Assembly: GCA_963777605.1 (NCBI GenBank) | Contig: CAVZRV010000011.1 | Span: forward strand, 160,001 to 224,000 | Source of the DNA: an uncultured Acidobacteriota bacterium | GTDB lineage: Bacteria; Acidobacteriota; UBA6911; RPQK01; JAPXNP01 | Length of the DNA: 64,000 bases | Reading direction: 5' to 3' | Shown here: positions 1 through 64,000 of the stretch, piece by piece | How the letters are laid out: every line of letters starts with the position of its first letter | Numbering within the stretch: position 1 is the stretch's first letter | The notes under the pieces: model-generated | Databases searched by the model: none | The model's input: only the letters and a program-made list of their open reading frames with translations | What the model was told of the DNA's origin: nothing | Made by a program: the position numbers and the translations under genes

Positions 1-21
1 GAGGGCTGTAACAGGAGAGAA

Positions 22-175
22 AATACCCCCGCTTTGCCGTGTGATCGCCGCAATGAACCTGGCGAACCAGGTGGGTTCTCTGCCTTCCCTCCCTCGGGAG
101 TGAAGGACTCCGAGATCCCGTTTCTTGAGTGTTGGCTCAATTACAGCTAAACCATCACCTGCATTGCAGGGGCCG
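22..175 (-). ncRNA. ssrS: 6S RNA
   Basis: Lies directly downstream of zapA, the usual synteny. The minus strand folds as a long rod: 5' CCCCUGC pairs with 3' GCGGGGG, GUGAU with AUCAC, then a central bubble, then UGAGCC with GGUUCA. A TACAAT -10 element sits at 181-186. Ends are approximate. Confidence 0.8.
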
Positions 176-206
176 GTTCAATTGTAAACCAAAAACCAGT
201 CAGCGC

Positions 207-506
207 TCAGCGAGACGAGTCGGACACGCCAGTCAATCGGTCGATCAGTCGCTCGATCCGAACGGAAAGATCACCGTCGATTAGATCGAGTTCCCGCCGG
301 GCGGTCAGGCATTCATCGGCGAGGTTGAGAGCAGCCAGAATAGCCACTTTCAACGTGTCCACCGTGGGCGTCAGTTCCGCAACCTCATTCATCTTTTGGT
401 CGAGCAATTCAGCCAGCTTCTGCACGTACTCCGGATCGCTGCAACGAACGTCATATGAGTGATTGAATATCTGAACTTTAGTGACCAATCCTGCCCTGTC
501 GTCCAT
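207..506 (-). CDS. zapA: cell division protein ZapA
   Basis: VQIFNHSYDVRC...LLDQKMNEV...VAILAALNLADE family motif; located between pheT and 6S RNA. Confidence 0.9.
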   Translation of the reverse strand: MDDRAGLVTKVQIFNHSYDVRCSDPEYVQKLAELLDQKMNEVAELTPTVDTLKVAILAALNLADECLTARRELDLIDGDLSVRIERLIDRLTGVSDSSR

Positions 507-534
507 CCCGGACCGCGCTCCACGATTCTCCCTG

Positions 535-789
535 CTATATAGGTTGCTCCAAAACAGAGATATGTTCCCTTATACGCTCTATCCGCCTGCCAATTTCAGC
601 ACGTTTCCGCTTCGACTCTTTCAGCTGCCTAGTTTTGGCCTCGTTATCCTGCTTCAGCCCCTCCAATTCCTCCAAGAGCTTTTCCGTACTAGCCCTGAGT
701 CGTGCGTTCTCCTGCCTCAACTCTTCGTGTTCGCGAGAGAAACGTTCCAGGATCCCTTCGAGTTCCTGAAGACGCTCTGTTACCTGCAA
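535..789 (-). CDS. ZapB-like coiled-coil protein
   Basis: All-coiled-coil 84-aa product upstream of zapA. TTG start at 789 with GGAGG 7 nt upstream; the 924 start in the ORF track overlaps pheT. Confidence 0.7.
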   Translation of the reverse strand: MQVTERLQELEGILERFSREHEELRQENARLRASTEKLLEELEGLKQDNEAKTRQLKESKRKRAEIGRRIERIREHISVLEQPI

Positions 790-859
790 ACCCAAACCTC
801 CAACTGTCCAGGTACCTCGCCTATGGCGATGGTCTTCAATCCCACCGGCGCGGACCGCC

Positions 860-2929
860 CTAGCGCATCTCAATCGCAAAACTCTCGCGGAGTCCTGCCA
901 CAGCCAAATCGCAGCGCTCGGCAATCTCGGCCTGGGTCAAAGTACGACCTGGCGCCTCGAAAGTTAAACGCACAGTTAGACTTACTTTACTTTGGGGAAG
1001 ACCAGAACCGTGATAGAGATCGATCAATCGAAACGCTTTAAGCTCAGGAATCTTGAGTGCCTGAACCTGCGAATCTATTTTATTGAACGACACAGTCTTG
1101 TCAAGCAAGAAAGACAAATCCCGGTAAACTGGCTGAAAGCGGGCGAGGCTTTCAAAATGCGGGGTTGCCAGCGGTTGCTGATAAAGCGCGTCCAGAGAGA
1201 GTTCGCAGTAGAACGCCCGGTCGGTGAGCTTGAACTCCTCCGCAAGTCGCGGATGAAACTCCCCCATGACGCCCAGGACATCTCCCGAATCTGAGCAGAG
1301 CCGGGCGGCCGCTCCAGGGTGCATAAATGGGACGTCGCTCGCCGGCATCCACACCACCGGGCAGTCAAATCGTTCGAGCAGAGCTTCGACCATTCCTTTG
1401 ACATGGAAGAAGTCCAACTTCTCGACAGATCGGCTCCAGTGGGGATTCAGGAAGTCACCAAGGGCGATCAGCGCCAGCATCGGCACCTGCACCACGCCAG
1501 GATCCGCCTCCCGACTGGGTCGATAGACGGCTCCAATCTCAAACAGGCGAATATTCCGGCTCCCGAAATTGAGGTTCCGCCGAACCGATTCCATCAACCC
1601 CGGCAGGAGTGTGCTGCGCAGGTGCGTGTCCAAGTCGGTCAGTGGATTGGCGAGAGCGACCAGATCCGGCTCGCGGCCCAGGAAATTGGCTTCGCGCTGT
1701 GGGTTCGAGAACGCATAGTTGGACGCCTGGAAGAACCCCATGTCCACCAGGGTGTCCTCCAGCAAGCGGTCGTGCCCGTCGGTTTCGTGTGCCTTACCTG
1801 CCTGCGGAGGTCGCGGATAGCTCGAAGGAATCCGCTCGTAGCCGATATGACGGGCGATCTCTTCAACCAGATCGTCCTCCACCCCAATGTCACGGCGGAA
1901 GCTCGGCCCCTTGACCACAAGAGCGTCGCCTTCAACCCTCCTTGGCTGAAACTCGAGTCGCTCCAGGACCTCCGAGGCATCGTTCAGATTAACATCGATC
2001 CCTAACACCTGCCGCACCCGCTTCTGACGAATCGTGAACTCTTCCGGGCGGTATGGAAGCGGATTGACATCGATCACGTCTCCGACACATTTGCTGCCGC
2101 AGTATTCCTCGATCAGCCGACAGGCCAGGTTCAACGCCTTAACCGGCATTTCGGGATCGGCGCCCCGTTCGAACCGGTACGAAGCTTCCGTTGACAGTCC
2201 CAGGCTTTTTGATGTCTGCCTGATCGAGCCGGGGTCGAAGTAGGCACTCTCCAGGAGAATCGTATCCGTTCCATCACCGATCTCGCTATCCTCTCCGCCC
2301 ATCACACCGGCAACCGCGACCGGGCGTGATCCATCACAGATCATCAACATGGACTCGGTCAACTCGCGGCCTACCCCATCCAGCGTCCGGATCCCTTCCC
2401 CGACACGGGCCCTCCGCACCACGATCCGACGGCGCTCAAGCTTGTAATAATCGAAGGCATGCAGAGGCTGCCCCAGTTCGAAGAGAATGTAATTGGTGAT
2501 GTCGACGACGTTGCTGATCGGCCGCTGGCCGACCGCTTCCAGCCGCCGTTTGAGCCAGTCGGGCGATTCTCCGATTCGAACCCCGGTCAGGACCCGACCT
2601 GAATACCGCGGACACAACTCGGGATCCTCGATTTCGATCGACATCGGAAACTCAGCCGTGCACGAGTCGTCGGTCTCGGGCGGAGTGAAGTCCGGAGCAC
2701 GCAACTTCAGACGGTACTGTGCCGCCAACTCGCGGGCGACCCCCAAGTGATTCAGACAGTCTGGACGGTTCGTTGTCACGTCGACGTCGAAAACGAAATC
2801 GTCTCCTGACGGCTCGACCAGGTCCACAGCCAGACCGACCATGGTCAAGGACCGCGCCAAGTCTTCCGGCTGCAGCCCCATGATGTCGATGTCCACAAAG
2901 GTCTGGAGCCAATTCAAGCTGATTTTCAT
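860..2929 (-). CDS. pheT: phenylalanine-tRNA ligase beta subunit (short form, no B2 OB domain)
   Basis: MKISLNWL, TTNRPDCLNHLGVARE, GQPLHAFD, EASYRFERG, C-terminal RDLSF anticodon-binding domain. Confidence 0.97.
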   Translation of the reverse strand: MKISLNWLQTFVDIDIMGLQPEDLARSLTMVGLAVDLVEPSGDDFVFDVDVTTNRPDCLNHLGVARELAAQYRLKLRAPDFTPPETDDSCTAEFPMSIEIEDPELCPRYSGRVLTGVRIGESPDWLKRRLEAVGQRPISNVVDITNYILFELGQPLHAFDYYKLERRRIVVRRARVGEGIRTLDGVGRELTESMLMICDGSRPVAVAGVMGGEDSEIGDGTDTILLESAYFDPGSIRQTSKSLGLSTEASYRFERGADPEMPVKALNLACRLIEEYCGSKCVGDVIDVNPLPYRPEEFTIRQKRVRQVLGIDVNLNDASEVLERLEFQPRRVEGDALVVKGPSFRRDIGVEDDLVEEIARHIGYERIPSSYPRPPQAGKAHETDGHDRLLEDTLVDMGFFQASNYAFSNPQREANFLGREPDLVALANPLTDLDTHLRSTLLPGLMESVRRNLNFGSRNIRLFEIGAVYRPSREADPGVVQVPMLALIALGDFLNPHWSRSVEKLDFFHVKGMVEALLERFDCPVVWMPASDVPFMHPGAAARLCSDSGDVLGVMGEFHPRLAEEFKLTDRAFYCELSLDALYQQPLATPHFESLARFQPVYRDLSFLLDKTVSFNKIDSQVQALKIPELKAFRLIDLYHGSGLPQSKVSLTVRLTFEAPGRTLTQAEIAERCDLAVAGLRESFAIEMR

Positions 2930-2950
2930 GGGAGCCTCGCAGGGAACCGC

Positions 2951-3982
2951 TTATCGAAACTGGCTCAGAAAGCGGAGATCGTTCTCGAAGAGCAGGCGGA
3001 TATCGTCGATCTGGTATTTGAAGAGCGTAATCCGGTCGATTCCCATTCCCCAGGCAAAGCCTGTGTAGCGCTCGGGATCGTACCCCACCCTCTGCAGAAC
3101 CTTCGGATGTACCATCCCCGCCCCGAGGATCTCGACCCATCCGGTACGCTTGCAGACCCGGCAGCCCGAACCGGAGCAAAACACGCAGCTGATATCAACC
3201 TCGGCACCGGGTTCGACGAAGGGGAAGTAGCTGGGACGGAGGCGCACTCGAACGTCGGCGCGGAAAAGCTCGCGAAAAAAGACCTCGAGAGTTCCCTTCA
3301 GATCCCCGAGCGTAATCCCCTCGTCTACAACAAGCCCTTCCACCTGGTGAAACATCGGACTGTGAGTCGCGTCCACCGCATCGCGACGAAACACTCGGCC
3401 TGGCACAACGATCCGAACCGGCGGCTCGCGCCTTTCCATCGTGCGGATCTGCACAGGAGAAGTGTGGGCCCTCAAAAGGAGGTTCTGGTCGAGATAGAAG
3501 GTATCCTGGTCGTCGCGGGCCGGGTGGCCCTGCGGGATGTTGAGCGCTTCAAAGTTATAGTAGTCGGTTTCCACCTCCGGCCCCACCACGACTTCGAAGC
3601 CCATTCGGACGAAGACATCCGACATCTCCCGCCACATTCTGGATATCGGATGAAGGGCACCCCGCTCAAACTCAAATCCGGGCAAAGTGACGTCGATCCG
3701 CTCTTCGGTGAGTCGGCTCGACTCCTCAACCTGACGCAGCTTTTCCTGGAGCTGTTCCAGCTCGTCGTCGACCTGCCCCTTGACCAAGTTGAGCAGTTGC
3801 CCCATCTGCGGGCGCTCGTCCGCAGGCAACTGACCCAGCTTGCGCATTTCCAAGGCCAGGAGGCCGCGCTGCCGACTAAGATACCGATCGCGCACCTCAG
3901 TCAACTGCTCCAGGCTTGAAACTCCCCTGAGATCTTCTCGGAAGGCGTCCAGGAGCGGGTGAGAAACCTCGGTCACAGCCAC
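2951..3982 (-). CDS. pheS: phenylalanine-tRNA ligase alpha subunit
   Basis: HPARDDQDTFY, HTSPVQIR, FHQVEG, YFPFVEP, GFAWGMGIDR. Confidence 0.98.
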   Translation of the reverse strand: MAVTEVSHPLLDAFREDLRGVSSLEQLTEVRDRYLSRQRGLLALEMRKLGQLPADERPQMGQLLNLVKGQVDDELEQLQEKLRQVEESSRLTEERIDVTLPGFEFERGALHPISRMWREMSDVFVRMGFEVVVGPEVETDYYNFEALNIPQGHPARDDQDTFYLDQNLLLRAHTSPVQIRTMERREPPVRIVVPGRVFRRDAVDATHSPMFHQVEGLVVDEGITLGDLKGTLEVFFRELFRADVRVRLRPSYFPFVEPGAEVDISCVFCSGSGCRVCKRTGWVEILGAGMVHPKVLQRVGYDPERYTGFAWGMGIDRITLFKYQIDDIRLLFENDLRFLSQFR

Positions 3983-4336
3983 CTACAGAGCCTGTCTTGC
4001 CGTCTCAGCCAGCCTCTCGAATCCCTTGGGGTCCCGGAACGCGATGTCGGCCAGAGCCTTCCGATTCAGCTCGACACCGGCAACCCGAAGCCCATGCATC
4101 AACTGGCTGTACGACAATTCAAACTGGTGAGCCGCAGCGTTGATGCGAATGATCCACAACCTCCGGAAATCGCGCTTCTTCTGGCGGCGATCCCGATAGG
4201 AATAGGCCATCGACCGCATCACCTGCTCTTTGGCAGCTCGGTGCAGCTTGCTCTTGGTTCCCCAGTAACCCTTGGCCTGCTGAAGAATCTTCTTGCGCCG
4301 TTTTACTCTCTTGTTGCCTCTTTTTACTCTCGGCAT
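3983..4336 (-). CDS. rplT: 50S ribosomal protein L20
   Basis: MPRVKRG...AKGYWG...[22 protein letters not shown]. Confidence 0.98.
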
Positions 4337-4351
4337 CGGTTTGCCCCACCC

Positions 4352-4543
4352 TTACATATTCAGCATCAACTTGACCCGCTTCTCGTCGCCGGAAGAGACT
4401 ACCGCCCACTTGGCCAAGTTTCGTTTTCGCTTTGATGACTTCTTAGTCAAGATATGGCTCGCATACGCATGGCGCCTTCGGATCTTCCCCGTACCGGTTA
4501 ATCGGAACCGCTTCGCCGCAGCCTTTTTCGTCTTCATCTTCAT
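4352..4543 (-). CDS. rpmI: 50S ribosomal protein L35
   Basis: [20 protein letters not shown]...[12 protein letters not shown]; position between infC and rplT. Confidence 0.97.
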
Positions 4544-4663
4544 GACACAAATCTCCCAACCAGCCTCTTACCCTGGAAGAAGCAAAAGATGGATTGTACC
4601 AGAAAACAGGAAGCTCAGTGGAAGAACGGCCACCGAACCTGCGAGGCCCCTTCCCCGGGTGGA

Positions 4664-5173
4664 TCAGGCCTTCTTTGGTGTCAGAATCATGGTCATCGTG
4701 TAGCCGTCCAGTTTGGCCGACCGCTCAACCGCAGCGATTTCAGCAAGGTCGGCACACAGACGCTGAAGAATCTCGTACCCGATTTCCGGATGCGTCACCT
4801 CCCGCCCCCGGAACATCACCGTCGCCTTGACCTTGTTTTGCGAGTTGAGAAAACGGATGGCATGATTTCTCTTGAACTCGTAATCGTGATCATCAATCTT
4901 GGGCCGAAACTTCACTTCCTTGAGGACGACCGTCTTCTGATGCTTCTTTGCCTCGTGAGCCTTCTTGTTTTGCTCGTAGAGGTATTTGCCGTAATCCATG
5001 ATTCGGCAGACGGGCGGATTCGCCGTGGGAGCGACTTCGACCAGATCGAGTCCCTTGGAATCGGCCAACGGCCGCGCCTCGTCGGGCGTCATAATCCCGA
5101 GTTGCTCGCCGGCTTCATCGATTACACGGATTTCACGAGCCCGGATCTGATGGTTGACTCTAGTTCTGACGAT
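4664..5173 (-). CDS. infC: translation initiation factor IF-3 (non-canonical ATC start)
   Basis: The frame stays open 27 codons upstream of the ATG at 5092 and reads (I)VRTRVNHQIRAREIRVIDEAGEQLGIM. An AAGGAGG SD at 5181-5187 lies 7 nt before ATC at 5173. Internal motifs DLVEVAP, CRIMDYGKY. Confidence 0.95.
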   Translation of the reverse strand: MVRTRVNHQIRAREIRVIDEAGEQLGIMTPDEARPLADSKGLDLVEVAPTANPPVCRIMDYGKYLYEQNKKAHEAKKHQKTVVLKEVKFRPKIDDHDYEFKRNHAIRFLNSQNKVKATVMFRGREVTHPEIGYEILQRLCADLAEIAAVERSAKLDGYTMTMILTPKKA

Positions 5174-5268
5174 GCTTGCGCCTCCTTGAAAATTCTTCGC
5201 TGATTGTTTACCCCCGACTCACCCCGAAATGGGGCTCCAGGGTACGCTACACTATGCCCAAGTTATAT

Positions 5269-7071
5269 TTACGGTTTTACGGCCTTAGTATCAATCAATT
5301 TCTTGATGCCGGCGGCAAATTCGGAAATCCCCTGGGCACCGAGATCGCCCTCGCTGCGACTGCGGACGGAAACCGAGCCACTTTCGACTTCTTTATCCCC
5401 AACCACCAGCATGAACGGGATCTTCTTCATTTGGGCATCCCGAATCTTATACCCCAGCTTCTCGTTGCGGAGATCCGCCTTGACCCGAAGATCCTCGTCA
5501 CTCAATCGATTCTCGACCTGGACGGCAAATTCGTGATGCCGGTCCGCGATCGGGATCACGACAGCCTGGACCGGTGCGAGCCAAACCGGGAAAGCGCCAC
5601 CGTAATGCTCGATGAGCACTCCCATGAAGCGCTCCAGCGAGCCCAGCAGGGCACGGTGAACCATCACCACCTCGTGCTGCTTGGAGTCGGAACCCACGAA
5701 ATTGACCCCAAAACGCCCGGGAAGGTTAAAGTCGAACTGAAACGTGCTCAACTGCCAGGACCGGCCCAGTGCGTCGATCAACTGAACGTCGATCTTGGGA
5801 CCGTAGAACGCGGCATCCCCTTCGGCTCGCTGATACTCCCACCCCCGCTCGTTGAGGACTTCGACCAGAACTGACTCTGCATAGCCCCAGTCTTCCGGCT
5901 TGCCTGCGTAGTCATCAGAGCGAGCCGGGTCCCAGACCGAAAGAGTCACCTTGAACTCGTCAAAGCCAAAACTCTTCAGGATGCGGTCGGCCAGGTTGAG
6001 CGTGGCCTCAACCTCCTGCTTGACCTGATCGGGCCGGCAGAAGATGTGGGCGTCGTCCTGCGTGAACCCCCGGACCCGCAACATGCCGTGGAGGGTCCCC
6101 GATTTCTCGAATCGATAAACCGTTCCGAACTCCGCCAGGCGGATCGGGAGATCGCGATAGCTCCGAATATCCGACTTGTATATGAGGATATGTCCCGGGC
6201 AGTTCATCGGCTTCAGGACATATTCCTCCTCGTCTACCGGGAACGTGTACATGTTCTCCAGGAAGTAGTCGTAGTGACCGGAAATCTTCCAGAGTTCGCT
6301 CTTCGCTATGTGGGGCGTGTAGACGAACTCATAGCCGTTCTTCCGCAACTCGCTGCGCAGAAAGTCTTCGATCACCCCCCGGACGATGGCCCCGTTCGGG
6401 AGCCAAAAGATCAGTCCAGGAGCAACCTCATCCTCAATCGAGAAGAGACTCAACTCCCGACCCAGCTTGCGATGGTCGCGCTTGCGTGCCTCCTCCAGCC
6501 GGGCCAGGTAATCCTCCAGTTCCTCTTCCGTAAAAAAGGCGGTACCGTAGATTCGCTGAAGCTGCTCCCGATGCTCGTTGCCGCGCCAGTAGGACCCGGC
6601 TACCGACAGAAGGCGGAATGCTCCCAGTTCCTTCGTCGAACGAACGTGCGGTCCGGTGCAGAAATCGACCAGCTTTCCGAGCCGGTAACAGGACAGCACT
6701 TCGTTCGCCCTGTCCTCAATTAACTCCTGCTTGAGTCCTTCGCCCCGATCCTCAAAGAAGCGGATCGCTTCATCTTTCGAGATGATCGAGGGTTCGTAGG
6801 GAAGGTCTTCAGACTGCAATTCGCGCATCCGTTCCTCAATGCGACGCAGGTCTTCTTCCGCGAAACGATGCTCGGACTGAAAATCGTAGTAAAAACCGTC
6901 GCTCGTGGCGGGACCGATCCCGAGATGAGTGCCCGGAAACAGGTCCACGACAGCCAAAGCCATCAGGTGGGAACTTGAGTGGCGAAGCACTTCCAAGGCA
7001 GAGTCCCGATTGCCGAGGACATCGACGGTGCCATCACGGCGAACCACTTCTAGAGCCAGTTGGTCCTTCAT
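5269..7071 (-). CDS. thrS: threonine-tRNA ligase (N-terminal TGS domain essentially absent)
   Basis: Editing motifs HSSSH and DFCTGPH; RDHRKLG, KPMNCPGH, RVRGFTQDDAH, AFYGPKID, HRALLGSLERF. Start could alternatively be the TTG at 7083. Confidence 0.97.
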   Translation of the reverse strand: MKDQLALEVVRRDGTVDVLGNRDSALEVLRHSSSHLMALAVVDLFPGTHLGIGPATSDGFYYDFQSEHRFAEEDLRRIEERMRELQSEDLPYEPSIISKDEAIRFFEDRGEGLKQELIEDRANEVLSCYRLGKLVDFCTGPHVRSTKELGAFRLLSVAGSYWRGNEHREQLQRIYGTAFFTEEELEDYLARLEEARKRDHRKLGRELSLFSIEDEVAPGLIFWLPNGAIVRGVIEDFLRSELRKNGYEFVYTPHIAKSELWKISGHYDYFLENMYTFPVDEEEYVLKPMNCPGHILIYKSDIRSYRDLPIRLAEFGTVYRFEKSGTLHGMLRVRGFTQDDAHIFCRPDQVKQEVEATLNLADRILKSFGFDEFKVTLSVWDPARSDDYAGKPEDWGYAESVLVEVLNERGWEYQRAEGDAAFYGPKIDVQLIDALGRSWQLSTFQFDFNLPGRFGVNFVGSDSKQHEVVMVHRALLGSLERFMGVLIEHYGGAFPVWLAPVQAVVIPIADRHHEFAVQVENRLSDEDLRVKADLRNEKLGYKIRDAQMKKIPFMLVVGDKEVESGSVSVRSRSEGDLGAQGISEFAAGIKKLIDTKAVKP

Positions 7072-7115
7072 TATCGGTACCAAGATAAATTAATCGCTCG
7101 ATATGAGCAAAAAAA

Positions 7116-7190
7116 TGGTAGGCGCGAGCGGATTTGAACCGCTGACCTCTTCCGTGTCAAGGAAGCGCTCTCCCCCTGAGCTACGCACCT
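7116..7190 (-). tRNA. tRNA-Val (GAC)
   Basis: Minus strand AGGTGCGTAGCTCAGGGGGAGAGCGCTTCCTTGACACGGAAGAGGTCAGCGGTTCAAATCCGCTCGCGCCTACCA gives a full cloverleaf with anticodon GAC and encoded CCA. Confidence 0.97.
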
Positions 7191-7244
7191 ACGTTGGGGA
7201 TTCAGAGATTACCACACCGGGGTAGGGACATGTAAACCCGAGAC

Positions 7245-7286
7245 AAGAAAAGGCAGGAGCAGCAGTGAGATCGCCCAGCCCCTGCC
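7245..7286 (-). terminator. Rho-independent terminator after hup
   Basis: Minus strand GGCAGGGGC...GCTCCTGCC stem followed by TTTTCTT, 15 nt after the HU stop. Confidence 0.65.
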
Positions 7287-7301
7287 AAGTCCGAGCCGAT
7301 A

Positions 7302-7574
7302 CTAGTTGATGGCGTCCTTCAGGGCCTTACCAGGCGTGAACTTGGCCACCTGCTTGGCAGGGATCTTGATTGGCTTCCCAGTCTGGGGATTTCTGCCTTC
7401 CCGGGCGGAGCGCTTCGACGTGGAGAAGGTTCCAAATCCGACCAGAGTCACCTTCTTACCCTTCTTCAAGGCCTCGGTGATGGACCCGACCACGGAATCC
7501 AGCGCCGCCTGCGCTTCAGCCTTCGTGATCTTTGCATCGTTTGCAATCGATTCAACCATTTCCCCTTTGTTCAT
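7302..7574 (-). CDS. hup: DNA-binding protein HU
   Basis: MNKGEMVESIA...VTLVGFGTFS...REGRNPQTG...KFTPGKALKDA; SD AGGAGGAG. Confidence 0.96.
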   Translation of the reverse strand: MNKGEMVESIANDAKITKAEAQAALDSVVGSITEALKKGKKVTLVGFGTFSTSKRSAREGRNPQTGKPIKIPAKQVAKFTPGKALKDAIN

Positions 7575-7643
7575 TTCTCCTCCTTATCTGTCTCTGATTT
7601 CAAGCTGCTGGCGTGCCTTAAAACGCCCATAGTTTAGCAGATA

Positions 7644-8918
7644 TTATGCAGCTTCCCTCTGAATTTTATTACCTTCAGACCTGATTTTCTCCTGCAGATG
7701 AGAGACCGCTGCATCGAACTGCTGCTTGTCAATCGCTGAGTCCAGGCGGGCGTAAAAATCATCGCCCAACTCTTCATCCTCGGCCCCCGTCGAGTTGTCG
7801 AAGTAGAAGTTAGAAATGAACTCCCTGGCAGGGGACAAAACATCAGGTTCGAGTCCCGAGTCCCGATATTCCTCGGACTGAAGTGGCTTGCCGTCGGGTC
7901 GGACCAGCAACCCGGTTGAGAGGAACAGGTGTGCCCCGCTGCGCAGGATAAATTCGTGCTGGATGGAACCATGCCCATTCGATCGTTCTCCAACCGTATC
8001 GGCAATACCATTGTCTTTCAGCGCAGCCGCAAGGACTTCCGCCGGCCCACTGGTACCACCGTCAACCAGAATTACGACCGGAAGATCTTTCACTACAGGT
8101 TCCGACGTAGAGGAATAAACCGAAGTGTCACCCTTCCGGGTCTTGATGACGGAGATCTGCGCACCAACCGGAAGCAACGCGTCTGCCATTGCGACTCCTT
8201 CTTCGAGTTCCCCGTCTGCAGTCGACCTCAGGTCAAGCAAAATCCCCTTCGCTCCCGAGGACAGAAGCACTTTGATCTTGGTCTTGGCCATTTCAACCGA
8301 ACCCTTGTCGAAGTTGGGAATCCTCAAGTAGCCCAAATTCTCCTGAACGAGTCGAGCTGAGGGCACCTGGACGGGAGGAGTCGCCCGCTCCAGCGAAAGA
8401 TCCTGCGGTTCCGATCTCCGTGAGCGGATCACCCGAAGATTGACGGCCGATCCAACTGGACCCAAGAGCCGCCGCTCTGCTTCCCATACGCTCATCAGGA
8501 CGGTCGGTTGCCCTTCGATCGCTTCGATCATGTCCCCGGACCTCAGGCCATTCTCTTCAGCCGGACTGCCTTCCTCGACCGCCACAATGTAGGCATAGCC
8601 GTACCTTTTTGAAAGGGAAACTCCGATCTGCGCATCCCCTTTCGGCTGTGCCAGTGCCTCGTAGGTTTCCCCGTCGACGTAACTGGAGAACGGATCGAGG
8701 GCTTCCACCATCCCCTGAAGCGCGCCCTTGAGCGCTTTCTTCATGTCCGGGTTCTCAACGTAGTCGCGCTGGAGGTGATCGATCACCTTCGAAAACACGG
8801 CCAGATCGTCGTAGGCATCATCGCCGGCGGAGACTTTCTGCAGCACTCCCCCGACCAGACCGTAAGTGACGACCAAGGTGGACAATAGAAGAACGACTAA
8901 CTTGGTTTTTTCACGCAT
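7644..8918 (-). CDS. S41/CtpA-family PDZ protein, probably catalytically inactive
   Basis: N-terminal signal/anchor, LDPFSSY, PDZ (GSPAEENGLRSGD), GYLRIPNF, ILLDLR, PVVILVD, GLEPD. The catalytic motifs are altered (see findings). Confidence 0.85.
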   Translation of the reverse strand: MREKTKLVVLLLSTLVVTYGLVGGVLQKVSAGDDAYDDLAVFSKVIDHLQRDYVENPDMKKALKGALQGMVEALDPFSSYVDGETYEALAQPKGDAQIGVSLSKRYGYAYIVAVEEGSPAEENGLRSGDMIEAIEGQPTVLMSVWEAERRLLGPVGSAVNLRVIRSRRSEPQDLSLERATPPVQVPSARLVQENLGYLRIPNFDKGSVEMAKTKIKVLLSSGAKGILLDLRSTADGELEEGVAMADALLPVGAQISVIKTRKGDTSVYSSTSEPVVKDLPVVILVDGGTSGPAEVLAAALKDNGIADTVGERSNGHGSIQHEFILRSGAHLFLSTGLLVRPDGKPLQSEEYRDSGLEPDVLSPAREFISNFYFDNSTGAEDEELGDDFYARLDSAIDKQQFDAAVSHLQEKIRSEGNKIQREAA

Positions 8919-9141
8919 TTGATTAGACGCTGTCCTGATGAAGGATTTCAAAGATGACCGCTAATAGCTTATTCAATATCAGTCATTTCAAGCAAGCGCG
9001 AAGTCTCCCGCGCAAAATAACCAATACACCGGCGGCATTGTCCCGCTAGAATTATGGATGCTGAAAGTATTATTTGGTTGCCCTGTCTCACGGCAAAGCA
9101 ACCACAACAGAACCATGGAACGCGATCCGGCCGGGAATCAG

Positions 9142-9579
9142 ATGACGACCAGATTCAGTCGATGGATGGCCCTTGATGTAGGGCGGCGAAAGATCGGCGT
9201 GGCCCTGTCCGACCCCCTGAGAATCACGGCAAGCCCGATCGAGACGTTGATACGGGGGGACGAATCGGCGGTCCTGAACCGGATCGAGGAACTCGTTGCC
9301 AAGAACGAGGTGGAGCGTGTCGTCATCGGCCGCCCCCTCCGCCTGAATGGAGAGCGATCGGAAACCGTGGATATGGTGGAAGCCTTCGTCCAGAAACTCC
9401 GCGGTCAGATAACCGTTCCTGTCGAGTGGGCCGAGGAACGCCTCTCCAGCAAAGAGGCAGAACGAGTCATGTCCGAACTCAAAATCCCCGTCGCCGACCG
9501 CCGTCGCCGAAGGGACGAAGTAGCCGCTGCGCTGATTCTCCAGTGGTACATCGAGGAGCAGGGTGAAGCGCGCGCTTAA
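9142..9579 (+). CDS. ruvX: YqgF/RuvX-family pre-16S rRNA nuclease
   Basis: ALDVGRRKIGVALSDP, EERLSS, DEVAAALILQ; upstream of mltG. Start uncertain (9115 or 9142). Confidence 0.9.
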   Translation: MTTRFSRWMALDVGRRKIGVALSDPLRITASPIETLIRGDESAVLNRIEELVAKNEVERVVIGRPLRLNGERSETVDMVEAFVQKLRGQITVPVEWAEERLSSKEAERVMSELKIPVADRRRRRDEVAAALILQWYIEEQGEARA

Positions 9580-10586
9580 GTCTGTTCTGGTGATCCTCTT
9601 GATTTCGGGGCCTTTGGTCGACGGGAACCCTGCTGTTCGTGGGCTGGAACTTCTGGAAAGAGCAAATCCGCACACCCTACCACGGGTACCTTGAAGCGGA
9701 GTGCCGGGTGGCCATTCCGTTTGGAGCCGGAATCCAGGAGATCGGCGCTCGTTTGGAGAGCGCAGGAGTCATCAAGTCCTCCCGTCTTTTCGTGCTGTAC
9801 ATGCGCCTCCAGGGCGATCCCACGCTTATGGCAGGTGAGTACCAGTTTGCCGCCCCACTGAGCATTCCCCAAGTCGTTGAAAAACTTCACCAGGGAGACG
9901 TAGTGAAACGCAAGTTCACCGTTCCTGAAGGGCTTGGCTTGACTGAAATCGCCGTCCTCTGGGAAGAGCGCGGCAACGGGCGCGCAGTGGATTTCGTCCG
10001 CGCGGCGACCAACGCTTCATTGATATCGGACCTCGACCCGGACGCTCGTGACCTGGAAGGCTACCTGTTCCCGGAAACCTACTTTCTCTCGGCAGAAACG
10101 GATGAGGCGCAACTGGTCGGCAGGATGGTCCAGAAGTTCCGGACGTTCTGGACCCCGGAACGGCAGGAGGGGGCCCGCAGCTTTCGAATGACGGTTCGGG
10201 AAATCGTTACGCTGGCCTCACTCGTGGAGAAGGAGACCGGTACCCCGTCAGAGCGCCCGCTGGTTTCCGCCGTCTTTCATAACCGGCTTCGGTTGGGTAT
10301 CCGATTGATGTGTGATCCCACAGTGATCTACGCCGTTCGGCTTCGCAAGCCCTACGACGGAGTCATCAATCAGAGCGATCTCAAACTCGATTCGCCCTAC
10401 AACACCTACCTCTACCCTGGCCTCCCTCCGGGTCCGATCGCCAACCCCGGGGCGCAGTCCATCGACGCCGCATTGAACCCTGCCCCCGCCGACTACCTCT
10501 ATTTCGTGTCCAAGAATGACGGTACCCACATATTTTCTCGGGACTACGGCAGCCACCAGCGGGCCGTTGAGCGTTATCAGCGCTGA
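9563..10586 (+). CDS. mltG: endolytic transglycosylase MltG (+1 frame break near 9607-9610)
   Basis: VPEG, LEGYLFPETY, LASLVEKET, CDPTVIY, SPYNTY..GLPPGPIANPG. The membrane anchor MKRALKSVLVILLISG starts at GTG 9563 (SD GAGGAG) in another frame and joins if one G of GGGG is removed. Confidence 0.9.
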
Positions 10587-10705
10587 TTGCCAGTGTCATT
10601 CGCAAGCCCCCTCCGCAGGTGCATGCCAGTTTCTGACTCAGGACAGTGGGATTCCGGTGCTTGGCCGTTCCCCCCAGTTGAATTAAGATGGAGCTTGATT
10701 CCACC

Positions 10706-11287
10706 ATGAAAAAGGGTCTTCCGATCATACTGTTGCTCCTCGTCGTCCCAGTCCTTCTACCGGGACAAGCCTACATCCCGCCACCGCTGCGCATTCAGGT
10801 TCCGTTCGAGGCTGCCTGGAACGCCATGCACGACGCGCTTCAGGCACGCAACGCACGAATCGACCACGAAAACCGTGGCCGAGGTGAAATCAGGACGGAA
10901 TACACCGAGTTCATTTCGGGGCCTTTGACGAAAGACTATCTTCCCAAGCTCGGGGAAACCCCCAAACTCGGGGATGCGTATTGGGTAAAGGCTGAATTCC
11001 GTTACGACATCACCGTCCAGTTGATCGAAGCAAAGGAAACCCTGGTCTATATCAACACCGATGTCAGAGGGCTCAAACGTGATTTCCTCGGCAAGGAGAC
11101 CTGGGTTTCAATCCCGACCAACGGGAACAAGGAAGAAGAATTGCTGAATCAGTTCGGCAGGCGCCTTTTCGGGGAGCGCTTCACACTCGATACCCCGGGG
11201 CCTGGTTTGTGGCGGCGGGAGCCTCGAAACACTCCGTCTGATTTGAGCGGGCGGGTCCCGAGAACGACCGGACCTGAAAGACCATGA
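10706..11287 (+). CDS. exported protein, BamC/NlpB-like fold possible
   Basis: Signal peptide MKKGLPIILLLLVVP. The pattern PFEAAWNAMHDAL...GEIRTEY...RYDITV resembles helix-grip domains; this is a resemblance only. Confidence 0.55.
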   Translation: MKKGLPIILLLLVVPVLLPGQAYIPPPLRIQVPFEAAWNAMHDALQARNARIDHENRGRGEIRTEYTEFISGPLTKDYLPKLGETPKLGDAYWVKAEFRYDITVQLIEAKETLVYINTDVRGLKRDFLGKETWVSIPTNGNKEEELLNQFGRRLFGERFTLDTPGPGLWRREPRNTPSDLSGRVPRTTGPERP

Positions 11288-11913
11288 ACCCTGAACTTGT
11301 CGACATCCTGGACCGCGCATTGCGCTACTCCATCTGGGTCTTCCTGCTTTCGTACGTGCTGATTCTTCTGGCGGCGCGGACCAGGGTCCGGAAGAAGAAA
11401 CAGCGGGTAGGGGATCTCTACGAAAAAATGGGGGAGGCAGAGGAAGCCACGCCGGTCCAGTCTTTTCACTTGAGTGACTGGCCGATCGCGTTCAACAGCA
11501 TGCTGCTGGCGTTGATCTGCGGGGGATTGTTTTTTGTGGTCTACACGCTGGTGCCCTTTCCAACCGTTCAGAACCTGGTGACTACGTCAAACTGGCAGGT
11601 AGTGCCGCTACGGGTTACCCAGGTCAAGTATGATCGCTACTACGAAGGGTTTTCCGTTTCCGGTGAGGTCTGGAACCAAACCCAGGAACCAATGTCCGAC
11701 ATTCGACTCCAGGTCGAAGTGATCGGAACCGATGACAAACCGATCGACGAGTTTGAAGCGAAGCTCGACAAGAATCCGCTCCCTCCGGGAGAGTCGAGTC
11801 ATTTTGAGTTCAAATACGAAAAGAACTCTCCCTTCATCAAAGGATATCGCTTGACTTTTCTCGCTCCCGGCGGGGCCACGATCCCCCATTTGACCGGCTT
11901 TGACACCCGGTAG
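11284..11913 (+). CDS. membrane protein with FxLYD-like Ig domain
   Basis: Two hydrophobic helices, then VSGEVWNQ...IRLQVEVIGTDDKPI...LPPGESSHF; ATGA overlap with the upstream gene. Confidence 0.65.
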   Translation: MNPELVDILDRALRYSIWVFLLSYVLILLAARTRVRKKKQRVGDLYEKMGEAEEATPVQSFHLSDWPIAFNSMLLALICGGLFFVVYTLVPFPTVQNLVTTSNWQVVPLRVTQVKYDRYYEGFSVSGEVWNQTQEPMSDIRLQVEVIGTDDKPIDEFEAKLDKNPLPPGESSHFEFKYEKNSPFIKGYRLTFLAPGGATIPHLTGFDTR

Positions 11914-11931
11914 CCCCTGATCATCCGAACG

Positions 11932-13677
11932 ATGAAGCAACATTCCCTTTTGCGTCTGCTGCCGTATCTCCGGAAGTATCGCGGACGGCTTCTCCTCGGC
12001 TCGCTGATGGTGCTCTTTTCCAATTCGGCAGGAGTCGCCATCCCCTGGGTCCTGAAGGAAGCGACCAACACGATTCAGTCCGGGGCATTCACCGGTCTCC
12101 AGATTGCAAAGTTTGCCCTGATCATTCTTCTGTTGAGTGCGATCGAGGGCATCTTCAGGTTCCTGATGCGCCGCATCATGATCGGCGTCTCCCGATACAT
12201 CGAGTTTGATCTCCGTAACGATCTTTTTGCCCACCTCCAGAAGATGGCGGTCCCTTTCTTCCAGAGCCGGTCCACCGGCGACATCATGGCCCGATCCACC
12301 AATGACCTGTCGGCCGTGCGATCAGTGCTTGGCCCCGGGATCATGTACTCGGTCAACACTCTCTTCACGACCGTTCTGGCAGTCTCAGTCCTCCTCTCGA
12401 TCAGCCCATACCTGGGTATTGTGACGTTGATTCCCCTGGCCCTGGTGACACTGTCTACCTCGCTGTTCGGCAAGCAGATCCATGAACGGTTCGAGAAAAT
12501 CCAGGAACAGTTCTCCGTCTTGACCACGCTTGCCCAGGAAAATGTCTCGGGAATGCGTGTCGTCAAGGCCTACAACCAGGAGTCGGCATTTGAAGCGAGA
12601 TTTCGGGATGCCAACCAGGAGTACCTGGTCCGCAGCCTTTCCCTGGTCCGAATCTGGGGGGCATTCCAGCCGCTGCTCTCCCTGCTTCTGGGACTGTCTC
12701 TCCTGGTCCTGCTCTGGTACGGTGGGCATCAGGTCGTCAGCGGGGTCATCACGCTGGGTGATTTTGTCGCATTTATCGCCTACCTCTCCATGCTGACCTG
12801 GCCGACGATTGCCCTCGGGTTCGTGATCAACCTGTTCGAGCGCGGGGCCGCCTCGATGAGTCGAATCAACGAGATCTTCGATTCTTCGCCCGGCGTGGAT
12901 GCCCATGAGGCCGGCGAAGTCAGCCGGATCAGAGGAGAAATCGAGTTCCGCGACCTGCATTTCTCCTACAACGGTACCCCGGTCCTGGAGGGCGTCAGCT
13001 TCCGGGTCCCCGCGGGTGAGACGCTGGCGGTCGTAGGAAGGACAGGTTCCGGCAAATCAACCTTGATGGACCTGCTGTGCCGCCTCCACCCAGTTCCGGA
13101 GAACTCAATCTTCATCGACGGAGTGGACATCAACCAGATCCCGCTGTCCGTACTGAGGCAGTCGATCGGATACGCTCCCCAGGAAGCGTTCCTCTTTTCC
13201 GACACAATTCGGGGAAACATCGCATTTGGGAAGCCGGAGGCCACCCCGGAGGAAGTTGAGGAGGCCGCCGCCGGAAGCAATATCCTCCCCGACATCGAGG
13301 ACTTCCCGGATCGCTTCGAGACATTCGTCGGCGAGCGTGGAATCACCCTCTCGGGAGGGCAGAAGCAACGCGTCACGATCAGCAGGGCACTCCTCGTGAA
13401 GCCCCGAATCCTGATCCTTGACGACTCGCTCTCGGCCGTCGACACGGAAACCGAGGAGACCATCCTTCAGCGACTGGGTGCGCACCTCGGGGGGCGGACG
13501 GCAGTTATCATTTCGCACCGCGTTTCAACGATCAAGGGAGCTGACCAGATCATCGTCCTTGACGAAGGCCGCATCGTCGAACGGGGAACTCACGACGACC
13601 TCCTGGCAGTAAACGGCTTCTACGCCGACCTTCACGCGAAACAGTTGTTGCGGGAGGAACTGGACCTGACCACATGA
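11932..13677 (+). CDS. ABC exporter half-transporter (MdlA/YheI-like)
   Basis: TM domain, GDIMARSTND, Walker A GRTGSGKS, LSGGQ, degenerate Walker B ILDDSLSAVD. Confidence 0.93.
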   Translation: MKQHSLLRLLPYLRKYRGRLLLGSLMVLFSNSAGVAIPWVLKEATNTIQSGAFTGLQIAKFALIILLLSAIEGIFRFLMRRIMIGVSRYIEFDLRNDLFAHLQKMAVPFFQSRSTGDIMARSTNDLSAVRSVLGPGIMYSVNTLFTTVLAVSVLLSISPYLGIVTLIPLALVTLSTSLFGKQIHERFEKIQEQFSVLTTLAQENVSGMRVVKAYNQESAFEARFRDANQEYLVRSLSLVRIWGAFQPLLSLLLGLSLLVLLWYGGHQVVSGVITLGDFVAFIAYLSMLTWPTIALGFVINLFERGAASMSRINEIFDSSPGVDAHEAGEVSRIRGEIEFRDLHFSYNGTPVLEGVSFRVPAGETLAVVGRTGSGKSTLMDLLCRLHPVPENSIFIDGVDINQIPLSVLRQSIGYAPQEAFLFSDTIRGNIAFGKPEATPEEVEEAAAGSNILPDIEDFPDRFETFVGERGITLSGGQKQRVTISRALLVKPRILILDDSLSAVDTETEETILQRLGAHLGGRTAVIISHRVSTIKGADQIIVLDEGRIVERGTHDDLLAVNGFYADLHAKQLLREELDLTT

Positions 13678-15455
13678 ACGAGTACCACGAAGAGGAACAA
13701 CTCGGCCGCATTTACGACCACCGGCTGGCGAGGCGACTGCTTCGGTACCTCGGGCCCTACCGGTGGGTCGTCGTTCTTTCGGTGGCACTGCTCATCGTGG
13801 TCTCGGTCCTTCGCCTCGCCGGGCCGCTGCTGACCGAAATCGCCATCGACGACCATATCCAAAAGGGTGACGCCGCCGGCCTGACCAGAATCGCCCTGCT
13901 CTTCCTGGTGATCCTGGTATCGCAATTCGGTGTCTCGTTCATCCAGACCTACCTCACAAACTGGACCGGACAGAAGATCATGTACGACCTCCGGACCGAG
14001 ATCTTCGGCCATGTCCAGCAACTGGACCTGAGCTACTTCGACCGGACCCCGATCGGTCGGATCATCACCCGGATGACGACCGACGTCGATGTACTCAACG
14101 AGCTGTTTACCTCGGGAGTAGTCAACATCTTCGGAGACCTGGTCTCCCTTTTGGGCATCGTCGCGATCATGATCTGGCTCGACTGGAGGCTGGCGCTGCT
14201 CTGCTTCTCGGTGATCCCGCTCCTGTTCGGCGCCACCATGGTCTTCAAGCGAAGGGCCCGAGGAACCTACCGCAGGGTCCGGACCGCCGTCGCGCAAATC
14301 AACTCCTTTCTACAGGAGAACATCACCGGGATGCAGGTGGTTCAGATTTTCAACCAGGAACCCCGAAAACTCGGCGAGTTCGAAGACCGCAACCGGGATC
14401 ATCTGAACGCGAACCTCGACTCGATCTTCTACTACGCGGTCTACTACCCGGTCATCGACTTTCTCGGGGCAATCTCCATAGGATTGATCATCTGGTACGG
14501 CGGACTAAGCACTCTGGATCAGACCGTCACCCTGGGAGTTCTGGTGGCGTTCATTCAGTACGCCGAGCGGTTCTACAAGCCGATCAGCGACTTGAGCGAG
14601 AAGTTCAACATCCTGCAGAGCGCCATGGCAAGCTCGGAACGGATCTTCGCCCTGCTGGACACCGAATCCGTCATCAAAACTCCCCCGGACGCCGGGAAAC
14701 CCGGGCAGTTCCAGGGGAGCATCGAGTTTCGCGACGTCAGTTTCGCCTACAAGCCGGGGGTACCGGTTCTGAAGAACATCAACCTCCGGGTCGAAGCCGG
14801 CGAAAGGGTTGCGATCGTAGGCGCGACCGGTTCAGGAAAGTCCACCCTGATCAACCTCCTCTGCCGCTTCTATGACGTGGGCGAGGGTGCGATCCTGATC
14901 GACGGCGTCGATATTCGCGAGATGGACCTCGACCACGTTCGCCAGTCGGTGTCGGTCGTTCTCCAGGACGTCTTCCTTTTCAGCGCCACAGTCGAAGAGA
15001 ACGTGGGCCTGTGGGGTCGACCTATTGCTCCGGAGCGCTTGCGGGAAGCGACGAGGCAGGTCCACGCGCACTCGTTCATCGAACGGCTGCCTGACGGGTA
15101 CGCGTCGAAGGTCAGCGAGCGGGGCGGCTCGCTTTCCGTTGGGCAGCGCCAGTTGCTCGCGTTCGCGCGAGCCCTGGCTCACGATCCCCGAATACTCGTC
15201 CTCGACGAAGCCACCTCTTCGGTCGACACCGAAACGGAGCTATTGATCCAGGACGCCATTCATCGCCTGATGGAGCACCAGACGTCACTGATCATCGCCC
15301 ACCGCCTCTCGACGATTCAGGACTGCGACCGGATCGTCGTCTTCCATCGCGGTGAGATCAAGGAAGTGGGCAGCCACAACTCGCTCCTTCAGCTGAGGGG
15401 TCTCTATTACAAGCTTTATCAGCTCCAGTACAAGGACCAGATGACTTTGTGCTAA
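13674..15455 (+). CDS. ABC exporter half-transporter (MdlB/YheH-like)
   Basis: Walker A GATGSGKS, degenerate signature LSVGQ, LVLDEATSSVD, AHRLST; ATGA-coupled to its partner. Confidence 0.93.
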   Translation: MNEYHEEEQLGRIYDHRLARRLLRYLGPYRWVVVLSVALLIVVSVLRLAGPLLTEIAIDDHIQKGDAAGLTRIALLFLVILVSQFGVSFIQTYLTNWTGQKIMYDLRTEIFGHVQQLDLSYFDRTPIGRIITRMTTDVDVLNELFTSGVVNIFGDLVSLLGIVAIMIWLDWRLALLCFSVIPLLFGATMVFKRRARGTYRRVRTAVAQINSFLQENITGMQVVQIFNQEPRKLGEFEDRNRDHLNANLDSIFYYAVYYPVIDFLGAISIGLIIWYGGLSTLDQTVTLGVLVAFIQYAERFYKPISDLSEKFNILQSAMASSERIFALLDTESVIKTPPDAGKPGQFQGSIEFRDVSFAYKPGVPVLKNINLRVEAGERVAIVGATGSGKSTLINLLCRFYDVGEGAILIDGVDIREMDLDHVRQSVSVVLQDVFLFSATVEENVGLWGRPIAPERLREATRQVHAHSFIERLPDGYASKVSERGGSLSVGQRQLLAFARALAHDPRILVLDEATSSVDTETELLIQDAIHRLMEHQTSLIIAHRLSTIQDCDRIVVFHRGEIKEVGSHNSLLQLRGLYYKLYQLQYKDQMTLC

Positions 15456-15470
15456 ATTTCGAGTCGTGTT

Positions 15471-17937
15471 GTGTCGATTAACAACGATGGGAGACATGGT
15501 GTGATCGGAGTCAGGCCAGATTCCTCATTTGAGATCAGGCTGGGCATTTTCGTCGATCCTGAGATCCTGGCTGAGTTCTCTATCGAACTCTGCAGGCGGT
15601 TCCACGTCCTGCCTCTGCGCCGGCTCGGTAAGGGTTTACTGGTAGGGGCCGAGGTGGAGCCCAGCCGCCAAGTCATCCAGGAACTCTCCGGAGAGCTCGG
15701 CAAGCCGGTAGCCATCATTCCCTGCGTCTTTGGGGATTTAGAGGAACTCCTGCGTACTCTCTATTCCGGTTCCGGCGGGCACAAGCGGGTGGGCGAGATG
15801 CTGGCCGAGGAAAACCTCGTCACCGAAGATGAGGTCCAAAAGGCTCTCGACCGACAGAAGACCGAGGCCAAAACCCTCGGTCAGATTTTCCTCGATTTGG
15901 GACTGGTTTCAAAACAGGAACTATCGCAGGTCCTCGCCGCCCAGGAGCGGGCCGGGAACTCCTCGATTCTGCCCACTCTCTTCCTCGACGCCAAGCTGAT
16001 GCAGTTGTTACCAGAAGCGGTCGCCAAACGCTACCGGATTTTGCCCTTGATTAAGTCGGAACACGACTTGGTTGTCGCTTCGGGAGACCACCTGGACGAG
16101 ACCCAGCGGGCCGAGATCGAATCGTCCGTCCATCTCAAACTTCGGACGATGGCAGCCGATTCAAGCGAAATTGGGCCGGCCATCGAACGTTTCTATGGCC
16201 GGTTGAAGAGGCGGCGATTGAAGGACCTGCCCCTCGGCGAAGTCCTCGTCGGAGAAGGGCTGGTCAGCCAGGATCAGCTGAACCACTGTCTCTCCGAACA
16301 GAAACTGAGCGGAAAGAAGCTGGGAGAGATCCTCGTTGAAAAGCGATTTGTCAGTGAAGACGCGGTCCTGACTGCAGTCGCAGCCAAGCTGGGCTGCGGG
16401 TTTCGTCGCTTTGCCACCTCCGAAATCGAACTCGAGCTTTCCAAACTCATGCCCAAGCGATTCGCCGAGCAGAATCACGTCCTGCTCCTCGGGAAAGACT
16501 CCAAGACCCAGGAAGCCCTGGTTGTGATGGCAGACCCGGCGGACCTGAATCTGCGTGACATCCTCGACGGCCTCCTGTCACCCCACGGACTGAAACTCAA
16601 GCCGATTCTGGGAGCCCCAAGCAATATCGAGGCAGGGATCAACTTCACCTACCGGTCCCGGGGCCTGCTGGAATCGGCCGAGGAGATGGAGACCGTCACC
16701 ATACACAACCGGGAAAGCGAAGACCTCATGCTGGCGGCCAACGCTCCTGAAATCAAACGCATCCTCAACCAGCTCCTGTACAGCGCGGTAACGGAGGGCG
16801 TCAGCGACATTCATATCGAGAATCTGGAGACGAGCGTTGGGATCCGATTTCGGATCGACGGTGTTCTGGAGGATCGCATCACCGCCGATCAACAAGGAGA
16901 ACATCGCCAACGTCATTTCGGTACTCAAGGTCGACTCGGGTCTGGACATCGCCGAGCGTCGGCGATCTCAGGACGGCGTTTTCAAGAAGCGGATCGGGAA
17001 GGACCGTTTCATCGACTTCCGGATAAATCTCCATGCCACTCCGTTCGGAGAGGATGCCGTAATCCGGATTCTCGACCGGGACAAGAACCTCCTCCCTTTG
17101 GAGAAACTGGGATTTTCCAACAGCACCCTCGACACCTACCTCAGGTTGATCGAGAACCCTCAGGGGCTGATTCTTTTCACGGGGCCGACCGGTTCTGGGA
17201 AGACGACGACCCTCTACTCCACGCTGACCTACCTGAACAAGGGGAACAAGAAGATCGTAACGGCCGAGGACCCGATCGAATACGTGTTACCCGGCATCTC
17301 CCAGTACCAGGTCAACGAAGCCATCGGGAATACTTTCGACGACTATGCGCGCCGGTTTCTCAGAAAGGACCCGGACATTATCCTGATTGGGGAAATCCGG
17401 GACAACAAGACCGCGAAGGCCTGCGTCGATGCCGCCATGACCGGCCACCTGGTCTTCAGCACGCTTCACACCAACGATGCCGTCGGAGTGGTCCGCCGAC
17501 TTCAAAATCTCGACATTGCCGGAGAAATGATCTCCGACTCGCTGCTGCTCGTGGTCTCCCAGCGCCTGGCCAGGAGGAACTGCCCCCAGTGCTCCGAGCC
17601 GTATCAGCCCGATCCCCGACAGTTGGAGACGTTCTTTCCCCGAGGCGTGCCCTCAGACGTTCAATTCGTTCGGGGACTTGGCTGCGATGCCTGCCGTCTC
17701 AAGGGATACCGCGGCCGCGTCGCGCTGTACGAGTTCTGGGAAGTGGGGTCAGAGACACGGCGGATCATTGCGCGGCGTGGCCGGGAAGAGGAGATTCGGG
17801 AAATGGGCCTCCAAGAAGGCTTCCGAGTCCTTCTCGCCGACGCACTCTCCAAGGTATTGTCCCAGATGACCACGATCGAAGAACTCAGCCGCGTCGTTTC
17901 CATCGACCAACTCCAGCGCTACGCCGCCGTGATCTGA
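15471..17937 (+). CDS. GspE/PilB-family ATPase with MshEN-type N-terminal modules (+1 frame break near 16881-16885)
   Basis: SDIHIE and RFRIDGVL in one frame continue into LDIAERRRSQDG, GPTGSGKTTT, EDPIE, DPDIILIGEIRD, TGHLVFSTLHTN and CPQC/CDAC in the +1 frame. Confidence 0.88.
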
Positions 17938-17941
17938 CCGG

Positions 17942-18337
17942 TCACGATTCGTCCAGATCGACCAGGTCCCCGAACTTGTTGATTTCCCTCGGGATCGGCT
18001 CAGCCAGGAGATCGCCGACCGCAGGCCTGCATTCGGCCAGTTTCGCCACCGTAATCGGCTGAAACTCCGGGTCCAGCTTGATCCCGGGACCGCATTCGGA
18101 AGGGCGTGCGTCGATACTCGACAGTTCCGTCAGAGTAAACTGCCCGGCGACCGCCACGCTCCGGCTGAGGATCAGCCCGAAGAAGGTCTCGCCCCCATCA
18201 AATTCGATCACATACCACTGCCAACTGCTGGCCGGATCGAAGAATCGGGCGTACACGAGGGTCTCGGACAGGGGAGTTTCCGGATCCGCTCCGAGAGGCG
18301 GAATCGAGTCGAGAAGTTCCTTCGGTACTTGAATCAT
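17942..18337 (-). CDS. DUF2958-like protein
   Basis: IPPLG...VYARFFDPASSWQWYVIEFDG..TFFGLI...GQFTLTEL..I...IKLD..F.P fits my recollection of the DUF2958 pattern. Confidence 0.65.
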   Translation of the reverse strand: MIQVPKELLDSIPPLGADPETPLSETLVYARFFDPASSWQWYVIEFDGGETFFGLILSRSVAVAGQFTLTELSSIDARPSECGPGIKLDPEFQPITVAKLAECRPAVGDLLAEPIPREINKFGDLVDLDES

Positions 18338-18397
18338 GCCCTGGATGGTCCCCGGGGAAACAGAGGCTGTTGCGCCGGAGACGCTGAACACTCCTGT

Positions 18398-19285
18398 TTA
18401 CTGTATCTTCCACGGGGGATCGGCGGGGAGTCGCCGCTCGAAATCGCGGATCAGCCCCTCTTCGAACGCATCGTCGTAACTACCCGAAGCAAAAAGGTCG
18501 CTCACCTGGCTGAAAAACCGTTCCCAGGATGCTTCCTCGTCGCCAGGGTTGACCGGGTAGAAGCGGGCGCCGTTGGCGCGGGCTGCTCGCAGGTCGCCGG
18601 GAGCATCGCCGATCATGAGTACCCGCGAAGTGTCGTACTTTCCCTTGGACGCAAGCTGGATGTGTTCGGCCTTGCTTCCCATCTCCTGTCCTGCAATGAT
18701 CCGCACGAAACCATCGATCGAGTGCTCCTCCCACTCCCGTCGCAGGGCTTCGATCGGAGTTGCGGAACAAACGATTACATCGGCCCACTCCGAAATTTTC
18801 TCGAGGCTTTCTCTGACCGATGGAAACGGTGGCACTCCCTTGACCATGTCGGCAACTGTGGCATTGACCGCTTCACTCCACTCAAGGGCCTGCCGCAGCA
18901 CATCGTCACCGGTCTTCTCCACTTCAGCCTTCAGGGCCGGATTACCGAGCTTGGTCTCCCGCTTGATCCAGTCACGGAGGGAGGCCGCCCGGGGAACCTT
19001 CACCTGTCGGCGGGTTACTTCCGGCCAATCGGAGAGCAGATCGAAAACCATGGTCAGAGCAGGAAACCGGTTGATCCCCCGCCATTTCGAATAGAGATTG
19101 ACGAACTCCGCTGCGAAACGCGCGTATTTCGAGACCGGCTGGAGTTCCCAGTAGCGAATGATGTTCGGAATAAAGCACTCCTTGTGCTTTATTTCCATGG
19201 TGTCGAACGCGCATCCGTCGGAATCGATCGCTACCAGGAATTCCTTTCGGGGTTCAAGATTTCGAAGTTCCGCCTGCAGATCCAT
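18398..19285 (-). CDS. HAD-family hydrolase (sugar-phosphate phosphatase-like)
   Basis: Motif I DSDG, motif II CSAT, motif III K, motif IV IGDAPGD; SD AGGAG. Confidence 0.85.
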   Translation of the reverse strand: MDLQAELRNLEPRKEFLVAIDSDGCAFDTMEIKHKECFIPNIIRYWELQPVSKYARFAAEFVNLYSKWRGINRFPALTMVFDLLSDWPEVTRRQVKVPRAASLRDWIKRETKLGNPALKAEVEKTGDDVLRQALEWSEAVNATVADMVKGVPPFPSVRESLEKISEWADVIVCSATPIEALRREWEEHSIDGFVRIIAGQEMGSKAEHIQLASKGKYDTSRVLMIGDAPGDLRAARANGARFYPVNPGDEEASWERFFSQVSDLFASGSYDDAFEEGLIRDFERRLPADPPWKIQ

Positions 19286-19347
19286 TCTGACTTCTCCTGT
19301 ACGCTTCTTTACACTCCCGGACTCTGGCCGAGGCCGGGGCGAATTTG

Positions 19348-20637
19348 TTAGCGTTGGCCCTGTGGTACGTAGGGTACCAGTTTCCGTTCGGCGAACAGCG
19401 GGCTCAGCCTCGCAAAACGCTGGATACCGTTTACGATGGGCACGCTGATCCAGTCCTCCCCGATGAGAGGCCGGGCGTATTTTACGAAATCATCGGTCAC
19501 ATCGACTCGATTCGGTGCGATCCAGTCTTTCGGAAAACGACGTTCCGAATTCGCCACGACTGTCAATGGAACCTTGCCAAAGTCGGCCCGGTAGAGAGGA
19601 CCAGGCAACCGGACGATCGTCGACATGTAACCCGATCCGTCCTCAACCGCAATATGCACCGCGTTCAGGCCCACTTTGTACGCCTCGTCCAGATCGACCA
19701 CTGAAGCGTAGATCATGGTGTCCCGCTGATCTGTGCCGGCGATCTGACCACGCGCCGCTCCCCGGGCTTTCAGGCCAACCCGGTTGAGGTGATTGACGAC
19801 CAACTGTTGGGCGGTGCTCCGGCTGGAACTGAACTCCGTGTGTCCAAAGGAGTCTTTGACTTCGCCGACGTCCCCGACGTCGAACCCCTCGCTGACCACG
19901 ACGAGGACCCGACCATCCCGAACCAGCTGGTCATTCACGCGGTCGGTCAACTCGGCCAACCCGATCCCGGCTTCCGGCATGTAAATTTGCATCGGAAACC
20001 GGCGCTCCGGATCGGCCAGCCGCGCTGCTGCCGGAATGAAACCAATTTTTCGCCCCATCGCCTGCACGATCATTACCGGGTCCGCTGGAGACGAACCTCG
20101 ATTCTCTTCTTCCAGATTTTGCAGGTTGAGGGCCCAAAACCGGGCCGTGCTCCCGTAGCCCGGCGTGTGATCCACCAGTTTCATTTCGGGATCACCGACA
20201 TCGTTGTCGATCGTCTTGGCAGCTCCGACCGAGACCAACTCCAGCCCTCTTTCGTGAGCGAGATCGGAGATTTTCTGGGCGGTGTCCATGGAGTCATTCC
20301 CGCCGATGTAGAAAAAGTAACCCACCTCGTGCGCCCTGAAGACCTCGATGATCCTCTCGAAATCCTCCTGCTGGTGCCCCTTGAGCTTGTACCGGCAGGT
20401 ACCGATCGCACCTGCGGCAGGAGTCGTTCGCAGCAATTGGATCTCGTCCGGCGGCTGGGCTGAGAGGTCCAGGAGTTCCTCGTTCAGGACACCGAGAATG
20501 CCGTGGTAGGCTCCGTAGACGGTCCCGAACGTGGAGAGATAGGACTGGCATCCGTCAATGACACCTCGAAGTGAGTTGTTGATGACCGGCGACGGTCCGC
20601 CGGACTGGGCGACCACAACATTGCGAAACTTGCTCAT
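19348..20637 (-). CDS. pfp: PfkA-family kinase, predicted pyrophosphate-dependent
   Basis: AQSGGPSPVIN, GTCRYK, GGNDSMD (Asp at the PPi-specificity position), AKTIDND, MGR. Confidence 0.85.
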   Translation of the reverse strand: MSKFRNVVVAQSGGPSPVINNSLRGVIDGCQSYLSTFGTVYGAYHGILGVLNEELLDLSAQPPDEIQLLRTTPAAGAIGTCRYKLKGHQQEDFERIIEVFRAHEVGYFFYIGGNDSMDTAQKISDLAHERGLELVSVGAAKTIDNDVGDPEMKLVDHTPGYGSTARFWALNLQNLEEENRGSSPADPVMIVQAMGRKIGFIPAAARLADPERRFPMQIYMPEAGIGLAELTDRVNDQLVRDGRVLVVVSEGFDVGDVGEVKDSFGHTEFSSSRSTAQQLVVNHLNRVGLKARGAARGQIAGTDQRDTMIYASVVDLDEAYKVGLNAVHIAVEDGSGYMSTIVRLPGPLYRADFGKVPLTVVANSERRFPKDWIAPNRVDVTDDFVKYARPLIGEDWISVPIVNGIQRFARLSPLFAERKLVPYVPQGQR

Positions 20638-20654
20638 AAGTCCCTGCCGACTCC

Positions 20655-22067
20655 TTAAGCAGACCAATCGGTGTGGAAAAACTTCCCGCGGGGCCGGTCC
20701 ACCCGTTCGTAAGTATGGGCTCCAAAGAAATCTCTCTGGGCCTGCAACAGATTGGCCGGCAAACGGTCGCAGCGGTAACTGTCGTAGTATGCAAGTGCAC
20801 TCGAGAAGGCTGGTACCGGGATTCCCCGCAGCACAGCGTAAGAGACCACGGATCGCCAGGCTTCCTGATTGTCATTGATCGCCGAACTGAAGTAGGCGTC
20901 CAGCAGCAGGTTGTTCAGGTCCGGCTCGCGGTCAAAAGCCGCCTTGATCCGGTTGAGGAATTGGGCCCGGATGATACAGCCCGCTCTCCATATCGAGGCG
21001 ATATCGCCGAACTGAAGCTTCATGCCGTACTCGTCCGAAGCAAACCGCATCATCTGAAAACCCTGGGCGTATGAGCAAATTTTCGAGGCATAAAGGGCGT
21101 GGCCAATCAGGTCCACCATCCTGGCACGGTCGACCGTTTCGCCCGTGGCAGGCGGAGCCTTCAGTACTCCGGCTGCTTCGACGCGCGCCTCCTTGAGGGC
21201 GCTGACAAACCTGGCAAAGACTGCTTCAGCGATGGTCGGGGCCGGAACCCCAAGATCCAAGGAGATCTGGCTGGTCCATTTTCCGGTGCCTTTCTGACCG
21301 GCGGTGTCGAGGATGACATCCACCATCGGCTGCCCGGTCTCGTCGTCATTCTTTCTCAGAATGGCTGCGGTGATCTCGATCAGATAGCTGTTCAATGTGC
21401 CCTGGTTCCAGCTTTCAAATACCTCCGCCATCTCGAGAGGCGTCAGGCCCAGTCCCCGCCGCATCAGGAAGTAGGCCTCACAGATCATCTGCATGTCACC
21501 GTACTCGATCCCGTTGTGGACCATTTTCACGAAATGGCCGGCACCACCCCTACCGATCCACTCGCAGCAAGGAGCTCCGTCATCGGCTTTGGCGGCGATG
21601 GCCTGGAGAACCGGTTTCAGCAGGGGCCAAGCCTCTTCGGCACCCCCCGGCATGATCGAAGGACCCCAGAGGGCGCCTTCCTCTCCACCGCTCACACCCG
21701 TACCGACATAGAGGATTCCCCGACTTCCCATCTCCTTCAATCGGCGCTCTGTGTCTTTAAAGAAGGAGTTCCCTCCGTCGATCAGGATGTCGCCGGAGTC
21801 GAGGGAACTGCTCAGGGCCTGGATCACATCATCGACCGGTTTTCCGGCCGGCACCATCATGAGAATCCGCCGGGGCTTCTCTAAAACGTTCAACAACTCG
21901 CCGATCGAATCGGCCGCGCGAAGGTTTTTCCCAGCTGAAGCCTTCTGGAACTCGATTCGTTTTTCTTCCGACAGGTCGAACCCGGCTACTCCGTATCCGT
22001 TTCGTTCGATGTTCAGTGCCAGGTTCCGGCCCATTACCCCAAGACCAATGACTGCTATTTGGTGCAT
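20655..22067 (-). CDS. gndA: 6-phosphogluconate dehydrogenase, decarboxylating
   Basis: GLGVMGRN, MVPAG, DGGNS, GVSGGEEGA, VKMVHNGIEYGDMQ, QAQRDFFGAHTYER. Confidence 0.97.
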   Translation of the reverse strand: MHQIAVIGLGVMGRNLALNIERNGYGVAGFDLSEEKRIEFQKASAGKNLRAADSIGELLNVLEKPRRILMMVPAGKPVDDVIQALSSSLDSGDILIDGGNSFFKDTERRLKEMGSRGILYVGTGVSGGEEGALWGPSIMPGGAEEAWPLLKPVLQAIAAKADDGAPCCEWIGRGGAGHFVKMVHNGIEYGDMQMICEAYFLMRRGLGLTPLEMAEVFESWNQGTLNSYLIEITAAILRKNDDETGQPMVDVILDTAGQKGTGKWTSQISLDLGVPAPTIAEAVFARFVSALKEARVEAAGVLKAPPATGETVDRARMVDLIGHALYASKICSYAQGFQMMRFASDEYGMKLQFGDIASIWRAGCIIRAQFLNRIKAAFDREPDLNNLLLDAYFSSAINDNQEAWRSVVSYAVLRGIPVPAFSSALAYYDSYRCDRLPANLLQAQRDFFGAHTYERVDRPRGKFFHTDWSA

Positions 22068-22290
22068 GATTCACATCTCTCTTTCGCTCGATCCCGAAAC
22101 CGCGATACCACACCCGGTCTCAGGCGGTTAAACCCTGTCTCATCTAGATTTAATGTTTTTTCGATCAACGTCAACTCCACCGTCGCCGAGTCCCACCGTC
22201 GAGCGGTACCAGTTCGGACCCGCTCCCGGCGTGGAGTTTCGGGCTCTCCTCCATGGACTCGCCTCCGGTGGATTTGGTAATTTGATCGGC

Positions 22291-23187
22291 ATGCGATCGA
22301 CCATTTCAATTGTGTTTACTGGAGTAGCGATTTTCCTTTTGGCAGCGGCGACTGTTGTGGCGCAAGTCCCGGATCGGCCGCTCAACATCATTGTGTTCGG
22401 CGCCCACCCCGACGACCCGGAAGAGGTGGGGGGCACCATGGCCAAGTTCATTCAGCAGGGCCATCACGTCCGCCTTGTCTCAATGACCAACGGCAATGCC
22501 GGGCACTTTTCCGAGGGGGGAGGACCTCTCGCTCAGCGCAGATACAAGGAGACTCAGTGTTCGGGCGGTATCATCGGTGCCGAATACGTGGTCATCGACA
22601 ACGATGACGGGAAACTGATCCCGAGTCTCGAGAATCGGGAAAAAGTAATTCAGCAGATTCGGAGCTTCAACGCTGACATCGTGATCTCTCCACGGCCCAA
22701 TGACTACCATCCGGATCACCGCAACACGGGCCTGCTCGTGCGCGATGCCGCCTACATGGTCACGGTCCCGAACATCGTTCCGCTGACTCCGCACCTGCGG
22801 AAGAACCCGGTGTTCATTTACACCTATGACCAGTTCACCGAGCCCTCTCCGTTCAAGCCCGACATCGTCGTCTCGATCGACGATACCATTCAGAAGAAAC
22901 TCGACATGTACAACTGCCACGTGTCGCAGGTCTACGAGTGGCTCCCCTACAACATGAACATGCTTGATCAGGTACCCAAGGATCCGAAGGATCGAAGGGC
23001 CTGGCTGGCAAAGGTCTGGGGTCCTCGTTCTTCCGAACCCGCCGACCAGTATCGGGACTTGCTGATCAAGCTCTACGGCAAGGAGAAGGGTTCGAAGGTC
23101 AAATACGCCGAGGCGTTTGAAGTATCTGAGTACGGACGGCAGCCGAAACTCGAAGAGCTCAAGCAGCTGTTCCCATTCTTCGAATAA
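22291..23187 (+). CDS. PIG-L/LmbE-family deacetylase with signal peptide
   Basis: GAHPDD and DYHPDH metal motifs after a Sec signal ending VVA-Q. Confidence 0.88.
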   Translation: MRSTISIVFTGVAIFLLAAATVVAQVPDRPLNIIVFGAHPDDPEEVGGTMAKFIQQGHHVRLVSMTNGNAGHFSEGGGPLAQRRYKETQCSGGIIGAEYVVIDNDDGKLIPSLENREKVIQQIRSFNADIVISPRPNDYHPDHRNTGLLVRDAAYMVTVPNIVPLTPHLRKNPVFIYTYDQFTEPSPFKPDIVVSIDDTIQKKLDMYNCHVSQVYEWLPYNMNMLDQVPKDPKDRRAWLAKVWGPRSSEPADQYRDLLIKLYGKEKGSKVKYAEAFEVSEYGRQPKLEELKQLFPFFE

Positions 23188-23248
23188 CTCTATATCCCGC
23201 TGGGATTTAACGGGAGATTTCCGGGGCCGGATGCCGGCCCCGCCTGCT

Positions 23249-23884
23249 TCATCCTTGCTCGAGGAGCGGGGTCCCCTCAAGTTGGCGAACCGCCCCAAGG
23301 ACGTCATTGAAATTGGTAAACGACTGGTGGGGAATTCCGTTTGCCCGGCAATGGGATTCCAGGAAACGTCCTGACTTTACGAAGAGGTGATCAACGAATG
23401 GCACGACTTCTACATCGGATGTCCCATCCCCGATGTAAACAACATTTCGGCTTGTATCGCCGGCCAGCAGCTTTCGCTTGTCATTTTCAGGACGCTCGAT
23501 GTAGCTCCAGCCGTCCGCTGAAGGGGTCACCGAGTGGGCATAAATCGGCAGGTCGAACGGCTCGAGAAAGAGGCGAACGACCGGCTCCATTCCCGAACTG
23601 ACGATCGTCAGCGGACTCCCGGTGTCCTTGCACCATTGGACGAAAGCCCCGAAGCCGGGGTCCAATGAGACCCTTTCCCGAAGCCGGGTCACCGCATCCT
23701 CCCAACTGACCTTCACGGTACCGAGTTCACGCCTGATTGCCTCGAAGACCGTGATCTTTCCCTGAACGATCAGGTCGAGGACCTCCCGCCTGAATTCGGG
23801 ACCCGCGCCAAACTGCTCGGTGAGGAAGACGATGGTATCGCGGTTCGTGATCGTGCCGTCGAAATCGCAATAGACCTGAAGCAT
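23249..23884 (-). CDS. MtnX-like HAD-IB phosphatase
   Basis: CDFDGTIT, IVSSG, K, YIGDGTSD. Confidence 0.85.
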   Translation of the reverse strand: MLQVYCDFDGTITNRDTIVFLTEQFGAGPEFRREVLDLIVQGKITVFEAIRRELGTVKVSWEDAVTRLRERVSLDPGFGAFVQWCKDTGSPLTIVSSGMEPVVRLFLEPFDLPIYAHSVTPSADGWSYIERPENDKRKLLAGDTSRNVVYIGDGTSDVEVVPFVDHLFVKSGRFLESHCRANGIPHQSFTNFNDVLGAVRQLEGTPLLEQG

Positions 23885-23971
23885 CCCGGACAAGGTAACA
23901 TAGGAGCCTTGAGAAAGTGTTGAGGCAGTCACCTGCGGGTGACCCGAGAGAGTAAAGCAGGAGGGTCCGAG

Positions 23972-24443
23972 ATGAGTTTGCGAGAACAGATCCAGACCGA
24001 CATGAAGGCCGCCATGAAGTCGGGCGACAAGCTTCGCCTCAGCACGCTTCGAATGATCCGATCCCGCATCCTCGAGCGGGAGGTGGAATTGCGGACAAAG
24101 AAGGGCCGGGACTACCACCTTGGCGACAGCGAAACCCAGGACGTCCTAAACAGCTATGCGAAGCAGCGTCGACAGTCGATCGAGAGTTACGTCGAGGGCG
24201 GCCGGGATGCGCTGGCCGAGAAGGAACGGGCGGAACTGGCAATCGTGAATGAGTACCTTCCCCGCCGCTCTTGATGCCGCAGCGATCGAAGCCCTCGTCG
24301 ATCGGGTCGTGACCAAAACCGGGGCCAGCAGCCTCAAGGACCTCGGTGTCGTCATGAAGCGCGTCATGGCGGAAGCCAAAGGCACAGTGGACGGCAAGAC
24401 GGTGAACGAAATTGTGAAACGGCGCCTTCTGAGCCAGAAATAG
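23972..24443 (+). CDS. GatB/YqeY domain protein (+1 frame break in CCCC 24260-24263)
   Basis: MSLREQIQTDMKAAMKSGDK...KQRRQSIESY...EYLP continues as ..LD...KDLGVVM...VDGKTV in the +1 frame. Confidence 0.88.
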
Positions 24444-24697
24444 ACAAAAATGGCGGACAACCCGACTCTTCCTCCATTTCTGTAGGATTCGAATCCGCGG
24501 CACCGCGGGGCCTTCGCCCTAAACTGTTGAATCGAAAGTTGCGAGCGCTGACCAGGTCAACCTGATCGACGGCCCTTCGAAAAGCCTCACACCTTCCAGC
24601 CAGTCACGCATCCCGCCAAGACGGAGCCACGTTCCTTCCAACAGTGGCCTGGCGAAGCCGCTCAGTCCGCTTTCAGCTCCCCACTTCCTTTAGATGC

Positions 24698-24739
24698 TAC
24701 ATTTTTGTAACTTCAGATCTCCAAAAAACACAAAATTGT
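24698..24739. promoter_or_regulatory. tandem ACA-N4-TGT palindromes, candidate enhancer for a sigma54 activator
   Basis: TACATTTTTGTA (24698-24709) and ACAAAATTGT (24730-24739); the cores are 31 bp apart and about 70-110 bp upstream of the -24 element. Confidence 0.55.
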
Positions 24740-24809
24740 CATCTCCATTTTTACCGAATAATCCTCCTAACTGATTTATTCCCAACATTTATTCAGAGCG
24801 ACAGTTGGC

Positions 24810-24825
24810 TGGCACGGCAACTGCT
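24810..24825 (+). promoter_or_regulatory. sigma54 (-24/-12) promoter of amtB
   Basis: TGGCAC-GGCAA-CTGCT with exact GG-N10-GC spacing, 85 bp before the amtB ATG. Confidence 0.8.
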
Positions 24826-24910
24826 AGATGGGCCGCAGAGTTTTGTAGATAAACCGGGTCCGCGGATCGCTTCCGGCCCCAGACTAACCAGTAGGAGGAA
24901 GAATTAGGAA

Positions 24911-26209
24911 ATGGATGCTGAAACCAAGGTAGTGCTCGATACTCTTTGGGTCATTCTGGCCGCTTGTCTGGTGTTCTTCATGAACGCCGGGTTCGGAATG
25001 CTGGAAACCGGCTTCTGCCGGGCCAAGAATGCCGTCAACATTCTCGCCAAGAACTTCATCGTGTTCTCCGTTTCTGCCATCGCCTTCTGGGCCATTGGCT
25101 TTGCCGTCATGTTCGGTGACGGAAACAGCCTGCTCGGCTACGCCGGGTGGTTCTTGTTTGGTCCGGACAACAGCCCGGCGCTCGAAGGGGCATACTCAGG
25201 CGTTTTCTCATCGCTGGCCTGGACCGGCGTCCCCCTGACCGCCAAATTCTTCTTTCAGCTTGCCTTCGCCGCTACTGCCGCAACAATCGTCAGTGGCGCC
25301 GTCGCCGAGCGCATTAAGTTTTTGAGCTACGTTGCATTCTCGTTCGTCCTGGTCGCGGTGGTCTACCCCATCGAGGGTCATTGGGTATGGGGCGGCGGCT
25401 GGCTATCGAGCCTCGGGTTCGCCGACTTTGCCGGCTCTACGGTCGTTCACAGTGTTGGGGGATGGGCGGCTCTAACCGGGGCAATTATTCTGGGCGCCCG
25501 GGAAGGCAAGTACACTGCCGATGGCCAGGTTCGTCCGATTCCCGGACACAACATGGCCTTCGCCACGCTGGGGACCTTCATCCTCTGGCTGGGGTGGTTC
25601 GGGTTCAACGCGGGCAGCACGATGGCAGCGGACCCGGCCGCGATCTCCGTGATCTCGGTGAACACGTTCATGGCTGCTGCGGCAGGCTGCCTAATGGCGA
25701 CAGTCACCGCCTGGCTCGTGATTGGAAAACCCGATCTCAGCATGATCCTGAACGGTACGCTCGCCGGGCTCGTGGCCATCACCGCTCCCTGCAACGCGGT
25801 TTCGATCGCCAGTTCTGTTCTCATCGGAACGGTGGCAGGAAGCCTGGTAGTCTTCGCCGTTCTCTTTTTTGACCGAGTTCGCATCGACGACCCGGTTGGC
25901 GCACTCAGCGTCCACCTGGTGAACGGTGTCTGGGGCACGCTCGCAGTCGGCCTGTTCGCAGCCGACACCGGTCTTCTCATGGGAGGAGGAATGAGTCTCC
26001 TGGTAACCCAGTTGATCGGCATCGTCGCAATCGGCGCCCTGGCCGTCACTACGAGCACAGCAACCTGGTATGCCATCAAGTTAACGATTGGGCTTCGCGT
26101 TTCGCCGGATGAAGAGCGCGAGGGCCTCGATATCGGAGAACACGGACTCGAAGCGTACCCTGGATTCACCCAGAACCCGCCTGAACCTGAAGCTCTTGAA
26201 ATCGCGTGA
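24911..26209 (+). CDS. amtB: ammonium transporter
   Basis: [47 protein letters not shown]; twin His and Phe gate intact; SD AGGAGG. Confidence 0.96.
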
Positions 26210-26391
26210 GCGGTTTCAAGGAATAACGACCGGGCCTTCGGGCCCGGTTCCAACCACCTCTTTCGGGCCCAAGCCCACCTGATCTTACTGGATTTCCCTT
26301 TCGGGCCTGAATGGAAGTTCGCACAAAAAAGGCCCATTCGCTGCCGCCACAGCGGATGAGCCCGAACCATCACCAACATGAGGAGCAAGCG

Positions 26392-27276
26392 ATGGAACGA
26401 AAAGTATTTTATCACACGGTGCTCTGCCTGGTGTTGATAGCCATCTCAACCCAGTTCTCCGCTGCCGAGGACGAAGCGAAGATTCCGTTGAGCTTTTCGG
26501 CTGACTTGGCCGCGAGCAGCAAGTACATCTGGAGAGGGCAGCGACTCACAGACGGCTGGAGCCTCCAGCCCGCCGGCACCCTCGGAATCGGTGACTTCAG
26601 CTTGAACGTCTGGGGCAACATGGACCTGGAAGCCGTCAACGAGGGCGACGCTCTCTTCCTGAAGGGCAATCCCACGGCCCCCGCCGGTGACAACAACGGC
26701 CTGCAGGGTCACTTCTCAGAAGTCGACTACACGTTCTCCTACGCCATCCCTTTGAAGAACGTCGGCCTCGAAACCGGCGCGATCGTCTACACCTTTCCGG
26801 AGCGCTCGGCCTCGCTTCCCTCTACGGTGGAGATCTACTCCGGGATCAACTTCGAAATGCTGCCCCTTTCCCCAGCGGCAACGCTCTACATCGACGTTGA
26901 TGAAAGCCACAAGGGAGCAGGCTCGACGGGGCTCTACTTCGTCCTCGGGGCATCTCACATGATCACGTTCGGAAGGCCGAGATTTCCCGGGCTAGAGTTG
27001 GATGGCACGCTGGCGTTCGTCAACAAAGGCTTCGGGGAGTTCTACTACGGCGCGTCACAAGCCGGTGCTCACGACGTCTCCTTGACTCTCAACCTGCCCA
27101 TCAATCTAGGCGAAAGCCTCTCTGCCGGCGCCTTTCTTTCCTACGCTGCCCTCCTGGGCGACTTCCGCGACTTCCAGTACCTGAGCGCCAGAACCCTGTA
27201 CCTGGGGAAACCCGTGAGTCCGGCAACCGCTGCCGACAGCGTCTTCGGGGGGCTCAGCCTGAATCTGGAATTTTGA
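26392..27276 (+). CDS. TorF/Gcw_chp-like putative outer-membrane porin
   Basis: Signal peptide, SKYIWRG, LQP, VWGNMDL, EVDYTFSY, amphipathic strands, C-terminal LSLNLEF beta-signal. Confidence 0.75.
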   Translation: MERKVFYHTVLCLVLIAISTQFSAAEDEAKIPLSFSADLAASSKYIWRGQRLTDGWSLQPAGTLGIGDFSLNVWGNMDLEAVNEGDALFLKGNPTAPAGDNNGLQGHFSEVDYTFSYAIPLKNVGLETGAIVYTFPERSASLPSTVEIYSGINFEMLPLSPAATLYIDVDESHKGAGSTGLYFVLGASHMITFGRPRFPGLELDGTLAFVNKGFGEFYYGASQAGAHDVSLTLNLPINLGESLSAGAFLSYAALLGDFRDFQYLSARTLYLGKPVSPATAADSVFGGLSLNLEF

Positions 27277-27305
27277 CCGGAGATGTCGAAAAGAGGCCGC
27301 AGCCA

Positions 27306-28853
27306 TCATCGAAAGCGCTGGCAGTCGATTCGGTATTTTCTGACTTTGTACCCAATGATGCGCTCCGTCGTCACCAGCAACCGGGCCGCCTTGGCCCGGT
27401 TGCCCCGGGTACTTTTCAGCGCGTCCTGGATGAGGTCCTTCTCATAGGCCGCTACCGCCTCGTTCAGGTCAATTGTCGAGAGAGTTCCGGAAGCTTCGGC
27501 GGTCTGCAGCGTCGGCGGCAGGTGATGGGCGTGAATCACATGGCCGTCGCAGACCAGGACCGCCCGTTCGATGGCGTTTTCGAGTTCGCGGACGTTGCCC
27601 GGCCAGTGGTAGCTCACCAGCATGTCGATCGCGGGAGTAGAGATCCGGCGGATGTTCTTGCCATGTTCGCGACTGTACTTCTCCAGGAAGTGGTCCGCCA
27701 GAAGCAGAATGTCGGACTTCCGCTCCCTCATGGGAGGAACAAAGACAGTGAACACGTTGAGCCGGTAGTAGAGGTCTTCTCGAAAGGTCCCCTGGGTGAT
27801 GGCTTCTTCAATGTTCTTGTTGGTCGCGGCGATCAGCCGGACATTCGTCCGCAGGGTCTGGGTGCCGCCAACCCGCTCGAACTCCCGTTCCTGTAGAACT
27901 CGGAGCAGCTTCACCTGAAGCGGGGTCGCCAGGTCTCCGATCTCATCGAGGAAAAGGGTGCCTCCATCGGCCAGTTCGAAACGTCCTTTCTTCTGGGCCA
28001 TCGCTCCCGTGAACGCTCCCTTTTCGTGACCGAACAGTTCGGCCTCGATCAGGGTCTCGGGAAGCGCCGCACAGCTGACTCGAATGAAAGGCTTCTGGGA
28101 GCGCAACGAATTGTAGTGGATGGCGTGGGCGATCAACTCCTTGCCGGTTCCCGATTCACCCCGAATCAGGACCGTTGTGTTGCTCCGCGCCACCTGTGTA
28201 ATCCGTTCATAGACTTCCCTCATGGCGCTGCTGTTGCCGATCAGGTTGGAGAAATCGTAGCGAGACTTGAGTTCCTCTCGAAGATGGATGTTCTCTTCCA
28301 GGAGATCATTGCGCTCCGTTTCAACCAACCGGTTGATCGTGACCGCCTGGGCAACGGTCGAAGCAACAACCTGCACAAAGCTCAGCGCTCGGTTATAGTT
28401 TCGGTCGCCCGAAAAATGGAGCTCCATGGCAATCGCACCAACCGATTGGCTGGCGAGCAGGAGAGGGACACAAACGAAAGAGTACTCTTGGCCACGGCGC
28501 CGGCCCGCACCGGAAATCATCGGCTCGATGCTGGTCTTGGGGACCACAACAGGCCGACCGCTTTCGTACACTCGTTCGATAATTTCCCGGCCCGAGTGAA
28601 TCATGCCGGGCGTCGGGGATTTACGGGCGGGATCGGGCACGACGAGACGCTCGCCATCAAGTCCTTCGAGGATGATCAAGGCCGACGAGATACTGGAGTG
28701 CTGTTCCAGAATCGAAACCACCTGCTGAAGCGATCCCTCGAGGTGCAACGTATCGGTGAGCGCTTGACTGATTTCGAGGAGCGTCGCCAATCTCCGCACT
28801 TCAGCGGCCTGTCCCTCCACGAGATCACCCTTCTCCATTCTGTCCTGCGCCAT
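27306..28853 (-). CDS. NifA-like GAF-AAA+-Fis sigma54 activator
   Basis: GAF (SFVCVPLL), [49 protein letters not shown]; SD GGGAGG. Confidence 0.93.
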
Positions 28854-29051
28854 GCGCCTCCCTGAACCTCCAAAGTGATATTGACCAGTGAATTTACCAC
28901 ACTGTACCTTTCCCGCGTGACATTCAGCCATTTTTCGAGTGACAACTCGTCCGATTATGGACGGATTTCCACTCTTCGTAACCGTACAACATGCAATAGT
29001 TCACCACTGCACGGATTTGGCTGCCCTGAAACTGGGAATCGGAGTCTAAGA

Positions 29052-30149
29052 TCACTCCCGGGGTCGACGACGAACCAGTATTGCATCGGAGACGGGCCGC
29101 TCACCGGTCAGATCGGATGGTTGATTCAGAACCTGTCCAAAAAGAACGAACGTCGAGGAACCACCGCCGTCCAGGTTGATCGCATTGACGCAACCCAGCG
29201 ACCCCATCAATTCCGTCAACTCCGCAAGGCTCATTCCCAGGCTGACCCCGGGTCGGCGCCCATCGACCACAACAAAGACCCAGAACCCGTCCGGACGGAT
29301 CCCGACTGCGGTTCGAGGGTGCCGGTTCAGGACGAAACTCTCCTGAACCCGCTCAACTTCGTAGCTGTCCACAATCTTGCCGTCCCGAATCAGGAGGGGA
29401 GTGCCGCCGACAATGTAGTCCAGATCCTTCCACCTACCAGGCTCCCCCCCTTCATCCGGAGAGGAGAGGCGAAACGAGGTCGAAACCTGCTGCCCAACAC
29501 AGTCCGGCGGAGTCCGAGTGGCGACACGGCTTCCGAAGGAAATGACCATTCCTCCCTCGGGTATTGCAGCGTTGCCTTCTGACACCATTTCCATTACCCG
29601 CCCGTCGGCGGAAACCAGCAACTCCCGCCCGCCGCCGTGGGTCAATGTCGACTCGTGAAAACCATCGACATAAAGGACGACCTGGTAGGCCCCTCGTTCC
29701 CGGTTGATCCCGTCGATCTTGAAGTTCTCCTCACCGATCTTCACCTCCCAGCGCATCGACAGGCGCCCTATCCTCACCTTCCGACCATCTTCACTCCAGC
29801 CCAGCGCAGCCCTCGGCAATGCCGGATCGGAATACCAGTCGTCGTTGATTTTGAGAACTCCAACGGGTTCGCCGTCATACTCACTGCCAACCCTGAAGAA
29901 TCCACTGTTGACGGCCAGAAACGCTCCGCTCCGGTGGGCCAGTGACGAAACGGTCTCGCGGCCCAGGCCTTTGTCACGGGCCCGAACCGCCTCGATCCTG
30001 AAGCGAGTGGGATCGACTACGGCAACGTGGATCGACCACGGTTCGTTGCTCGATCGATGCTCATAAGAGAAACCCTCTTCGGCGCGTGCCTGCACCGCAA
30101 GCGCCGCCAACACGATCAGAAAGAGACGAATCTTCCACGCAACTCTCAT
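29052..30149 (-). CDS. exported phosphodiester glycosidase (NAGPA-like) family protein
   Basis: Signal peptide, AVNSGFF, HPRTAVG, VVDGR, AINLDGGGSS, ERPVSDAI. Confidence 0.88.
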   Translation of the reverse strand: MRVAWKIRLFLIVLAALAVQARAEEGFSYEHRSSNEPWSIHVAVVDPTRFRIEAVRARDKGLGRETVSSLAHRSGAFLAVNSGFFRVGSEYDGEPVGVLKINDDWYSDPALPRAALGWSEDGRKVRIGRLSMRWEVKIGEENFKIDGINRERGAYQVVLYVDGFHESTLTHGGGRELLVSADGRVMEMVSEGNAAIPEGGMVISFGSRVATRTPPDCVGQQVSTSFRLSSPDEGGEPGRWKDLDYIVGGTPLLIRDGKIVDSYEVERVQESFVLNRHPRTAVGIRPDGFWVFVVVDGRRPGVSLGMSLAELTELMGSLGCVNAINLDGGGSSTFVLFGQVLNQPSDLTGERPVSDAILVRRRPRE

Positions 30150-30350
30150 AGGTCAGCCCTCATCCTCCTTGGTGGGAGCGGAACGGGTCTCATTGTCGAT
30201 TGTACGATGTTGGTCTGCAAGCGGTCGTGGACATCCAGTCAGCGACGCCCCCGGAACAGGGCGGAGGTCACTGTTGGACAGCCCTCCTTGTTTCAAAACG
30301 GCACGGTTTCTTAGAATAGACCCGTTCCCGAAAGAGCAGGGCAAACTGTT

Positions 30351-31370
30351 ATGGCTGTCAAGTATAAGGACTATTACGAAATACTTGGGGTCGATCGGTC
30401 GTCCTCCAAGGAGGAGATTCGGAAGACCTATCGAAAACTCGCCCGTAAATATCACCCTGACGTAAACCAGGGCGACAAGACGGCAGAAGAGAAGTTCAAG
30501 GAAATCCAGGAAGCCTACGCCGTTCTGTCAAACCCCGAGAAGCGCCAGCGTTATGACCAATTGGGCAGCAACTGGGAACAAGGTGCCGAATTCACCCCAC
30601 CGCCAGGATGGGAGCGCGCGCACGTCAACTTCGGGAATGCTCAGGAATCCGGCGACATTTTTGGAGATGCAGGCGGCTTCAGTGACTTCTTCCAGTCGTT
30701 TTTTGGCGGGCTGGGTTTTGAGCAGGCCGGTCGATCGCCAAGGCGATCGACCAGTTCTCGAGGCGGTGACGTCGAGGCCGAGATCGAGCTTACTCTCGAA
30801 GACGTCCACCGGGGCGCCCGTCCCACCATTGCTGTAAAGATCGGTGAAGTCTGCACTCGTTGCGGCGGCCGCGGCACCCGAAAGCTGGCTCCTTGCCCCG
30901 CATGCGGCGGCACCGGTCAAACCGTAACCCGCAAGAAGATGACGGTCAGAATTCCTGCCGGAATGCGGGAGGGATCGGTCCTCAAACTGGCCGGGAAAGG
31001 AACCCGGCGGACTCCCAACGGACCAGCCGGAGACCTCTACCTGAAGATCAAGGTGCGCCGGCACCCCGCCCTCGAAATTGTCGGAACCAACGACCTTCAG
31101 GTTGAAGTTCCCATCGCTCCTTGGGAGGCGGCCCTGGGAGCCAAGGTGGAGGTACCAACTCTCGACGGTTCGGTCGAGATGACGGTTCCTCCCGGGACAC
31201 AGGGAGGAGCACGGCTTCGCCTCAGAGGACAGGGACTGACGATCCGTGAAGGCGGCCGGGGCGACCTGTTCGTTCGGGTCCGGATCGGTATTCCGGCTCA
31301 CCTCTCCTCGGAAGAGACGGAACTGCTCAAGCGCTGGGCCCAGGTTTCCCAGTTCAACCCCCGCAAGTAA
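30351..31370 (+). CDS. DnaJ/CbpA-type co-chaperone
   Basis: [16 protein letters not shown], two CxxCxGxG motifs, GDLYL, PWEAALG, GDLFV. Confidence 0.93.
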
Positions 31371-31373
31371 CAG

Positions 31374-31402
31374 AAAAGGGCGGCTCGACGGGCCGCCCTT
31401 TT
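31374..31402. terminator. bidirectional Rho-independent terminator
   Basis: AAAAGGGCGGCTC-GAC-GGGCCGCCCTTTT between the convergent dnaJ and oxidoreductase genes. Confidence 0.85.
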
Positions 31403-31430
31403 GGCTTCTACTGATTCCTGAGAAGCTGAT

Positions 31431-32786
31431 TCAGGCTTTCTCGGTTCCCGGAACCGGAATGACTGCCTTCATATCAAGTGGTCCCAGTTCATAAGTCTGG
31501 GGGCCGAGTTGCAGACTCGAAGCCATCATCTCGTCCCACGTGGTCTGCTTGCCGGTGTAGGCGGAGATGCGGCCCATGATCGCCGTCAGCGTCGAAACGG
31601 CGGTATTCTTGGCCTCATTCAGAGGCTTCCCGGTCCGAATCGCCGTCACGAGGTCGATGTGCTCCTGCACGTAAGGCGAGTTCACGCCACCTTCTTCCGC
31701 GCTCTCCGCTCCCGCGCCAGCCGGCGGCTGCCAGGTCCAGACGACCGACCCGTCCGGTCCATAGATGGTGTCCTTACAGTTGGTCGAGCCCTTCGATCCG
31801 ACAAGGTACTCAGACACGTTGTTCACGCAGCCGTCGATCTGACGGCACATGCTCATCGTGTGCATCCCATTTTCCAGCTCGAAGTCAATTGCGAAGAAGT
31901 CATACTGATCGCCCGTTACGCGTCGCTGTCTCCCGCCCATGCCGACTGCCGAAACCGGGTGAGAGTTGGTGAACCAGTTGATGACGTCAATGTTGTGGAC
32001 GTGCTGTTCTACGATGTGGTCTCCGGAAAGCCAGCACCAGTTGACCCAGTCGCGAATCGCCCACTCCATGTCGGACCAGCCCTTTTCGTGCTCCTTGTAC
32101 CAGAGCTGTCCCTGGTTCCAGTAGCATCGGGCCGCGACCAGTTCGCCGATTGCTCCATCCATGATCCGGTTGTAGGTTTCGATATAGGAGGTCTCGTGGC
32201 GCCGCTGCGTTCCAGTCGCAACTTTCAGGCCGGCTGCTTCCGCCTTTTCACCGGAGTCCATGATTGAGCGAGCACCCACCGGGTCCACGCAGACCGGCTT
32301 TTCCATGAAGACGTTCTTTTTGGCCTCCACCGCAGCCTTGAACATGGCCGGGCGGAAATGGGGTGGGGTAGCCAGGATGACATAGTTGACGTCGGCTGCG
32401 AGAGCTTTCTCGAAAGCATCGAAACCGATAAAACACTGATCATCCGCGACCTCGACACCCTTCTGCTCCTTCAACTGCTTGCGGCAGTTCTCGAGCCGAT
32501 CGGTGAAGACATCGGCCAGCGCCACGATCGAAAGCCCCGGTCCGGCGTCCATGAAGTTCATCCCGGCGCCGGTTCCGCGACCGCCACATCCGATAAGGGC
32601 CGCTCGGATCGGTTCCCCGTCGGGAGCGCTGTTGGGCCCAACTTCTCGCTTCGGGCCAAGTGAAATCGCCTTTTCCTCGGGTGCACTCGAGGAACACGCT
32701 GCCAGAACGGCACCTGCAACGGCAGCCGTTCCGATGAAGCTCCTTCGATTCAGACCAGATTCCTGCTCCTTCTCACGATCACTCAT
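31431..32786 (-). CDS. Gfo/Idh/MocA oxidoreductase, Tat-exported lipoprotein
   Basis: NRRSFI twin-arginine signal with LAAC lipobox; GCGGRG Rossmann motif, ATPPHFR, MEKP, GTQRR, EQHVHNID. Confidence 0.92.
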   Translation of the reverse strand: MSDREKEQESGLNRRSFIGTAAVAGAVLAACSSSAPEEKAISLGPKREVGPNSAPDGEPIRAALIGCGGRGTGAGMNFMDAGPGLSIVALADVFTDRLENCRKQLKEQKGVEVADDQCFIGFDAFEKALAADVNYVILATPPHFRPAMFKAAVEAKKNVFMEKPVCVDPVGARSIMDSGEKAEAAGLKVATGTQRRHETSYIETYNRIMDGAIGELVAARCYWNQGQLWYKEHEKGWSDMEWAIRDWVNWCWLSGDHIVEQHVHNIDVINWFTNSHPVSAVGMGGRQRRVTGDQYDFFAIDFELENGMHTMSMCRQIDGCVNNVSEYLVGSKGSTNCKDTIYGPDGSVVWTWQPPAGAGAESAEEGGVNSPYVQEHIDLVTAIRTGKPLNEAKNTAVSTLTAIMGRISAYTGKQTTWDEMMASSLQLGPQTYELGPLDMKAVIPVPGTEKA

Positions 32787-32868
32787 ATTCCCTATTCTCC
32801 TTTCCCCCATTAATAATCGCGCGATCAACCCCCTGCCGCAAGCCCGATCGCCTTTTTAAGGCGAAAAC

Positions 32869-34401
32869 TCATTCCGGCGGCCCTTCGCGCACGATTCGGA
32901 ACCCGACATCGGTACAGTCCGAAAACCACCAAACGCTCTTGGGAGTCTGTGGGTCAGTCTTCATCCAGGCACGATGCCTTGTCATGTCACGTGCCCCCGA
33001 CCGCAGATCGAGTGGCTCGCTCTTAAATGACCCGCCTCGAACCACATGCTCGGCCGCTGACTCGGGTCCTCTTGGATCCTTGACAACTTGCCCCTCCGGC
33101 AGCTTCGCGAGGAATTCTGGGTCATACCAGGTCTGGCAGAACTCCCGAACGTTCCCGTACACGTTGTACAGTCCCCATGGGTTCGGCTTCTTGCTTTGGG
33201 CAGGCTGGGTCTTGTTCTTGCTGTTGGCACGATAGACGGCATACTCGCCCAGGACCTCTTCGTTGACAACCGCACCGCCCATAATCCGGCTCAGGAACCG
33301 ATCGTACCAGGAGGGCGCGGGCTCGTCAGACTCGAAGAAGTAAGCCGCGGTGGTTCCGGCGCGCGCAGCATATTCCCACTCAGCTTCGGTGGGCAGCCGG
33401 TAGGTTCGTCCGGTCCTGGCCGAAAGCCACTCGCAGTACTTGGTTGCCGCGTAGTGAGTCATCGTGATGGCCGGGCGCGAGCCTTTTCCCCACCCCTGGT
33501 CGGGAGAACCGTAAGGCGGCGTCGGCCCGGTAATGGCATCGGACTTCAATCCCTGTTCGTTCTTGCCCCGCGTGACCGTCTCCGAGTAGTAGGCGTCAAA
33601 TTCCCGCCAGGACACTTCGAACTTGCCCATCCAGAACCCGCCCAACTCCACGGACCGCTGCGGCCCTTCGTCGGGCTGGTGCCCCGGTTCGGAATCCGGC
33701 GTCCCCATGTTGAAGGTTCCGGCTGGAATCGCGACCATTTCAAACTTCACGTTGGTATTGGGGATTTCTTCGGTGTAGCTGACAAACGCACCGGGCTCGA
33801 TTTCAGAAATCAGCGGCTCGGTCGGGCCGACCTCTTCTTCCGTCACCTCTTCGGTGGGGAGATACTGCTCTTCGGCGCCTTCGTGGAAGTGCCCCGTCTT
33901 CAGGTGGCAGTTGATACACCGCAGTTCGTCACGATTCTTCCGGTAGTGAATGTGGGCATCGACGCCCTTGTTGTTCAGGTTGGGCGGGAAGAGTTCCTGG
34001 TGACAGTGTGTGCAGGATTCTTCGAAAGTATAGTGGGCCGCCTCCTCAATGGTCGATTTGAAATCCCAGTCGATTTTGCTCAGGTCCTTGAAGTAGTACC
34101 CATAGATATCACGCGCCCCCGCCTTTCCTTTCTCGACGATGTAGTCGATTCCTTCCGGGGGCAGGTGGCAGTCGACGCAACCAACAACCACGCCGCTCTC
34201 GTTCTTGTAGTGGGCTCCCTGCTTCCAGGTATCCGTTGCAAATGGGTGGACGTGGCAACTTTCACAATACTCATTCGTAGAGGTCGCCTTCATTCCGGCG
34301 TTGCCGAGGTAGATCAAACCGCTGGCCAGAATGACCCCCATCACAAGGCCAAGAAACAGCTTGCTTTTGAAAACGGAGAGCTTGAACAGACGCATTCTCA
34401 T
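32869..34401 (-). CDS. membrane-anchored tetraheme NapC/NirT-type cytochrome c fused to an FGE-sulfatase-fold domain
   Basis: N-terminal TM helix; CESCH, CVDCH, CTHCH, CINCH; then GTFNMG, DEGP, EVSW, RLPTEAEWEYAARAG, PNPWGLYNVYGNVRE, RGGS, VGFR. Confidence 0.9.
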   Translation of the reverse strand: MRMRLFKLSVFKSKLFLGLVMGVILASGLIYLGNAGMKATSTNEYCESCHVHPFATDTWKQGAHYKNESGVVVGCVDCHLPPEGIDYIVEKGKAGARDIYGYYFKDLSKIDWDFKSTIEEAAHYTFEESCTHCHQELFPPNLNNKGVDAHIHYRKNRDELRCINCHLKTGHFHEGAEEQYLPTEEVTEEEVGPTEPLISEIEPGAFVSYTEEIPNTNVKFEMVAIPAGTFNMGTPDSEPGHQPDEGPQRSVELGGFWMGKFEVSWREFDAYYSETVTRGKNEQGLKSDAITGPTPPYGSPDQGWGKGSRPAITMTHYAATKYCEWLSARTGRTYRLPTEAEWEYAARAGTTAAYFFESDEPAPSWYDRFLSRIMGGAVVNEEVLGEYAVYRANSKNKTQPAQSKKPNPWGLYNVYGNVREFCQTWYDPEFLAKLPEGQVVKDPRGPESAAEHVVRGGSFKSEPLDLRSGARDMTRHRAWMKTDPQTPKSVWWFSDCTDVGFRIVREGPPE

Positions 34402-34496
34402 ATCCCGGTCCAGATTCCCTTCCAGAAACTGCTAAGTTCGCAGGATTCTCCCACAATAAAAAACACGGGAAAGTTTCACCGATTTCGAGAATCCGG

Positions 34497-35528
34497 TCAA
34501 GAAGGAAAGCCGCCCGACTCGATCAAGGCTGCCTTTCCATCAGTTGAGGTCCGGGAGATTCGGGCTTCCACCCCTGCCATCCGCTCGACCAGTCTCAACC
34601 CGCTTTCCGCAGGAAGAACACTGAGGGCAGTTGCCAGCGCATCCGCTGTCGCCCCGTCAGGGGCGATGACCGTTACCGTACCGGCATGCCTGACGCCGAT
34701 TCCCGTTCGCGGATCGACAATATGGGAATAACGCTCCCCCCCGACTTCGACGAACTGGTAGTAGTCGCCGGAAGTGGCCACCGCACAATTCGACAGAAGA
34801 ATCGTGGACCTGCTTTTCGCCTCGTCCTGAATCTCCACTCGCCAGCCAGGCTTACCCGGAGGAGGTTCCCCCAGCCGAAGATCCCCGCCCACGTCGATCA
34901 GGGCCCGCGTGATGCCGTGTTCATTCAACACCTGGAGGGCTTTGTCGGCGGCCCAGCCCTTGCCGATGCCGCCAAAATCGAGGCGCATCCCCGGAGCCGC
35001 GAGACGGACGGCCTGTGTTCGAGGGTTGAGAAGAACCTTGTCGTATCCGACCTTCGCAAGGGCCTCCTGAAGTGCACCGGCATCGGGCAGGCGGCCTGAA
35101 CGCCGGGCCTCACGCCAGAGTTCTACAACCGGCTTGACGGTGATATCGAATGCGCCACCGGTCAATCGAGCCAGCCGGAGACTGTCGTCAATGATCCGGT
35201 AGAGTTCTTCGCTGACCACCTTTGGGCGCACGGTCGCGATCGGTTCGACTTTTTCGAGTTCACTCTCTTCACGGTAGTCGCTGATCACCTGCTCGAGTTG
35301 ATCGACCCGCTCAAAAACCGCCCAGGACGATTCCCGAGCCACTTTCTCGTCCGGTGCGAATAGGACAATCCGCAACTCGGTGCCCATGCAGCGGCCGTGA
35401 TACTCGAATCGATGGAGCGGGCTCTTTCCGGATGCTGCGGCAAGACCGCAAAAGAGCAGCCAGAAAACGGCCGGGCCGTACCTCGTGCCAAGGCCGGTTC
35501 CTCGAGGAGATCGCATATACGAGGCCAT
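34497..35528 (-). CDS. apbE: FAD:protein FMN transferase ApbE
   Basis: MGT, TGGAFDITV, LDFGGIGKG, GGD, ATSGDY, YSHIVDPRTG, ADALATA; hydrophobic N-terminus. Confidence 0.95.
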   Translation of the reverse strand: MASYMRSPRGTGLGTRYGPAVFWLLFCGLAAASGKSPLHRFEYHGRCMGTELRIVLFAPDEKVARESSWAVFERVDQLEQVISDYREESELEKVEPIATVRPKVVSEELYRIIDDSLRLARLTGGAFDITVKPVVELWREARRSGRLPDAGALQEALAKVGYDKVLLNPRTQAVRLAAPGMRLDFGGIGKGWAADKALQVLNEHGITRALIDVGGDLRLGEPPPGKPGWRVEIQDEAKSRSTILLSNCAVATSGDYYQFVEVGGERYSHIVDPRTGIGVRHAGTVTVIAPDGATADALATALSVLPAESGLRLVERMAGVEARISRTSTDGKAALIESGGFPS

Positions 35529-36182
35529 TCACTCCCCTCCCAGCGAAAAGGAGACATACTTGATGGAGCGGCCGGCTTGGAGGTGCCGCTCCTCGAACGT
35601 TGTCCGGACTCCCAGCAATTCCTCTTCCGGTTCCTTGCTGTAGAGGTCGTCGGAAATCTCGTGGATCGTTCCTCCGACCTGGCCTACCGACTCCTGCATG
35701 TATTCGAACAGAAAACGATCGTCCGTCTTGACGTGAAGCCTGCCTCCTGGTCGTAGCAGGCTCCGGTATGTGCGGAGAAACTCGGGGGAGAGGAGACGGT
35801 GCTTAGCCTGTCTCCGCTTGGGCCGGGGATCAGGATAGGGCAACCAGATGGAATCGAGTTGCCCCTCGTCAAAGTAGAGCTTCAGGTCGTGAATGTCAGC
35901 CCGCAGGAAAGCCGCGTTGGTCAACCCTTCGCGCAAGGCCCTGGTTGCCGCAATCCAGAGCCGATCTCCCCTTCGGTCAATCCCCACCACGTTGAACGTG
36001 CGGTTGAGCCGGGCCAAGGCGAGCGTGTACTCTCCCTTTCCGCTTCCCAGTTCCAGAATCAGGGGCCGGTCGTTCTTGAAGTGCTTCTCGACCCACTCGC
36101 CACCGGGACCCGCGTCGTCCCGGTCGAAACTGTTCGGAAGTGTCGGGAGAGCTTCGAAGCGGAGCCTTTTCTTTCTCGCCAT
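35529..36182 (-). CDS. trmB: tRNA (guanine-N7)-methyltransferase
   Basis: LELGSGKGEY, YPDPRPK, KTD, TTFEER. Confidence 0.92.
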   Translation of the reverse strand: MARKKRLRFEALPTLPNSFDRDDAGPGGEWVEKHFKNDRPLILELGSGKGEYTLALARLNRTFNVVGIDRRGDRLWIAATRALREGLTNAAFLRADIHDLKLYFDEGQLDSIWLPYPDPRPKRRQAKHRLLSPEFLRTYRSLLRPGGRLHVKTDDRFLFEYMQESVGQVGGTIHEISDDLYSKEPEEELLGVRTTFEERHLQAGRSIKYVSFSLGGE

Positions 36183-36194
36183 CAAGCCGCCCGT

Positions 36195-39100
36195 TCAGGC
36201 TTCGGATGAAACCGCCCCTTCAACCAGTCGCTTGCTCCTTCGAACCGCCCCCATGAACATGACATATAAAGAGGGTACGACGAAAAGGGTCAACACGGTG
36301 GCAAAGCCGAGTCCAAAGATCACCGCAATCGCCATGCTGGCCCACCACTGGCTGGATTCACTCTTGGTCGCCCACTCCATCAGGTGAAAGTCATAGCTGA
36401 TCCCGCTCGCCATCGGCACCAGTCCCAGCAGTGTCGTGCCGGCTGAAAGAAGGACCGGTCGGAGCCGGACGGTGCCGGCCTGCACGGCAGCTTCAACCAG
36501 ACCCCGCCCCTGTTCCTCGAGCTGGCGTGCGTAATAAAGGAGCACGATCGCGTTGTTTACGACGACACCGGCCAGACTGATCACTCCGACCCCGGTCATG
36601 ATGATCGAGAAAGGCATGGCAAAGATCAGGAGTCCGATGAGCACGCCGATCAGGGACAGGACGACGGTCGTCATGATGATCAGCGGAATTACCAGGCTGT
36701 TGAACTGGGCGACGAGGATCAGCGTGATCCCAAGCACAGCGATCAGAAAGGCCCGGAACAAAAAGCTGGCGGCTTTGTCCTGCTCTTCCTTCTCTCCCGC
36801 ATAACGGATCTCGTATCCTGCAGGCAGTTCCAGCCCGGCAAGAATCTTTTGGACATCGACCAGCACCTCGTTGCTCAGTCGGCCCTCGGCATCTCCGGTC
36901 AGGGTTACCACCCGCCGCTGGTTAAGGTGCCGGACCGTCCCCATGCCACCGGTGTAGACGAACTCCCCAAAGGAACTGAGGGGCACGGCACGGCCCAGGC
37001 TGTTCGGAATTTGGAGCTGGAGCAGGTCATCCACGTCGAGCCGCTGCTCGACCGGAAGCCGGATGGTGATGTCGTACTCGTCCCGAAACTGCCGGTAGGT
37101 CCCCACCTTGTTTCCGAAGATCGCAGTCTTCAGGTAGTTCCCGACCACAGCCGTGTTCACACCCAACAGCATGGCCCGCTGTCGGTCAACGTTGAATGCC
37201 AACTCGGGACGGGACGCCTCATAATCGCTCTTCAGGTTGACCAGACCCGGCACGTTCTCGATTGCCCGCTCAGCTCGTTCACTGATTGTCGCCAGCGTCC
37301 GGAAGTCTTTCCCTATCAGTCGAACGGTTACTGCTGCGCCGGTCGGCGGACCCTGCTCTTCTGCCTTGACGTCGATCTCCACGCCGGGAAGATTGGAGAG
37401 ACGGTCCCGCAACTCGGCGATGATCTCAGACGACGGCCGTTTCCGGGTTTCGAAATCCTTGAAGATCAGTGTGATCTGCGCGGAGTTCGGTCCGGCGCTG
37501 CTGGGACCCAGACTTCCTCCGCCTCCTGAGAGCCCCACATTACTGACAAAGTGCTGGAGATTGTCCCGGTACGGAGCCAGTCGGGCTTCGACCTCCCGGG
37601 TAATCCGGTCGGTCTCTTCGATATTGGTTCCCTGGGGCAACCGAATATCGATGTTGGCCCGAACCGGGTCGAATTCGGGGAACAGAACCACGCCATGGTC
37701 CATCTTCCCGTAGAGGATAACCAGTGAGATCAGCGCAGTGACGGCGAGGATGAGGGTAACGAATCGATACTCGATTGCGATCCGGAGCAACCAGCGATAT
37801 CCCTTCAGAAGAAGCGGAAGTTCATCGGATTCCTTGGGAACACCCCCCGACAGGACCGAACAGACCGAGGGATTGATGATGAGAGCAACAAAGAGGGACG
37901 AGGTCAGCGTGACGATCAGTGTGATGGGCAAATACTTCATGAAGTCGCCCATGATGTCCGGCCAGAAGATCAGCGGAGCGAAAGCGACCAGGGTCGTCGC
38001 CGTCGAGGTGATCACCGGCCAGGCGACTTCCCCGGTTCCCAATTTTGCCGCCTCGATCCGACTATAACCGAGCTGGATGTGGCGGTAGATGTTCTCGACG
38101 ATTACGATCGCGTTGTCTACCAGCATCCCGAGCGCCATGATGAGGCTGAAAAGGACGATCATGTTGAGGGTGTAACCCATCAACTGGAGCACCGTGAAGG
38201 TGATCAGCATGCTCAGGGGAATCGCGAGCGCCACGATCGTGCTCGTGCGAAACCCCATGAAGAGTACCAGCACAACGACGACCAGGACCAGACCTGAAAG
38301 GATGTTGTTCTCCAGGTCTTTCACCATGGAGTTGATTTCTTTCGACTGGTCGAGGGTTATCTCGAACTTCACTCCCTGCGGGACTGCGCTGTGCGCCTCT
38401 TCGAGGATCCGGTCGATAGCAGCCTTGATCGGAACGATGTCGGCCCCTACCCGTTTCTGAACGCTCAAGGTCAAGCTCGGTGCCCCGTCCAGGCGGGAAT
38501 AGGTGGAACGGTCCTTGAAGGTGTCCCGGACCACTCCGATGTCGGAGAGGTAGATCGGTTTTCCGTTGACCACGGCCAGGATCAGGTGTTCGACGTCGTC
38601 CGGATTTTCGAACTCGCCCGGGACCCGGACGTTGAACTTGGTACCCGGAGTCTCCAGGCTGCCCGCCGAGACATTGACATTCTCGCTTGGCACCAGGGCA
38701 AGCAGTTGCGCCAGCGTAAGCCCGTAGGCAGCAAACCGGTCATGATCGACCTCAAGGCGAATTTCACGTTCCAGGCCGCCAAGGACGTCACAGTTCAAGA
38801 CCCCCGGGATCTCCTCGATGACATCCTCGAGTTCGTCGGCGATATCCTTGAGTCTAACCGGTGAAACGCCTCCATGGATGTTGATCAGGAAAATCGGGAA
38901 ATCAGCTACACTGATTTCCTTGATGGTGGGCTCTTCGGCGTCCTCGGGAATTTCACCCCGCACCTGGTCTACCTTGTCCCGAACGTACTGGAGCGCTTCT
39001 TCGATCCGGATATCGGGATAGAACTCGACGATAACATTGGAGATCCCTTCCGCACTGACCGAAGTGATCTCCTTAACCCCTTTAAGCCCGGCCAACTCCT

Positions 39101-39305
39101 TCTCGATCTTGATCGAGACAGCGGTCTCCACGTCTTCAGGGGACACCCCTTCGTATGGGGTAGTGATCACGACAAAGGGAATCGGAACGTCCGGAGCACC
39201 CTCCCGGGGAAGCGTGGCGTAGCTGTACACTCCGGTCACCACGATAAGCAGGATCAGGACCCATACTACAACCCGGTTGTCGATGGCAGCATCGGAGAGA
39301 ATCAC
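36195..39305 (-). CDS. RND efflux permease (AcrB/AcrD/AcrF family)
   Basis: 1036 aa with 12-TM layout; GMLVDNAIVIVEN, AFAPL, GVVVNNAIV, RLRPVLL, GLVPM. Confidence 0.93.
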   Translation of the reverse strand: MILSDAAIDNRVVVWVLILLIVVTGVYSYATLPREGAPDVPIPFVVITTPYEGVSPEDVETAVSIKIEKELAGLKGVKEITSVSAEGISNVIVEFYPDIRIEEALQYVRDKVDQVRGEIPEDAEEPTIKEISVADFPIFLINIHGGVSPVRLKDIADELEDVIEEIPGVLNCDVLGGLEREIRLEVDHDRFAAYGLTLAQLLALVPSENVNVSAGSLETPGTKFNVRVPGEFENPDDVEHLILAVVNGKPIYLSDIGVVRDTFKDRSTYSRLDGAPSLTLSVQKRVGADIVPIKAAIDRILEEAHSAVPQGVKFEITLDQSKEINSMVKDLENNILSGLVLVVVVLVLFMGFRTSTIVALAIPLSMLITFTVLQLMGYTLNMIVLFSLIMALGMLVDNAIVIVENIYRHIQLGYSRIEAAKLGTGEVAWPVITSTATTLVAFAPLIFWPDIMGDFMKYLPITLIVTLTSSLFVALIINPSVCSVLSGGVPKESDELPLLLKGYRWLLRIAIEYRFVTLILAVTALISLVILYGKMDHGVVLFPEFDPVRANIDIRLPQGTNIEETDRITREVEARLAPYRDNLQHFVSNVGLSGGGGSLGPSSAGPNSAQITLIFKDFETRKRPSSEIIAELRDRLSNLPGVEIDVKAEEQGPPTGAAVTVRLIGKDFRTLATISERAERAIENVPGLVNLKSDYEASRPELAFNVDRQRAMLLGVNTAVVGNYLKTAIFGNKVGTYRQFRDEYDITIRLPVEQRLDVDDLLQLQIPNSLGRAVPLSSFGEFVYTGGMGTVRHLNQRRVVTLTGDAEGRLSNEVLVDVQKILAGLELPAGYEIRYAGEKEEQDKAASFLFRAFLIAVLGITLILVAQFNSLVIPLIIMTTVVLSLIGVLIGLLIFAMPFSIIMTGVGVISLAGVVVNNAIVLLYYARQLEEQGRGLVEAAVQAGTVRLRPVLLSAGTTLLGLVPMASGISYDFHLMEWATKSESSQWWASMAIAVIFGLGFATVLTLFVVPSLYVMFMGAVRRSKRLVEGAVSSEA

Positions 39306-39307
39306 GG

Positions 39308-40384
39308 TTACCCTGCGTTCTGTATGTTTACTTGCTGCCCGGGGCCGACCAAGCGCTGCCCGGTGACAATCAGGAGATCACTGGCATTCAGACCTTGGAG
39401 AACCTGGACTTCAGTCCCTCGGATCATTCCCAGGGTCACTTCCCGCCGCTGGGCCTTCCCCTCCTCCACGACGTAAACCACCCGACCGTTCTCGAGCGGT
39501 ATCACTGCGGAAAGCGGAATCATGACCACATCACTCAACGTGCGACGGGAGATCCGGGAACGAACGATCATCCCGGCGTGGAGAACTCCGCTGGCATTGT
39601 CGAGAGTCAACTCAATCGGTGTGGTGCGTGTCACCGGGTCGGCGATCTCGCTAATGTACGTAACCTTGCCGGCGAAGTTACGTCCACCCAGAGAGTCAAC
39701 CTCAAGCCGGACCGTCATCCGGGGCCGGATGAATCGGATGTCTTTCTCCGGAATCTGAATTTCCACCTTGACCCGATCAACCACCACGATCTGAGCAACC
39801 GTGTCCCCCGATGAGACGAACTCTCCCCGGTCCTTGACCAACTCGTTCACTACCCCGCTGACGGGCGCGCGCACAGTGGTCCGGTCGAGGTTCGTTTCAG
39901 CCACCCTGAGATTGGCGCGGCTCACAATTCTGCGGGCGTCGAGTTCATCGACCTCGCTCTTTCGAACCACACCTTTCTCAAGCAGTTCCGACGATCGCTC
40001 CGCCATGCGCTCGTCGAAGTCGGCCTGAGCTTCAGCCTGATCGAAGAGAGCCCTGAGGAGGGTTCCGTCCAGCTTGAGAATCAGGTCACCCTCCGTTACC
40101 GCCTGTCCCTCCTCAACGAGTACTTCCTCGATCTGCCCCTGTTGCTCTACGGGTACGTCGACGATTTGCCAGGGTTCCACCACGCCGGGCAGGACCAGAA
40201 GATCGGACATTTCACTGACCGGCCGCACCTCCATGACTTCGACGTCGGCAACAACGACTTCCTCCGGAGGCAGATCCTTTTCCGGGGTCGGCATTCGGGC
40301 AATCAGGAACACGACTACCCCGGCCACCGACACGACGAACAGAGACACGAATAGCTTGAAAAAGCGGGATCGGTTCGCAGCCAT
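39308..40384 (-). CDS. RND periplasmic adaptor (MFP)
   Basis: N-terminal anchor, VEEGQAVTEGD lipoyl half, VRAPVSG, IPLSAV, GLNASD. Confidence 0.92.
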   Translation of the reverse strand: MAANRSRFFKLFVSLFVVSVAGVVVFLIARMPTPEKDLPPEEVVVADVEVMEVRPVSEMSDLLVLPGVVEPWQIVDVPVEQQGQIEEVLVEEGQAVTEGDLILKLDGTLLRALFDQAEAQADFDERMAERSSELLEKGVVRKSEVDELDARRIVSRANLRVAETNLDRTTVRAPVSGVVNELVKDRGEFVSSGDTVAQIVVVDRVKVEIQIPEKDIRFIRPRMTVRLEVDSLGGRNFAGKVTYISEIADPVTRTTPIELTLDNASGVLHAGMIVRSRISRRTLSDVVMIPLSAVIPLENGRVVYVVEEGKAQRREVTLGMIRGTEVQVLQGLNASDLLIVTGQRLVGPGQQVNIQNAG

Positions 40385-40427
40385 AGCATTCCTCTCTCAT
40401 TCATCAACGAGTGAGCATGCGCATAAG

Positions 40428-40444
40428 TTGCACGAATCAGGCCA
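40428..40444 (-). promoter_or_regulatory. candidate sigma54 promoter of the MFP-RND operon
   Basis: Minus strand TGGCCTGATTCGTGCAA with GG-N10-GC spacing, about 45 bp upstream of the MFP ATG. Confidence 0.5.
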
Positions 40445-40778
40445 AACAAGCCTGAATAGGGGGTAATGAATGCAAGATCCAGTTCTTTTGCAGCTCCCGG
40501 CTCAGGCTCAACACGCCTGCCGGCACGGATCACGACCAGCTAATTGAGAACCCGGGCCATCTAGCAGGGGGAATGGGTTAAATCACTCAGGCTCCCCAAA
40601 CCAAACCCGGCTCCTTTCGGTGATTCGCTTCAGGAACCGCCAAAGTCCTTTTCTTCCGAAAACGGTGATGCTACCATGACTTCACCCCATTGTGCCGGAG
40701 TTCGCCATGGTACCTGTGAACCGTAGCGTCTTCTCTCTTCTCCGGCGAAGTCTGTCTTACTCAAGAAGGAGGTTACCG

Positions 40779-41819
40779 ATGGCCTTCGTGCGTAAGTTTT
40801 CCTGGGCGTTATTTATCCTCCCCGTACTGGTCGGATGCGGTCCCGGCACAGACCAGCAGATGTCCGCTGCCCTCGACCAGGGCGATGAGACGATGGTCGC
40901 CACGCTTCTCGAAAATGGAGCGAATCCCAACCTGAAACTGGCCAGTGGATCGACAATCCTGATGTTCGCCTCCGAAAAGGGCAGGGCCTCCGCGGTTAAT
41001 AGCCTGCTTGCCAAAGGAGCGAATGTCGATTCCAAAGATCTCTTGGGGGAGACGGCACTCCTCCTGGCGGCCGGCAACGGGCACACCGATATCGTCAAGA
41101 CCCTCATCGAGGCCGGGGGGACCGTTGACATCCAGGATGTCGATGGTAAGACACCCTTGATTCGGGCCGCCGAAAACGGCCATACCGAAACAGTGAAGGC
41201 CCTCCTTGACGCCGGTGCCAAGCTGGAGCAGTCGGACAATTCGTCCCAGACCGCCATGATCCACGCCGCGGTGGCTGGACACCTCCCGGTTGTCCAACTC
41301 CTCGTTGACGCCGGTTCGGATGTCAATTCAAAGAACTTCGAAGACTGCACCGCCTTGATTCTCGCCAGCGCCAACGGGAAGGCGGACGTCGCCCGGCTTC
41401 TTCTGGAGCGCGGTGCCAGCGTGAACGCGGTTGGAAAGGACGGCTGCACCGCACTGATGAGGTCAGCCGAAAAGGGGTTTGCGGATGTCGTTCGGGTCCT
41501 TCTCGAAAACAAGGCCGCCGTCAACACCAAAGACAGCATGGATCGTACCCCCCTGATGCGCGCTTCTGAACAGGGCCACAGCGATGTCGTACAACTCCTC
41601 ATCGACAACAAAGCCGAGGTAAATGCCGTTGATAAATCGATGCAGACTGCACTTCTGTGGGCGGCACTGAGGGGGAACACCGAGGCTGTCCAACTCCTCA
41701 TCAAGCACCGTGGCGACGTCAATGCGGAAGACGCCAACGGGTGGACGCCGCTGAGGTGGGCGGAGAACAATGGTCATACCGAAACCGTAGCCCTGCTGAA
41801 GGAATCGGGTGCGCACTAG
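40779..41819 (+). CDS. ankyrin-repeat lipoprotein (about 10 repeats)
   Basis: SD AAGGAGG, lipobox LVGC, 33-aa repeats GxT(P/A)LxxAxxxGHxxxVxxLLxxG. Confidence 0.92.
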   Translation: MAFVRKFSWALFILPVLVGCGPGTDQQMSAALDQGDETMVATLLENGANPNLKLASGSTILMFASEKGRASAVNSLLAKGANVDSKDLLGETALLLAAGNGHTDIVKTLIEAGGTVDIQDVDGKTPLIRAAENGHTETVKALLDAGAKLEQSDNSSQTAMIHAAVAGHLPVVQLLVDAGSDVNSKNFEDCTALILASANGKADVARLLLERGASVNAVGKDGCTALMRSAEKGFADVVRVLLENKAAVNTKDSMDRTPLMRASEQGHSDVVQLLIDNKAEVNAVDKSMQTALLWAALRGNTEAVQLLIKHRGDVNAEDANGWTPLRWAENNGHTETVALLKESGAH

Positions 41820-41904
41820 TGCTCCGGTCCCGACATCGGCCGAGAGGCGTGTACCCTCTCGAATCGGGCTATGCAAATTAACCGCCGCCCGCTACAGTTC
41901 CAGG

Positions 41905-43315
41905 ATGAACCAATCGATGCGCGTGCGCGAAGTCCAATTCTTCGAGAGGCCCATCCGGCTTCGACTCCCATTCCGATTCGGAATCATCACGCTGACTGAG
42001 GAACCTCAGATCTTCGTCAGAACACTGGTTGAATTCGGAGACGGATCCCGGGTCTGGGGGCAAGCCGCAGAGGCACTGGCCCCCAAGTGGTTCGACAAAG
42101 ATCCCAGCCGTTCCAACGAGCAGAACTTCACTGATCTGCGCAGTTCCCTGACTACGGCGGCATCACATGTACCTCCTTTCGGGGACCCGGAGAACCGCCT
42201 ATTCTCTCTTCGCTGACAACTACGAGAATCAGTTGAGCGGAACCACCAAGCAGGGTCTCAATCACCTCGTTGGCAGTTTCGGGCAGGCGCTTCTGGATCG
42301 CTGCGTAATCGACGCCGTGTGCCGTTTTCATGAGGCTTCATTCGCAGAAGCCGTCCGTTCCAATCTCCTGGGCGTTTATTCCCTTGCCGTGACGCCGGAA
42401 CTGGCGAACTTTGACCTGAACGGCTTTCTCGCATCACTCAAGCCCCTGGACAGCATCTACGCACGCCACACCGTAGGCCTCGTCGATCCGATTACGGCAT
42501 TGGATCAGGAGCACCGAGTCAATGACGGCCTCCCGGAGACCCTGGAAGAAGTGATCGGGTTTTACGGGCATTCCTATTTCAAGATCAAGGTGCAGGGTGA
42601 TCTCGAACTCGACCTCGCTCGACTGGGGGCTATTACAGCGGTTCTCGACGGACTTCCTCAGCCTTACTTCGTTACCCTGGACGGCAACGAGCAATTCGAG
42701 GACGTGGATGAGATTCTCGAACTCTGGCGTCGCCTGCGGGAAGATCCCCGATTCCAGCGCTTCGTGAGTTCAATCCTCCTGATCGAACAGCCCATCAAGA
42801 GAAGCAGGGCAATGCAGGACGTCTCGCGCTTGAGCAGCCAGTGCCCGATAATCATCGACGAATCTGATTCCGACCTGGATGCGTTTGCGACCGCGCGCGT
42901 CTTCGGGTACTCGGGCGTATCGAGCAAACAGTGCAAGGGCGTGTACAGATCGATTCTGAACGCTGCCCGCTGCCGCGCGTGGTTGAGTTCGGAACCGTCC
43001 AGGCGATGGGTGATGACCGGAGAGGACCTGACCATCCAGGGAGGAGTCGCGCTGCAACAGGACCTCGCCCTGGCGGCGACGCTGGGATTGACGCACATCG
43101 AACGCAACGGGCATCACTACGTTCGGGGTATGAACGGGGCCTCCAGAAACGAGCAGAAAGCATTTCTCAAAGCCCATCCGGACCTCTATGTTTCGGAGGA
43201 GGACTGGGTCCGAGTGAAAATCGAAAAGGGCAGAATGCAACTCGGCTCTCTCAACTGCCACGGACTCGGGACCCGTGAAGAGCCAGACTGGGGTGCCATG
43301 GTCCGGCTCCGTTGA
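41905..43315 (+). CDS. enolase/mandelate-racemase superfamily protein (+1 frame break near 42160-42167)
   Basis: N-terminal RLPFRFG and APKWFDK; barrel FKIKV, LDGNEQ, IEQP, IDES, SSKQCKG, GEDL, ERNGHHY. Confidence 0.8.
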
Positions 43316-43454
43316 TCTGACGGGCGCCGGCTGCGGGCATCGAGATCCCTCGGCCGTCTTTATTCATGCGACGGCTATTGATTCCTCACTGGACAGGTGC
43401 TACAAATGCGCTAACTACTTACGTTCCAGCGAGAGCGAACACCGGGGAGGGTCA

Positions 43455-46400
43455 ATGAAACGGCCAACGTCCATCGCAGGTTTGTGGAGTCTGCTAATCA
43501 CCATCCTTTTTCTTTCCCCGATTGTATATCCGTCGTCGAAACTGATCTTTCCTCGCTTCTCTTTCGACAACGGAACCTACACAGGCCTGGCAATTGCGAA
43601 CCTGGGGACTCAATCGGCCCGGGTGACCCTGACCGCTTACGGAACCGACGGGTCCGTGATGTCGGGGACGGCATTCCAGAATCCGGTTGAAATCGACATC
43701 CCGGCCAACCAGCAACTTGCCAAGCTGATTTCAGAGATCTTTCAAGGCACACTGCCGGCAAGTTCCGTGGGATGGGTCGAACTGACCAGCCCGGCCGACT
43801 CGATCACCGGCTTCTTCCTTTTTCTGAACGGCCAACTCACTCAACTCGACGGGGCCGATCTCCCGGTTTCAGCGGGTGAAATCGTTTTCAACCTGATCAA
43901 GGTCGGTGACGGCTACCATACCGAACTGAACTTCATTAACCCGAGCCCCACGGAAATCAAAGTCGGTCTGTCTCTGGTCCAGCCGGAACAGGGAACGACC
44001 GCCAAGGAAATTACCCTTTCCGCACGAGCGGTCAGCCGAATCGATGCCGCTTCATTGTTCGGACTTACGACAGTCGACACCGGCACCTATCTGAAGGCTG
44101 CCGCCACATCCGGAAGCGTAGCGGGTTTCGAGTTCGTCCGCTCCGATTCCGGAGACCTGCTGGGTCTCAACGCAAAAGACGTCGAGGAAACGCTCGATTC
44201 GATCATTTTTCCTCAACTGGTCGCCTCCGGCCCCTGGAAGAGTGAACTGGGACTGATCAACTACACGGATTCACCGACACTCGTGACAATCACTGCGCAC
44301 CGGTCGGACGGGAGCCTGTTCGGATCGGACGTGCTCCAATCGAATCCCGTAACACGTGGACTGGAAGCCGGCGAAAGCGTCGTCCTGGACCTTCAGGAGA
44401 TCTTCGGCTTCTCGGGAACTTCGGCCATTGACGGGTGGCTGCAGGTCGAGGCAACCGATTCGGCCGTCAACGGTTATGTCAGCTACGGGATCCCCAGCGT
44501 CGGCTCGCTGGCCGCCATCGCCAGTGTCAAGGAAGCCTCCAAAGCAGCCGTTTTCTCCCACATGGCGACCGCGTCAGGCTTCTTCACCGGGGTTGCTCTT
44601 CTCAACCCGACGACGCTGCGGGCGAACACGAGAATCGTCGCGATGACGCCCGAGGGAGAGATCCTGGGAAGTTACGACACTGTCCTTCAACCCGGAGAGA
44701 GAGTGAGCAAACTCATCAACGAGTTGATCGGGGAAACCGCCAACAGGAGCAACGGGTTTGTCTGGATTCACAGTGACCTGCCTCTCTACAGCAGCTCATT
44801 GTTCGGTGCTGCCAAGGTACTGGCCAATGTTCCGGCCCAGGAGGCCCCGGGTGAATACAAGCCGGACACCAACCTGCCCACTCTCCTCGTGAAGCCGCCC
44901 ATCGCAGTCGTCCAGCCCGGCAGCACCCATACATTTTCGGTGCAGGGGGCACCGGGGACCGTAGCCTGGTCCGTGAATGGGTTGCCGGGAGGAGGAAGCG
45001 ACGTAGGGACGATCGATGGGTCCGGAAGTTATACCGCACCCTCGGACCGGCCGCAGCCGTCCTACATAACAGTAACTGCAGAATCGACCAATTTGCGGGG
45101 AGGTGCAACCGTCGACCTTCTCAAGGCGGACGAGCTCCTTTCCGGGCTGGGTGTCCTGCAATCCATCGTCTACCTTCACTCTCTGAAACAACTGTACGAG
45201 GTGGAGTTGAATTCGCTCTCCGCCCTCGATCGAGGCGCCGCTCCGGCGTCCGAGACCCAGGCGGACAGCCAGAGCGAACTGTTCCAGGTTGCTCCCCCTT
45301 CGGTCAAGACGTCTGTTCGGACCTTCTCCGACAACATAGTCAAGATGCTCTCTTACACGGCATCGGACGGGAAAGAGTATGTCCTGATGCTCGGGAAGGA
45401 CTCCGGCGACCTGGTCCGGCTCGAACCAGAAACCCGTCAAACCCGCATTGTCTACACGGGCCTCAATAGCCCGACTTCGATGGCACTCGACGAAACGACC
45501 GGCAACGTTCTCGTTGCCGAAGCCGACCGGATCACCGAGGTCGCCAAGTCGTTTCTCGAATCAGGCTTGATTTCCGCCTCCGCCCGGACCGGCCCGGGAC
45601 AGGGTGGAGTCGACAACTCGACAGTCCTGCCATCGGAAGGAGTGACGGGAATCGAGGTGGATCTTTGTACCGGCGAGATCTACTACTCGGTCGCGGACGA
45701 AGGGACCATTTACGCCTATAACCGGTTCACCGGGGAGACCACCGTTCTGGCTTCGGGGTTGTCCGACCCGGGGCAACTGCTGGTGGTCTACCGGGATGAT
45801 GTTCCCTGCCCCGACAGCAGCCAGTTGTTGGTGGCGGAACCGGGTGCCGACAGAATCTCACTGGTGGCACCCTCGCTCAATGCCCTGATTTCCTGGGTCT
45901 CTGCCCCGGGCGTCCGTGACCTCGTTTATCTCCCCCCGGACAACCCGTTCAACCTTAAGACGAGCATCGCGTATGGTCTCTACTTCGACCTGTCAGGTTC
46001 GATTGGAATCGTCGATGTCGGTGATCAGTACGGGGATCCTCCGCCGGTCGAAGAACAGCCCGCCTGTCCCGGTGAAGTCACATTTGACGATCCCAACCTG
46101 GAAGCAGGAGTGAGACAAGCCCTCGGCCTGCAGGCCGATGAGCCGATCACTTGCGAACTGGCGGCTTCTATGACGCAACTTCACGTTCCATCAAGGGAAA
46201 TTTCCCGACTCGATGGGATCCGCTTCCTCGAGAATCTCGAGGTCCTGGACATCAGCCGGAACCTGATTCGAAATCTCGCTCCAATCGGTGCGCTGGCAAA
46301 GCTCCAGACGTTGAATGCATCTTACAACCTGGTTGAATCTCCCGGTCTGTCAGCCAACCTGGTCGAACTTTCCGATCTGGACCTCTCGCACAACCTGATC

Positions 46401-49149
46401 ACTGATCTCGATACTCTCGTAAACCTCGAGGTGGGCACTGCCGGAGTGGGGTTCGGTCGTTCCGCCCGCTTCCAGGGAATCCTGCCCTCCCTCATTATTC
46501 TGGACCTCTCCTTCAACCAGATCTTCGATCTCGGGCCACTCTCCACCCTCCTCTCCCTGCAGGATCTGGACCTTTCGGCGAATTTCACCATCACCAACAT
46601 CAACGCCCTCTCGGGCCTCGTCAACCTGCACACACTCCGTCTATTTCAGAACTCCATTTCCGAGATCGATGCGGTTTCCCACCTGACTGCGCTGGTCCTT
46701 CTCGACCTCTCCTCGAACCAGGTCACCGAACTGCATCCGCTTCTGGAGAACCTGGGGCTCGGAGAGGGAGACGTATTGCTGCTTCAGTCCAACCCGGTCA
46801 GCCTCAGTTCCTGCGACGTCATAGCTGAACTCGAGCAGCGTGGAGTCACCATCGACATCAAGGGAATCTGTGCCGTTGATCTCGACTTGAGCTTCACGGC
46901 GCAGCCGAGTGTAGCGCGTCAGGAAGACCTGCTTCTGTACACGGCCCGCATCTGGAACAAGGGGACGGAAGCGGCTCAGGGAGTTACGCTGGACATCGAT
47001 TACCCAACGGCTACCACCTTTCGTTCGGTCCGTGCTGACCGGGGAACCTGCCAGCGGGAACTCAGCCATATCACCTGTACCTGGGATTCGCTGGGTCCGG
47101 GTAGCATCATCTTCACCAACCTCCGTGTCGAAGTTCAGTCCCGAAGCGGCATTCTGGAGTCGAAAGCCTATACCGAAGCAGTCCAGGCCGAGTTGAACAT
47201 GGACAATAACGAAGCGCTGGTGACGACGCCAATTGCCGAAGCCGATCTCCAGGTTACCAAGACCATCTCTGAGGACCCGGTCACCGCAGGAAGTTACGTT
47301 ACTTATACTGTGGAGGTTCAAAACCTGGGACCTGAGCGTGCAACGGACGTCACCCTCACCGACAAGCTGCCGTCCGATTTCGGCTATGAGACCTTCTCGA
47401 CCACTTCGGGAAATTGCTCCTACGAAGAGGGAGTGGGATCCATCGTCTGTGCGATTCCGGACATTGCGGCGAATTCGACCGTCACTCTGAGTATCGAGGG
47501 AACCGTCTATGCCACTTCGGGGACCATCACCAACAGCGCATCGGTGAACTTGCGGGAGTTCGATCCCGATCCTCTCAACAATCGGGCGCACTCTACCGTC
47601 CAGGTGACGGCACCTGATCTCGTCGTCACCAAGACCGATTCCGTCGATCCGGTCACCACCGGCGGGGACCTGACCTACACCGTAATCGTGACCAACGCCG
47701 GTAATGTTGCCGCAACCAACCTGGTGATCTCCGATAATCTTCCCGCCGGGGTCAATTTTGTTTCCGCATCACTGCCTGGCGGGACGTGCACGCCATTGAA
47801 CCTCCAACTCGAGTGCACGCCTTCCCTCTCTCGCTCCGGGAGCCAACGCCGTACTGACGATCAACACGCTGGTCGTCGCAACCGCGGGGACTCTGACCAA
47901 CACGGTGACGGCTAACGAGGATGAGATCGATGGCAACAGTTCCGACAATACGGCCACCCAGAACACAACCGTCGCGCAGACCGACCTGGCCGTGACCAAG
48001 ACCGCGAGCCTGGAACCGGCTATCACCGGCGCCGACCTCGATTACCAGATCCAGGTCACGAACAACGGACCTCACGCCGCAACGGGTGTGGTGCTGTCCG
48101 ACCAGTTGCCGGCCGGAGTCACCTACCAGGGCGCATCGATCGGCTCCTGCTCCGAGATCAGTGGATTCGTTCAATGCGCGATCGGCAGCCTGGCCTCGGG
48201 TCAGTCTGGATCAGTAACACTTACGGTCCGAGTCAACACTCTACAGCCAACCATCACGAACACCGCGTCGGTAACCGGAGACCAGTCTGATCCAGTCACC
48301 GGAAACAATGCGGCCTCAGTCAACTCGACTGTTACCCAGGTTGCAAATCTGGCGATATCGAAGACCGGGACGCTGAGTATCGTCAGGACGAGTGACGATC
48401 TCGATTTCAGCATCGCGATTACCAACAACGGGCCGAGTGATGCAACCGGCGTTGTCATGAGTGACACGCTCTCGTCCGACCTGATCTATGACGACGTGAA
48501 TTTTCCCGCGACGGTCTCCCCGGTCGGAACCGGAACGTGCGGGTATGATGGGCAACTGGGAGAGATTCAGTGTGCTTTCCCATCAATCCCGAGCGGAGCG
48601 ACTCGAACCGTGACGATTCCCGTCCACGTAAATCCCGAGCCTAGCGGAGCGCTGACGATCCCGAACACTGCGACCGTCGCAGGAAACGAGACCGATCCCG
48701 ATGCGTCTGACAATTCCTCCAGCTTTCCGCTGACAATGGCACAGGCGGATCTTGGAATCTCTTTCTCCAGTTTTCCGGATCCCGGCGTCCCAGTACCGGC
48801 GGATGTCGAATTCAATTATGTTCTCGACGTTCAGAACAATGGACCTCACGCTGCACAACTTCCAAGGTTCTACATCGGCCTCTCCCCGGTCGCGACGGGT
48901 TACTACACGATTGGGACTCCCGCCGTCGTGCCAGGCTTGATTCAGGGCTCATGCACACCGAACATATCGTGGGCCACGTGTGATCTGGATGAAATCCCGT
49001 CCGGGGCATCAGTACAGATCACAGTGCCTGTCACAGTTCATGTTGGCCCTGTCACCGTGGACGCATCCGCGAGCATCAATTCGCGGGAGTTTGACCTCAA
49101 TTCAGATAATGACTCCGACGCCGTTCAGACCTCAGTCACTATTAACTGA
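43455..49149 (+). CDS. ~1900-aa secreted multidomain surface protein (4 beta-sandwich repeats, Ig, beta-propeller, internalin-type LRR, 6 DUF11 repeats; +1 frame break at ~47820)
   Basis: SD GGGGAGG and signal peptide; LxxLDLSxNxI repeats; DLxVTK...YTxxVxNxGP repeats. DUF11 repeat 3 reads through perfectly (ECT-LPSLAPGANAVLTI) if one C is removed at 47820. Confidence 0.85.
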
Positions 49150-49188
49150 GCTCCGATCGGGCCGAGGTTCAGCAAAAAGATCCAACCG

Positions 49189-49217
49189 GCGCCGGGTCTG
49201 ACTCCAGGACCCGGCGC
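49189..49217. terminator. GC-rich hairpin after the surface-protein gene
   Basis: GCGCCGGGTC / GACCCGGCGC perfect 10-bp stem. There is no U-tract, so a terminator role is uncertain. Confidence 0.4.
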
Positions 49218-49249
49218 ACCACTCCTCAAACCGCTCGTTCGATTTTCTA

Positions 49250-49302
49250 GTGACACCGCCGGAAAAATTCGGGTACAATTCCAAATTGAAAATGATTTTC
49301 AA
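49250..49302 (+). promoter_or_regulatory. sigma70 promoter with Fur box upstream of feoB
   Basis: GTGACA (49250) -18 bp- TACAAT (49274), then the perfect 8-1-8 palindrome TTGAAAAT-G-ATTTTCAA at 49286-49302. Confidence 0.85.
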
Positions 49303-49387
49303 CATCACGCAGATCGGGATTGAATGCTGATGGAAGCAACCTCGAAGACGGCCCTCTTTGAACGCGACTCCGAACTTGTTGTATTGC

Positions 49388-51342
49388 ATGATCGCAATAC
49401 CTTCGCGCCCATCGCGAGTTGCACTGGTCGGGCAACCCAACGTAGGGAAGTCGGTCGTCTTTTCTCACCTTACGTCTCGTTACGTGACGATTTCCAACTT
49501 TCCCGGAACCACAGTCGAGATATTTCGGGGCCGGGCGCGGTTCGAGGATCGGGAACTCGAGGTCCTGGACACGCCCGGAATCAACGGCACTCACGCTTCG
49601 TCCGAAGATGAACGGGTCACGGTGGCCGTCCTGGAAGAGGAGCGACCGGACGTTGTCGTGCAGGTTGCCGACGCCAAGAACCTTCGTCGAACGCTGCTGC
49701 TGACTGCCCAACTCAGCCGCTTCAAGATTCCCATGGTCCTCGTGCTGAACATGATGGACGAGTGCCACGAAAAGGGGATCCGGGTGGACTCCCACGCGCT
49801 TTCCAGAGTACTGGGAATCCCGGTCGTGGAAACGGTGGCGACATCGGAGAAGGGGTTGGCGGAGCTCCGAAAAAGCCTGTTGGAACCGGGCATCTGTGTG
49901 GAACCAAAGCTGAAGCCGACAACCGTGGGTGAACCAGGTTCTCGAACAGGTCCGGTTTTCTGAACCCCAGACCGGGGGACTCACGCTCAGCCGGACACGG
50001 GCATTCACCATCGCGGCACTGGCCGGGACAGCTGTCCATCTTTGGAATTACGTGGGCGCAGCTTTTGGACTCCCGACCCTGGCGGGCGCGATTGACACGG
50101 CCGGCTCCCTGCTTGGCCTGGGAGAGCTGTCGATCGCAACACTGTCGGTGTTGCTCGCATACCTGGCACCTGTCCTGGTACCGGTCCTTACCGCAATTAG
50201 AACTGATGCCGCTCTTCAATGAGCGGTTTGGAGTGTGGGCCCGAAAATTCGGAGCGGGTTCGCTGATCCTGGTCACCACGGTCTCCCTGACCTACCAGCT
50301 CGTCGGCAATCTGGGCGCCCAGGTGCTGGTCGCCATCCTCGAGAACGGCCTTTTTGGAACCTACATCACACCCGCTTTGCAGGGGGTGATTCCGGCAGGA
50401 TTCTTCCACGATCTTCTCGTCGGAGAATTCGGCATCATCTCGATGGGGCTGGCTTACGGCCTCGCCATCGTACTTCCGGTCGTTTCGACTTTCTTCATTG
50501 CCTTTAGCTTTCTCGAGGACAGCGGCTATCTGCCGCGCCTGTCCATTCTCTCGGACCGCCTGCTGCGGGCCATGGGCCTGCACGGCAAAGCGTTCCTCCC
50601 CATGGTGCTGGGCCTGGGTTGTGTCACCATGGCCACGATGACGACGCGAATCCTGAGCTCCAAGAAGGAGCGCTTTATCGCCACCATGCTGTTGGCTCTG
50701 GGAGTCCCCTGCTCCGCTCAGCTCGGTGTCATCCTCGGTATCGCTGCCGGGCTTTCATTTGGCGCAACCGCACTGATCTTCTCCACGGTTTTCCTTCAGC
50801 TCGTCATCGTTGGCTTCATCCTCTCGAAGATCTACCCGGGGCAACGGAGCAGCTTCATCCTCGAACTGCCTCCGATTCGGTTTCCGGTCTGGCGGAACAT
50901 CCTGCGCAAGACAGGAATTCGCGTGGCCTGGTTCGTCCGGGAAGCGGTTCCGCTTTTCGTACTGGGGACGTTTTTTCTTTTTGTCCTCGACAAGTTTGAA
51001 TTACTCGATCGGATCATAGGATTCGCAAAACCGGTCGTATCCGGCCTTCTGGGCTTGCCCCAACAGACCGCATCCGTGTTTCTTATGGGCTTTCTGAGAA
51101 GGGATTACGGGGCGGCAGGGCTGTTCGAGATGGCCAGGGACGGCGCCCTCGACACGACTCAGATCGTCGTGGGCCTGGTGGTTCTGACTCTCTTCGTTCC
51201 TTGTGTGGCCAACTCCTTCGTCATGATCAAGGAACAGGGACTGCGCAATGCCCTCCTTATGGTAGGATTCATCCTGTCTTACGCAGTGGCTGTGGGAACG
51301 GTGCTGAACTGGCTGATGCACGCGCTACCTGCGGTAGTTTGA
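49388..51342 (+). CDS. feoB: ferrous iron transporter FeoB (two +1 frame breaks near 49920 and 50208)
   Basis: G1 GQPNVGKS, G2 NFPGTTVE, G3 DTPG, G4 NMMD; membrane part LEDSGYLPR, GLHGKAFLPMVLGLGC, PCSAQ, FILELPP, LFVPC. Confidence 0.88.
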
Positions 51343-51366
51343 ATCCCGTGCGAGTTCGAGGGTAGT

Positions 51367-51645
51367 TTGCATAACGCTCCGGTTCCGCTTACCGAACTGA
51401 CTACATTCGAAGAGGGTCTGATTGTCGAAGTCAATGGTCCCGAAGCGGATCAACTCGCCGGTTACGGCCTATACCCCGGCATGACGGTACGGGTCCATCA
51501 AACGTTTCCAAGCTTTGTGATAAAGGCCGAGGAAACCGAAGTAGCTCTTGAGACACAGGTCGCACGCCTCATTCGTGTGATTCGAACCAATGCACCGGGG
51601 CAGGAGCACCTTACTGCCGGCAGCGGCAAGAATACTTCTGGCTAA
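51367..51645 (+). CDS. feoA: ferrous iron transport protein FeoA
   Basis: LTEL...IVEV...LAGYGLYPGMTVRV...VAL...ARLIRV; follows feoB. Confidence 0.82.
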   Translation: MHNAPVPLTELTTFEEGLIVEVNGPEADQLAGYGLYPGMTVRVHQTFPSFVIKAEETEVALETQVARLIRVIRTNAPGQEHLTAGSGKNTSG

Positions 51646-51809
51646 CCTGAAACTTCAATCTTGGATGAACTGGAAATCCTGGATGATTTGGACGCGTCTG
51701 GACGGAGATTCGGGCGATCGGTGGAGAGCAAGGACGCGATTATCGGCTGGATCCTGGTTCCTGGTCAGGTGCCAGCCGTGGATGAGTGATGAGCAAAGGA
51801 TCGGCGCCG

Positions 51810-52006
51810 GGCTGGCCCCTGAAGGGGGCCTGTTTCCAGCCCAGGCATTTGCCTGGGTTCACGGCCCACCCATCAAGAATCCAGCCCTGAATGGGCTGAA
51901 CACCTCTTCGGACGAAGTGAATCCGGGGCGCGACCTTACAGGCCGCAATCGAACTGCAGGAATACAGTCCCAGGGCAAGCCCGGCTGAAACCAAGGCGCC
52001 CGGGCA
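51810..52006. repeat. decayed REP/REPIN-like palindrome cluster
   Basis: GGCCCCTGAAGGGGGCC, AGCCCAGGCATTTGCCTGGGTT, CAGCCCTGAATGGGCTG, GCGACCTTACAGGCCGC, CCCAGGGCAAGCCCGGCTGAAAC; the outer arms are imperfect reverse complements. Confidence 0.6.
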
Positions 52007-52121
52007 GTTTCACTTACTGAATGATTCGCGCCAGCCGCGGAGGCGGAGCCAGCCGGAAACTCGGCGTGGATGAATTGGGCGTTGGAGATCAGTTCCGTCG
52101 CGAAGTCAGAGTAGATCGATC

Positions 52122-53411
52122 GTGGAATCAGACAGTCAGTTTCCCAGGAAAATCTTCATCTTTGTGGTCGGCACGGTCTGTTTAGGCCTTGGGCTCAGTG
52201 CCCTCCTTACCTACTCTACTCTGGGGAGCCTGAAACAGGAATTCCTGGAAAATCGAGGACGGGACATCGTCTCGCTGGTCGAACGCCAGGTGCGGGGCCC
52301 GGGACGTCGATTCAACCGCGACGTCTGGCAACAGACCCTTGACGAAACACTCCAGTCCGACCAGGCTTCCATCGTGTTCCTCGTCTTGAAGGATTCCCAG
52401 GGGCGCATCGTCGCCTCCGCAGGAGAGGCACCCGGTGATTCCGAAGCATCCGGCGCGATCGTCGTGTTCAGCGGCACGTTGACGACCCCGAGAGGCCCCC
52501 GCTGGGAATCCGATCAGGGCGGTCCAGGCCAGGGACAGCGCCAAGCCCAGGGGCAGAGCCAGGGGACAGCCCAGGGGGCCCCGGCCCAGCTTGATGTCGG
52601 TCTCCGGCCCGGCGGCACCGAATTCATCACCCGGCAAGCCTATGTTCAGTTGGCGGTAGCTGGTGCGGCGATTCTGGTGCTGGCGGGGCTTGCATCCTAC
52701 TTGTTGAGAACAGTCGATCGCTACCTCGCACTTCGAACGGTTGAAGCTTCGCAGAGGCAACTGGCTCAGCTTGGCCAGATGGCCGCCACGCTCGCTCACG
52801 AAATCCGCAATCCTTTGGGGGCGATGAAAGGGCTGACTCAGCTTGTTCAGGAGGGACTCGATGATCAGGATCAGAATCGTGAACTGACCCAGACGGTCGT
52901 TTCCGAAGCGGAGCGCCTCGAGACACTGGTCAACGACCTGCTCACCTTTGCCAGGCCCAGGCCCCTCGAATCCACGATCGTTGACCTGAGCGCCATGGTC
53001 TCCGACGTCTGCCGATTCCTCTCCGTTCGGGCCCGGGAATCCGACGTCAGTCTGAAGCAGGAAAACCGCGGCACGCGATTCAACGTTTCGGCGGACTCGG
53101 ACGGGATCCGCCAGGTGCTCCTCAACGTGATCGACAACGCAATCGCCGCGGCGCCGTCCGGAACGCCGGTCGAAGTGGTGCTTTCCGACCACCCGGGAGA
53201 GGTGCGGCTGGAAGTTCTCGATCAGGGACCCGGACTCGGATCGATCACCCCCGAAGAGCTTTTCCAGCCTTTTAGAACCACAAAGACCAAGGGAAGCGGT
53301 CTCGGGCTGGCGATATCCCGCCAGATAGTCGAGGCCATCGGGGGGAAGATTGTTCTGGCTAACCGGCCTGATGGCGGAGCAGTGTGCAGGGTGTCCCTGC
53401 CTAGAATCTGA
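52122..53411 (+). CDS. membrane sensor histidine kinase (ZraS/NtrB-like)
   Basis: Two TM helices, LAHEIRNPL, QVLLNVIDNA, DQGPG, FQPFRTTKTKGSGLGL. Confidence 0.93.
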   Translation: MESDSQFPRKIFIFVVGTVCLGLGLSALLTYSTLGSLKQEFLENRGRDIVSLVERQVRGPGRRFNRDVWQQTLDETLQSDQASIVFLVLKDSQGRIVASAGEAPGDSEASGAIVVFSGTLTTPRGPRWESDQGGPGQGQRQAQGQSQGTAQGAPAQLDVGLRPGGTEFITRQAYVQLAVAGAAILVLAGLASYLLRTVDRYLALRTVEASQRQLAQLGQMAATLAHEIRNPLGAMKGLTQLVQEGLDDQDQNRELTQTVVSEAERLETLVNDLLTFARPRPLESTIVDLSAMVSDVCRFLSVRARESDVSLKQENRGTRFNVSADSDGIRQVLLNVIDNAIAAAPSGTPVEVVLSDHPGEVRLEVLDQGPGLGSITPEELFQPFRTTKTKGSGLGLAISRQIVEAIGGKIVLANRPDGGAVCRVSLPRI

Positions 53412-53574
53412 CCTTCGCTCATCCCAACAACCCGGGCCTTATCTTCGTCGGGCCTCCCTCCCATTCCCGATCTTCCCACACGTGACCGGTTATTCCGCTT
53501 CCTTTCCATATCTTCTTTTCCCAAACCCGTGATCGCCCCTGCCAACCCCGGCCGTCGGGGTTAGAATAAGTCCA

Positions 53575-54918
53575 ATGGGTACTTCAAGATCACGAATTCT
53601 GGTCGTGGATGACGAACCGGCACAAAGACAATTCCTTCGAAAGTCGCTGGACAAGGTTTTTGATGTTGTCGCTGCGGCATCGGGCAAAGAGGCCGTTCAA
53701 CTGCTCGAGAAACAGAGCTTCAACCTGGTAATCACGGACCAGCGCATGCCGGGCATGGACGGGCTCGAATTGCTCGACTGGATCAGGGAAAACGCACCCG
53801 AAATCCCGGTCATCTTGTTGACCGCCTATGGAACCATCACGAGTGCCGTTGACGCAGTCAAGAGGGGAGCCGAGGACTACTTGACGAAACCGGTCGAGAG
53901 CCCGGAAGAACTTCGGATTGCCGTCTCTCGGGTCCTTGAGAGGAAGGCTCTCTCGGCAAGAGAGCAGGTTTACCGGGAAGAAAAGGAAGCCGAGTTCCCG
54001 GCTGATATCATCGCCGAGAGCGATCAGATGAAAACGGTGCTCGGACTGGCGCAACAGGTCGCGCCCGAACCAACCACGGTGCTGCTGACCGGGGAATCCG
54101 GGACCGGAAAGGAAGTCGTCGCCCGGTTCCTTCACCGGCGCAGTCCACGCTCGCCTGGCCCGTTCGTTGCCGTCAACTGCGCCGCCCTGACCGAAACTCT
54201 TCTTGAGTCCGAGCTTTTCGGCCACGAGAAAGGCGCATTCACAGGGGCCACCCAGTCCCGCCAGGGCCGGTTCGAACTGGCTGACGGCGGCACGCTTTTC
54301 CTTGACGAGATTGGTGAGATGGGGCGCAGCCTCCAGTCCAAGCTGCTCCGAGTTCTGCAGGAACGCTCGTTCGAAAGGGTGGGGGGTACCCGGACGCTTA
54401 CTGTCGATGTCCGGGTGGTCGCGGCGACCAACCGGGATCTTCAGGCCGCCATGGAAGATAACGAATTCCGTGACGACCTCTACTACCGCCTCAACGTCTT
54501 CCCGATTGAGATCCCTCCTCTCCGGGAGCGCCCCAGGGATATCTTGCCTCTGGCCAGATTCTTCCTGGCCCGGGTTTCCAGGCGAATGGCGAAACCACTC
54601 GCGGGCATCACCCGGGAGGCTGAGCAACTTCTGCTGAGCTACCCATGGCCCGGTAACATCCGCGAGCTTCAAAACGTCATTGAGCGGGCGGTCATTGTCT
54701 CCCGAAGCGAGGACATCGTACCGGCCGATCTTCCACTCAAGTCGCCCAAAGGTGAAGGTCCGGTACCGACAGGAACTCTCGCCGACCTGGAGAAGGCCGC
54801 CATCCTGCGTGCCCTCGAGCGGAATCACGGAGACCGCCAGGAGACCGCCCGCGATCTGGGGATCAGCCTCAGGACTCTGCAGTACCGGCTCAAGGACTAC
54901 GGACTGACCGGCAAGTAA
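53575..54918 (+). CDS. sigma54-dependent response regulator (ZraR/AtoC/NtrC family)
   Basis: [33 protein letters not shown], Fis HTH. Confidence 0.95.
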   Translation: MGTSRSRILVVDDEPAQRQFLRKSLDKVFDVVAAASGKEAVQLLEKQSFNLVITDQRMPGMDGLELLDWIRENAPEIPVILLTAYGTITSAVDAVKRGAEDYLTKPVESPEELRIAVSRVLERKALSAREQVYREEKEAEFPADIIAESDQMKTVLGLAQQVAPEPTTVLLTGESGTGKEVVARFLHRRSPRSPGPFVAVNCAALTETLLESELFGHEKGAFTGATQSRQGRFELADGGTLFLDEIGEMGRSLQSKLLRVLQERSFERVGGTRTLTVDVRVVAATNRDLQAAMEDNEFRDDLYYRLNVFPIEIPPLRERPRDILPLARFFLARVSRRMAKPLAGITREAEQLLLSYPWPGNIRELQNVIERAVIVSRSEDIVPADLPLKSPKGEGPVPTGTLADLEKAAILRALERNHGDRQETARDLGISLRTLQYRLKDYGLTGK

Positions 54919-54952
54919 ACGCTGTTATCTTTCACCTTGAGAGGCTTCAGCC

Positions 54953-57900
54953 TCACAATTCCGGTTCGCCTCTCTTCTCACAACAGATCGAGAAGAGGCT
55001 GGGAAGAACAATCAGGGTGAGGATCGTTGCCGTCACAAGGCCCCCAATGACAACGGTCGCCAGCGGCCGCTGGATCTCAGCTCCAGCAGAGGTTGCGATC
55101 GCCATCGGGACAAACCCGAGGCTGGCTACGAGAGCGGTCATCAGTACCGGCCGGAGACGAACCGAGGCCCCACGAATAATCGAACCGCGTACCGACTCTC
55201 CCGATTCGATCAAGCTGTTGAACTGGGAGACCATGACGACGCCGTTCAAGACGGCGACACCGAAAACCGCTATAAAACCGACCGACGCGGAAAGATTCAG
55301 ATTGATATCGCGCAGCCAAAGAGCAGCGATACCTCCGACCGCGGCAAAGGGAACGTTCATAAGAATCAGCAATGCCTGTTTGACAGAATCGAAGGATGCA
55401 AAAAGGAGTGCAAAAATGATCAGAATGACCAATGGAACGACCAATATCAGTCGATTCATTGCACGCTGCTGATTCTCGAATTGCCCTCCCCAGCGGAAGT
55501 AGTATCCCGGCGGCAACTTAACGTTCCCGTCGATCAGTTCCTGTGCCTCGGCGACGAAGCTGCCCAGGTCACGTCCCCGGACATTGGATTGCACAACGAG
55601 GCGCCGCTGACTGTTCTCGCGGTTGATGATCTCGGGAGCGCTTCTCTGCAGAATATCGGCGACCTGGCGCAATTCCACGATTTCGCCACCCGGAGCCCGA
55701 AGCCGGAGCCGGAGCAACGATTCACGGTCCTGCCGGACCTGGGCTGGGAGTCGAAGAACGATGTCAAAACGGCGCTGTCCCTGAACCATTTCGGTCACCC
55801 GTTGTCCCTCGATCGCGGTTTCAACCAGGTCCCGGATATCCGAAACGTTGAGACCGTAGCGGGCAAGCGCCCCCCGCTGGGGAATTACCTGCCACTCGGC
55901 CGCACCTGAGAAGACTTCCGACTGGACGTCGGCCGCCCCCGGAACCGTCACGAGGAGCCGGAGAACTTCATTGGCTTTCTGAGCCAGGACCGTTTCATCG
56001 TCGCCGAAAATCTTGACTGCCACGTCGGCCTTGACCCCTGAGACCACCTCGTCCAGCCGCATCGCCATCGGCTGAGTGAAGTTGTAGGTAACACCCGGGA
56101 ACTTTCTCAACTCCCGATCAAAGGCTCCGATCAGCCCTTCCTTGGTCTGGGCGGTGACCCATTCCTCCTTCGGTTTGAGGTTGACGTAGACGTCTCCCTG
56201 GTAGATTCCCATTGCCTCGGTTGCCAGGTCAGGGCGTCCCAACTTGGTAACCACGCTCTCTACCTCAGGGAACTGCTGGATAATCTTCTCGATTTCGGTG
56301 CTGATCTGGACCGACTCCGTCAAGGAAACACTCGGGAGTTTTCGTGTCTCGATCAGGATCGACCCTTCATCCAGCCGCGGCATAAACTCGGTTCCGATGT
56401 AGAACAGGGATCCCACAGCCACGGTCACGATTACGACCGCCACTCCCACGACCATCATCCGGTGGTCCAGGAAAACCGGCAGCAGCGCCTCGTAACCTCT
56501 TCTCAGCTTGCCGAATATCCGTTCCCGATGAACCGGCAGGGGTTTTCGAAAGAACAGTGCCGAAGCCGCGGGCACCACCGTGAGAGCCAGGATAAGCGAA
56601 CCGAGGATGGCCGAGCAGACAGTTACGGCCATCGGGCGAAACATTCTTCCCTCAAGGCCCTCGAGAGTGAAAATCGGGAGATAGACCGCGATAATGATGG
56701 CGATTCCGAACACGATCGGACGGGCGACTTCGTGCGCGGCACTTCGGATTTCGCCGAAAGACGAAAATCCCTTCTCTTCAGCGCCGGAGTGAAGCCTGCG
56801 AATGAAATTTTCCATCATCACGACCGACCCATCCACGATGAGACCGAAATCGATCGCTCCCAAGCTCATCAGGTTGGCTGAAATCCCAAACAGCCACATG
56901 CCTATGAAGCCCACCAACATGGAGAGAGGAATCACGGCGGCTACAATCAACGCTGCCCGGATATTTCCGAGGAACAGAAAGAGGACGGCAATGACGAGGA
57001 CGCCGCCTTCGAGAAGGTTGTGCTCAACCGTACTGATGGTCCGATCGATTACTTCCGCCTGGTCATAGAACGGCCTGATCTTCACACCTGGTGGAAGCGA
57101 CGCCTGGATCTCTTTGAGTCGCTCCTTGACGGCTTCATTCACCAACTTCCCATTGGCTCCCTTCAGCATGATGATCATGCCCGAGACACTCTCGCCGTTA
57201 CCGTCCCGGGTCACCGCTCCCTGGCGCGGCATGGGCCCGATCATCACCTGCGCGATGTCCTTGAGATAGATGGGAGTGCCCTGGTGGCTGGCCACCACAA
57301 TCCGCTCCAGGTCGGGAATTCCGGAAGTCCGTCCGATGCCGCGAACCGTGTACTGCTCGTTGGCGTGTTCGATGAACCCGCCGCCGAAATTATCGTTGTT
57401 ATCCCGAATCCGGTCATAGACGTCCCGAATGGAGAGATCGAGACTTCGCAACTTGTTCGGATCGACAACAACGTGATATTGGCGCGTGAAACCTCCCCAA
57501 CTGTTGATTTCGCTGACACCACGGACACCGCGCAACTGGTACTTGATCTGCCATTCGTGCAGCGTTTTGAGTTCCATCGGCGAGTACCCGCCACCCTCAA
57601 TGGTGTACTGGTAAATCTCGCCAAACGCGGTGGCCACTGGACCTAGTGAGGGGTCCAGCCCGTCGGGAATTCGGGACCTCGCTTCCGCCAACCGCTCGTT
57701 GACCAGTTGTCGGGCAAAGTAGACATCCACCGAATCATCGAAAACCACCGTCACAATCGACAGTCCCAGTTTCGAAATCGAGCGGATTTCCTCGGTACCA
57801 GGAACTCCCATCAAGGCCGATTCCACCGGAAATGTGACCAGTTGCTCAACTTCGACGGGAGCCATCCCTGGAGCCTCCGTGATCACAACAACCTGGTTGT

Positions 57901-58033
57901 TGGTCAGATCGGGGAAGGCATCGATCGGAATATTGCTCAGGGCATAGATACCGAGGCCGATCAGTCCAAGCAGGCCAACCAGCACGAAAAAGCGATGATG
58001 AAGGTGGAAATCGACGAAGCCTTTGAGGGTCAT
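54953..58033 (-). CDS. czcA: heavy-metal RND permease, CzcA type
   Basis: IDAFPDLTNNQV, GEIYQY, ANLMSLGAIDFGLIVDGSVVMMEN, RLRPVLMTA, GAEIQRPLATVVIGG. Confidence 0.92.
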   Translation of the reverse strand: MTLKGFVDFHLHHRFFVLVGLLGLIGLGIYALSNIPIDAFPDLTNNQVVVITEAPGMAPVEVEQLVTFPVESALMGVPGTEEIRSISKLGLSIVTVVFDDSVDVYFARQLVNERLAEARSRIPDGLDPSLGPVATAFGEIYQYTIEGGGYSPMELKTLHEWQIKYQLRGVRGVSEINSWGGFTRQYHVVVDPNKLRSLDLSIRDVYDRIRDNNDNFGGGFIEHANEQYTVRGIGRTSGIPDLERIVVASHQGTPIYLKDIAQVMIGPMPRQGAVTRDGNGESVSGMIIMLKGANGKLVNEAVKERLKEIQASLPPGVKIRPFYDQAEVIDRTISTVEHNLLEGGVLVIAVLFLFLGNIRAALIVAAVIPLSMLVGFIGMWLFGISANLMSLGAIDFGLIVDGSVVMMENFIRRLHSGAEEKGFSSFGEIRSAAHEVARPIVFGIAIIIAVYLPIFTLEGLEGRMFRPMAVTVCSAILGSLILALTVVPAASALFFRKPLPVHRERIFGKLRRGYEALLPVFLDHRMMVVGVAVVIVTVAVGSLFYIGTEFMPRLDEGSILIETRKLPSVSLTESVQISTEIEKIIQQFPEVESVVTKLGRPDLATEAMGIYQGDVYVNLKPKEEWVTAQTKEGLIGAFDRELRKFPGVTYNFTQPMAMRLDEVVSGVKADVAVKIFGDDETVLAQKANEVLRLLVTVPGAADVQSEVFSGAAEWQVIPQRGALARYGLNVSDIRDLVETAIEGQRVTEMVQGQRRFDIVLRLPAQVRQDRESLLRLRLRAPGGEIVELRQVADILQRSAPEIINRENSQRRLVVQSNVRGRDLGSFVAEAQELIDGNVKLPPGYYFRWGGQFENQQRAMNRLILVVPLVILIIFALLFASFDSVKQALLILMNVPFAAVGGIAALWLRDINLNLSASVGFIAVFGVAVLNGVVMVSQFNSLIESGESVRGSIIRGASVRLRPVLMTALVASLGFVPMAIATSAGAEIQRPLATVVIGGLVTATILTLIVLPSLFSICCEKRGEPEL

Positions 58034-59271
58034 TCTTCTTGCATCCGGCTTTTCAGCATCTCCGACTTAAGGAGAAAGCTCCCTTGGGTGACGACTTTCT
58101 CGCCCGGCTGCAGGCCATTCAGAATTGACACCTGTTCATTCCAGGAACGCCCGATATCGACGTTTCTCGCCTCAAATCGGGTATCGGCGCCCTGAACGAA
58201 CACCACCGACTGACCGTCGATGTCCTGGATCGCACCCTGCGGCACGGTGACTGTTTCATCTCCAGCGCCCAGCTCGAACTGCACGGTTGCGTACATCTCC
58301 GATCGGAGCTTGCCACCGGGATTGTTGGTCTCACAGCGGACCTGGACCGTTCTCGTCGCGGGATTCAGGACGTCGCCGATATGCGCCAGTCGGGCCGGAA
58401 ACCCAATGTCCGGATAAGCTTCCACATGGACGATTGCCGACTGCCCGTTCTTGAGCGAGTTGAGGTAGGACTCAGGCACCTCCGCGTGGATCCAGAGTGT
58501 GGACAGGTCGGTGACAATGAACAGATCGTCCGACGTACTGACGACCGTACCGGGAGTCACCATCCGCTCAAGAACCGTCCCCGTGATCGGCGAGTTAACA
58601 GGAATGCGCTCCAGCTCCTCATAGTGCTCGGTCCGGACGGCCCCTATTCTGGTGTACTCGTCCATTGCCCCTTCCACCGAAAGGCCGATGTGTTCGAGCA
58701 GTTCTTCGAGCCGGCCGATCTCGGCCTTACTGACCAGAATGTCCATTTCTGCCCGGTGGACGTCCGTTTCGGCGCGCTGAAGCTCTTCGAGAGAGCCTGC
58801 CTTAAGATCGTAGAGTCGCTCCGCCCGGTCCCGAACTTTCGTCGCAAACTCGAGCTGGGATTCGTCACGTTCCAGCTCGGCTTTGGCCTTGGCATATTCC
58901 GCCCGCGCGTCGTCCACCTCGTGACTCTGGATTTCCGCCAGGCGTTGCCCCTCCTTCACCCGATCTCCGACGTTGGCGGAGACTCCCGCGATACGGCCAT
59001 TCACAAGTGAGCCCACCCGTGCAACACGGTTTTCATTGAGACCCACGCGCCCGGCCACTTCCAGCACCCGCGGCAACGCGGCTTTCCGGGCTTCAGCGAC
59101 TTCGATTCCCGCGAGCTTGAATGCATCAGGATCGAGTTCGATCCTCCCTTCTGCACCGGCACCGGGTGGAGGCGCAGCCACCTCGGGAGAACTGACCTCA
59201 GAGGTGCAGGAAACCACGCCAAGCGGGAGAAACAGAAACGTGAGCAGCGCTAATCGCCTAATTTCCAGCAC
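58030..59271 (-). CDS. czcB: heavy-metal RND adaptor, CzcB type (lipoprotein)
   Basis: GTG start with GGAG SD, lipobox VVSC, SPITGTV, DLSTLW, TRTVQVR, GLQPGEKVV. Confidence 0.88.
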   Translation of the reverse strand: MLEIRRLALLTFLFLPLGVVSCTSEVSSPEVAAPPPGAGAEGRIELDPDAFKLAGIEVAEARKAALPRVLEVAGRVGLNENRVARVGSLVNGRIAGVSANVGDRVKEGQRLAEIQSHEVDDARAEYAKAKAELERDESQLEFATKVRDRAERLYDLKAGSLEELQRAETDVHRAEMDILVSKAEIGRLEELLEHIGLSVEGAMDEYTRIGAVRTEHYEELERIPVNSPITGTVLERMVTPGTVVSTSDDLFIVTDLSTLWIHAEVPESYLNSLKNGQSAIVHVEAYPDIGFPARLAHIGDVLNPATRTVQVRCETNNPGGKLRSEMYATVQFELGAGDETVTVPQGAIQDIDGQSVVFVQGADTRFEARNVDIGRSWNEQVSILNGLQPGEKVVTQGSFLLKSEMLKSRMQEE

Positions 59272-60571
59272 GAAAAGTCTCCATTCCGATCGGCAGGCCA
59301 TTAGAGCCCACAGCCTCTTCGAGGTCCGCGATTCCGATCTGAACCTCGAGTCTCATGCGGTTGCGAAGTAAGCGAACTTCGTTGAGGGAACGCTGCGCAT
59401 CGAGGAAGCGAAGCAAGTCTGTTGCACCCTCCCGGTAGGCGGCCTGAGCGATCTGCCAGGATTCCTCAGCACGCTGAACCATTCCCTGTTCGACCTGGGT
59501 CAGCATCTCCACTCGTTTCGCCAGAACCTGGACGGCGCCCTGCACTGCGATCCGGGTCATCGTCTCCCGTTCTCGCAACATCGCCTCGGATCGATCGACT
59601 TCGGTCCTGCGAAATTGAATATTCCCCTCGTTCTTGTCAAAAAAGGGCAAAGGGATGATCACCCCGCCAAGGAGAGTGTTGAAGCCGGCCGTCCGCTTGT
59701 ATCCAAACAGGACGTCCCAGTCGGGCTTGGCTTGCGCCGTTTCGAGAGCGACGCCGCGGCGCGCCGACTCGAGTTCTGCCTGGGCCAGTTGAATGTCCGC
59801 CCGTTTCTCCATTGCCATCCGAACCAACTGCTCCAAATCGGCACCATCCTTGGGTAAACCGCGATCGTCGCCTTTCAGGCGGAACTCGTTCTGAGTGGTC
59901 GGCAATCCCATCGCCTTGACGAGGTCGTTTCGGGCTCTCACCGTTTCGGCGGCCGCTGCCTCGCTCTGTAGTCGGAGCTTGTCCTCCTCCAGTCGAACCC
60001 GGATTAGGTCCACCTCGGCCATGGCGCCTTCCCGAACCCTATCTTCATGGTAGCGAGTGGCCTGGCCAAAGACCCGGGCATTTTCCCGTAGGAGCTCCTC
60101 TTCGCTCTGCGCCAGCAGGGCCCGCCAGAAGGCACGCCGGACGTCCTGGCGAATCCGCCAATCGGTCTCGGTCCGCTTGAGTTCAGCAACGCGCTGGCCC
60201 TGCTCGGCCATTTCAACCCGCCGTTCACGCTTACCACCTCGTTCGATGGGCTGGGTTCCGTACACAAAGAAATCCAGGTCTTGCCCGAGGTCGAAAGAGG
60301 GATCCCCGTAAAAACGCCAGTTCTCCGACTGGATTGTGACGTGGGGATTCGGTCGGACTCGACTCTGTTCAAGCAAGCCTCCGGTTCCGGCAACCACGGC
60401 GCCGGCAGCAGCCAGGGCCGGGTGATGTTCCACGGCAATCTGCACCGCGGTCTCGATATCGAGTTCCGAAGGAATTGATTGGCCTAAGGCCGAAGTCACC
60501 GGCGTCAGGCCAAAGAGGAATGTCAACAAACTTAGGGGCAGCATCCGCAGCAGCAGCAGCATATGTCGCAC
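59258..60571 (-). CDS. czcC: TolC/CzcC outer-membrane factor
   Basis: Signal peptide, PNP, QPIERGGKR, PLPFFDKNEG, YREGATDLLRFLDAQR. Confidence 0.88.
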   Translation of the reverse strand: MRHMLLLLRMLPLSLLTFLFGLTPVTSALGQSIPSELDIETAVQIAVEHHPALAAAGAVVAGTGGLLEQSRVRPNPHVTIQSENWRFYGDPSFDLGQDLDFFVYGTQPIERGGKRERRVEMAEQGQRVAELKRTETDWRIRQDVRRAFWRALLAQSEEELLRENARVFGQATRYHEDRVREGAMAEVDLIRVRLEEDKLRLQSEAAAAETVRARNDLVKAMGLPTTQNEFRLKGDDRGLPKDGADLEQLVRMAMEKRADIQLAQAELESARRGVALETAQAKPDWDVLFGYKRTAGFNTLLGGVIIPLPFFDKNEGNIQFRRTEVDRSEAMLRERETMTRIAVQGAVQVLAKRVEMLTQVEQGMVQRAEESWQIAQAAYREGATDLLRFLDAQRSLNEVRLLRNRMRLEVQIGIADLEEAVGSNGLPIGMETFRAGN

Positions 60572-60679
60572 CAGCGGGAGTCTATCAGATGGAATTGCCG
60601 GAGTGAACCACTCGATTCATTGGAAACCCCGAGCAGATCATTTTGAACGAGTCAGTTCAATGCAGGGTGGACTCGGTCC

Positions 60680-61156
60680 CTATCCCCAGAGTTCTTTGTC
60701 GAGTTTGGCTGAGTATTCGGAACGGGACGTGCCGCTCGCAGGGGCAACCGGGGCTTCCTGTACGCCCCCGGAAGGTCTCAGTTTCCGAATTACCAGAAGC
60801 GCCACTATCGCTCCACCGATAAGGAAGATCACGGGAAGGAAGTAGGCCAGCGACCCAAAACCTTCAGCAGGGGGCTTGGCGAGAATTCGCTCACCGTATT
60901 CCGCCACGTATTTCTGAACGATCTCGTTCCTGCCCATACCGGCCGCCAGCATCTCCCGGATTTGAACTTTGATCTCGTCGGACGCTGCCGATGGGTGAAC
61001 GGAGACCGGTTGACGCCAGCAACACGGGGCGATCAGAAGGTTCTCGATTTCCTTGGCCTCCGTCTCCTGAGCCGGAGAAAGGTCGGCGCCAAAAGAGACG
61101 GAACCAAGCAGGAAGGCACAAAGAAGCGAAACAGTAATAAGCCGATGAAGGTTCAT
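60680..61156 (-). CDS. CcmH/CycL-like protein with vicinal Cys-Cys motif
   Basis: Signal peptide, LIAPCCWRQP, IREMLAAG...EI...YVAEYGERILAKP, C-terminal TM helix. Confidence 0.78.
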   Translation of the reverse strand: MNLHRLITVSLLCAFLLGSVSFGADLSPAQETEAKEIENLLIAPCCWRQPVSVHPSAASDEIKVQIREMLAAGMGRNEIVQKYVAEYGERILAKPPAEGFGSLAYFLPVIFLIGGAIVALLVIRKLRPSGGVQEAPVAPASGTSRSEYSAKLDKELWG

Positions 61157-61254
61157 TTAAGGTCGTCCTGGTTTGAATCGGCTTTCATTCTAGCAGGTTT
61201 GAAAATTGAACCCCGGATCCGGCGCTCGATTCCCGCGTCAGAACAATCTTGCTG

Positions 61255-62373
61255 TTACTCCGCCCGAAAGTCGATTCGGACAACCCTGAGATCGGAGGTG
61301 TTGACCAGACACTCGAACCGAACCTTGCTGTGCTCCTCCTTGAACGTTATCGAAGCAGTCCCCTCCACCTGCTCGTCAACCGGAGAAAGACGAGTCACCC
61401 GCGGCTTTCCTTCCAGTTCCACCGTGGCTTTCTTGTCAACCTCCCACCTGACTCGCTCGGTCAGTGCCGCTTCACAGAGACGTGCCGCGACACTCGGCGA
61501 AAAGGAGGACTCTTTGATCGAGTACTCCGCGTCTTCCACCGATTTCTGGTTCACTCCGTATCGGCAGGCATACCGGAACCCGGTCGTTCCAAAACGGTCG
61601 CTCCAGCTGCCGTCCCCGGCCAACCCAACCTCCGTTGTATCAAAGGAGGTAATCCGGCTGCTGCTGAACTGGACCACTGCCGAAGCCCCCCGGGCCGTCT
61701 CAATCTGCTGACGAATCTCGCTCTCGCAGGTATCCCGCGCCGCCCGATCCACCCGGGGATCCAGGCCCGTGCTCCCACCGACCCCCGCTCGCTCAACTCG
61801 TGCAGAAGAGATCCTGTCGCTCCAGTCCCGGTCACCGGGACGATCCTTCGCAAGGTCATTGAATAGAGCCGGTCCCTGAAGCCTCACCGAGGGTCCGCTA
61901 TACCCGATCCCGTCGTAGACCGTCAGAGTCCAGCCTGCCGGAATACAGGCCGAAACCGCGCGATCTCCAAATCCTGCCTGATGGAGGTCCGGGATGTCGT
62001 TCTCCAGGACGAACCAATCGCCCTGGACGTCCCGACTCCGGTAGATGACCGGCAAATTGCAGGGCACCGGCTTGCCTGCCTTTCCCGCAGAAGCAGCTGA
62101 ATCAGACGCTGCTTCAGCACCAACCCGAAAGTCTCCGGAACATCCCCGGTCAACCCAGATGCCCTGGTCGTCAAATCCCCATGATTCATTAAACCGGCAG
62201 GAAGTCCCACCAACTTCATGAACCAGGACGACGCCTTGCATTGTGTTGCAGCGGCAGTAGTTGTACCCGCCGTCCGTCGAGGCACACTGGATCCTCTCGC
62301 CGAGTGATTGTCCACTGTGGACGACAACAGCCAGCAGTATCAAACCGGCCGTCATGGGAAGGGTTTTAAGCAT
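61255..62373 (-). CDS. secreted Cys-rich protein: DUF3011-like + beta/gamma-crystallin + two repeated C-terminal domains
   Basis: Signal peptide; CASTDG..YC...SC..NESWG....IWVDRGCSGDF; FGDRAVS...GWTLTVY...YSG and WSDRISSARV; AARDTC/AARLC...FRYAC/RFEC repeats. Confidence 0.72.
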   Translation of the reverse strand: MLKTLPMTAGLILLAVVVHSGQSLGERIQCASTDGGYNYCRCNTMQGVVLVHEVGGTSCRFNESWGFDDQGIWVDRGCSGDFRVGAEAASDSAASAGKAGKPVPCNLPVIYRSRDVQGDWFVLENDIPDLHQAGFGDRAVSACIPAGWTLTVYDGIGYSGPSVRLQGPALFNDLAKDRPGDRDWSDRISSARVERAGVGGSTGLDPRVDRAARDTCESEIRQQIETARGASAVVQFSSSRITSFDTTEVGLAGDGSWSDRFGTTGFRYACRYGVNQKSVEDAEYSIKESSFSPSVAARLCEAALTERVRWEVDKKATVELEGKPRVTRLSPVDEQVEGTASITFKEEHSKVRFECLVNTSDLRVVRIDFRAE

Positions 62374-62737
62374 GAAACGATTCTCCCTGTTTTCTCTCTC
62401 CGGGTCACCCGTTAGAGACCATTATCGCTCTCCACGTCTTTGTGCCAGTGCTTTTCAAAGCACAAGACCCCCTCCCGTATATCGGCGAGATCAGGCATCA
62501 GAATCAGTCTGGCATCCTGCATCCCGGAAACCCACGGTACTAACCCGCATTTCTCACCAGGGTCCGTAGCGAGGCGGCTTTCCCGACCGATCCAATCCGA
62601 TCCTGGAAGTTCCGTTTCTTCCAGAGTAATGTTATCGAGCCGCTGTGAAAAAAGATCCGTCACCGGAATTTCAAATCCACCCTCGACCATTTGATGATTT
62701 CGCGTGGGCGTTCGGTTTACTCCGAACCGCAAAGCGG

Positions 62738-63763
62738 ATGCTGAACTTCGCTTACCACGAACTCAGGTCTCCGTTGCGACTGCCCTGGTCCCAGACGTGG
62801 CGGGCGTGGTCGAACGGGTTCGGTCGAATTTCCTACCGCGCCTACTCCCTTGAGAACCGCGATCGACGACTCTACGTTCCTCCCTTTACCCAGGTAGCCC
62901 GAGGGCACCGCATCAACGGGGTCTACGACATCGTCATCAACAACAAGGCGATCCACCACCTCCTCATGAAAGCAGCCGACCTTCCCTGCCCCGCACACCT
63001 GGCCCTCGTTCAGGAAGGCGGAATCCAACTCCCGGACGGTCGCTACCTGCCGGCGACCACCAACTCCGTCGAACACCTGGCCGAGAACCGTCCGGGAATC
63101 GTGATCCGCCCGGTAAAGGGCATGAAAGGGCTGGGACTGCTCTTCGTTCAATCCTCACCGGTCGGCCTGACCGCAAACCAGGAAGCGGTGTCGGCGGAGA
63201 AGATAGACAAACTGCTGCGCAGCCTCGCTCCGGCGGTGATCACCGAAATGGTTTTACCGTCGGAATACTCGCGGGCCCTCTACCCCCGAACCGTCAACAC
63301 GATCCGGTTTGTCACGCTCTGGGACTACGATCGAGGCGAGCCCTTCGTTGCCGCCGCAACTCAACGCATCGGAACGTCCCGCTCGTACCCGGCCGACAAT
63401 TTCAGAGGTGGACTCGGAGGAGTCAGTTCCGACCTCGATCTCGAGGCCGGAATCACCGGTCCAGCCAGGGGCCTCGACCGGGCCTACCAGCTCTTTGAAT
63501 CCAGCACGCACCCCGAAACCGGCGCCCGGGTAGAAGGATTGAGCGTGCCCAATTGGGACAGGATGACGGCAGCATTCCTGGAGGGAGCCCGCACCTTTCA
63601 CGCCGCTCCGATGTTGGCGTGGGACGTCGCCACGACCGAGAATGGCTTTTCCGTCGTTGAGGTCAACGGAACTCCCGGTCTCCAGGTTCACCAGATTCAC
63701 CGACCACTTCTAGCTGATCCGCGTGTCAGGAACTTCTACCGCTATCACCGGCTGATTCGATAA
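62738..63763 (+). CDS. sugar-transfer-associated ATP-grasp protein
   Basis: NNK, VIRPVKGMKGLG, LYPRTVNTIRFVT, ADNF..G, HPETG, LAWDVA, VEVN..PG. Start uncertain. Confidence 0.8.
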   Translation: MLNFAYHELRSPLRLPWSQTWRAWSNGFGRISYRAYSLENRDRRLYVPPFTQVARGHRINGVYDIVINNKAIHHLLMKAADLPCPAHLALVQEGGIQLPDGRYLPATTNSVEHLAENRPGIVIRPVKGMKGLGLLFVQSSPVGLTANQEAVSAEKIDKLLRSLAPAVITEMVLPSEYSRALYPRTVNTIRFVTLWDYDRGEPFVAAATQRIGTSRSYPADNFRGGLGGVSSDLDLEAGITGPARGLDRAYQLFESSTHPETGARVEGLSVPNWDRMTAAFLEGARTFHAAPMLAWDVATTENGFSVVEVNGTPGLQVHQIHRPLLADPRVRNFYRYHRLIR

Positions 63764-63900
63764 GAGACGGAATGGGAACATTCAAGGTAATGCCGCGTCA
63801 TGCCTATCTCACCCCAGTTTTCGCCTCGAGGATCCTGGGAACTCAGAGTAACCTGACCGGAATCGCTTTTTTCGTCCGTTTCGTCTGCTAGGGTATTGAG

Positions 63901-64000
63901 GTGTCAGATTACGTGATCGGCGACATTCACGGCTGCCTCAAAACGCTGAAAGCTCTCCTTGAGGCCATCAGTTTCGACCCGTGCTCCGATCATCTCTACC
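63901..64000 (+). CDS. apaH: ApaH-like metallophosphoesterase, 5' fragment
   Basis: GTG start reads MSDYVIGDIHGCLKTLKALLEAISFDPCSDHLY; truncated by the window edge. Confidence 0.78.
   Translation, partial: MSDYVIGDIHGCLKTLKALLEAISFDPCSDHLY

Follow-up and report, generated by a model that had tools for sequence, protein, structure and literature searches.

A candidate periplasmic respiratory dehydrogenase module of ApbE, a tetrahaem cytochrome fused to an FGE/PvdO fold, and a Tat-exported Gfo/Idh/MocA enzyme in an uncultured Acidobacteriota bacterium

The window analysed here, a 64,000-nucleotide stretch of DNA from an uncultured Acidobacteriota bacterium, carries three adjacent genes encoding an ApbE protein, a NapC/NirT-type cytochrome fused to an FGE/PvdO-fold domain, and a Gfo/Idh/MocA enzyme with a Tat signal and a lipobox (Table 1). 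Profile models and motifs confirmed these identities, which had been proposed in a sequence-only reading of the same DNA. That reading also described the three as co-directional genes ending at one terminator. The adjacency, the strand and the hairpin (z -3.3 against shuffled sequences) all held, but the co-directional run contains more genes: trmB directly adjoins apbE, and two genes of an RND pump follow just upstream. The hairpin sits between gfo and a convergent DnaJ-like gene and is common to both. Close relatives, too, keep trmB and the RND genes upstream, while beyond them only apbE, the fusion gene and the Gfo gene remain together.

Table 1. Features of the gene cluster, in window coordinates
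Feature	Position	Strand	Basis or remark
Hairpin terminator	31374-31402	minus	11 pairs; -21.6 kcal/mol
Gfo/Idh/MocA Tat-lipoprotein gene	31431-32828	minus	PF01408 + PF22725
NapC/NirT::FGE/PvdO-fold fusion gene	32869-34401	minus	PF03264 + PF03781
FGE/PvdO-fold domain, residues 216-510	32872-33756	minus	PF03781; candidate FMN-carrying, Gfo-binding domain
Motif DPQTPKSVW, residues 483-491	32929-32955	minus	subfamily-specific; predicted contact with Gfo glycine-rich dinucleotide loop
Loop DAITGPT (Asp288-Thr294), Thr294 candidate FMN acceptor	33520-33540	minus	translation and position statistics
Acidic linker, residues 173-215	33757-33885	minus	translation
N-terminal membrane helix and NapC/NirT-type tetrahaem cytochrome c, residues 1-172	33886-34401	minus	PF03264
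Four CXXCH motifs of the fusion	34252-34266, 34165-34179, 34000-34014, 33904-33918	minus	residues 46, 75, 130, 162
apbE	34497-35528	minus	PF02424, E 8.7e-78
trmB	35529-36185	minus	
RND pump pair	36195-40384	minus	

The first part of the fusion is a NapC/NirT tetrahaem cytochrome by its N-terminal anchor (a hydrophobic stretch read by eye), its four CXXCH motifs and its match to PF03264 over residues 15-172 (E 2e-27; 96.5 bits against a cut-off of 24.1). NrfH (2j7a) matched this part at E 9.1e-5, and the equivalog models for NapC, NrfH and TorC all scored below their cut-offs. The linker that follows holds 13 Asp or Glu and no Lys or Arg in residues 172-215.

The second part has the FGE fold. 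PF03781 matched residues 221-476 at E 5.5e-44, the AF2 model of the domain had a pLDDT of 86.7, and Foldseek matched it to FGE structures at E ~1e-17. The closest solved relative is PvdO (5hha; E 4.1e-25, Foldseek E 2.8e-19); the PvdO equivalog model NF051459 scored 125.7 bits, below its cut-off of 500. Across an alignment of 46 sequences no Cys or His of the domain is invariant, and the segment GGSFKSEP, which we take to be the place of the FGE cysteine pair, has no Cys. With the fold present but the residues of the catalytic cysteine pair and copper site absent, we rejected a true formylglycine-generating enzyme. What looked like a Gfo-cytochrome-FGE triple fusion at one locus (L032) turned out to be an artefact of a frameshift, and none of the best 120 longer proteins listed was a Gfo fusion.

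The Gfo protein scored above the cut-offs for PF01408 and PF22725 and has the Rossmann loop, the EKP lysine and the C-terminal alpha/beta domain of its family; G-C-G-G-R-G (within the loop GCGGRG...GA), E-K-P and a His were invariant in 45 sequences. The Tat signal model TIGR01409 scored 18.8 bits (cut-off 16.7), and we read by eye an RRSF stretch at residues 28-31 and, ending at Cys45, a lipobox-like LAAC. The true start is likely to be the ATG at 32786 (Met15). The AF2 model (pLDDT 90.0) matched inositol dehydrogenases, AAOR and GFOR, and also 1,5-anhydro-D-fructose reductase. Models of named enzymes all fell far below their cut-offs, among them the BT_2158_fam glycoside 3-dehydrogenase (35.1 bits against 750) and IolG inositol 2-dehydrogenase (58.6 against 355), and the gene context of the loci held no consistent clue to the substrate.

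The cluster has the ApbE gene expected of an ApbE-dependent extracytosolic flavinylation system. In addition to its PF02424 match, the protein resembles FAD:protein FMN transferases of solved structure along almost all of its length (7esa, E 2.1e-41), aligns with their H-I-[LV]-D-P-x-T-G segment and begins with a hydrophobic export or anchor segment. The host genome has only three ApbE genes in 6.7 Mb, so the probability of an ApbE gene lying here by chance is well under 1%. All 51 FGE-adjacent ApbEs, including that of the cluster, grouped in a single 53-row clade (SH-aLRT 98). Members of the sister clade are encoded next to a distant Tat-Gfo and a DoxX protein, and their examined flank contained no FGE-fold gene; 14 ApbEs with neither a Gfo nor an FGE-fold gene in the examined flank fell outside both clades.

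The sequence-only reading would have failed had homologues shown no conserved synteny, and the synteny proved to be conserved. Among 80 genome loci chosen by similarity to the fusion protein alone, a Gfo or ApbE gene or both lay within 3 kb of the FGE-fold gene in 64, spread over four phyla: ApbE in 48, Gfo in 49 and both in 33. Neither partner was found within 3 kb at the other 16; of the 51 loci whose flanks were complete, this was so at 11. By the same measure ApbE and Gfo were present at 19 and 14 of 21 loci in Acidobacteriota, 14 and 21 of 25 in Planctomycetota, 10 and 7 of 21 in Verrucomicrobiota, and 3 and 4 of 10 in Bacteroidota. No other neighbour family occurred in more than five of the 80 loci. 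With genome G015 excluded, 14 of 19 relatives had the fusion, and ApbE directly adjoined it in 12 of the 14. The linkage of FGE fold, Gfo and ApbE is not chance. That the gene order was simply inherited among relatives, without function, is hardly credible: the retention of trmB and the RND genes in close relatives does show that part of the order is kinship, but across the four phyla the three-gene link recurs in varied order and orientation while the other neighbours change.

The N-terminus of the FGE-fold proteins came in three kinds: the four-haem NapC domain (L001-L009), one or two PSCyt1 haem domains (for example L069 and L040), and a signal peptide alone. That the fold has been joined to haem domains more than once speaks for electron exchange between it and haem.

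The domain had earlier been guessed to be the FMN carrier, and its sequence contains a conserved loop close to an ApbE target. The canonical target, D-x-x-[S/T]-G-A-[S/T] in PMC12052999, differs by one residue from the subfamily loop, D-x-x-[S/T]-G-P-[T/S]; DAITGPT thus departs from the strict motif in having Pro in place of Ala. Of 120 fusion-type homologues, 114 allowed the loop to be anchored. Among these, position 1 was Asp in 99, position 4 Thr in 99 and Ser in 8, position 5 Gly in all 114, position 6 Pro in 111 and Ala in 3, and position 7, the putative acceptor, Thr in 112 and Ser in 2. The three homologues with Ala (P0098, P0113 and P0119) have the canonical T-G-A-T, while the strict motif occurred in none of 120 generic long FGE proteins. 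All proven ApbE sites known to us have Ala where this loop has Pro. In the mutants described in PMC12052999, Thr to Ala abolished flavinylation, Asp to Ala had a minor effect, and Gly to Ala and Ala to Val each left about 50%; the conservation of the loop positions follows the same order. The stand-alone and PSCyt1 forms carry Arg, Ser, Lys or Gln in place of Gly at position 5, and even a loose motif was absent from 9 of the 85 family members at the loci. PvdO, for which we know of no link to ApbE, has a similar nearby stretch, D-G-D-T-R-P-G, so the loop may partly be ancestral structure and not a modification site. A second motif, DPQxPxSxW, was present in all 120 fusion-type homologues and in none of the 120 generic long FGE proteins.

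Modelling of the Gfo/FGE-domain pair, which had been suggested as a check, supported an interface. The three runs scored 0.86, 0.00 and 0.89, with a median of 0.86 against 0.00 for the best of three controls. Of 157 solved complexes 116 attained the mark for such scores, as did 2 of 215 mismatched pairs; these counts apply only roughly here because self-made alignments and two ligands were used. The runs shared at least 9% of their contacts, and the partners had a pLDDT of at least 84. The predicted interface comprises residues 294-303, 305 and 481-487 of the fusion and, on the Gfo side, the GGRGTGA loop (ORF residues 82-88), Gln208, WNQGQLWYK (237-245) and others. This complex model places the DAITGPT loop, itself of low confidence in the AF2 model, and the DPQxPxSxW motif against the dinucleotide loop and active-site mouth of the Gfo enzyme. 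The computational checks suggested alongside the sequence-only reading were all favourable to it.

We propose that the three genes form one periplasmic respiratory dehydrogenase, in which electrons pass from substrate to bound NAD(P)H, to FMN on Thr294, to the haems and to quinone; this is our best reading, and we give it an even chance of being right. The Tat-exported Gfo lipoprotein would reduce its bound NAD(P) by oxidising a substrate that is probably a sugar, polyol or glycoside. Its docking partner would be the membrane-anchored fusion, through the FGE/PvdO-fold domain, which, having lost the metal-site residues, would carry FMN attached by its dedicated ApbE to Thr294 in the flexible DAITGPT loop. 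The tethered FMN would take two electrons from the enzyme-bound NAD(P)H and give them singly to the four c-type haems, from which the NapC/NirT domain may pass them to quinone in the membrane. The FGE-fold/Gfo/ApbE core comes, in other phyla, with one, two or no PSCyt1 domains, suggesting that the route by which electrons leave varies.

An alternative that we consider unlikely, while taking it seriously, is that the FGE-fold domain only docks the Gfo enzyme to the cytochrome or membrane, with FMN carried by Gfo or by a protein outside the cluster. The common denominator of both ApbE clades is the Gfo enzyme and not the FGE fold, which counts against FMN on the latter, and in genome G023 a 28%-identical ApbE lies beside a 39%-identical Gfo with the FGE-fold gene elsewhere. 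Several FGE-fold proteins, such as PorK/GldK, are structural or non-enzymatic, and the Pro of the loop is not the canonical Ala. However, the Gfo enzyme has no flavinylation-like [S/T]-G-A-[S/T] site, its conserved T-G-A being followed by Ala or Gly. A pure scaffold would also hardly explain a loop with Thr or Ser and Gly in 114 of 114 homologues and an occasional G-A-T, and the repeated haem-domain fusions argue for a redox role.

The direction of electron flow could be the reverse, from quinol through haems and FMN to bound NAD(P) and a carbonyl compound as substrate, for instance a keto-sugar. The usual reaction of NapC/NirT proteins is quinol oxidation and not quinone reduction, which counts against the direction we propose, and some Gfo/Idh/MocA enzymes are reductases, one example being the 1,5-anhydro-D-fructose reductase whose fold was matched. 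We nevertheless think reversal improbable: by textbook midpoint potentials, electrons would have to move uphill from quinol or a PSCyt1-kind cytochrome c to NAD(P), and the PSCyt1 and haem-free variants fit oxidation better. There is similarly little probability that the FGE/PvdO-fold domain does the catalysis itself, as a PvdO-like periplasmic oxidase of a small molecule or peptide, assisted by Gfo and ApbE. The kinship with PvdO invites this, since a two-electron oxidation in the periplasm requires PvdO, for which, according to PMC6206403, no cofactor or electron route is known. Against it stand the low equivalog score, the lack of any invariant His or Cys, the absence of pyoverdine-type neighbours from the loci, and the family-specific motifs, which map to the predicted Gfo interface and not to a pocket.

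The sequence-only reading knew of no characterised system with this architecture, and full-text literature searches found no prior description of one; the terms FGE, sulfatase and Gfo are absent from the main texts of two flavinylation surveys. The fusion shares an N-terminal membrane helix and four CXXCH motifs with the quinol dehydrogenases NapC, NirT, NrfH and CymA, none of which, to our knowledge, is fused to an FGE fold, and it differs from them in its proposed direction, quinone reduction. GFOR of Zymomonas mobilis and the Caulobacter aldose-aldose oxidoreductase hold non-exchangeable NADP. Like the module’s enzyme, they are Tat-exported and have the Gfo/Idh/MocA fold (1ofg/1h6d/1rye and 5a02/5a03, at only 12-16% identity), but they recycle the cofactor with a second sugar, without a redox partner, haem or ApbE; PMC8121099 describes the NADP of GFOR as non-exchangeable. 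The same source describes the BT2158-type glycoside 3-dehydrogenase of Bacteroides thetaiotaomicron as a Tat-signal Gfo-family protein, thought to be periplasmic, with bound NAD(P), states that its electron acceptor is unknown, and gives its operon DUF1080 and isomerase genes rather than the ApbE and FGE-fold genes of the module. It also describes LacABC and ThuAB, FAD-dependent glucoside 3-dehydrogenases in which periplasmic sugar oxidation is wired to cytochrome c; these use a GMC-type FAD enzyme and, unlike the module, have no NAD(P)-bound Gfo, FGE fold or ApbE.

PvdO, the closest solved structure to the module’s domain, is likewise periplasmic and without the FGE catalytic cysteines (PMC6206403). 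It differs in having no Thr or Ser at the acceptor position (HMMER alignment), and no haem fusion or Gfo or ApbE neighbours have been described for it. New ApbE substrates have been found before by the same logic (Meheust et al. 2021), and that study (PMC8238504) states that further substrates were still unidentified. The ApbE substrates NqrC/RnfG FMN_bind, DUF2271 and DUF3570 resemble the module’s candidate substrate: they transfer electrons outside the cytosol, have genes next to apbE and carry a short loop motif ending in Thr or Ser. The module differs from them in its FGE/C-type-lectin-like fold, its Pro for Ala and its presumably NAD(P)-bound dehydrogenase partner.

The apbE gene, the fusion gene and the Gfo/Idh/MocA gene (Gfo) of the window encode a real, conserved periplasmic redox module that is apparently new to the literature. 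Pfam matches, the CXXCH count and the Tat model agree with what the sequence-only reading had noticed, namely an apbE gene, a tetrahaem cytochrome fused to an FGE fold and a Gfo enzyme with a Tat signal. The fusion contains four CXXCH motifs and a linker in which 13 residues are acidic and none is basic. Gfo passed the Tat-signal model (18.8 bits, cut-off 16.7), and LAAC at the end of its signal looks, by eye, like a lipobox. The three genes had also been described as a co-directional set ending at one terminator. The genes and a hairpin 3' of gfo (-21.6 kcal/mol, z -3.3) are present, but the run is longer, with trmB and an RND pump pair directly upstream in the same direction. Their surroundings in the window are housekeeping and efflux genes.

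Locations of the module genes and of other features discussed in the text
Feature	Location	Strand	Description
apbE	window 34497-35528	minus	343 aa; Pfam ApbE, E 8.7e-78
Fusion gene	window 32869-34401	minus	510 aa; Cytochrom_NNT residues 15-172 (E 2e-27), FGE-sulfatase residues 221-476 (E 5.5e-44)
Gfo/Idh/MocA gene	window 31431-32828	minus	465 aa; Pfam GFO_IDH_MocA and its C-terminal domain
Ankyrin-repeat and DUF11 proteins	window 40692-41819 and 43275-49149		Downstream of the efflux genes; ankyrin-repeat protein (375 aa), 1546-aa DUF11/LRR surface-type protein and DUF11 neighbour; unrelated to the module
L124, locus in the window's genome	G000:C27:378142-380962		ApbE (RR-type N-terminus), DoxX membrane protein, Tat Gfo/Idh/MocA (25% identical to the window's)
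L125, locus in the window's genome	G000:C27:532346-534673		Second Tat-Gfo gene, then after 0 nt an FGE-fold gene without a haem domain (stand-alone form; 327 aa, 40% identity)
Interrupted Gfo homologue	L027:8222-9361		Adjoins FGE-fold gene; one in-frame stop
Gfo-PSCyt1-FGE open frame	L032:5288-7900		870 aa; rejected
Long FGE-fold protein	L039:2374-4533		FGE-fold subfamily behind a long N-terminal region

A length-matched protein search returned 7966 matches at E <= 0.001. The best 120 of these (P0001-P0120), referred to here as fusion-type homologues, all have the PF03264 plus PF03781 (NapC plus FGE) architecture and come by name from Acidobacteriota, KSB1 and Latescibacterota. In 35 of the 120 there are three rather than four CXXCH motifs; one haem site in these may use a variant motif or may have been lost. 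With each species represented by one genome, a scan gave 378 pattern matches, 338 of them encoding a relative, and the best 80 of the 338 were studied as loci, similarity to the fusion protein being the sole criterion of selection. Nine of these 80 have the apbE-fusion-gfo order with a full fusion; in the other 71 it is the FGE-fold domain alone, at 40-48% identity.

Among the best 80 of 338, ApbE lies no more than 3 kb from the FGE-fold gene in 48 loci, Gfo in 49, both in 33 and neither in 16; where at least 3 kb is available on both sides (51 of the 80), neither is present in 11. No other neighbour family occurs in more than 5 of the 80. ApbE and Gfo are found respectively in 19 and 14 of the 21 Acidobacteriota loci, 14 and 21 of the 25 from Planctomycetota, 10 and 7 of the 21 from Verrucomicrobiota and 3 and 4 of the 10 from Bacteroidota. 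Co-occurrence with apbE and Gfo genes, which the sequence-only reading had proposed to score for the fusion in genome searches, recurs for the FGE-fold gene in four phyla. Relatives of the window genome encode the fusion in 14 of 19 cases, with ApbE directly adjacent in 12 of the 14; the unpublished genome G015 is left out of these counts and supports none of the claims made here. Of five genomes with an ApbE-less locus, three have an ApbE of 41-45% identity elsewhere, whose 1.5-kb flanks lack both FGE-fold and Gfo genes; in a fourth, an ApbE (28% identical) adjoins a Gfo (39% identical). We regard the three genes as very likely to be a functional unit. The in-frame stop in the Gfo homologue of locus L027 may have arisen as an error in sequencing, or may mark a pseudogene or a case of recoding.

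The ApbEs of these loci also group together among the ApbEs compared. In a tree of 74 ApbEs (quick maximum-likelihood search, midpoint root), whose non-FGE members came solely from relatives of the window genome, all 51 FGE-adjacent ApbEs fell in one clade of 53 (SH-aLRT 98); the remaining two rows of that clade have short flanks. Its sister clade of seven (SH-aLRT 98) includes the five ApbEs adjoining a distant Tat-Gfo, and the other 14 ApbEs lie outside both. At L124, a second ApbE cluster of the window genome, the DoxX gene lies between ApbE and the distant Tat-Gfo, the flank covered showed no gene of the FGE fold, and an [S/T]GA[S/T]-like site was seen in none of the three proteins. ApbE and a distant Gfo are also adjacent in relatives (L100, L102, L103, L107), where the ApbEs belong to the sister clade.

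The N-terminus of the FGE fold takes three forms: the four-haem NapC/NirT form, one or two PSCyt1 haem domains (Verrucomicrobiota and Bryobacterales, including MAGs labelled, as deposited, Akkermansia muciniphila), and a signal peptide only (Planctomycetota and Bacteroidota). Loci L063, L028 and L019, which carry the stand-alone form, come from Dyadobacter, Fibrella and Planctomycetaceae isolates. At the level of sequence, the best sign that this domain is a haem redox partner comes from its having been fused to c-type cytochromes of two unrelated kinds. The long N-terminal region of the L039 protein recurs in P0352 and P0354 (719-724 aa), and in L039 and P0352 it matches FG-GAP weakly. P0352 and P0354, the two single-stretch matches of the profile search below, have FGE-sulfatase after this region and are not fused to Gfo. 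The open frame in L032 proved to be a frameshift artefact on three-frame translation against L011; the true Gfo C-terminus runs on in another frame, as it does in L011. A search of longer FGE-domain proteins gave generic multi-domain FGE proteins of 28-39% identity; no Gfo domain was found among the best 120 listed, which is weak evidence. A profile search of 1.84 billion representatives was uninformative for the subfamily, its 231,912 matches at E <= 0.001 being swamped by multi-copy FGE proteins. Four Verrucomicrobiota loci (L048, L059, L075, L079) carry a PSCyt1-FGE gene, a second FGE-fold gene and apbE in tandem, and in the second copy the loop described below lacks its leading Asp (e.g. 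VHWVTAPT, YAVSMPT).

In the alignment of the FGE-fold domain no Cys or His is invariant, so the metal-site residues known from FGE and EgtB are absent. The subfamily has a characteristic loop, D-[AG]-[ILV]-[ST]-x-P-[TS]-x-P-[YF], which in the window fusion reads DAITGPT (residues 288-294). In the ApbE review PMC12052999 the target is D-x-x-[S/T]-G-A-[S/T], its final residue bearing the FMN. Among the 120 fusion-type homologues (best 120 of 7966), 114 have an anchored loop: position 1 is Asp in 99, position 4 Thr in 99 and Ser in 8, position 5 Gly in all 114, position 6 Pro in 111 and Ala in 3, and position 7 Thr in 112 and Ser in 2. Three proteins among the 120 have the canonical T-G-A-T. According to the same text, flavinylation is abolished by Thr to Ala, roughly halved by Gly to Ala or Ala to Val and little affected by Asp to Ala, and conservation in the subfamily loop follows this order. 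A second motif, DPQxPxSxW, is present in all 120 fusion-type homologues (best 120 of 7966), as it is in 82 of the 85 family members from the loci (best 80 of 338); neither it nor the strict loop motif occurs in any of 120 generic long FGE proteins (best 120 listed).

AF2 modelled the domain with pLDDT 86.7; the loop stands out as its main segment of low confidence and is presumably flexible. The Gfo alignment contains no site comparable to the ApbE target. There are, however, points against the loop as acceptor. Position 6 is Pro where the ApbE target has Ala, stand-alone forms have a residue other than Gly at position 5, 9 of the 85 family members in the loci (best 80 of 338) lack even the loose motif, and PvdO carries a similar stretch, D-G-D-T-R-P-G. 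On balance, we hold it slightly more likely than not that FMN is attached to Thr294.

The sequence-only reading had Gfo passing electrons to the FGE-fold domain, and modelling favours the pair. With Gfo residues 60-465, fusion residues 196-510, NAD and FMN, the model scored 0.86, 0.00 and 0.89 (median 0.86; best of three controls 0.00), with contact agreement between runs of at least 9% and partner pLDDT of at least 84. Of 157 solved complexes 116 attain the score mark, against 2 of 215 mismatched pairs; these counts apply only roughly to this model, which used custom alignments and small molecules. To our knowledge there is no solved Gfo/FGE complex for the model to have remembered. The confidently predicted interface comprises fusion residues 294-303, starting at the proposed acceptor Thr294, 305 and 481-487 (the DPQTP motif), and on Gfo the GGRGTGA glycine-rich dinucleotide loop (ORF 82-88), Gln208, WNQGQLWYK (237-245), 332-338 and 384-386. 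The model thus places both subfamily-specific motifs against the cofactor cleft. It is probable that Gfo and the FGE-fold domain bind.

Gfo keeps the EKP lysine and the conserved His, and its fold resembles inositol dehydrogenases, aldose-aldose oxidoreductase and GFOR at 12-21% identity. All equivalog cut-offs were missed (IolG 58.6 vs 355 bits, BT_2158_fam 35.1 vs 750 bits). From family membership we infer that its substrate is a sugar, polyol or glycoside. Neighbouring genes in the best 80 of 338 loci (3-keto-disaccharide hydrolase in 3, SMP-30 lactonase in 3, SSF transporter in 4) are too few to assign one. The stand-alone FGE-fold protein of L125 has both subfamily motifs (DAVSGPT and DPQMPKSRW), and no ApbE gene was seen adjoining. 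Among 13 places in the window genome there are about ten Gfo paralogues with Tat-type RR signals and a G-C-G-G-R-G-x-G-A-A loop, the loop that forms the predicted interface. As there are only two FGE-fold partners in this genome, one partner may serve several dehydrogenases.

These results suggest a path in which Gfo would oxidise its substrate to give bound NAD(P)H, which would reduce FMN on Thr294 of the FGE-fold domain, and the electrons would then pass to the four haems and on to quinone. We give the path as a whole an even chance. Textbook potentials favour this oxidative direction and the PSCyt1 and haem-free variants also fit it, making a reverse, quinol-driven reductase improbable. The FGE fold might instead be a scaffold only, with the flavin elsewhere, which we think unlikely given its fusion to two kinds of cytochrome. 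A catalytic role like that of PvdO is improbable too, the PvdO model lying far below its cut-off on this domain. Chance adjacency of the three genes can be given hardly any weight, with the ApbE and Gfo links present in four phyla.

The oxidative path can be extended, more tentatively, to the subfamily. The FGE/PvdO fold may be an ApbE substrate of a new and widespread class, its acceptor site a variant, [S/T]-x-P-[T/S]. Its loop-tethered FMN would act as a second substrate, swinging into the mouth of the Tat-Gfo active site, reoxidising the trapped NAD(P)H and passing electrons to c-type haems, to quinone or to soluble cytochromes. Such a mechanism would be the general respiratory link for the many periplasmic NAD(P)-bound dehydrogenases in Acidobacteriota, Planctomycetota, Verrucomicrobiota and Bacteroidota.

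The family is large (7966 protein matches at E <= 0.001; 338 of 378 genome pattern matches encode a relative), and the lineages that carry it dominate soils, waters and guts and have many Tat-Gfo paralogues. Tat-exported Gfo/Idh/MocA enzymes hold bound NAD(P) and have no periplasmic pool for exchange, and the module bears on how they turn over. The electron acceptor of one such enzyme, BT2158, is left open in PMC8121099. The module also bears on the periplasmic role of catalytically stripped FGE/PvdO-fold proteins. PvdO purified from E. coli was cofactor-free and inactive (PMC6206403), and the extended reading, if true, hints at what it lacked.

Full-text literature searches found no description of an ApbE/FGE-fold/Gfo system, in keeping with the sequence-only reading, which knew of none. 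FGE, sulfatase and Gfo are absent from the main text of two flavinylation surveys, one of which, PMC8238504, may list these Pfam families in its gene-cluster tables; a small part of its supplements (5,406 characters), separate from those large tables, gave no match. The module bears, too, on which ApbE substrates are still missing. According to PMC8238504, there are still orphan apbE genomes and ApbE substrates yet to be identified, and its [S/T]GA[S/T] filter would miss the G-P-T site of the FGE fold. The same paper reports that DUF2271 and DUF3570 were identified as ApbE substrates by synteny and motif and then validated, and this logic of discovery is the one we have used here for the FGE fold.

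Follow-up and report, generated by a model that had tools for sequence, protein, structure and literature searches.

The ApbE targets NqrC, RnfG, NosR, and PplA share the motif D-x-x-[ST]-G-A-[ST], in which the last Thr or Ser carries the FMN, and the known ApbE substrates comprise the FMN_bind proteins (NqrC, RnfG, NosR, and PplA), NqrB/RnfD, DUF2271, DUF3570, and the ApbE-linked FMN_red and Flavodoxin_4 proteins. Cytochromes of the NapC/NirT/CymA/NrfH/TorC type link the quinone pool to periplasmic redox enzymes, and TorC has an extra C-terminal domain that faces its partner. Among dehydrogenases of the Gfo/Idh/MocA family, the Tat-exported glucose-fructose oxidoreductase (GFOR) recycles its cofactor with a second substrate. 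We know of no flavin pocket in the formylglycine-generating enzyme (FGE) fold. Here, we analyzed a stretch of 64,000 nucleotides (the window) from an uncultured Acidobacteriota bacterium, and we propose that three of its genes, encoding an ApbE, a NapC/NirT-FGE-like fusion protein, and a Tat-exported Gfo/Idh/MocA protein, specify a periplasmic dehydrogenase:quinone electron-transfer module. We put the probability at roughly 0.6 that ApbE has in the FGE-like domain a new substrate, one with a non-canonical motif, and that this domain relays electrons from NAD(P)H via FMN and haems to quinone.

We computed the gene order and domains of the locus, the conservation of the motif, the linkage of apbE, the clade of the ApbE protein, the absence of known substrates from five genomes, and an interface between two of the proteins; the features are listed in Table 1. 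The apbE gene lies directly upstream of the fusion gene, with a gap of 95 bp, and the dehydrogenase gene begins 40 bp downstream of it. The fusion protein displays the class features of NapC/NirT proteins, namely an N-terminal membrane helix and four CxxCH motifs (CESCH, CVDCH, CTHCH, and CINCH), and, because of this anchor and these c-type haem motifs, we regard it as periplasmic. The FGE fold runs past the span detected by Pfam, up to the C terminus. The AlphaFold2 (AF2) model of the fusion protein (pLDDT 88.5, pTM 0.88) matched PvdO and true FGEs in a Foldseek search (e.g. 6xtp, 2q17, and 1y1h), with no flavoprotein among the matches, a point against a flavin-carrying role, and phmmer likewise matched the FGE-like domain to PvdO (5hha, E 8.5e-26) and to FGE chains. 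A Pfam scan of 41 ORFs of the window revealed no match to FMN_bind or any other known ApbE-substrate family; the earlier note had noticed no other FMN-binding target for ApbE in the window. That note had overlooked the partner dehydrogenase, which would give the flavin a purpose.

Table 1. Features of the apbE/fusion/dehydrogenase locus (positions within the window)
Feature	Position	Strand	Basis
NapC/NirT-FGE-like fusion protein, 510 aa (membrane anchor, tetrahaem, Cys-less FGE fold)	32869..34401	-	ORF and Pfam
NapC/NirT domain, aa 15-172	33886..34359	-	Pfam PF03264, E 2e-27
CxxCH motifs of the NapC/NirT domain	34252-34266, 34165-34179, 34000-34014, 33904-33918	-	
FGE-sulfatase fold domain, aa 221-476 by Pfam	32974..33741	-	PF03781, E 5.5e-44
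DAITGPT, proposed non-canonical flavinylation motif	33520..33540	-	Reverse-complement translation
Thr294, proposed FMN acceptor	33520-33522	-	
Entire conserved loop DAITGPTPPYGSPDQGWGKG, aa 288-307	33481..33540	-	Translation and subfamily alignment
RGGSFKSEPLDLRSGAR, Cys-free segment after GGSF	32989..33039	-	Sequence; FGE-chain alignments end at GGSF
Subfamily-specific C-terminal insert TDPQTPKSVWWFSD	32917..32958	-	Conserved columns and predicted interface
ApbE-family FAD:protein FMN transferase, 343 aa	34497..35528	-	Pfam PF02424, E 8.7e-78
Tat-signal (RRSFIG) Gfo/Idh/MocA oxidoreductase, 465 aa	31431..32828	-	PF01408 and PF22725

Translation of the reverse complement agrees with the earlier placement of DAITGPT in the FGE-fold domain. 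In the free model the DAITGPTPPYGSPDQGWGKG loop is predicted to be flexible, the block of residues 291-300 that contains Thr294 having a mean pLDDT of 69 and the preceding residues 280-289 falling below 50. We note that a single occurrence of DAITGPT is meaningless by itself, because the pattern D..[ST]G[AP][ST] matched 88 times among the 59,890 stop-to-stop ORFs of the genome. To gauge conservation, we used a subfamily alignment of 168 sequences (120 + 40 + 8), in which the acceptor position is Thr (152) or Ser (16) in every sequence, position -3 is Ser or Thr in 156 (Thr-291 in the window protein), and position -6 is Asp in 149 (Asp-288). At position -2, the window protein has Gly, as do 132 of the 168 sequences, and 25 have Arg; Arg is also the residue in most of the apbE-linked members that consist of the FGE domain only. 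The Ala at -1 that is a consensus feature of ApbE substrates is replaced in the window protein by Pro-293, and Pro occupies this position in 161 sequences and Ala in seven, the latter including the fully canonical DGITGAT, DGISGAT, DAITGAT, and DAVTGAT. The motif across the family is D-A-[IV]-[ST]-x-P-[ST]-x-P-Y. The Gly of DAITGPT is confined to the cytochrome-fused branch; [ST]-R-P-[ST] is the sequence in most members linked to apbE, so that, with Arg rather than Gly at -2 and Pro at -1, two of the seven motif positions depart from the consensus in most of them. The proposal that a non-canonical ApbE site, an Ala-to-Pro variant, sits on an FGE scaffold is partly supported: each of our computational tests favors it, among them the tracking of the loop with apbE (see below), with the correction that the Gly is not family-wide.

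Departures from the consensus occur in established substrates as well: the RnfD site encoded in the same genome reads DTVSAATPL, with a residue other than Gly at -2 and Pro at +1, and that of E. coli RsxD reads DGISQATPL, with Gln at -2 and again Pro at +1. According to the accessible text of PMC12052999, replacement of the Asp by Ala in a tested ApbE substrate had a minor effect, and Gly-to-Ala and Ala-to-Val replacements left ~50% of flavinylation. In the literature consulted, we found no report of Pro at -1 in an ApbE substrate, which, together with the halving of modification by Ala-to-Val, counts against the FMN reading.

Whether the loop tracks with apbE, a check proposed in the earlier note, was examined in 78 loci from species-representative genomes. 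An apbE gene was present in 15 of 40 loop-bearing loci and in none of 38 loci with distant FGE domains. Further, in 151 genomes of the same phylum, sampled separately, apbE lay within 350 bp of 10 of 19 subfamily loci (9 of 18 when one unpublished genome is left out) and near none of 28 weaker FGE matches. The conservation of the loop and its linkage to apbE exceed chance. The remaining 25 of the 40 loop-bearing loci had no apbE in the flanking DNA covered, which counts against the FMN reading; they include eight of the nine NapC/NirT-fusion loci, seven of these with flanks of 5 to 10 kb. The module that recurs in the apbE-linked loci consists of the FGE-like protein, a Gfo/Idh/MocA protein, and ApbE, and extensions bearing CxxCH motifs, one of them a PSCyt1 domain, were found in 14 of 40 subfamily members as opposed to 0 of 38 distant FGE proteins. 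The genome under study also encodes an FGE-only paralogue of 327 aa. In 115 ORFs from 14 apbE-linked loci, Pfam detected no known substrate family at E ≤ 1e-5. Genes for xylose-isomerase-like TIM-barrel proteins occur in several related loci.

The window ApbE has an N-terminal signal or anchor. We aligned it to the solved FMN transferases 7esa, 4xdt, 4ifu, and 1vrm, which placed its Tyr-85 at the isoalloxazine-contacting position, in register with the Tyr of 4xdt, where wild-type Treponema pallidum Ftp (4ifu) has Asn, and its His-269 in the HIVDPxTG motif (SHIVDPRTG). With the transferase-class Tyr and the active-site His both kept, the enzyme looks competent on sequence grounds. In a tree obtained by a quick search, 21 of the 22 FGE-linked ApbEs grouped in one clade (SH-aLRT 100), which includes the window ApbE and draws on five phyla (Acidobacteriota, Planctomycetota, Verrucomicrobiota, Gemmatimonadota, and Bacteroidota), and 9 of 10 Rnf-linked ApbEs fell in another clade apart from it. 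Five genomes that carry ApbE of the FGE-linked type, with two to five ApbE genes each, contained no FMN_bind, no RnfD/NqrB over the cut-off, and no DUF2271; the absence covers these three families, the search for DUF3570 having had no positive control. The distinctness of the clade from the Rnf-linked ApbEs would also be expected if its members had diverged to FAD pyrophosphatase activity, to flavin trafficking, or to attachment at another residue or of another group, and ApbE/Ftp proteins with FAD pyrophosphatase activity are described in the accessible part of PMC4767422. We consider such divergence quite improbable, as the window ApbE carries Tyr in place of the Asn found in the pyrophosphatase type and keeps the His of HIxDPxTG, and as known substrates show such tight, repeated linkage to one protein family.

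The catalytic Cys pair of FGEs sits in the stretch after GGS[FW], which in the window protein reads RGGSFKSEPLDLRSGAR; the HMMER alignments to FGE chains end at GGSF. We found no Cys in this segment, and the sole later Cys, Cys-496, is outside the conserved columns of the subfamily alignment. With the pair placed there, the domain is cysteine-less at the presumed catalytic site, as had been claimed. We propose that the FGE fold, devoid of its Cys pair, serves here as a flavin-carrying docking scaffold. Relatives of the protein are annotated as “SUMF1/EgtB/PvdO family nonheme iron enzyme,” and PvdO is its closest solved fold, so that the domain might instead be of the SUMF1/EgtB/PvdO kind, acting as a metal-dependent oxidase or as a binding module, its likeness to a flavinylation site being as coincidental as the 88 pattern matches in the ORFs of the genome could imply. 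We regard this as highly improbable: no Cys follows GGSF, the loop is absent from PvdO in the alignment, and chance does not account for the invariant Ser/Thr, the biased apbE linkage, or the ApbE clade.

We next consider the partner dehydrogenase. The predicted complex of the FGE-like domain with the Gfo/Idh/MocA protein scored 0.87, and the best of three controls scored 0.00; 116 of 157 solved complexes attain the mark for this score, as do 2 of 215 mismatched pairs. The complex runs agreed in at least 63% of contacts, with a partner pLDDT of at least 81; against the model, one run of three scored 0.00. The predicted interface comprises FGE residues 294-303, 305, and 484-487, with further insert residues 478 and 481-482, and residues 82-91 of the dehydrogenase (the GGRGTGAGMN loop). 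In the model, the dehydrogenase is contacted by both the loop and the C-terminal insert, next to its dinucleotide loop. Within the insert, Asp-483, Pro-484, Gln-485, Pro-487, Ser-489, and Trp-491 are invariant in 139 sequences. It had been suggested that this aromatic insert could stack the flavin; its DPQTPKS portion is instead predicted to dock on the glycine-rich loop of the dehydrogenase, and stacking finds no support. In 24 partner dehydrogenases the Tat motif and the GCGGRGTGA loop are conserved. The genome itself has ~66 genes of the Gfo/Idh/MocA family, of which 42 encode a Tat-like motif, and Tat-exported members of this family have undergone a very large expansion in Acidobacteriota, Planctomycetota, Verrucomicrobiota, and Bacteroidota.

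The location of the loop in the interface could by itself account for its conservation. The loop (residues 294-305) and the insert would then be a dehydrogenase-binding surface only, and ApbE would flavinylate the dehydrogenase at an unrecognized site or act on a target encoded elsewhere. Two other ApbE genes of the genome, on contigs C7 and C27, lie beside Gfo/Idh/MocA genes without an FGE-like gene, so that the linkage of apbE could be to the dehydrogenase, and the same arrangement was seen at 19 of 52 other ApbE loci examined; the Pro at -1, without precedent in the literature consulted, also fits this explanation. Against it, FGE-like and ApbE genes are paired in four loci in which no Gfo/Idh/MocA gene was found nearby, and the five genomes described above have none of the substrates sought. 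Moreover, a surface for docking alone would not be expected to fit the ApbE motif as this loop does, at Asp, [IV], [ST], the acceptor [ST], and Pro at +1. In the partner dehydrogenases we found no motif-like invariant Ser or Thr beyond the Thr of the family ATPP motif and Thr-86 of the glycine-rich loop, and three residues past Thr-86, where an acceptor hydroxyl is needed, Ala, Gly, or Ile is present in 24 of 24 sequences; we therefore rejected the dehydrogenase as the flavinylated protein in modules of the FGE type. Where the FGE-like gene is absent, the dehydrogenase itself bears a motif, DAVTTAT. Overall, we judge a surface used for docking alone to be unlikely, and the pattern suggests that the conserved Thr loop of the FGE-like domain carries a covalent flavin between the dehydrogenase and the haems.

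In those apbE-linked modules that have no FGE-like gene, DAVTTAT is part of an insertion that starts ~10 residues ahead of the dehydrogenase segment in modeled contact with the FGE-like domain. Modules of this kind in the genome under study include a DoxX gene. The dehydrogenases of contig C27 and its relatives read RDAAG.. where the other subset reads DAVTTAT, and no clear acceptor residue was found in the RDAAG.. subset. A wider reading, which we offer tentatively, is that Tat-exported, NAD(P)-loaded Gfo/Idh/MocA proteins are connected to the respiratory chain through a covalently tethered FMN either in trans or in cis, each mode having its own ApbE clade of altered motif specificity. The carrier in trans would be the FGE-fold adaptor with D-A-[IV]-[ST]-x-P-[ST], on its own or fused to cytochromes of the NapC or monohaem type, and that in cis would be the DAVTTAT insertion loop of the dehydrogenase, the two modes being interchangeable; one membrane FGE-cytochrome may be a shared hub for several paralogous dehydrogenases.

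For the window, we envisage that the dehydrogenase would be exported folded, with NAD(P) bound, and would dock onto the FGE-like domain of the membrane-anchored cytochrome. A periplasmic ApbE of the dedicated clade would link FMN through a phosphoester bond with Thr294 of DAITGPT, a putative non-canonical form of D-x-x-[ST]-G-A-[ST]. The tethered FMN, at the interface and adjoining the nicotinamide cofactor of the dehydrogenase, would accept two electrons and pass them singly to the four haems, which would reduce menaquinone. Three points of this scheme are inferred: that FMN is covalently bound to Thr294, which way the electrons flow, and what the module acts on.

If this is correct, ApbE flavinylation gains a substrate family of unrelated fold with a non-canonical motif, one that strict [ST]GA[ST] screens would miss. 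Very many proteins that now carry the annotation “formylglycine-generating enzyme” or “SUMF1/EgtB/PvdO nonheme iron enzyme” would also receive a role; in our family search, 7,966 of the 8,000 candidates scored were significant. The module would provide a testable answer to how periplasmic dehydrogenases that hold a non-exchangeable nicotinamide cofactor are re-oxidized, and methods of flavin tagging could be extended with the relaxed motif x-P-[ST] and the transferase clade that goes with it. Our literature searches found no link of ApbE or flavinylation to FGE-sulfatase, formylglycine, SUMF1, DUF323, MocA, or DoxX, and the family is not listed in the accessible portions of PMC8238504, a 2024 preprint, or a 2025 review; the large cluster tables of PMC8238504 and the supplements of the preprint could list it.

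Compared with the known ApbE substrates, the FGE-like protein is likewise extracytosolic, its gene adjoins apbE, and a role in extracytosolic electron transfer is proposed for it; its loop has Asp at -6, a hydrophobic residue at -4, Ser/Thr at -3, a Ser/Thr acceptor, and, as in RnfD, Pro at +1. It differs in its FGE-like (C-type-lectin-like) fold, which is no known flavin-binding domain, in having Pro rather than Ala at -1 in 161 of 168 sequences and often Arg at -2, and in the separate clade of its linked ApbEs. With SUMF1/FGE and PvdO it shares the fold (Foldseek E 1e-19 to PvdO 5hha and ~1e-17 to FGE chains) and the RLPTEAEWEYA and RGGS motifs; unlike them, it lacks Cys after GGSF, has the extra loop DAITGPTPPYGSPDQGWG and the insert DPQTPKSxWW, is fused to a tetrahaem cytochrome, and is found in linkage with apbE and a dehydrogenase, not with sulfatases.

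Among periplasmic 3-ketoglycoside dehydrogenases we compared BT2158 and the cytochrome c-dependent LacABC and ThuAB, the latter two belonging to other protein families. BT2160 of Bacteroides thetaiotaomicron was considered as a cytochrome-FGE fusion and rejected, being a SusR-like regulator according to the accessible text of 10.1101/626366. The window dehydrogenase resembles the Tat-exported GFOR in being a periplasmic Gfo/Idh/MocA protein that has a Tat signal and presumably binds NAD(P) tightly. As described in the accessible part of PMC8121099, GFOR oxidizes glucose to gluconolactone; unlike GFOR, the window dehydrogenase is proposed to have a dedicated flavin/haem acceptor. Finally, the fusion protein resembles NapC, NirT, CymA, NrfH, and TorC in its N-terminal anchor helix, its four CxxCH motifs, and its match to PF03264, but differs from them in that its partner-facing C-terminal domain is FGE-like and in that the proposed flow of electrons is toward the quinone, from an NAD(P)-bound dehydrogenase via a flavin.

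The 510-aa protein carrying DAITGPT (reverse complement of window positions 33520-33540, as the earlier note had read it; positions 33481-33540 give DAITGPTPPYGSPDQGWGKG) begins with a hydrophobic helix followed by four CxxCH motifs. An AF2 model of the protein (pLDDT 88.5, pTM 0.88; alignment of 139 relatives) matched PvdO (5hha, E 1e-19) and the true FGEs 6xtp, 2q17, and 1y1h (E ~1e-17) in a Foldseek search, with no flavoprotein among the matches. We take the stretch after GGSF, where HMMER alignments to FGE chains end, to be the position of the FGE Cys pair; in this protein KSEPLDLRSGAR directly follows RGGSF and, as had been claimed, contains no Cys. The DAITGPT loop is flexible in this model, because pLDDT falls below 50 at residues 280-289 and averages 69 over the block 291-300. 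A Pfam scan matched none of the 41 window ORFs scanned to a known ApbE-substrate family, which agrees with the earlier note, where no other FMN-binding target had been noticed, and the factual statements of the earlier note were all confirmed. The RND pair, the TrmB-like gene, and the redox module are possibly one long transcription unit.

Features of the window and of related loci (C, other contigs of the source genome; L, extracted loci)
Feature	Location	Strand	Match or content
510-aa FGE-like protein	ORF 32869..34401	(-)	
NapC/NirT domain	aa 15-172 of the 510-aa protein		PF03264, E 2e-27
FGE-sulfatase domain	aa 221-476 of the 510-aa protein		PF03781, E 5.5e-44
ApbE	upstream of FGE-like gene, 95 bp gap	same strand	PF02424, E 8.7e-78
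Gfo/Idh/MocA oxidoreductase	downstream of FGE-like gene, 40 bp gap		twin-arginine motif
TrmB-like methyltransferase	ends exactly at apbE start; region 35529-40384	(-)	PF02390; preceded by RND efflux pair
RND, AcrB-type	36195-39305	(-)	
RND, HlyD-type	39308-40384	(-)	
Ankyrin-repeat protein	40692-41819	(+)	six Ank_2 stretches
Two very large DUF11/LRR surface-type proteins	43275-49149	(+)	1,546 and 414 aa; adjoin ankyrin-repeat gene
Rnf operon	C8:250010-251740 (L016:7010-8740)		RnfD DTVSAATPL (Ala at -2), RnfG DSISGAT; no apbE beside it
FGE-only paralogue	C27:532334-534670 (L011:6346-8673)		327 aa, signal peptide, loop DAVSGPTPVYG; directly after Tat-Gfo/Idh/MocA gene; xylose-isomerase-like TIM barrel nearby; no apbE within 150 kb
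FGE-less module	C27:378145-380965 (L013:6142-8962)		Tat-Gfo-DoxX-ApbE
DoxX protein	C31:234039-235874 (L015:4039-5874)		612 aa; N-terminal DoxX membrane domain, then canonical VDTLSGAT; C-terminal domain without Pfam match
Different FGE-sulfatase-domain protein	C31:99577-101043 (L014:7577-9043)		canonical DAISGAT between RGGSW and GFR, presumably where true FGEs hold the Cys pair
Close paralogues of window dehydrogenase (several)	C30:278636, C11:25279, C11:460253, C31:522894, C31:411109		
Flavobacteriaceae locus	L030:9809-12505		YceI-like gene between FGE-like gene and apbE, then SDR gene; no Gfo gene found within 5 kb

The expression D..[ST]G[AP][ST] has 88 matches across the source genome's 59,890 stop-to-stop ORFs, so the single DAITGPT occurrence is no more than chance and is uninformative on its own. 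The resemblance to a flavinylation motif could thus be coincidental, but the loop is conserved across the subfamily, well beyond one occurrence, and we regard coincidence as very improbable. Of 8,000 candidates scored in a protein search with the FGE-like query, at least 7,966 were significant matches; the 120 at the top (49-100% identity) all combine NapC/NirT and FGE-sulfatase Pfam domains, and in them [ST]-G-P-[ST]-P-P-Y-G-x-P-D-Q-G-W-G is nearly invariant. Further, scanning a single representative genome for each GTDB species yielded 78 FGE loci, which profile alignment divided into 40 loop-bearing loci (L017-L054, L058, and L064) and 38 more distant FGE domains lacking the loop. In the 168 subfamily sequences (the 120 best matches, these 40, and 8 loops from our own-phylum sample), numbered from the acceptor (Thr294 in the window protein), the acceptor is T in 152 and S in 16, position -1 is P in 161 and A in 7, and position -2 is G in 132, R in 25, and another residue in 11; S/T occupies -3 in 156, I/V/L/M -4 in 152, D -6 in 149, and Y/W/F +3 in all 168. 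These counts define the family motif as D-A-[IV]-[ST]-x-P-[ST]-x-P-Y. DAITGPT shares with the family its acceptor (Ser/Thr in 168/168) and its Pro; Gly at -2 belongs to the cytochrome-fused branch, and in most FGE-only members the loop is DAVTRPT or close to it. Fully canonical members are few: L019 has DGITGAT and L025 DGISGAT, and DAITGAT and DAVTGAT occur among the best 120 matches.

The earlier note had asked whether the motif tracks with apbE, and it does: a phmmer search of the 78 species-representative loci, seeded with the three ApbEs of the source genome, found apbE at 15 of the 40 loop-bearing loci and at 0 of the 38 others. Fourteen of the 15 genes lie within 2.5 kb (seven of them within 80 bp) and one lies 9 kb away; 15 is a lower bound, because contig ends cut many loci. 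That no apbE was seen at 25 of the 40 counts against the flavinylation reading, and eight of the nine NapC/NirT-fusion loci are among those without it (L017-L021, L023, L025, and L035; seven have 5 to 10 kb flanks). When the coordinates of FGE query matches were compared with those of PF02424 matches in the 151 own-phylum genomes, ApbE lay <350 bp from a subfamily gene at 10 of 19 loci among the matches listed (G000, G033, G100, G016, G049, G050, G002, G055, G136, and G118), or at 9 of 18 if either G118 or the unpublished genome G049 is set aside, and near 0 of 28 weaker FGE matches, also among the matches listed. Loci were assigned to the subfamily if E <= 1e-34 or if the match extended as far as the C-terminal insert. 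The exception is G118 (E 5.9e-27, last matched residue 421), added after its adjoining apbE was seen, with its loop then confirmed; loops were read directly in 8 of the 19 loci.

Among 115 ORFs of 14 apbE-linked loci, Pfam showed that FGE-like, Tat-Gfo/Idh/MocA, and ApbE genes recur together as a trio, accompanied by xylose-isomerase-like TIM barrels in L045, L048, and L050. In L043 the FGE-like domain carries a fused PSCyt1 cytochrome c domain, and no FMN_bind, RnfD/NqrB, DUF2271, or DUF3570 match reached E <= 1e-5. At 23/40 loop-bearing loci versus 1/38 others, a Gfo gene is no more than 250 bp away, and CxxCH-bearing N-terminal extensions occur in 14/40 versus 0/38. FGE-like and ApbE genes without a detectable Gfo gene were found in L030, L024, L038, and L102 (the L024 and L038 loci are incomplete). 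In five genomes, G136, G002, G055, G118, and G016 (2, 4, 2, 2, and 5 ApbE matches; 97, 96, 95, 88, and 100% complete), the neighbors of ApbE are FGE-like and Gfo genes, and we detected FMN_bind (PF04205) in 0/5 (control positive in 4/14 genomes), RnfD/NqrB (PF03116) above cut-off in 0/5 (G055 alone has a match below it, at 24.2 bits), DUF2271 in 0/5, and DUF3570 in 0/5, but no control matched in that last search. Because known substrate families were not found there, the ApbEs of these genomes would need a substrate outside them. The source genome has ~66 Gfo/Idh/MocA matches, 42 with a Tat-like RRxF motif, and only two FGE-like subfamily genes; the close paralogues of the window dehydrogenase might share a single membrane FGE-cytochrome.

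We built a tree of 76 ApbEs (60 own-phylum, 13 from species-representative loci, and 3 from the source genome; quick IQ-TREE search, LG+C20, SH-aLRT support), leaving out L022, where the gene is split, and L047, where it is 9 kb away. A single clade (support 100), spanning Acidobacteriota, Planctomycetota, Verrucomicrobiota, Gemmatimonadota, and Bacteroidota, takes in 21 of 22 FGE-linked ApbEs, the exception being the long-branched Pedobacter L036; the L153 ApbE, which shares its contig with an FGE-like gene 18.5 kb away, also falls there, and nine of ten Rnf-linked ApbEs belong to another clade. On this tree the FGE label needs 3 changes versus a shuffled mean of 19.2 (0/500 shuffles as low), for a sample in which the 60 own-phylum loci are non-random: eight were chosen as FGE-linked, and the remainder comprise further ApbEs from those genomes and high-scoring ones. 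A clade of this kind could reflect a diverged role for the FGE-linked ApbEs, which we consider distinctly improbable. The window ApbE aligns with the solved FMN transferases 7esa, 4xdt, and 1vrm, keeps His269 in HIVDPxTG, and has Tyr85 where the FAD-hydrolyzing T. pallidum enzyme has Asn; according to PMC4767422, enzymes of the FAD-binding class contact the isoalloxazine through this Tyr, and Y60A and Y60N variants hydrolyze FAD.

Because a nicotinamide gives up two electrons and haems take one at a time, the former cannot feed the latter directly; a flavin is the usual converter and would be expected to serve here. The partner Gfo proteins all carry a Tat signal and conserve a GCGGRGTGA loop, and Tat-exported Gfo-type enzymes hold tightly bound NAD(P), according to PMC8121099. 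Gfo residues 46-465 folded with FGE-like residues 196-510, FMN, and NAD gave a complex score of 0.87 (best of three controls, 0.00); the three complex runs scored 0.87, 0.00, and 0.88, with contact agreement of at least 63% and partner pLDDT of at least 81. The score mark is reached by 116/157 solved complexes and 2/215 mismatched pairs, counts that are only rough here because our own alignments were used and ligands were included. The model supports putative binding of Gfo to the FGE-like domain. No solved complex of this type is known to us, and Foldseek from the FGE side returned none. The modeled interface comprises FGE-like residues 294-303 and 305 (the Thr294 loop), 478, 481-482, and 484-487 (the DPQTP insert), and 269-283, and Gfo residues 82-91 (GGRGTGAGMN, the dinucleotide loop), 237-245, 332-338, 373-374, and 384-386, which would place both subfamily-specific elements on the dehydrogenase, beside its cofactor site. 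This is consistent with FMN located at the Gfo:FGE-like interface, where it would sit between the dehydrogenase nicotinamide and the haems. A Thr294 loop in the predicted interface also suits a conserved surface that merely docks the dehydrogenase, an explanation we hold to be unlikely, though the least so of the alternatives.

All three ApbE genes of the source genome adjoin a Gfo gene or stand one gene away, and among 52 non-FGE-linked ApbE loci of the phylum sample, 19 have Gfo within 1.3 kb (gap usually 0.4-0.6 kb) and ten have RnfG and RnfD genes nearby. An FGE-less module of Tat-Gfo/Idh/MocA, a small gene, and ApbE was observed in C27, L105, L108, L112, L115, L117-L119, L147-L152, and L154, the small gene being DoxX by Pfam only in the source genome and by visible likeness in L105; its ApbEs form a separate clade (support 100). 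Its Gfo proteins have a ~40-residue insertion after window-Gfo residue ~362, absent from FGE-partnered Gfo proteins. The insertion reads PGF[RK]G[ILV]DAVTTATE[EQ]YF in 7 of 15 aligned rows (L115, L117, L119, L150, L151, L152, and L154) and RDAAG.., without a clear acceptor, in six (C27, L105, L108, L112, L147, and L148), the other two rows being incomplete; DAVTTAT fits D-x-x-T-x-A-T and is flavinylation-like. Because the insertion point precedes the modeled FGE contacts at Gfo 373-374 and 384-386 by about ten to twenty residues, the two arrangements may bring FMN to one common site on Gfo, either in cis or in trans. The 612-aa DoxX protein may be another flavinylated quinone-linked enzyme.

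Overall, the proposal of a non-canonical FMN site on the FGE fold, unproven as it is, survived every computational test run and gained a mechanism and a partner; we put the probability that the FGE-like domain is a flavinylated adaptor at about 0.6. It is weakest in the Pro at -1, in the rival reading of the loop as an interface, and in how many loci lack an apbE close by. What would be new is the scaffold for this putative ApbE flavinylation, together with the motif and the separate clade formed by the transferases: in the texts searched, we found no published link of ApbE or flavinylation to the FGE fold, Gfo/Idh/MocA, or DoxX. For one tested ApbE substrate, the review PMC12052999 (section 8) reports that flavinylation is lost with acceptor T->A, little affected by D->A, and left at ~50% by G->A and A->V. 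No precedent for Pro at -1 in an ApbE substrate was found in the literature examined. The Rnf operon of the source genome may be served by the C7 ApbE, whose clade has 'other' contexts. The RnfD motifs of that genome and of E. coli RsxD (DGISQATPL), on whose Thr we assume FMN by homology to characterized RnfD and NqrB, depart from the consensus at -2 and share with the FGE-like loop the Pro at +1.
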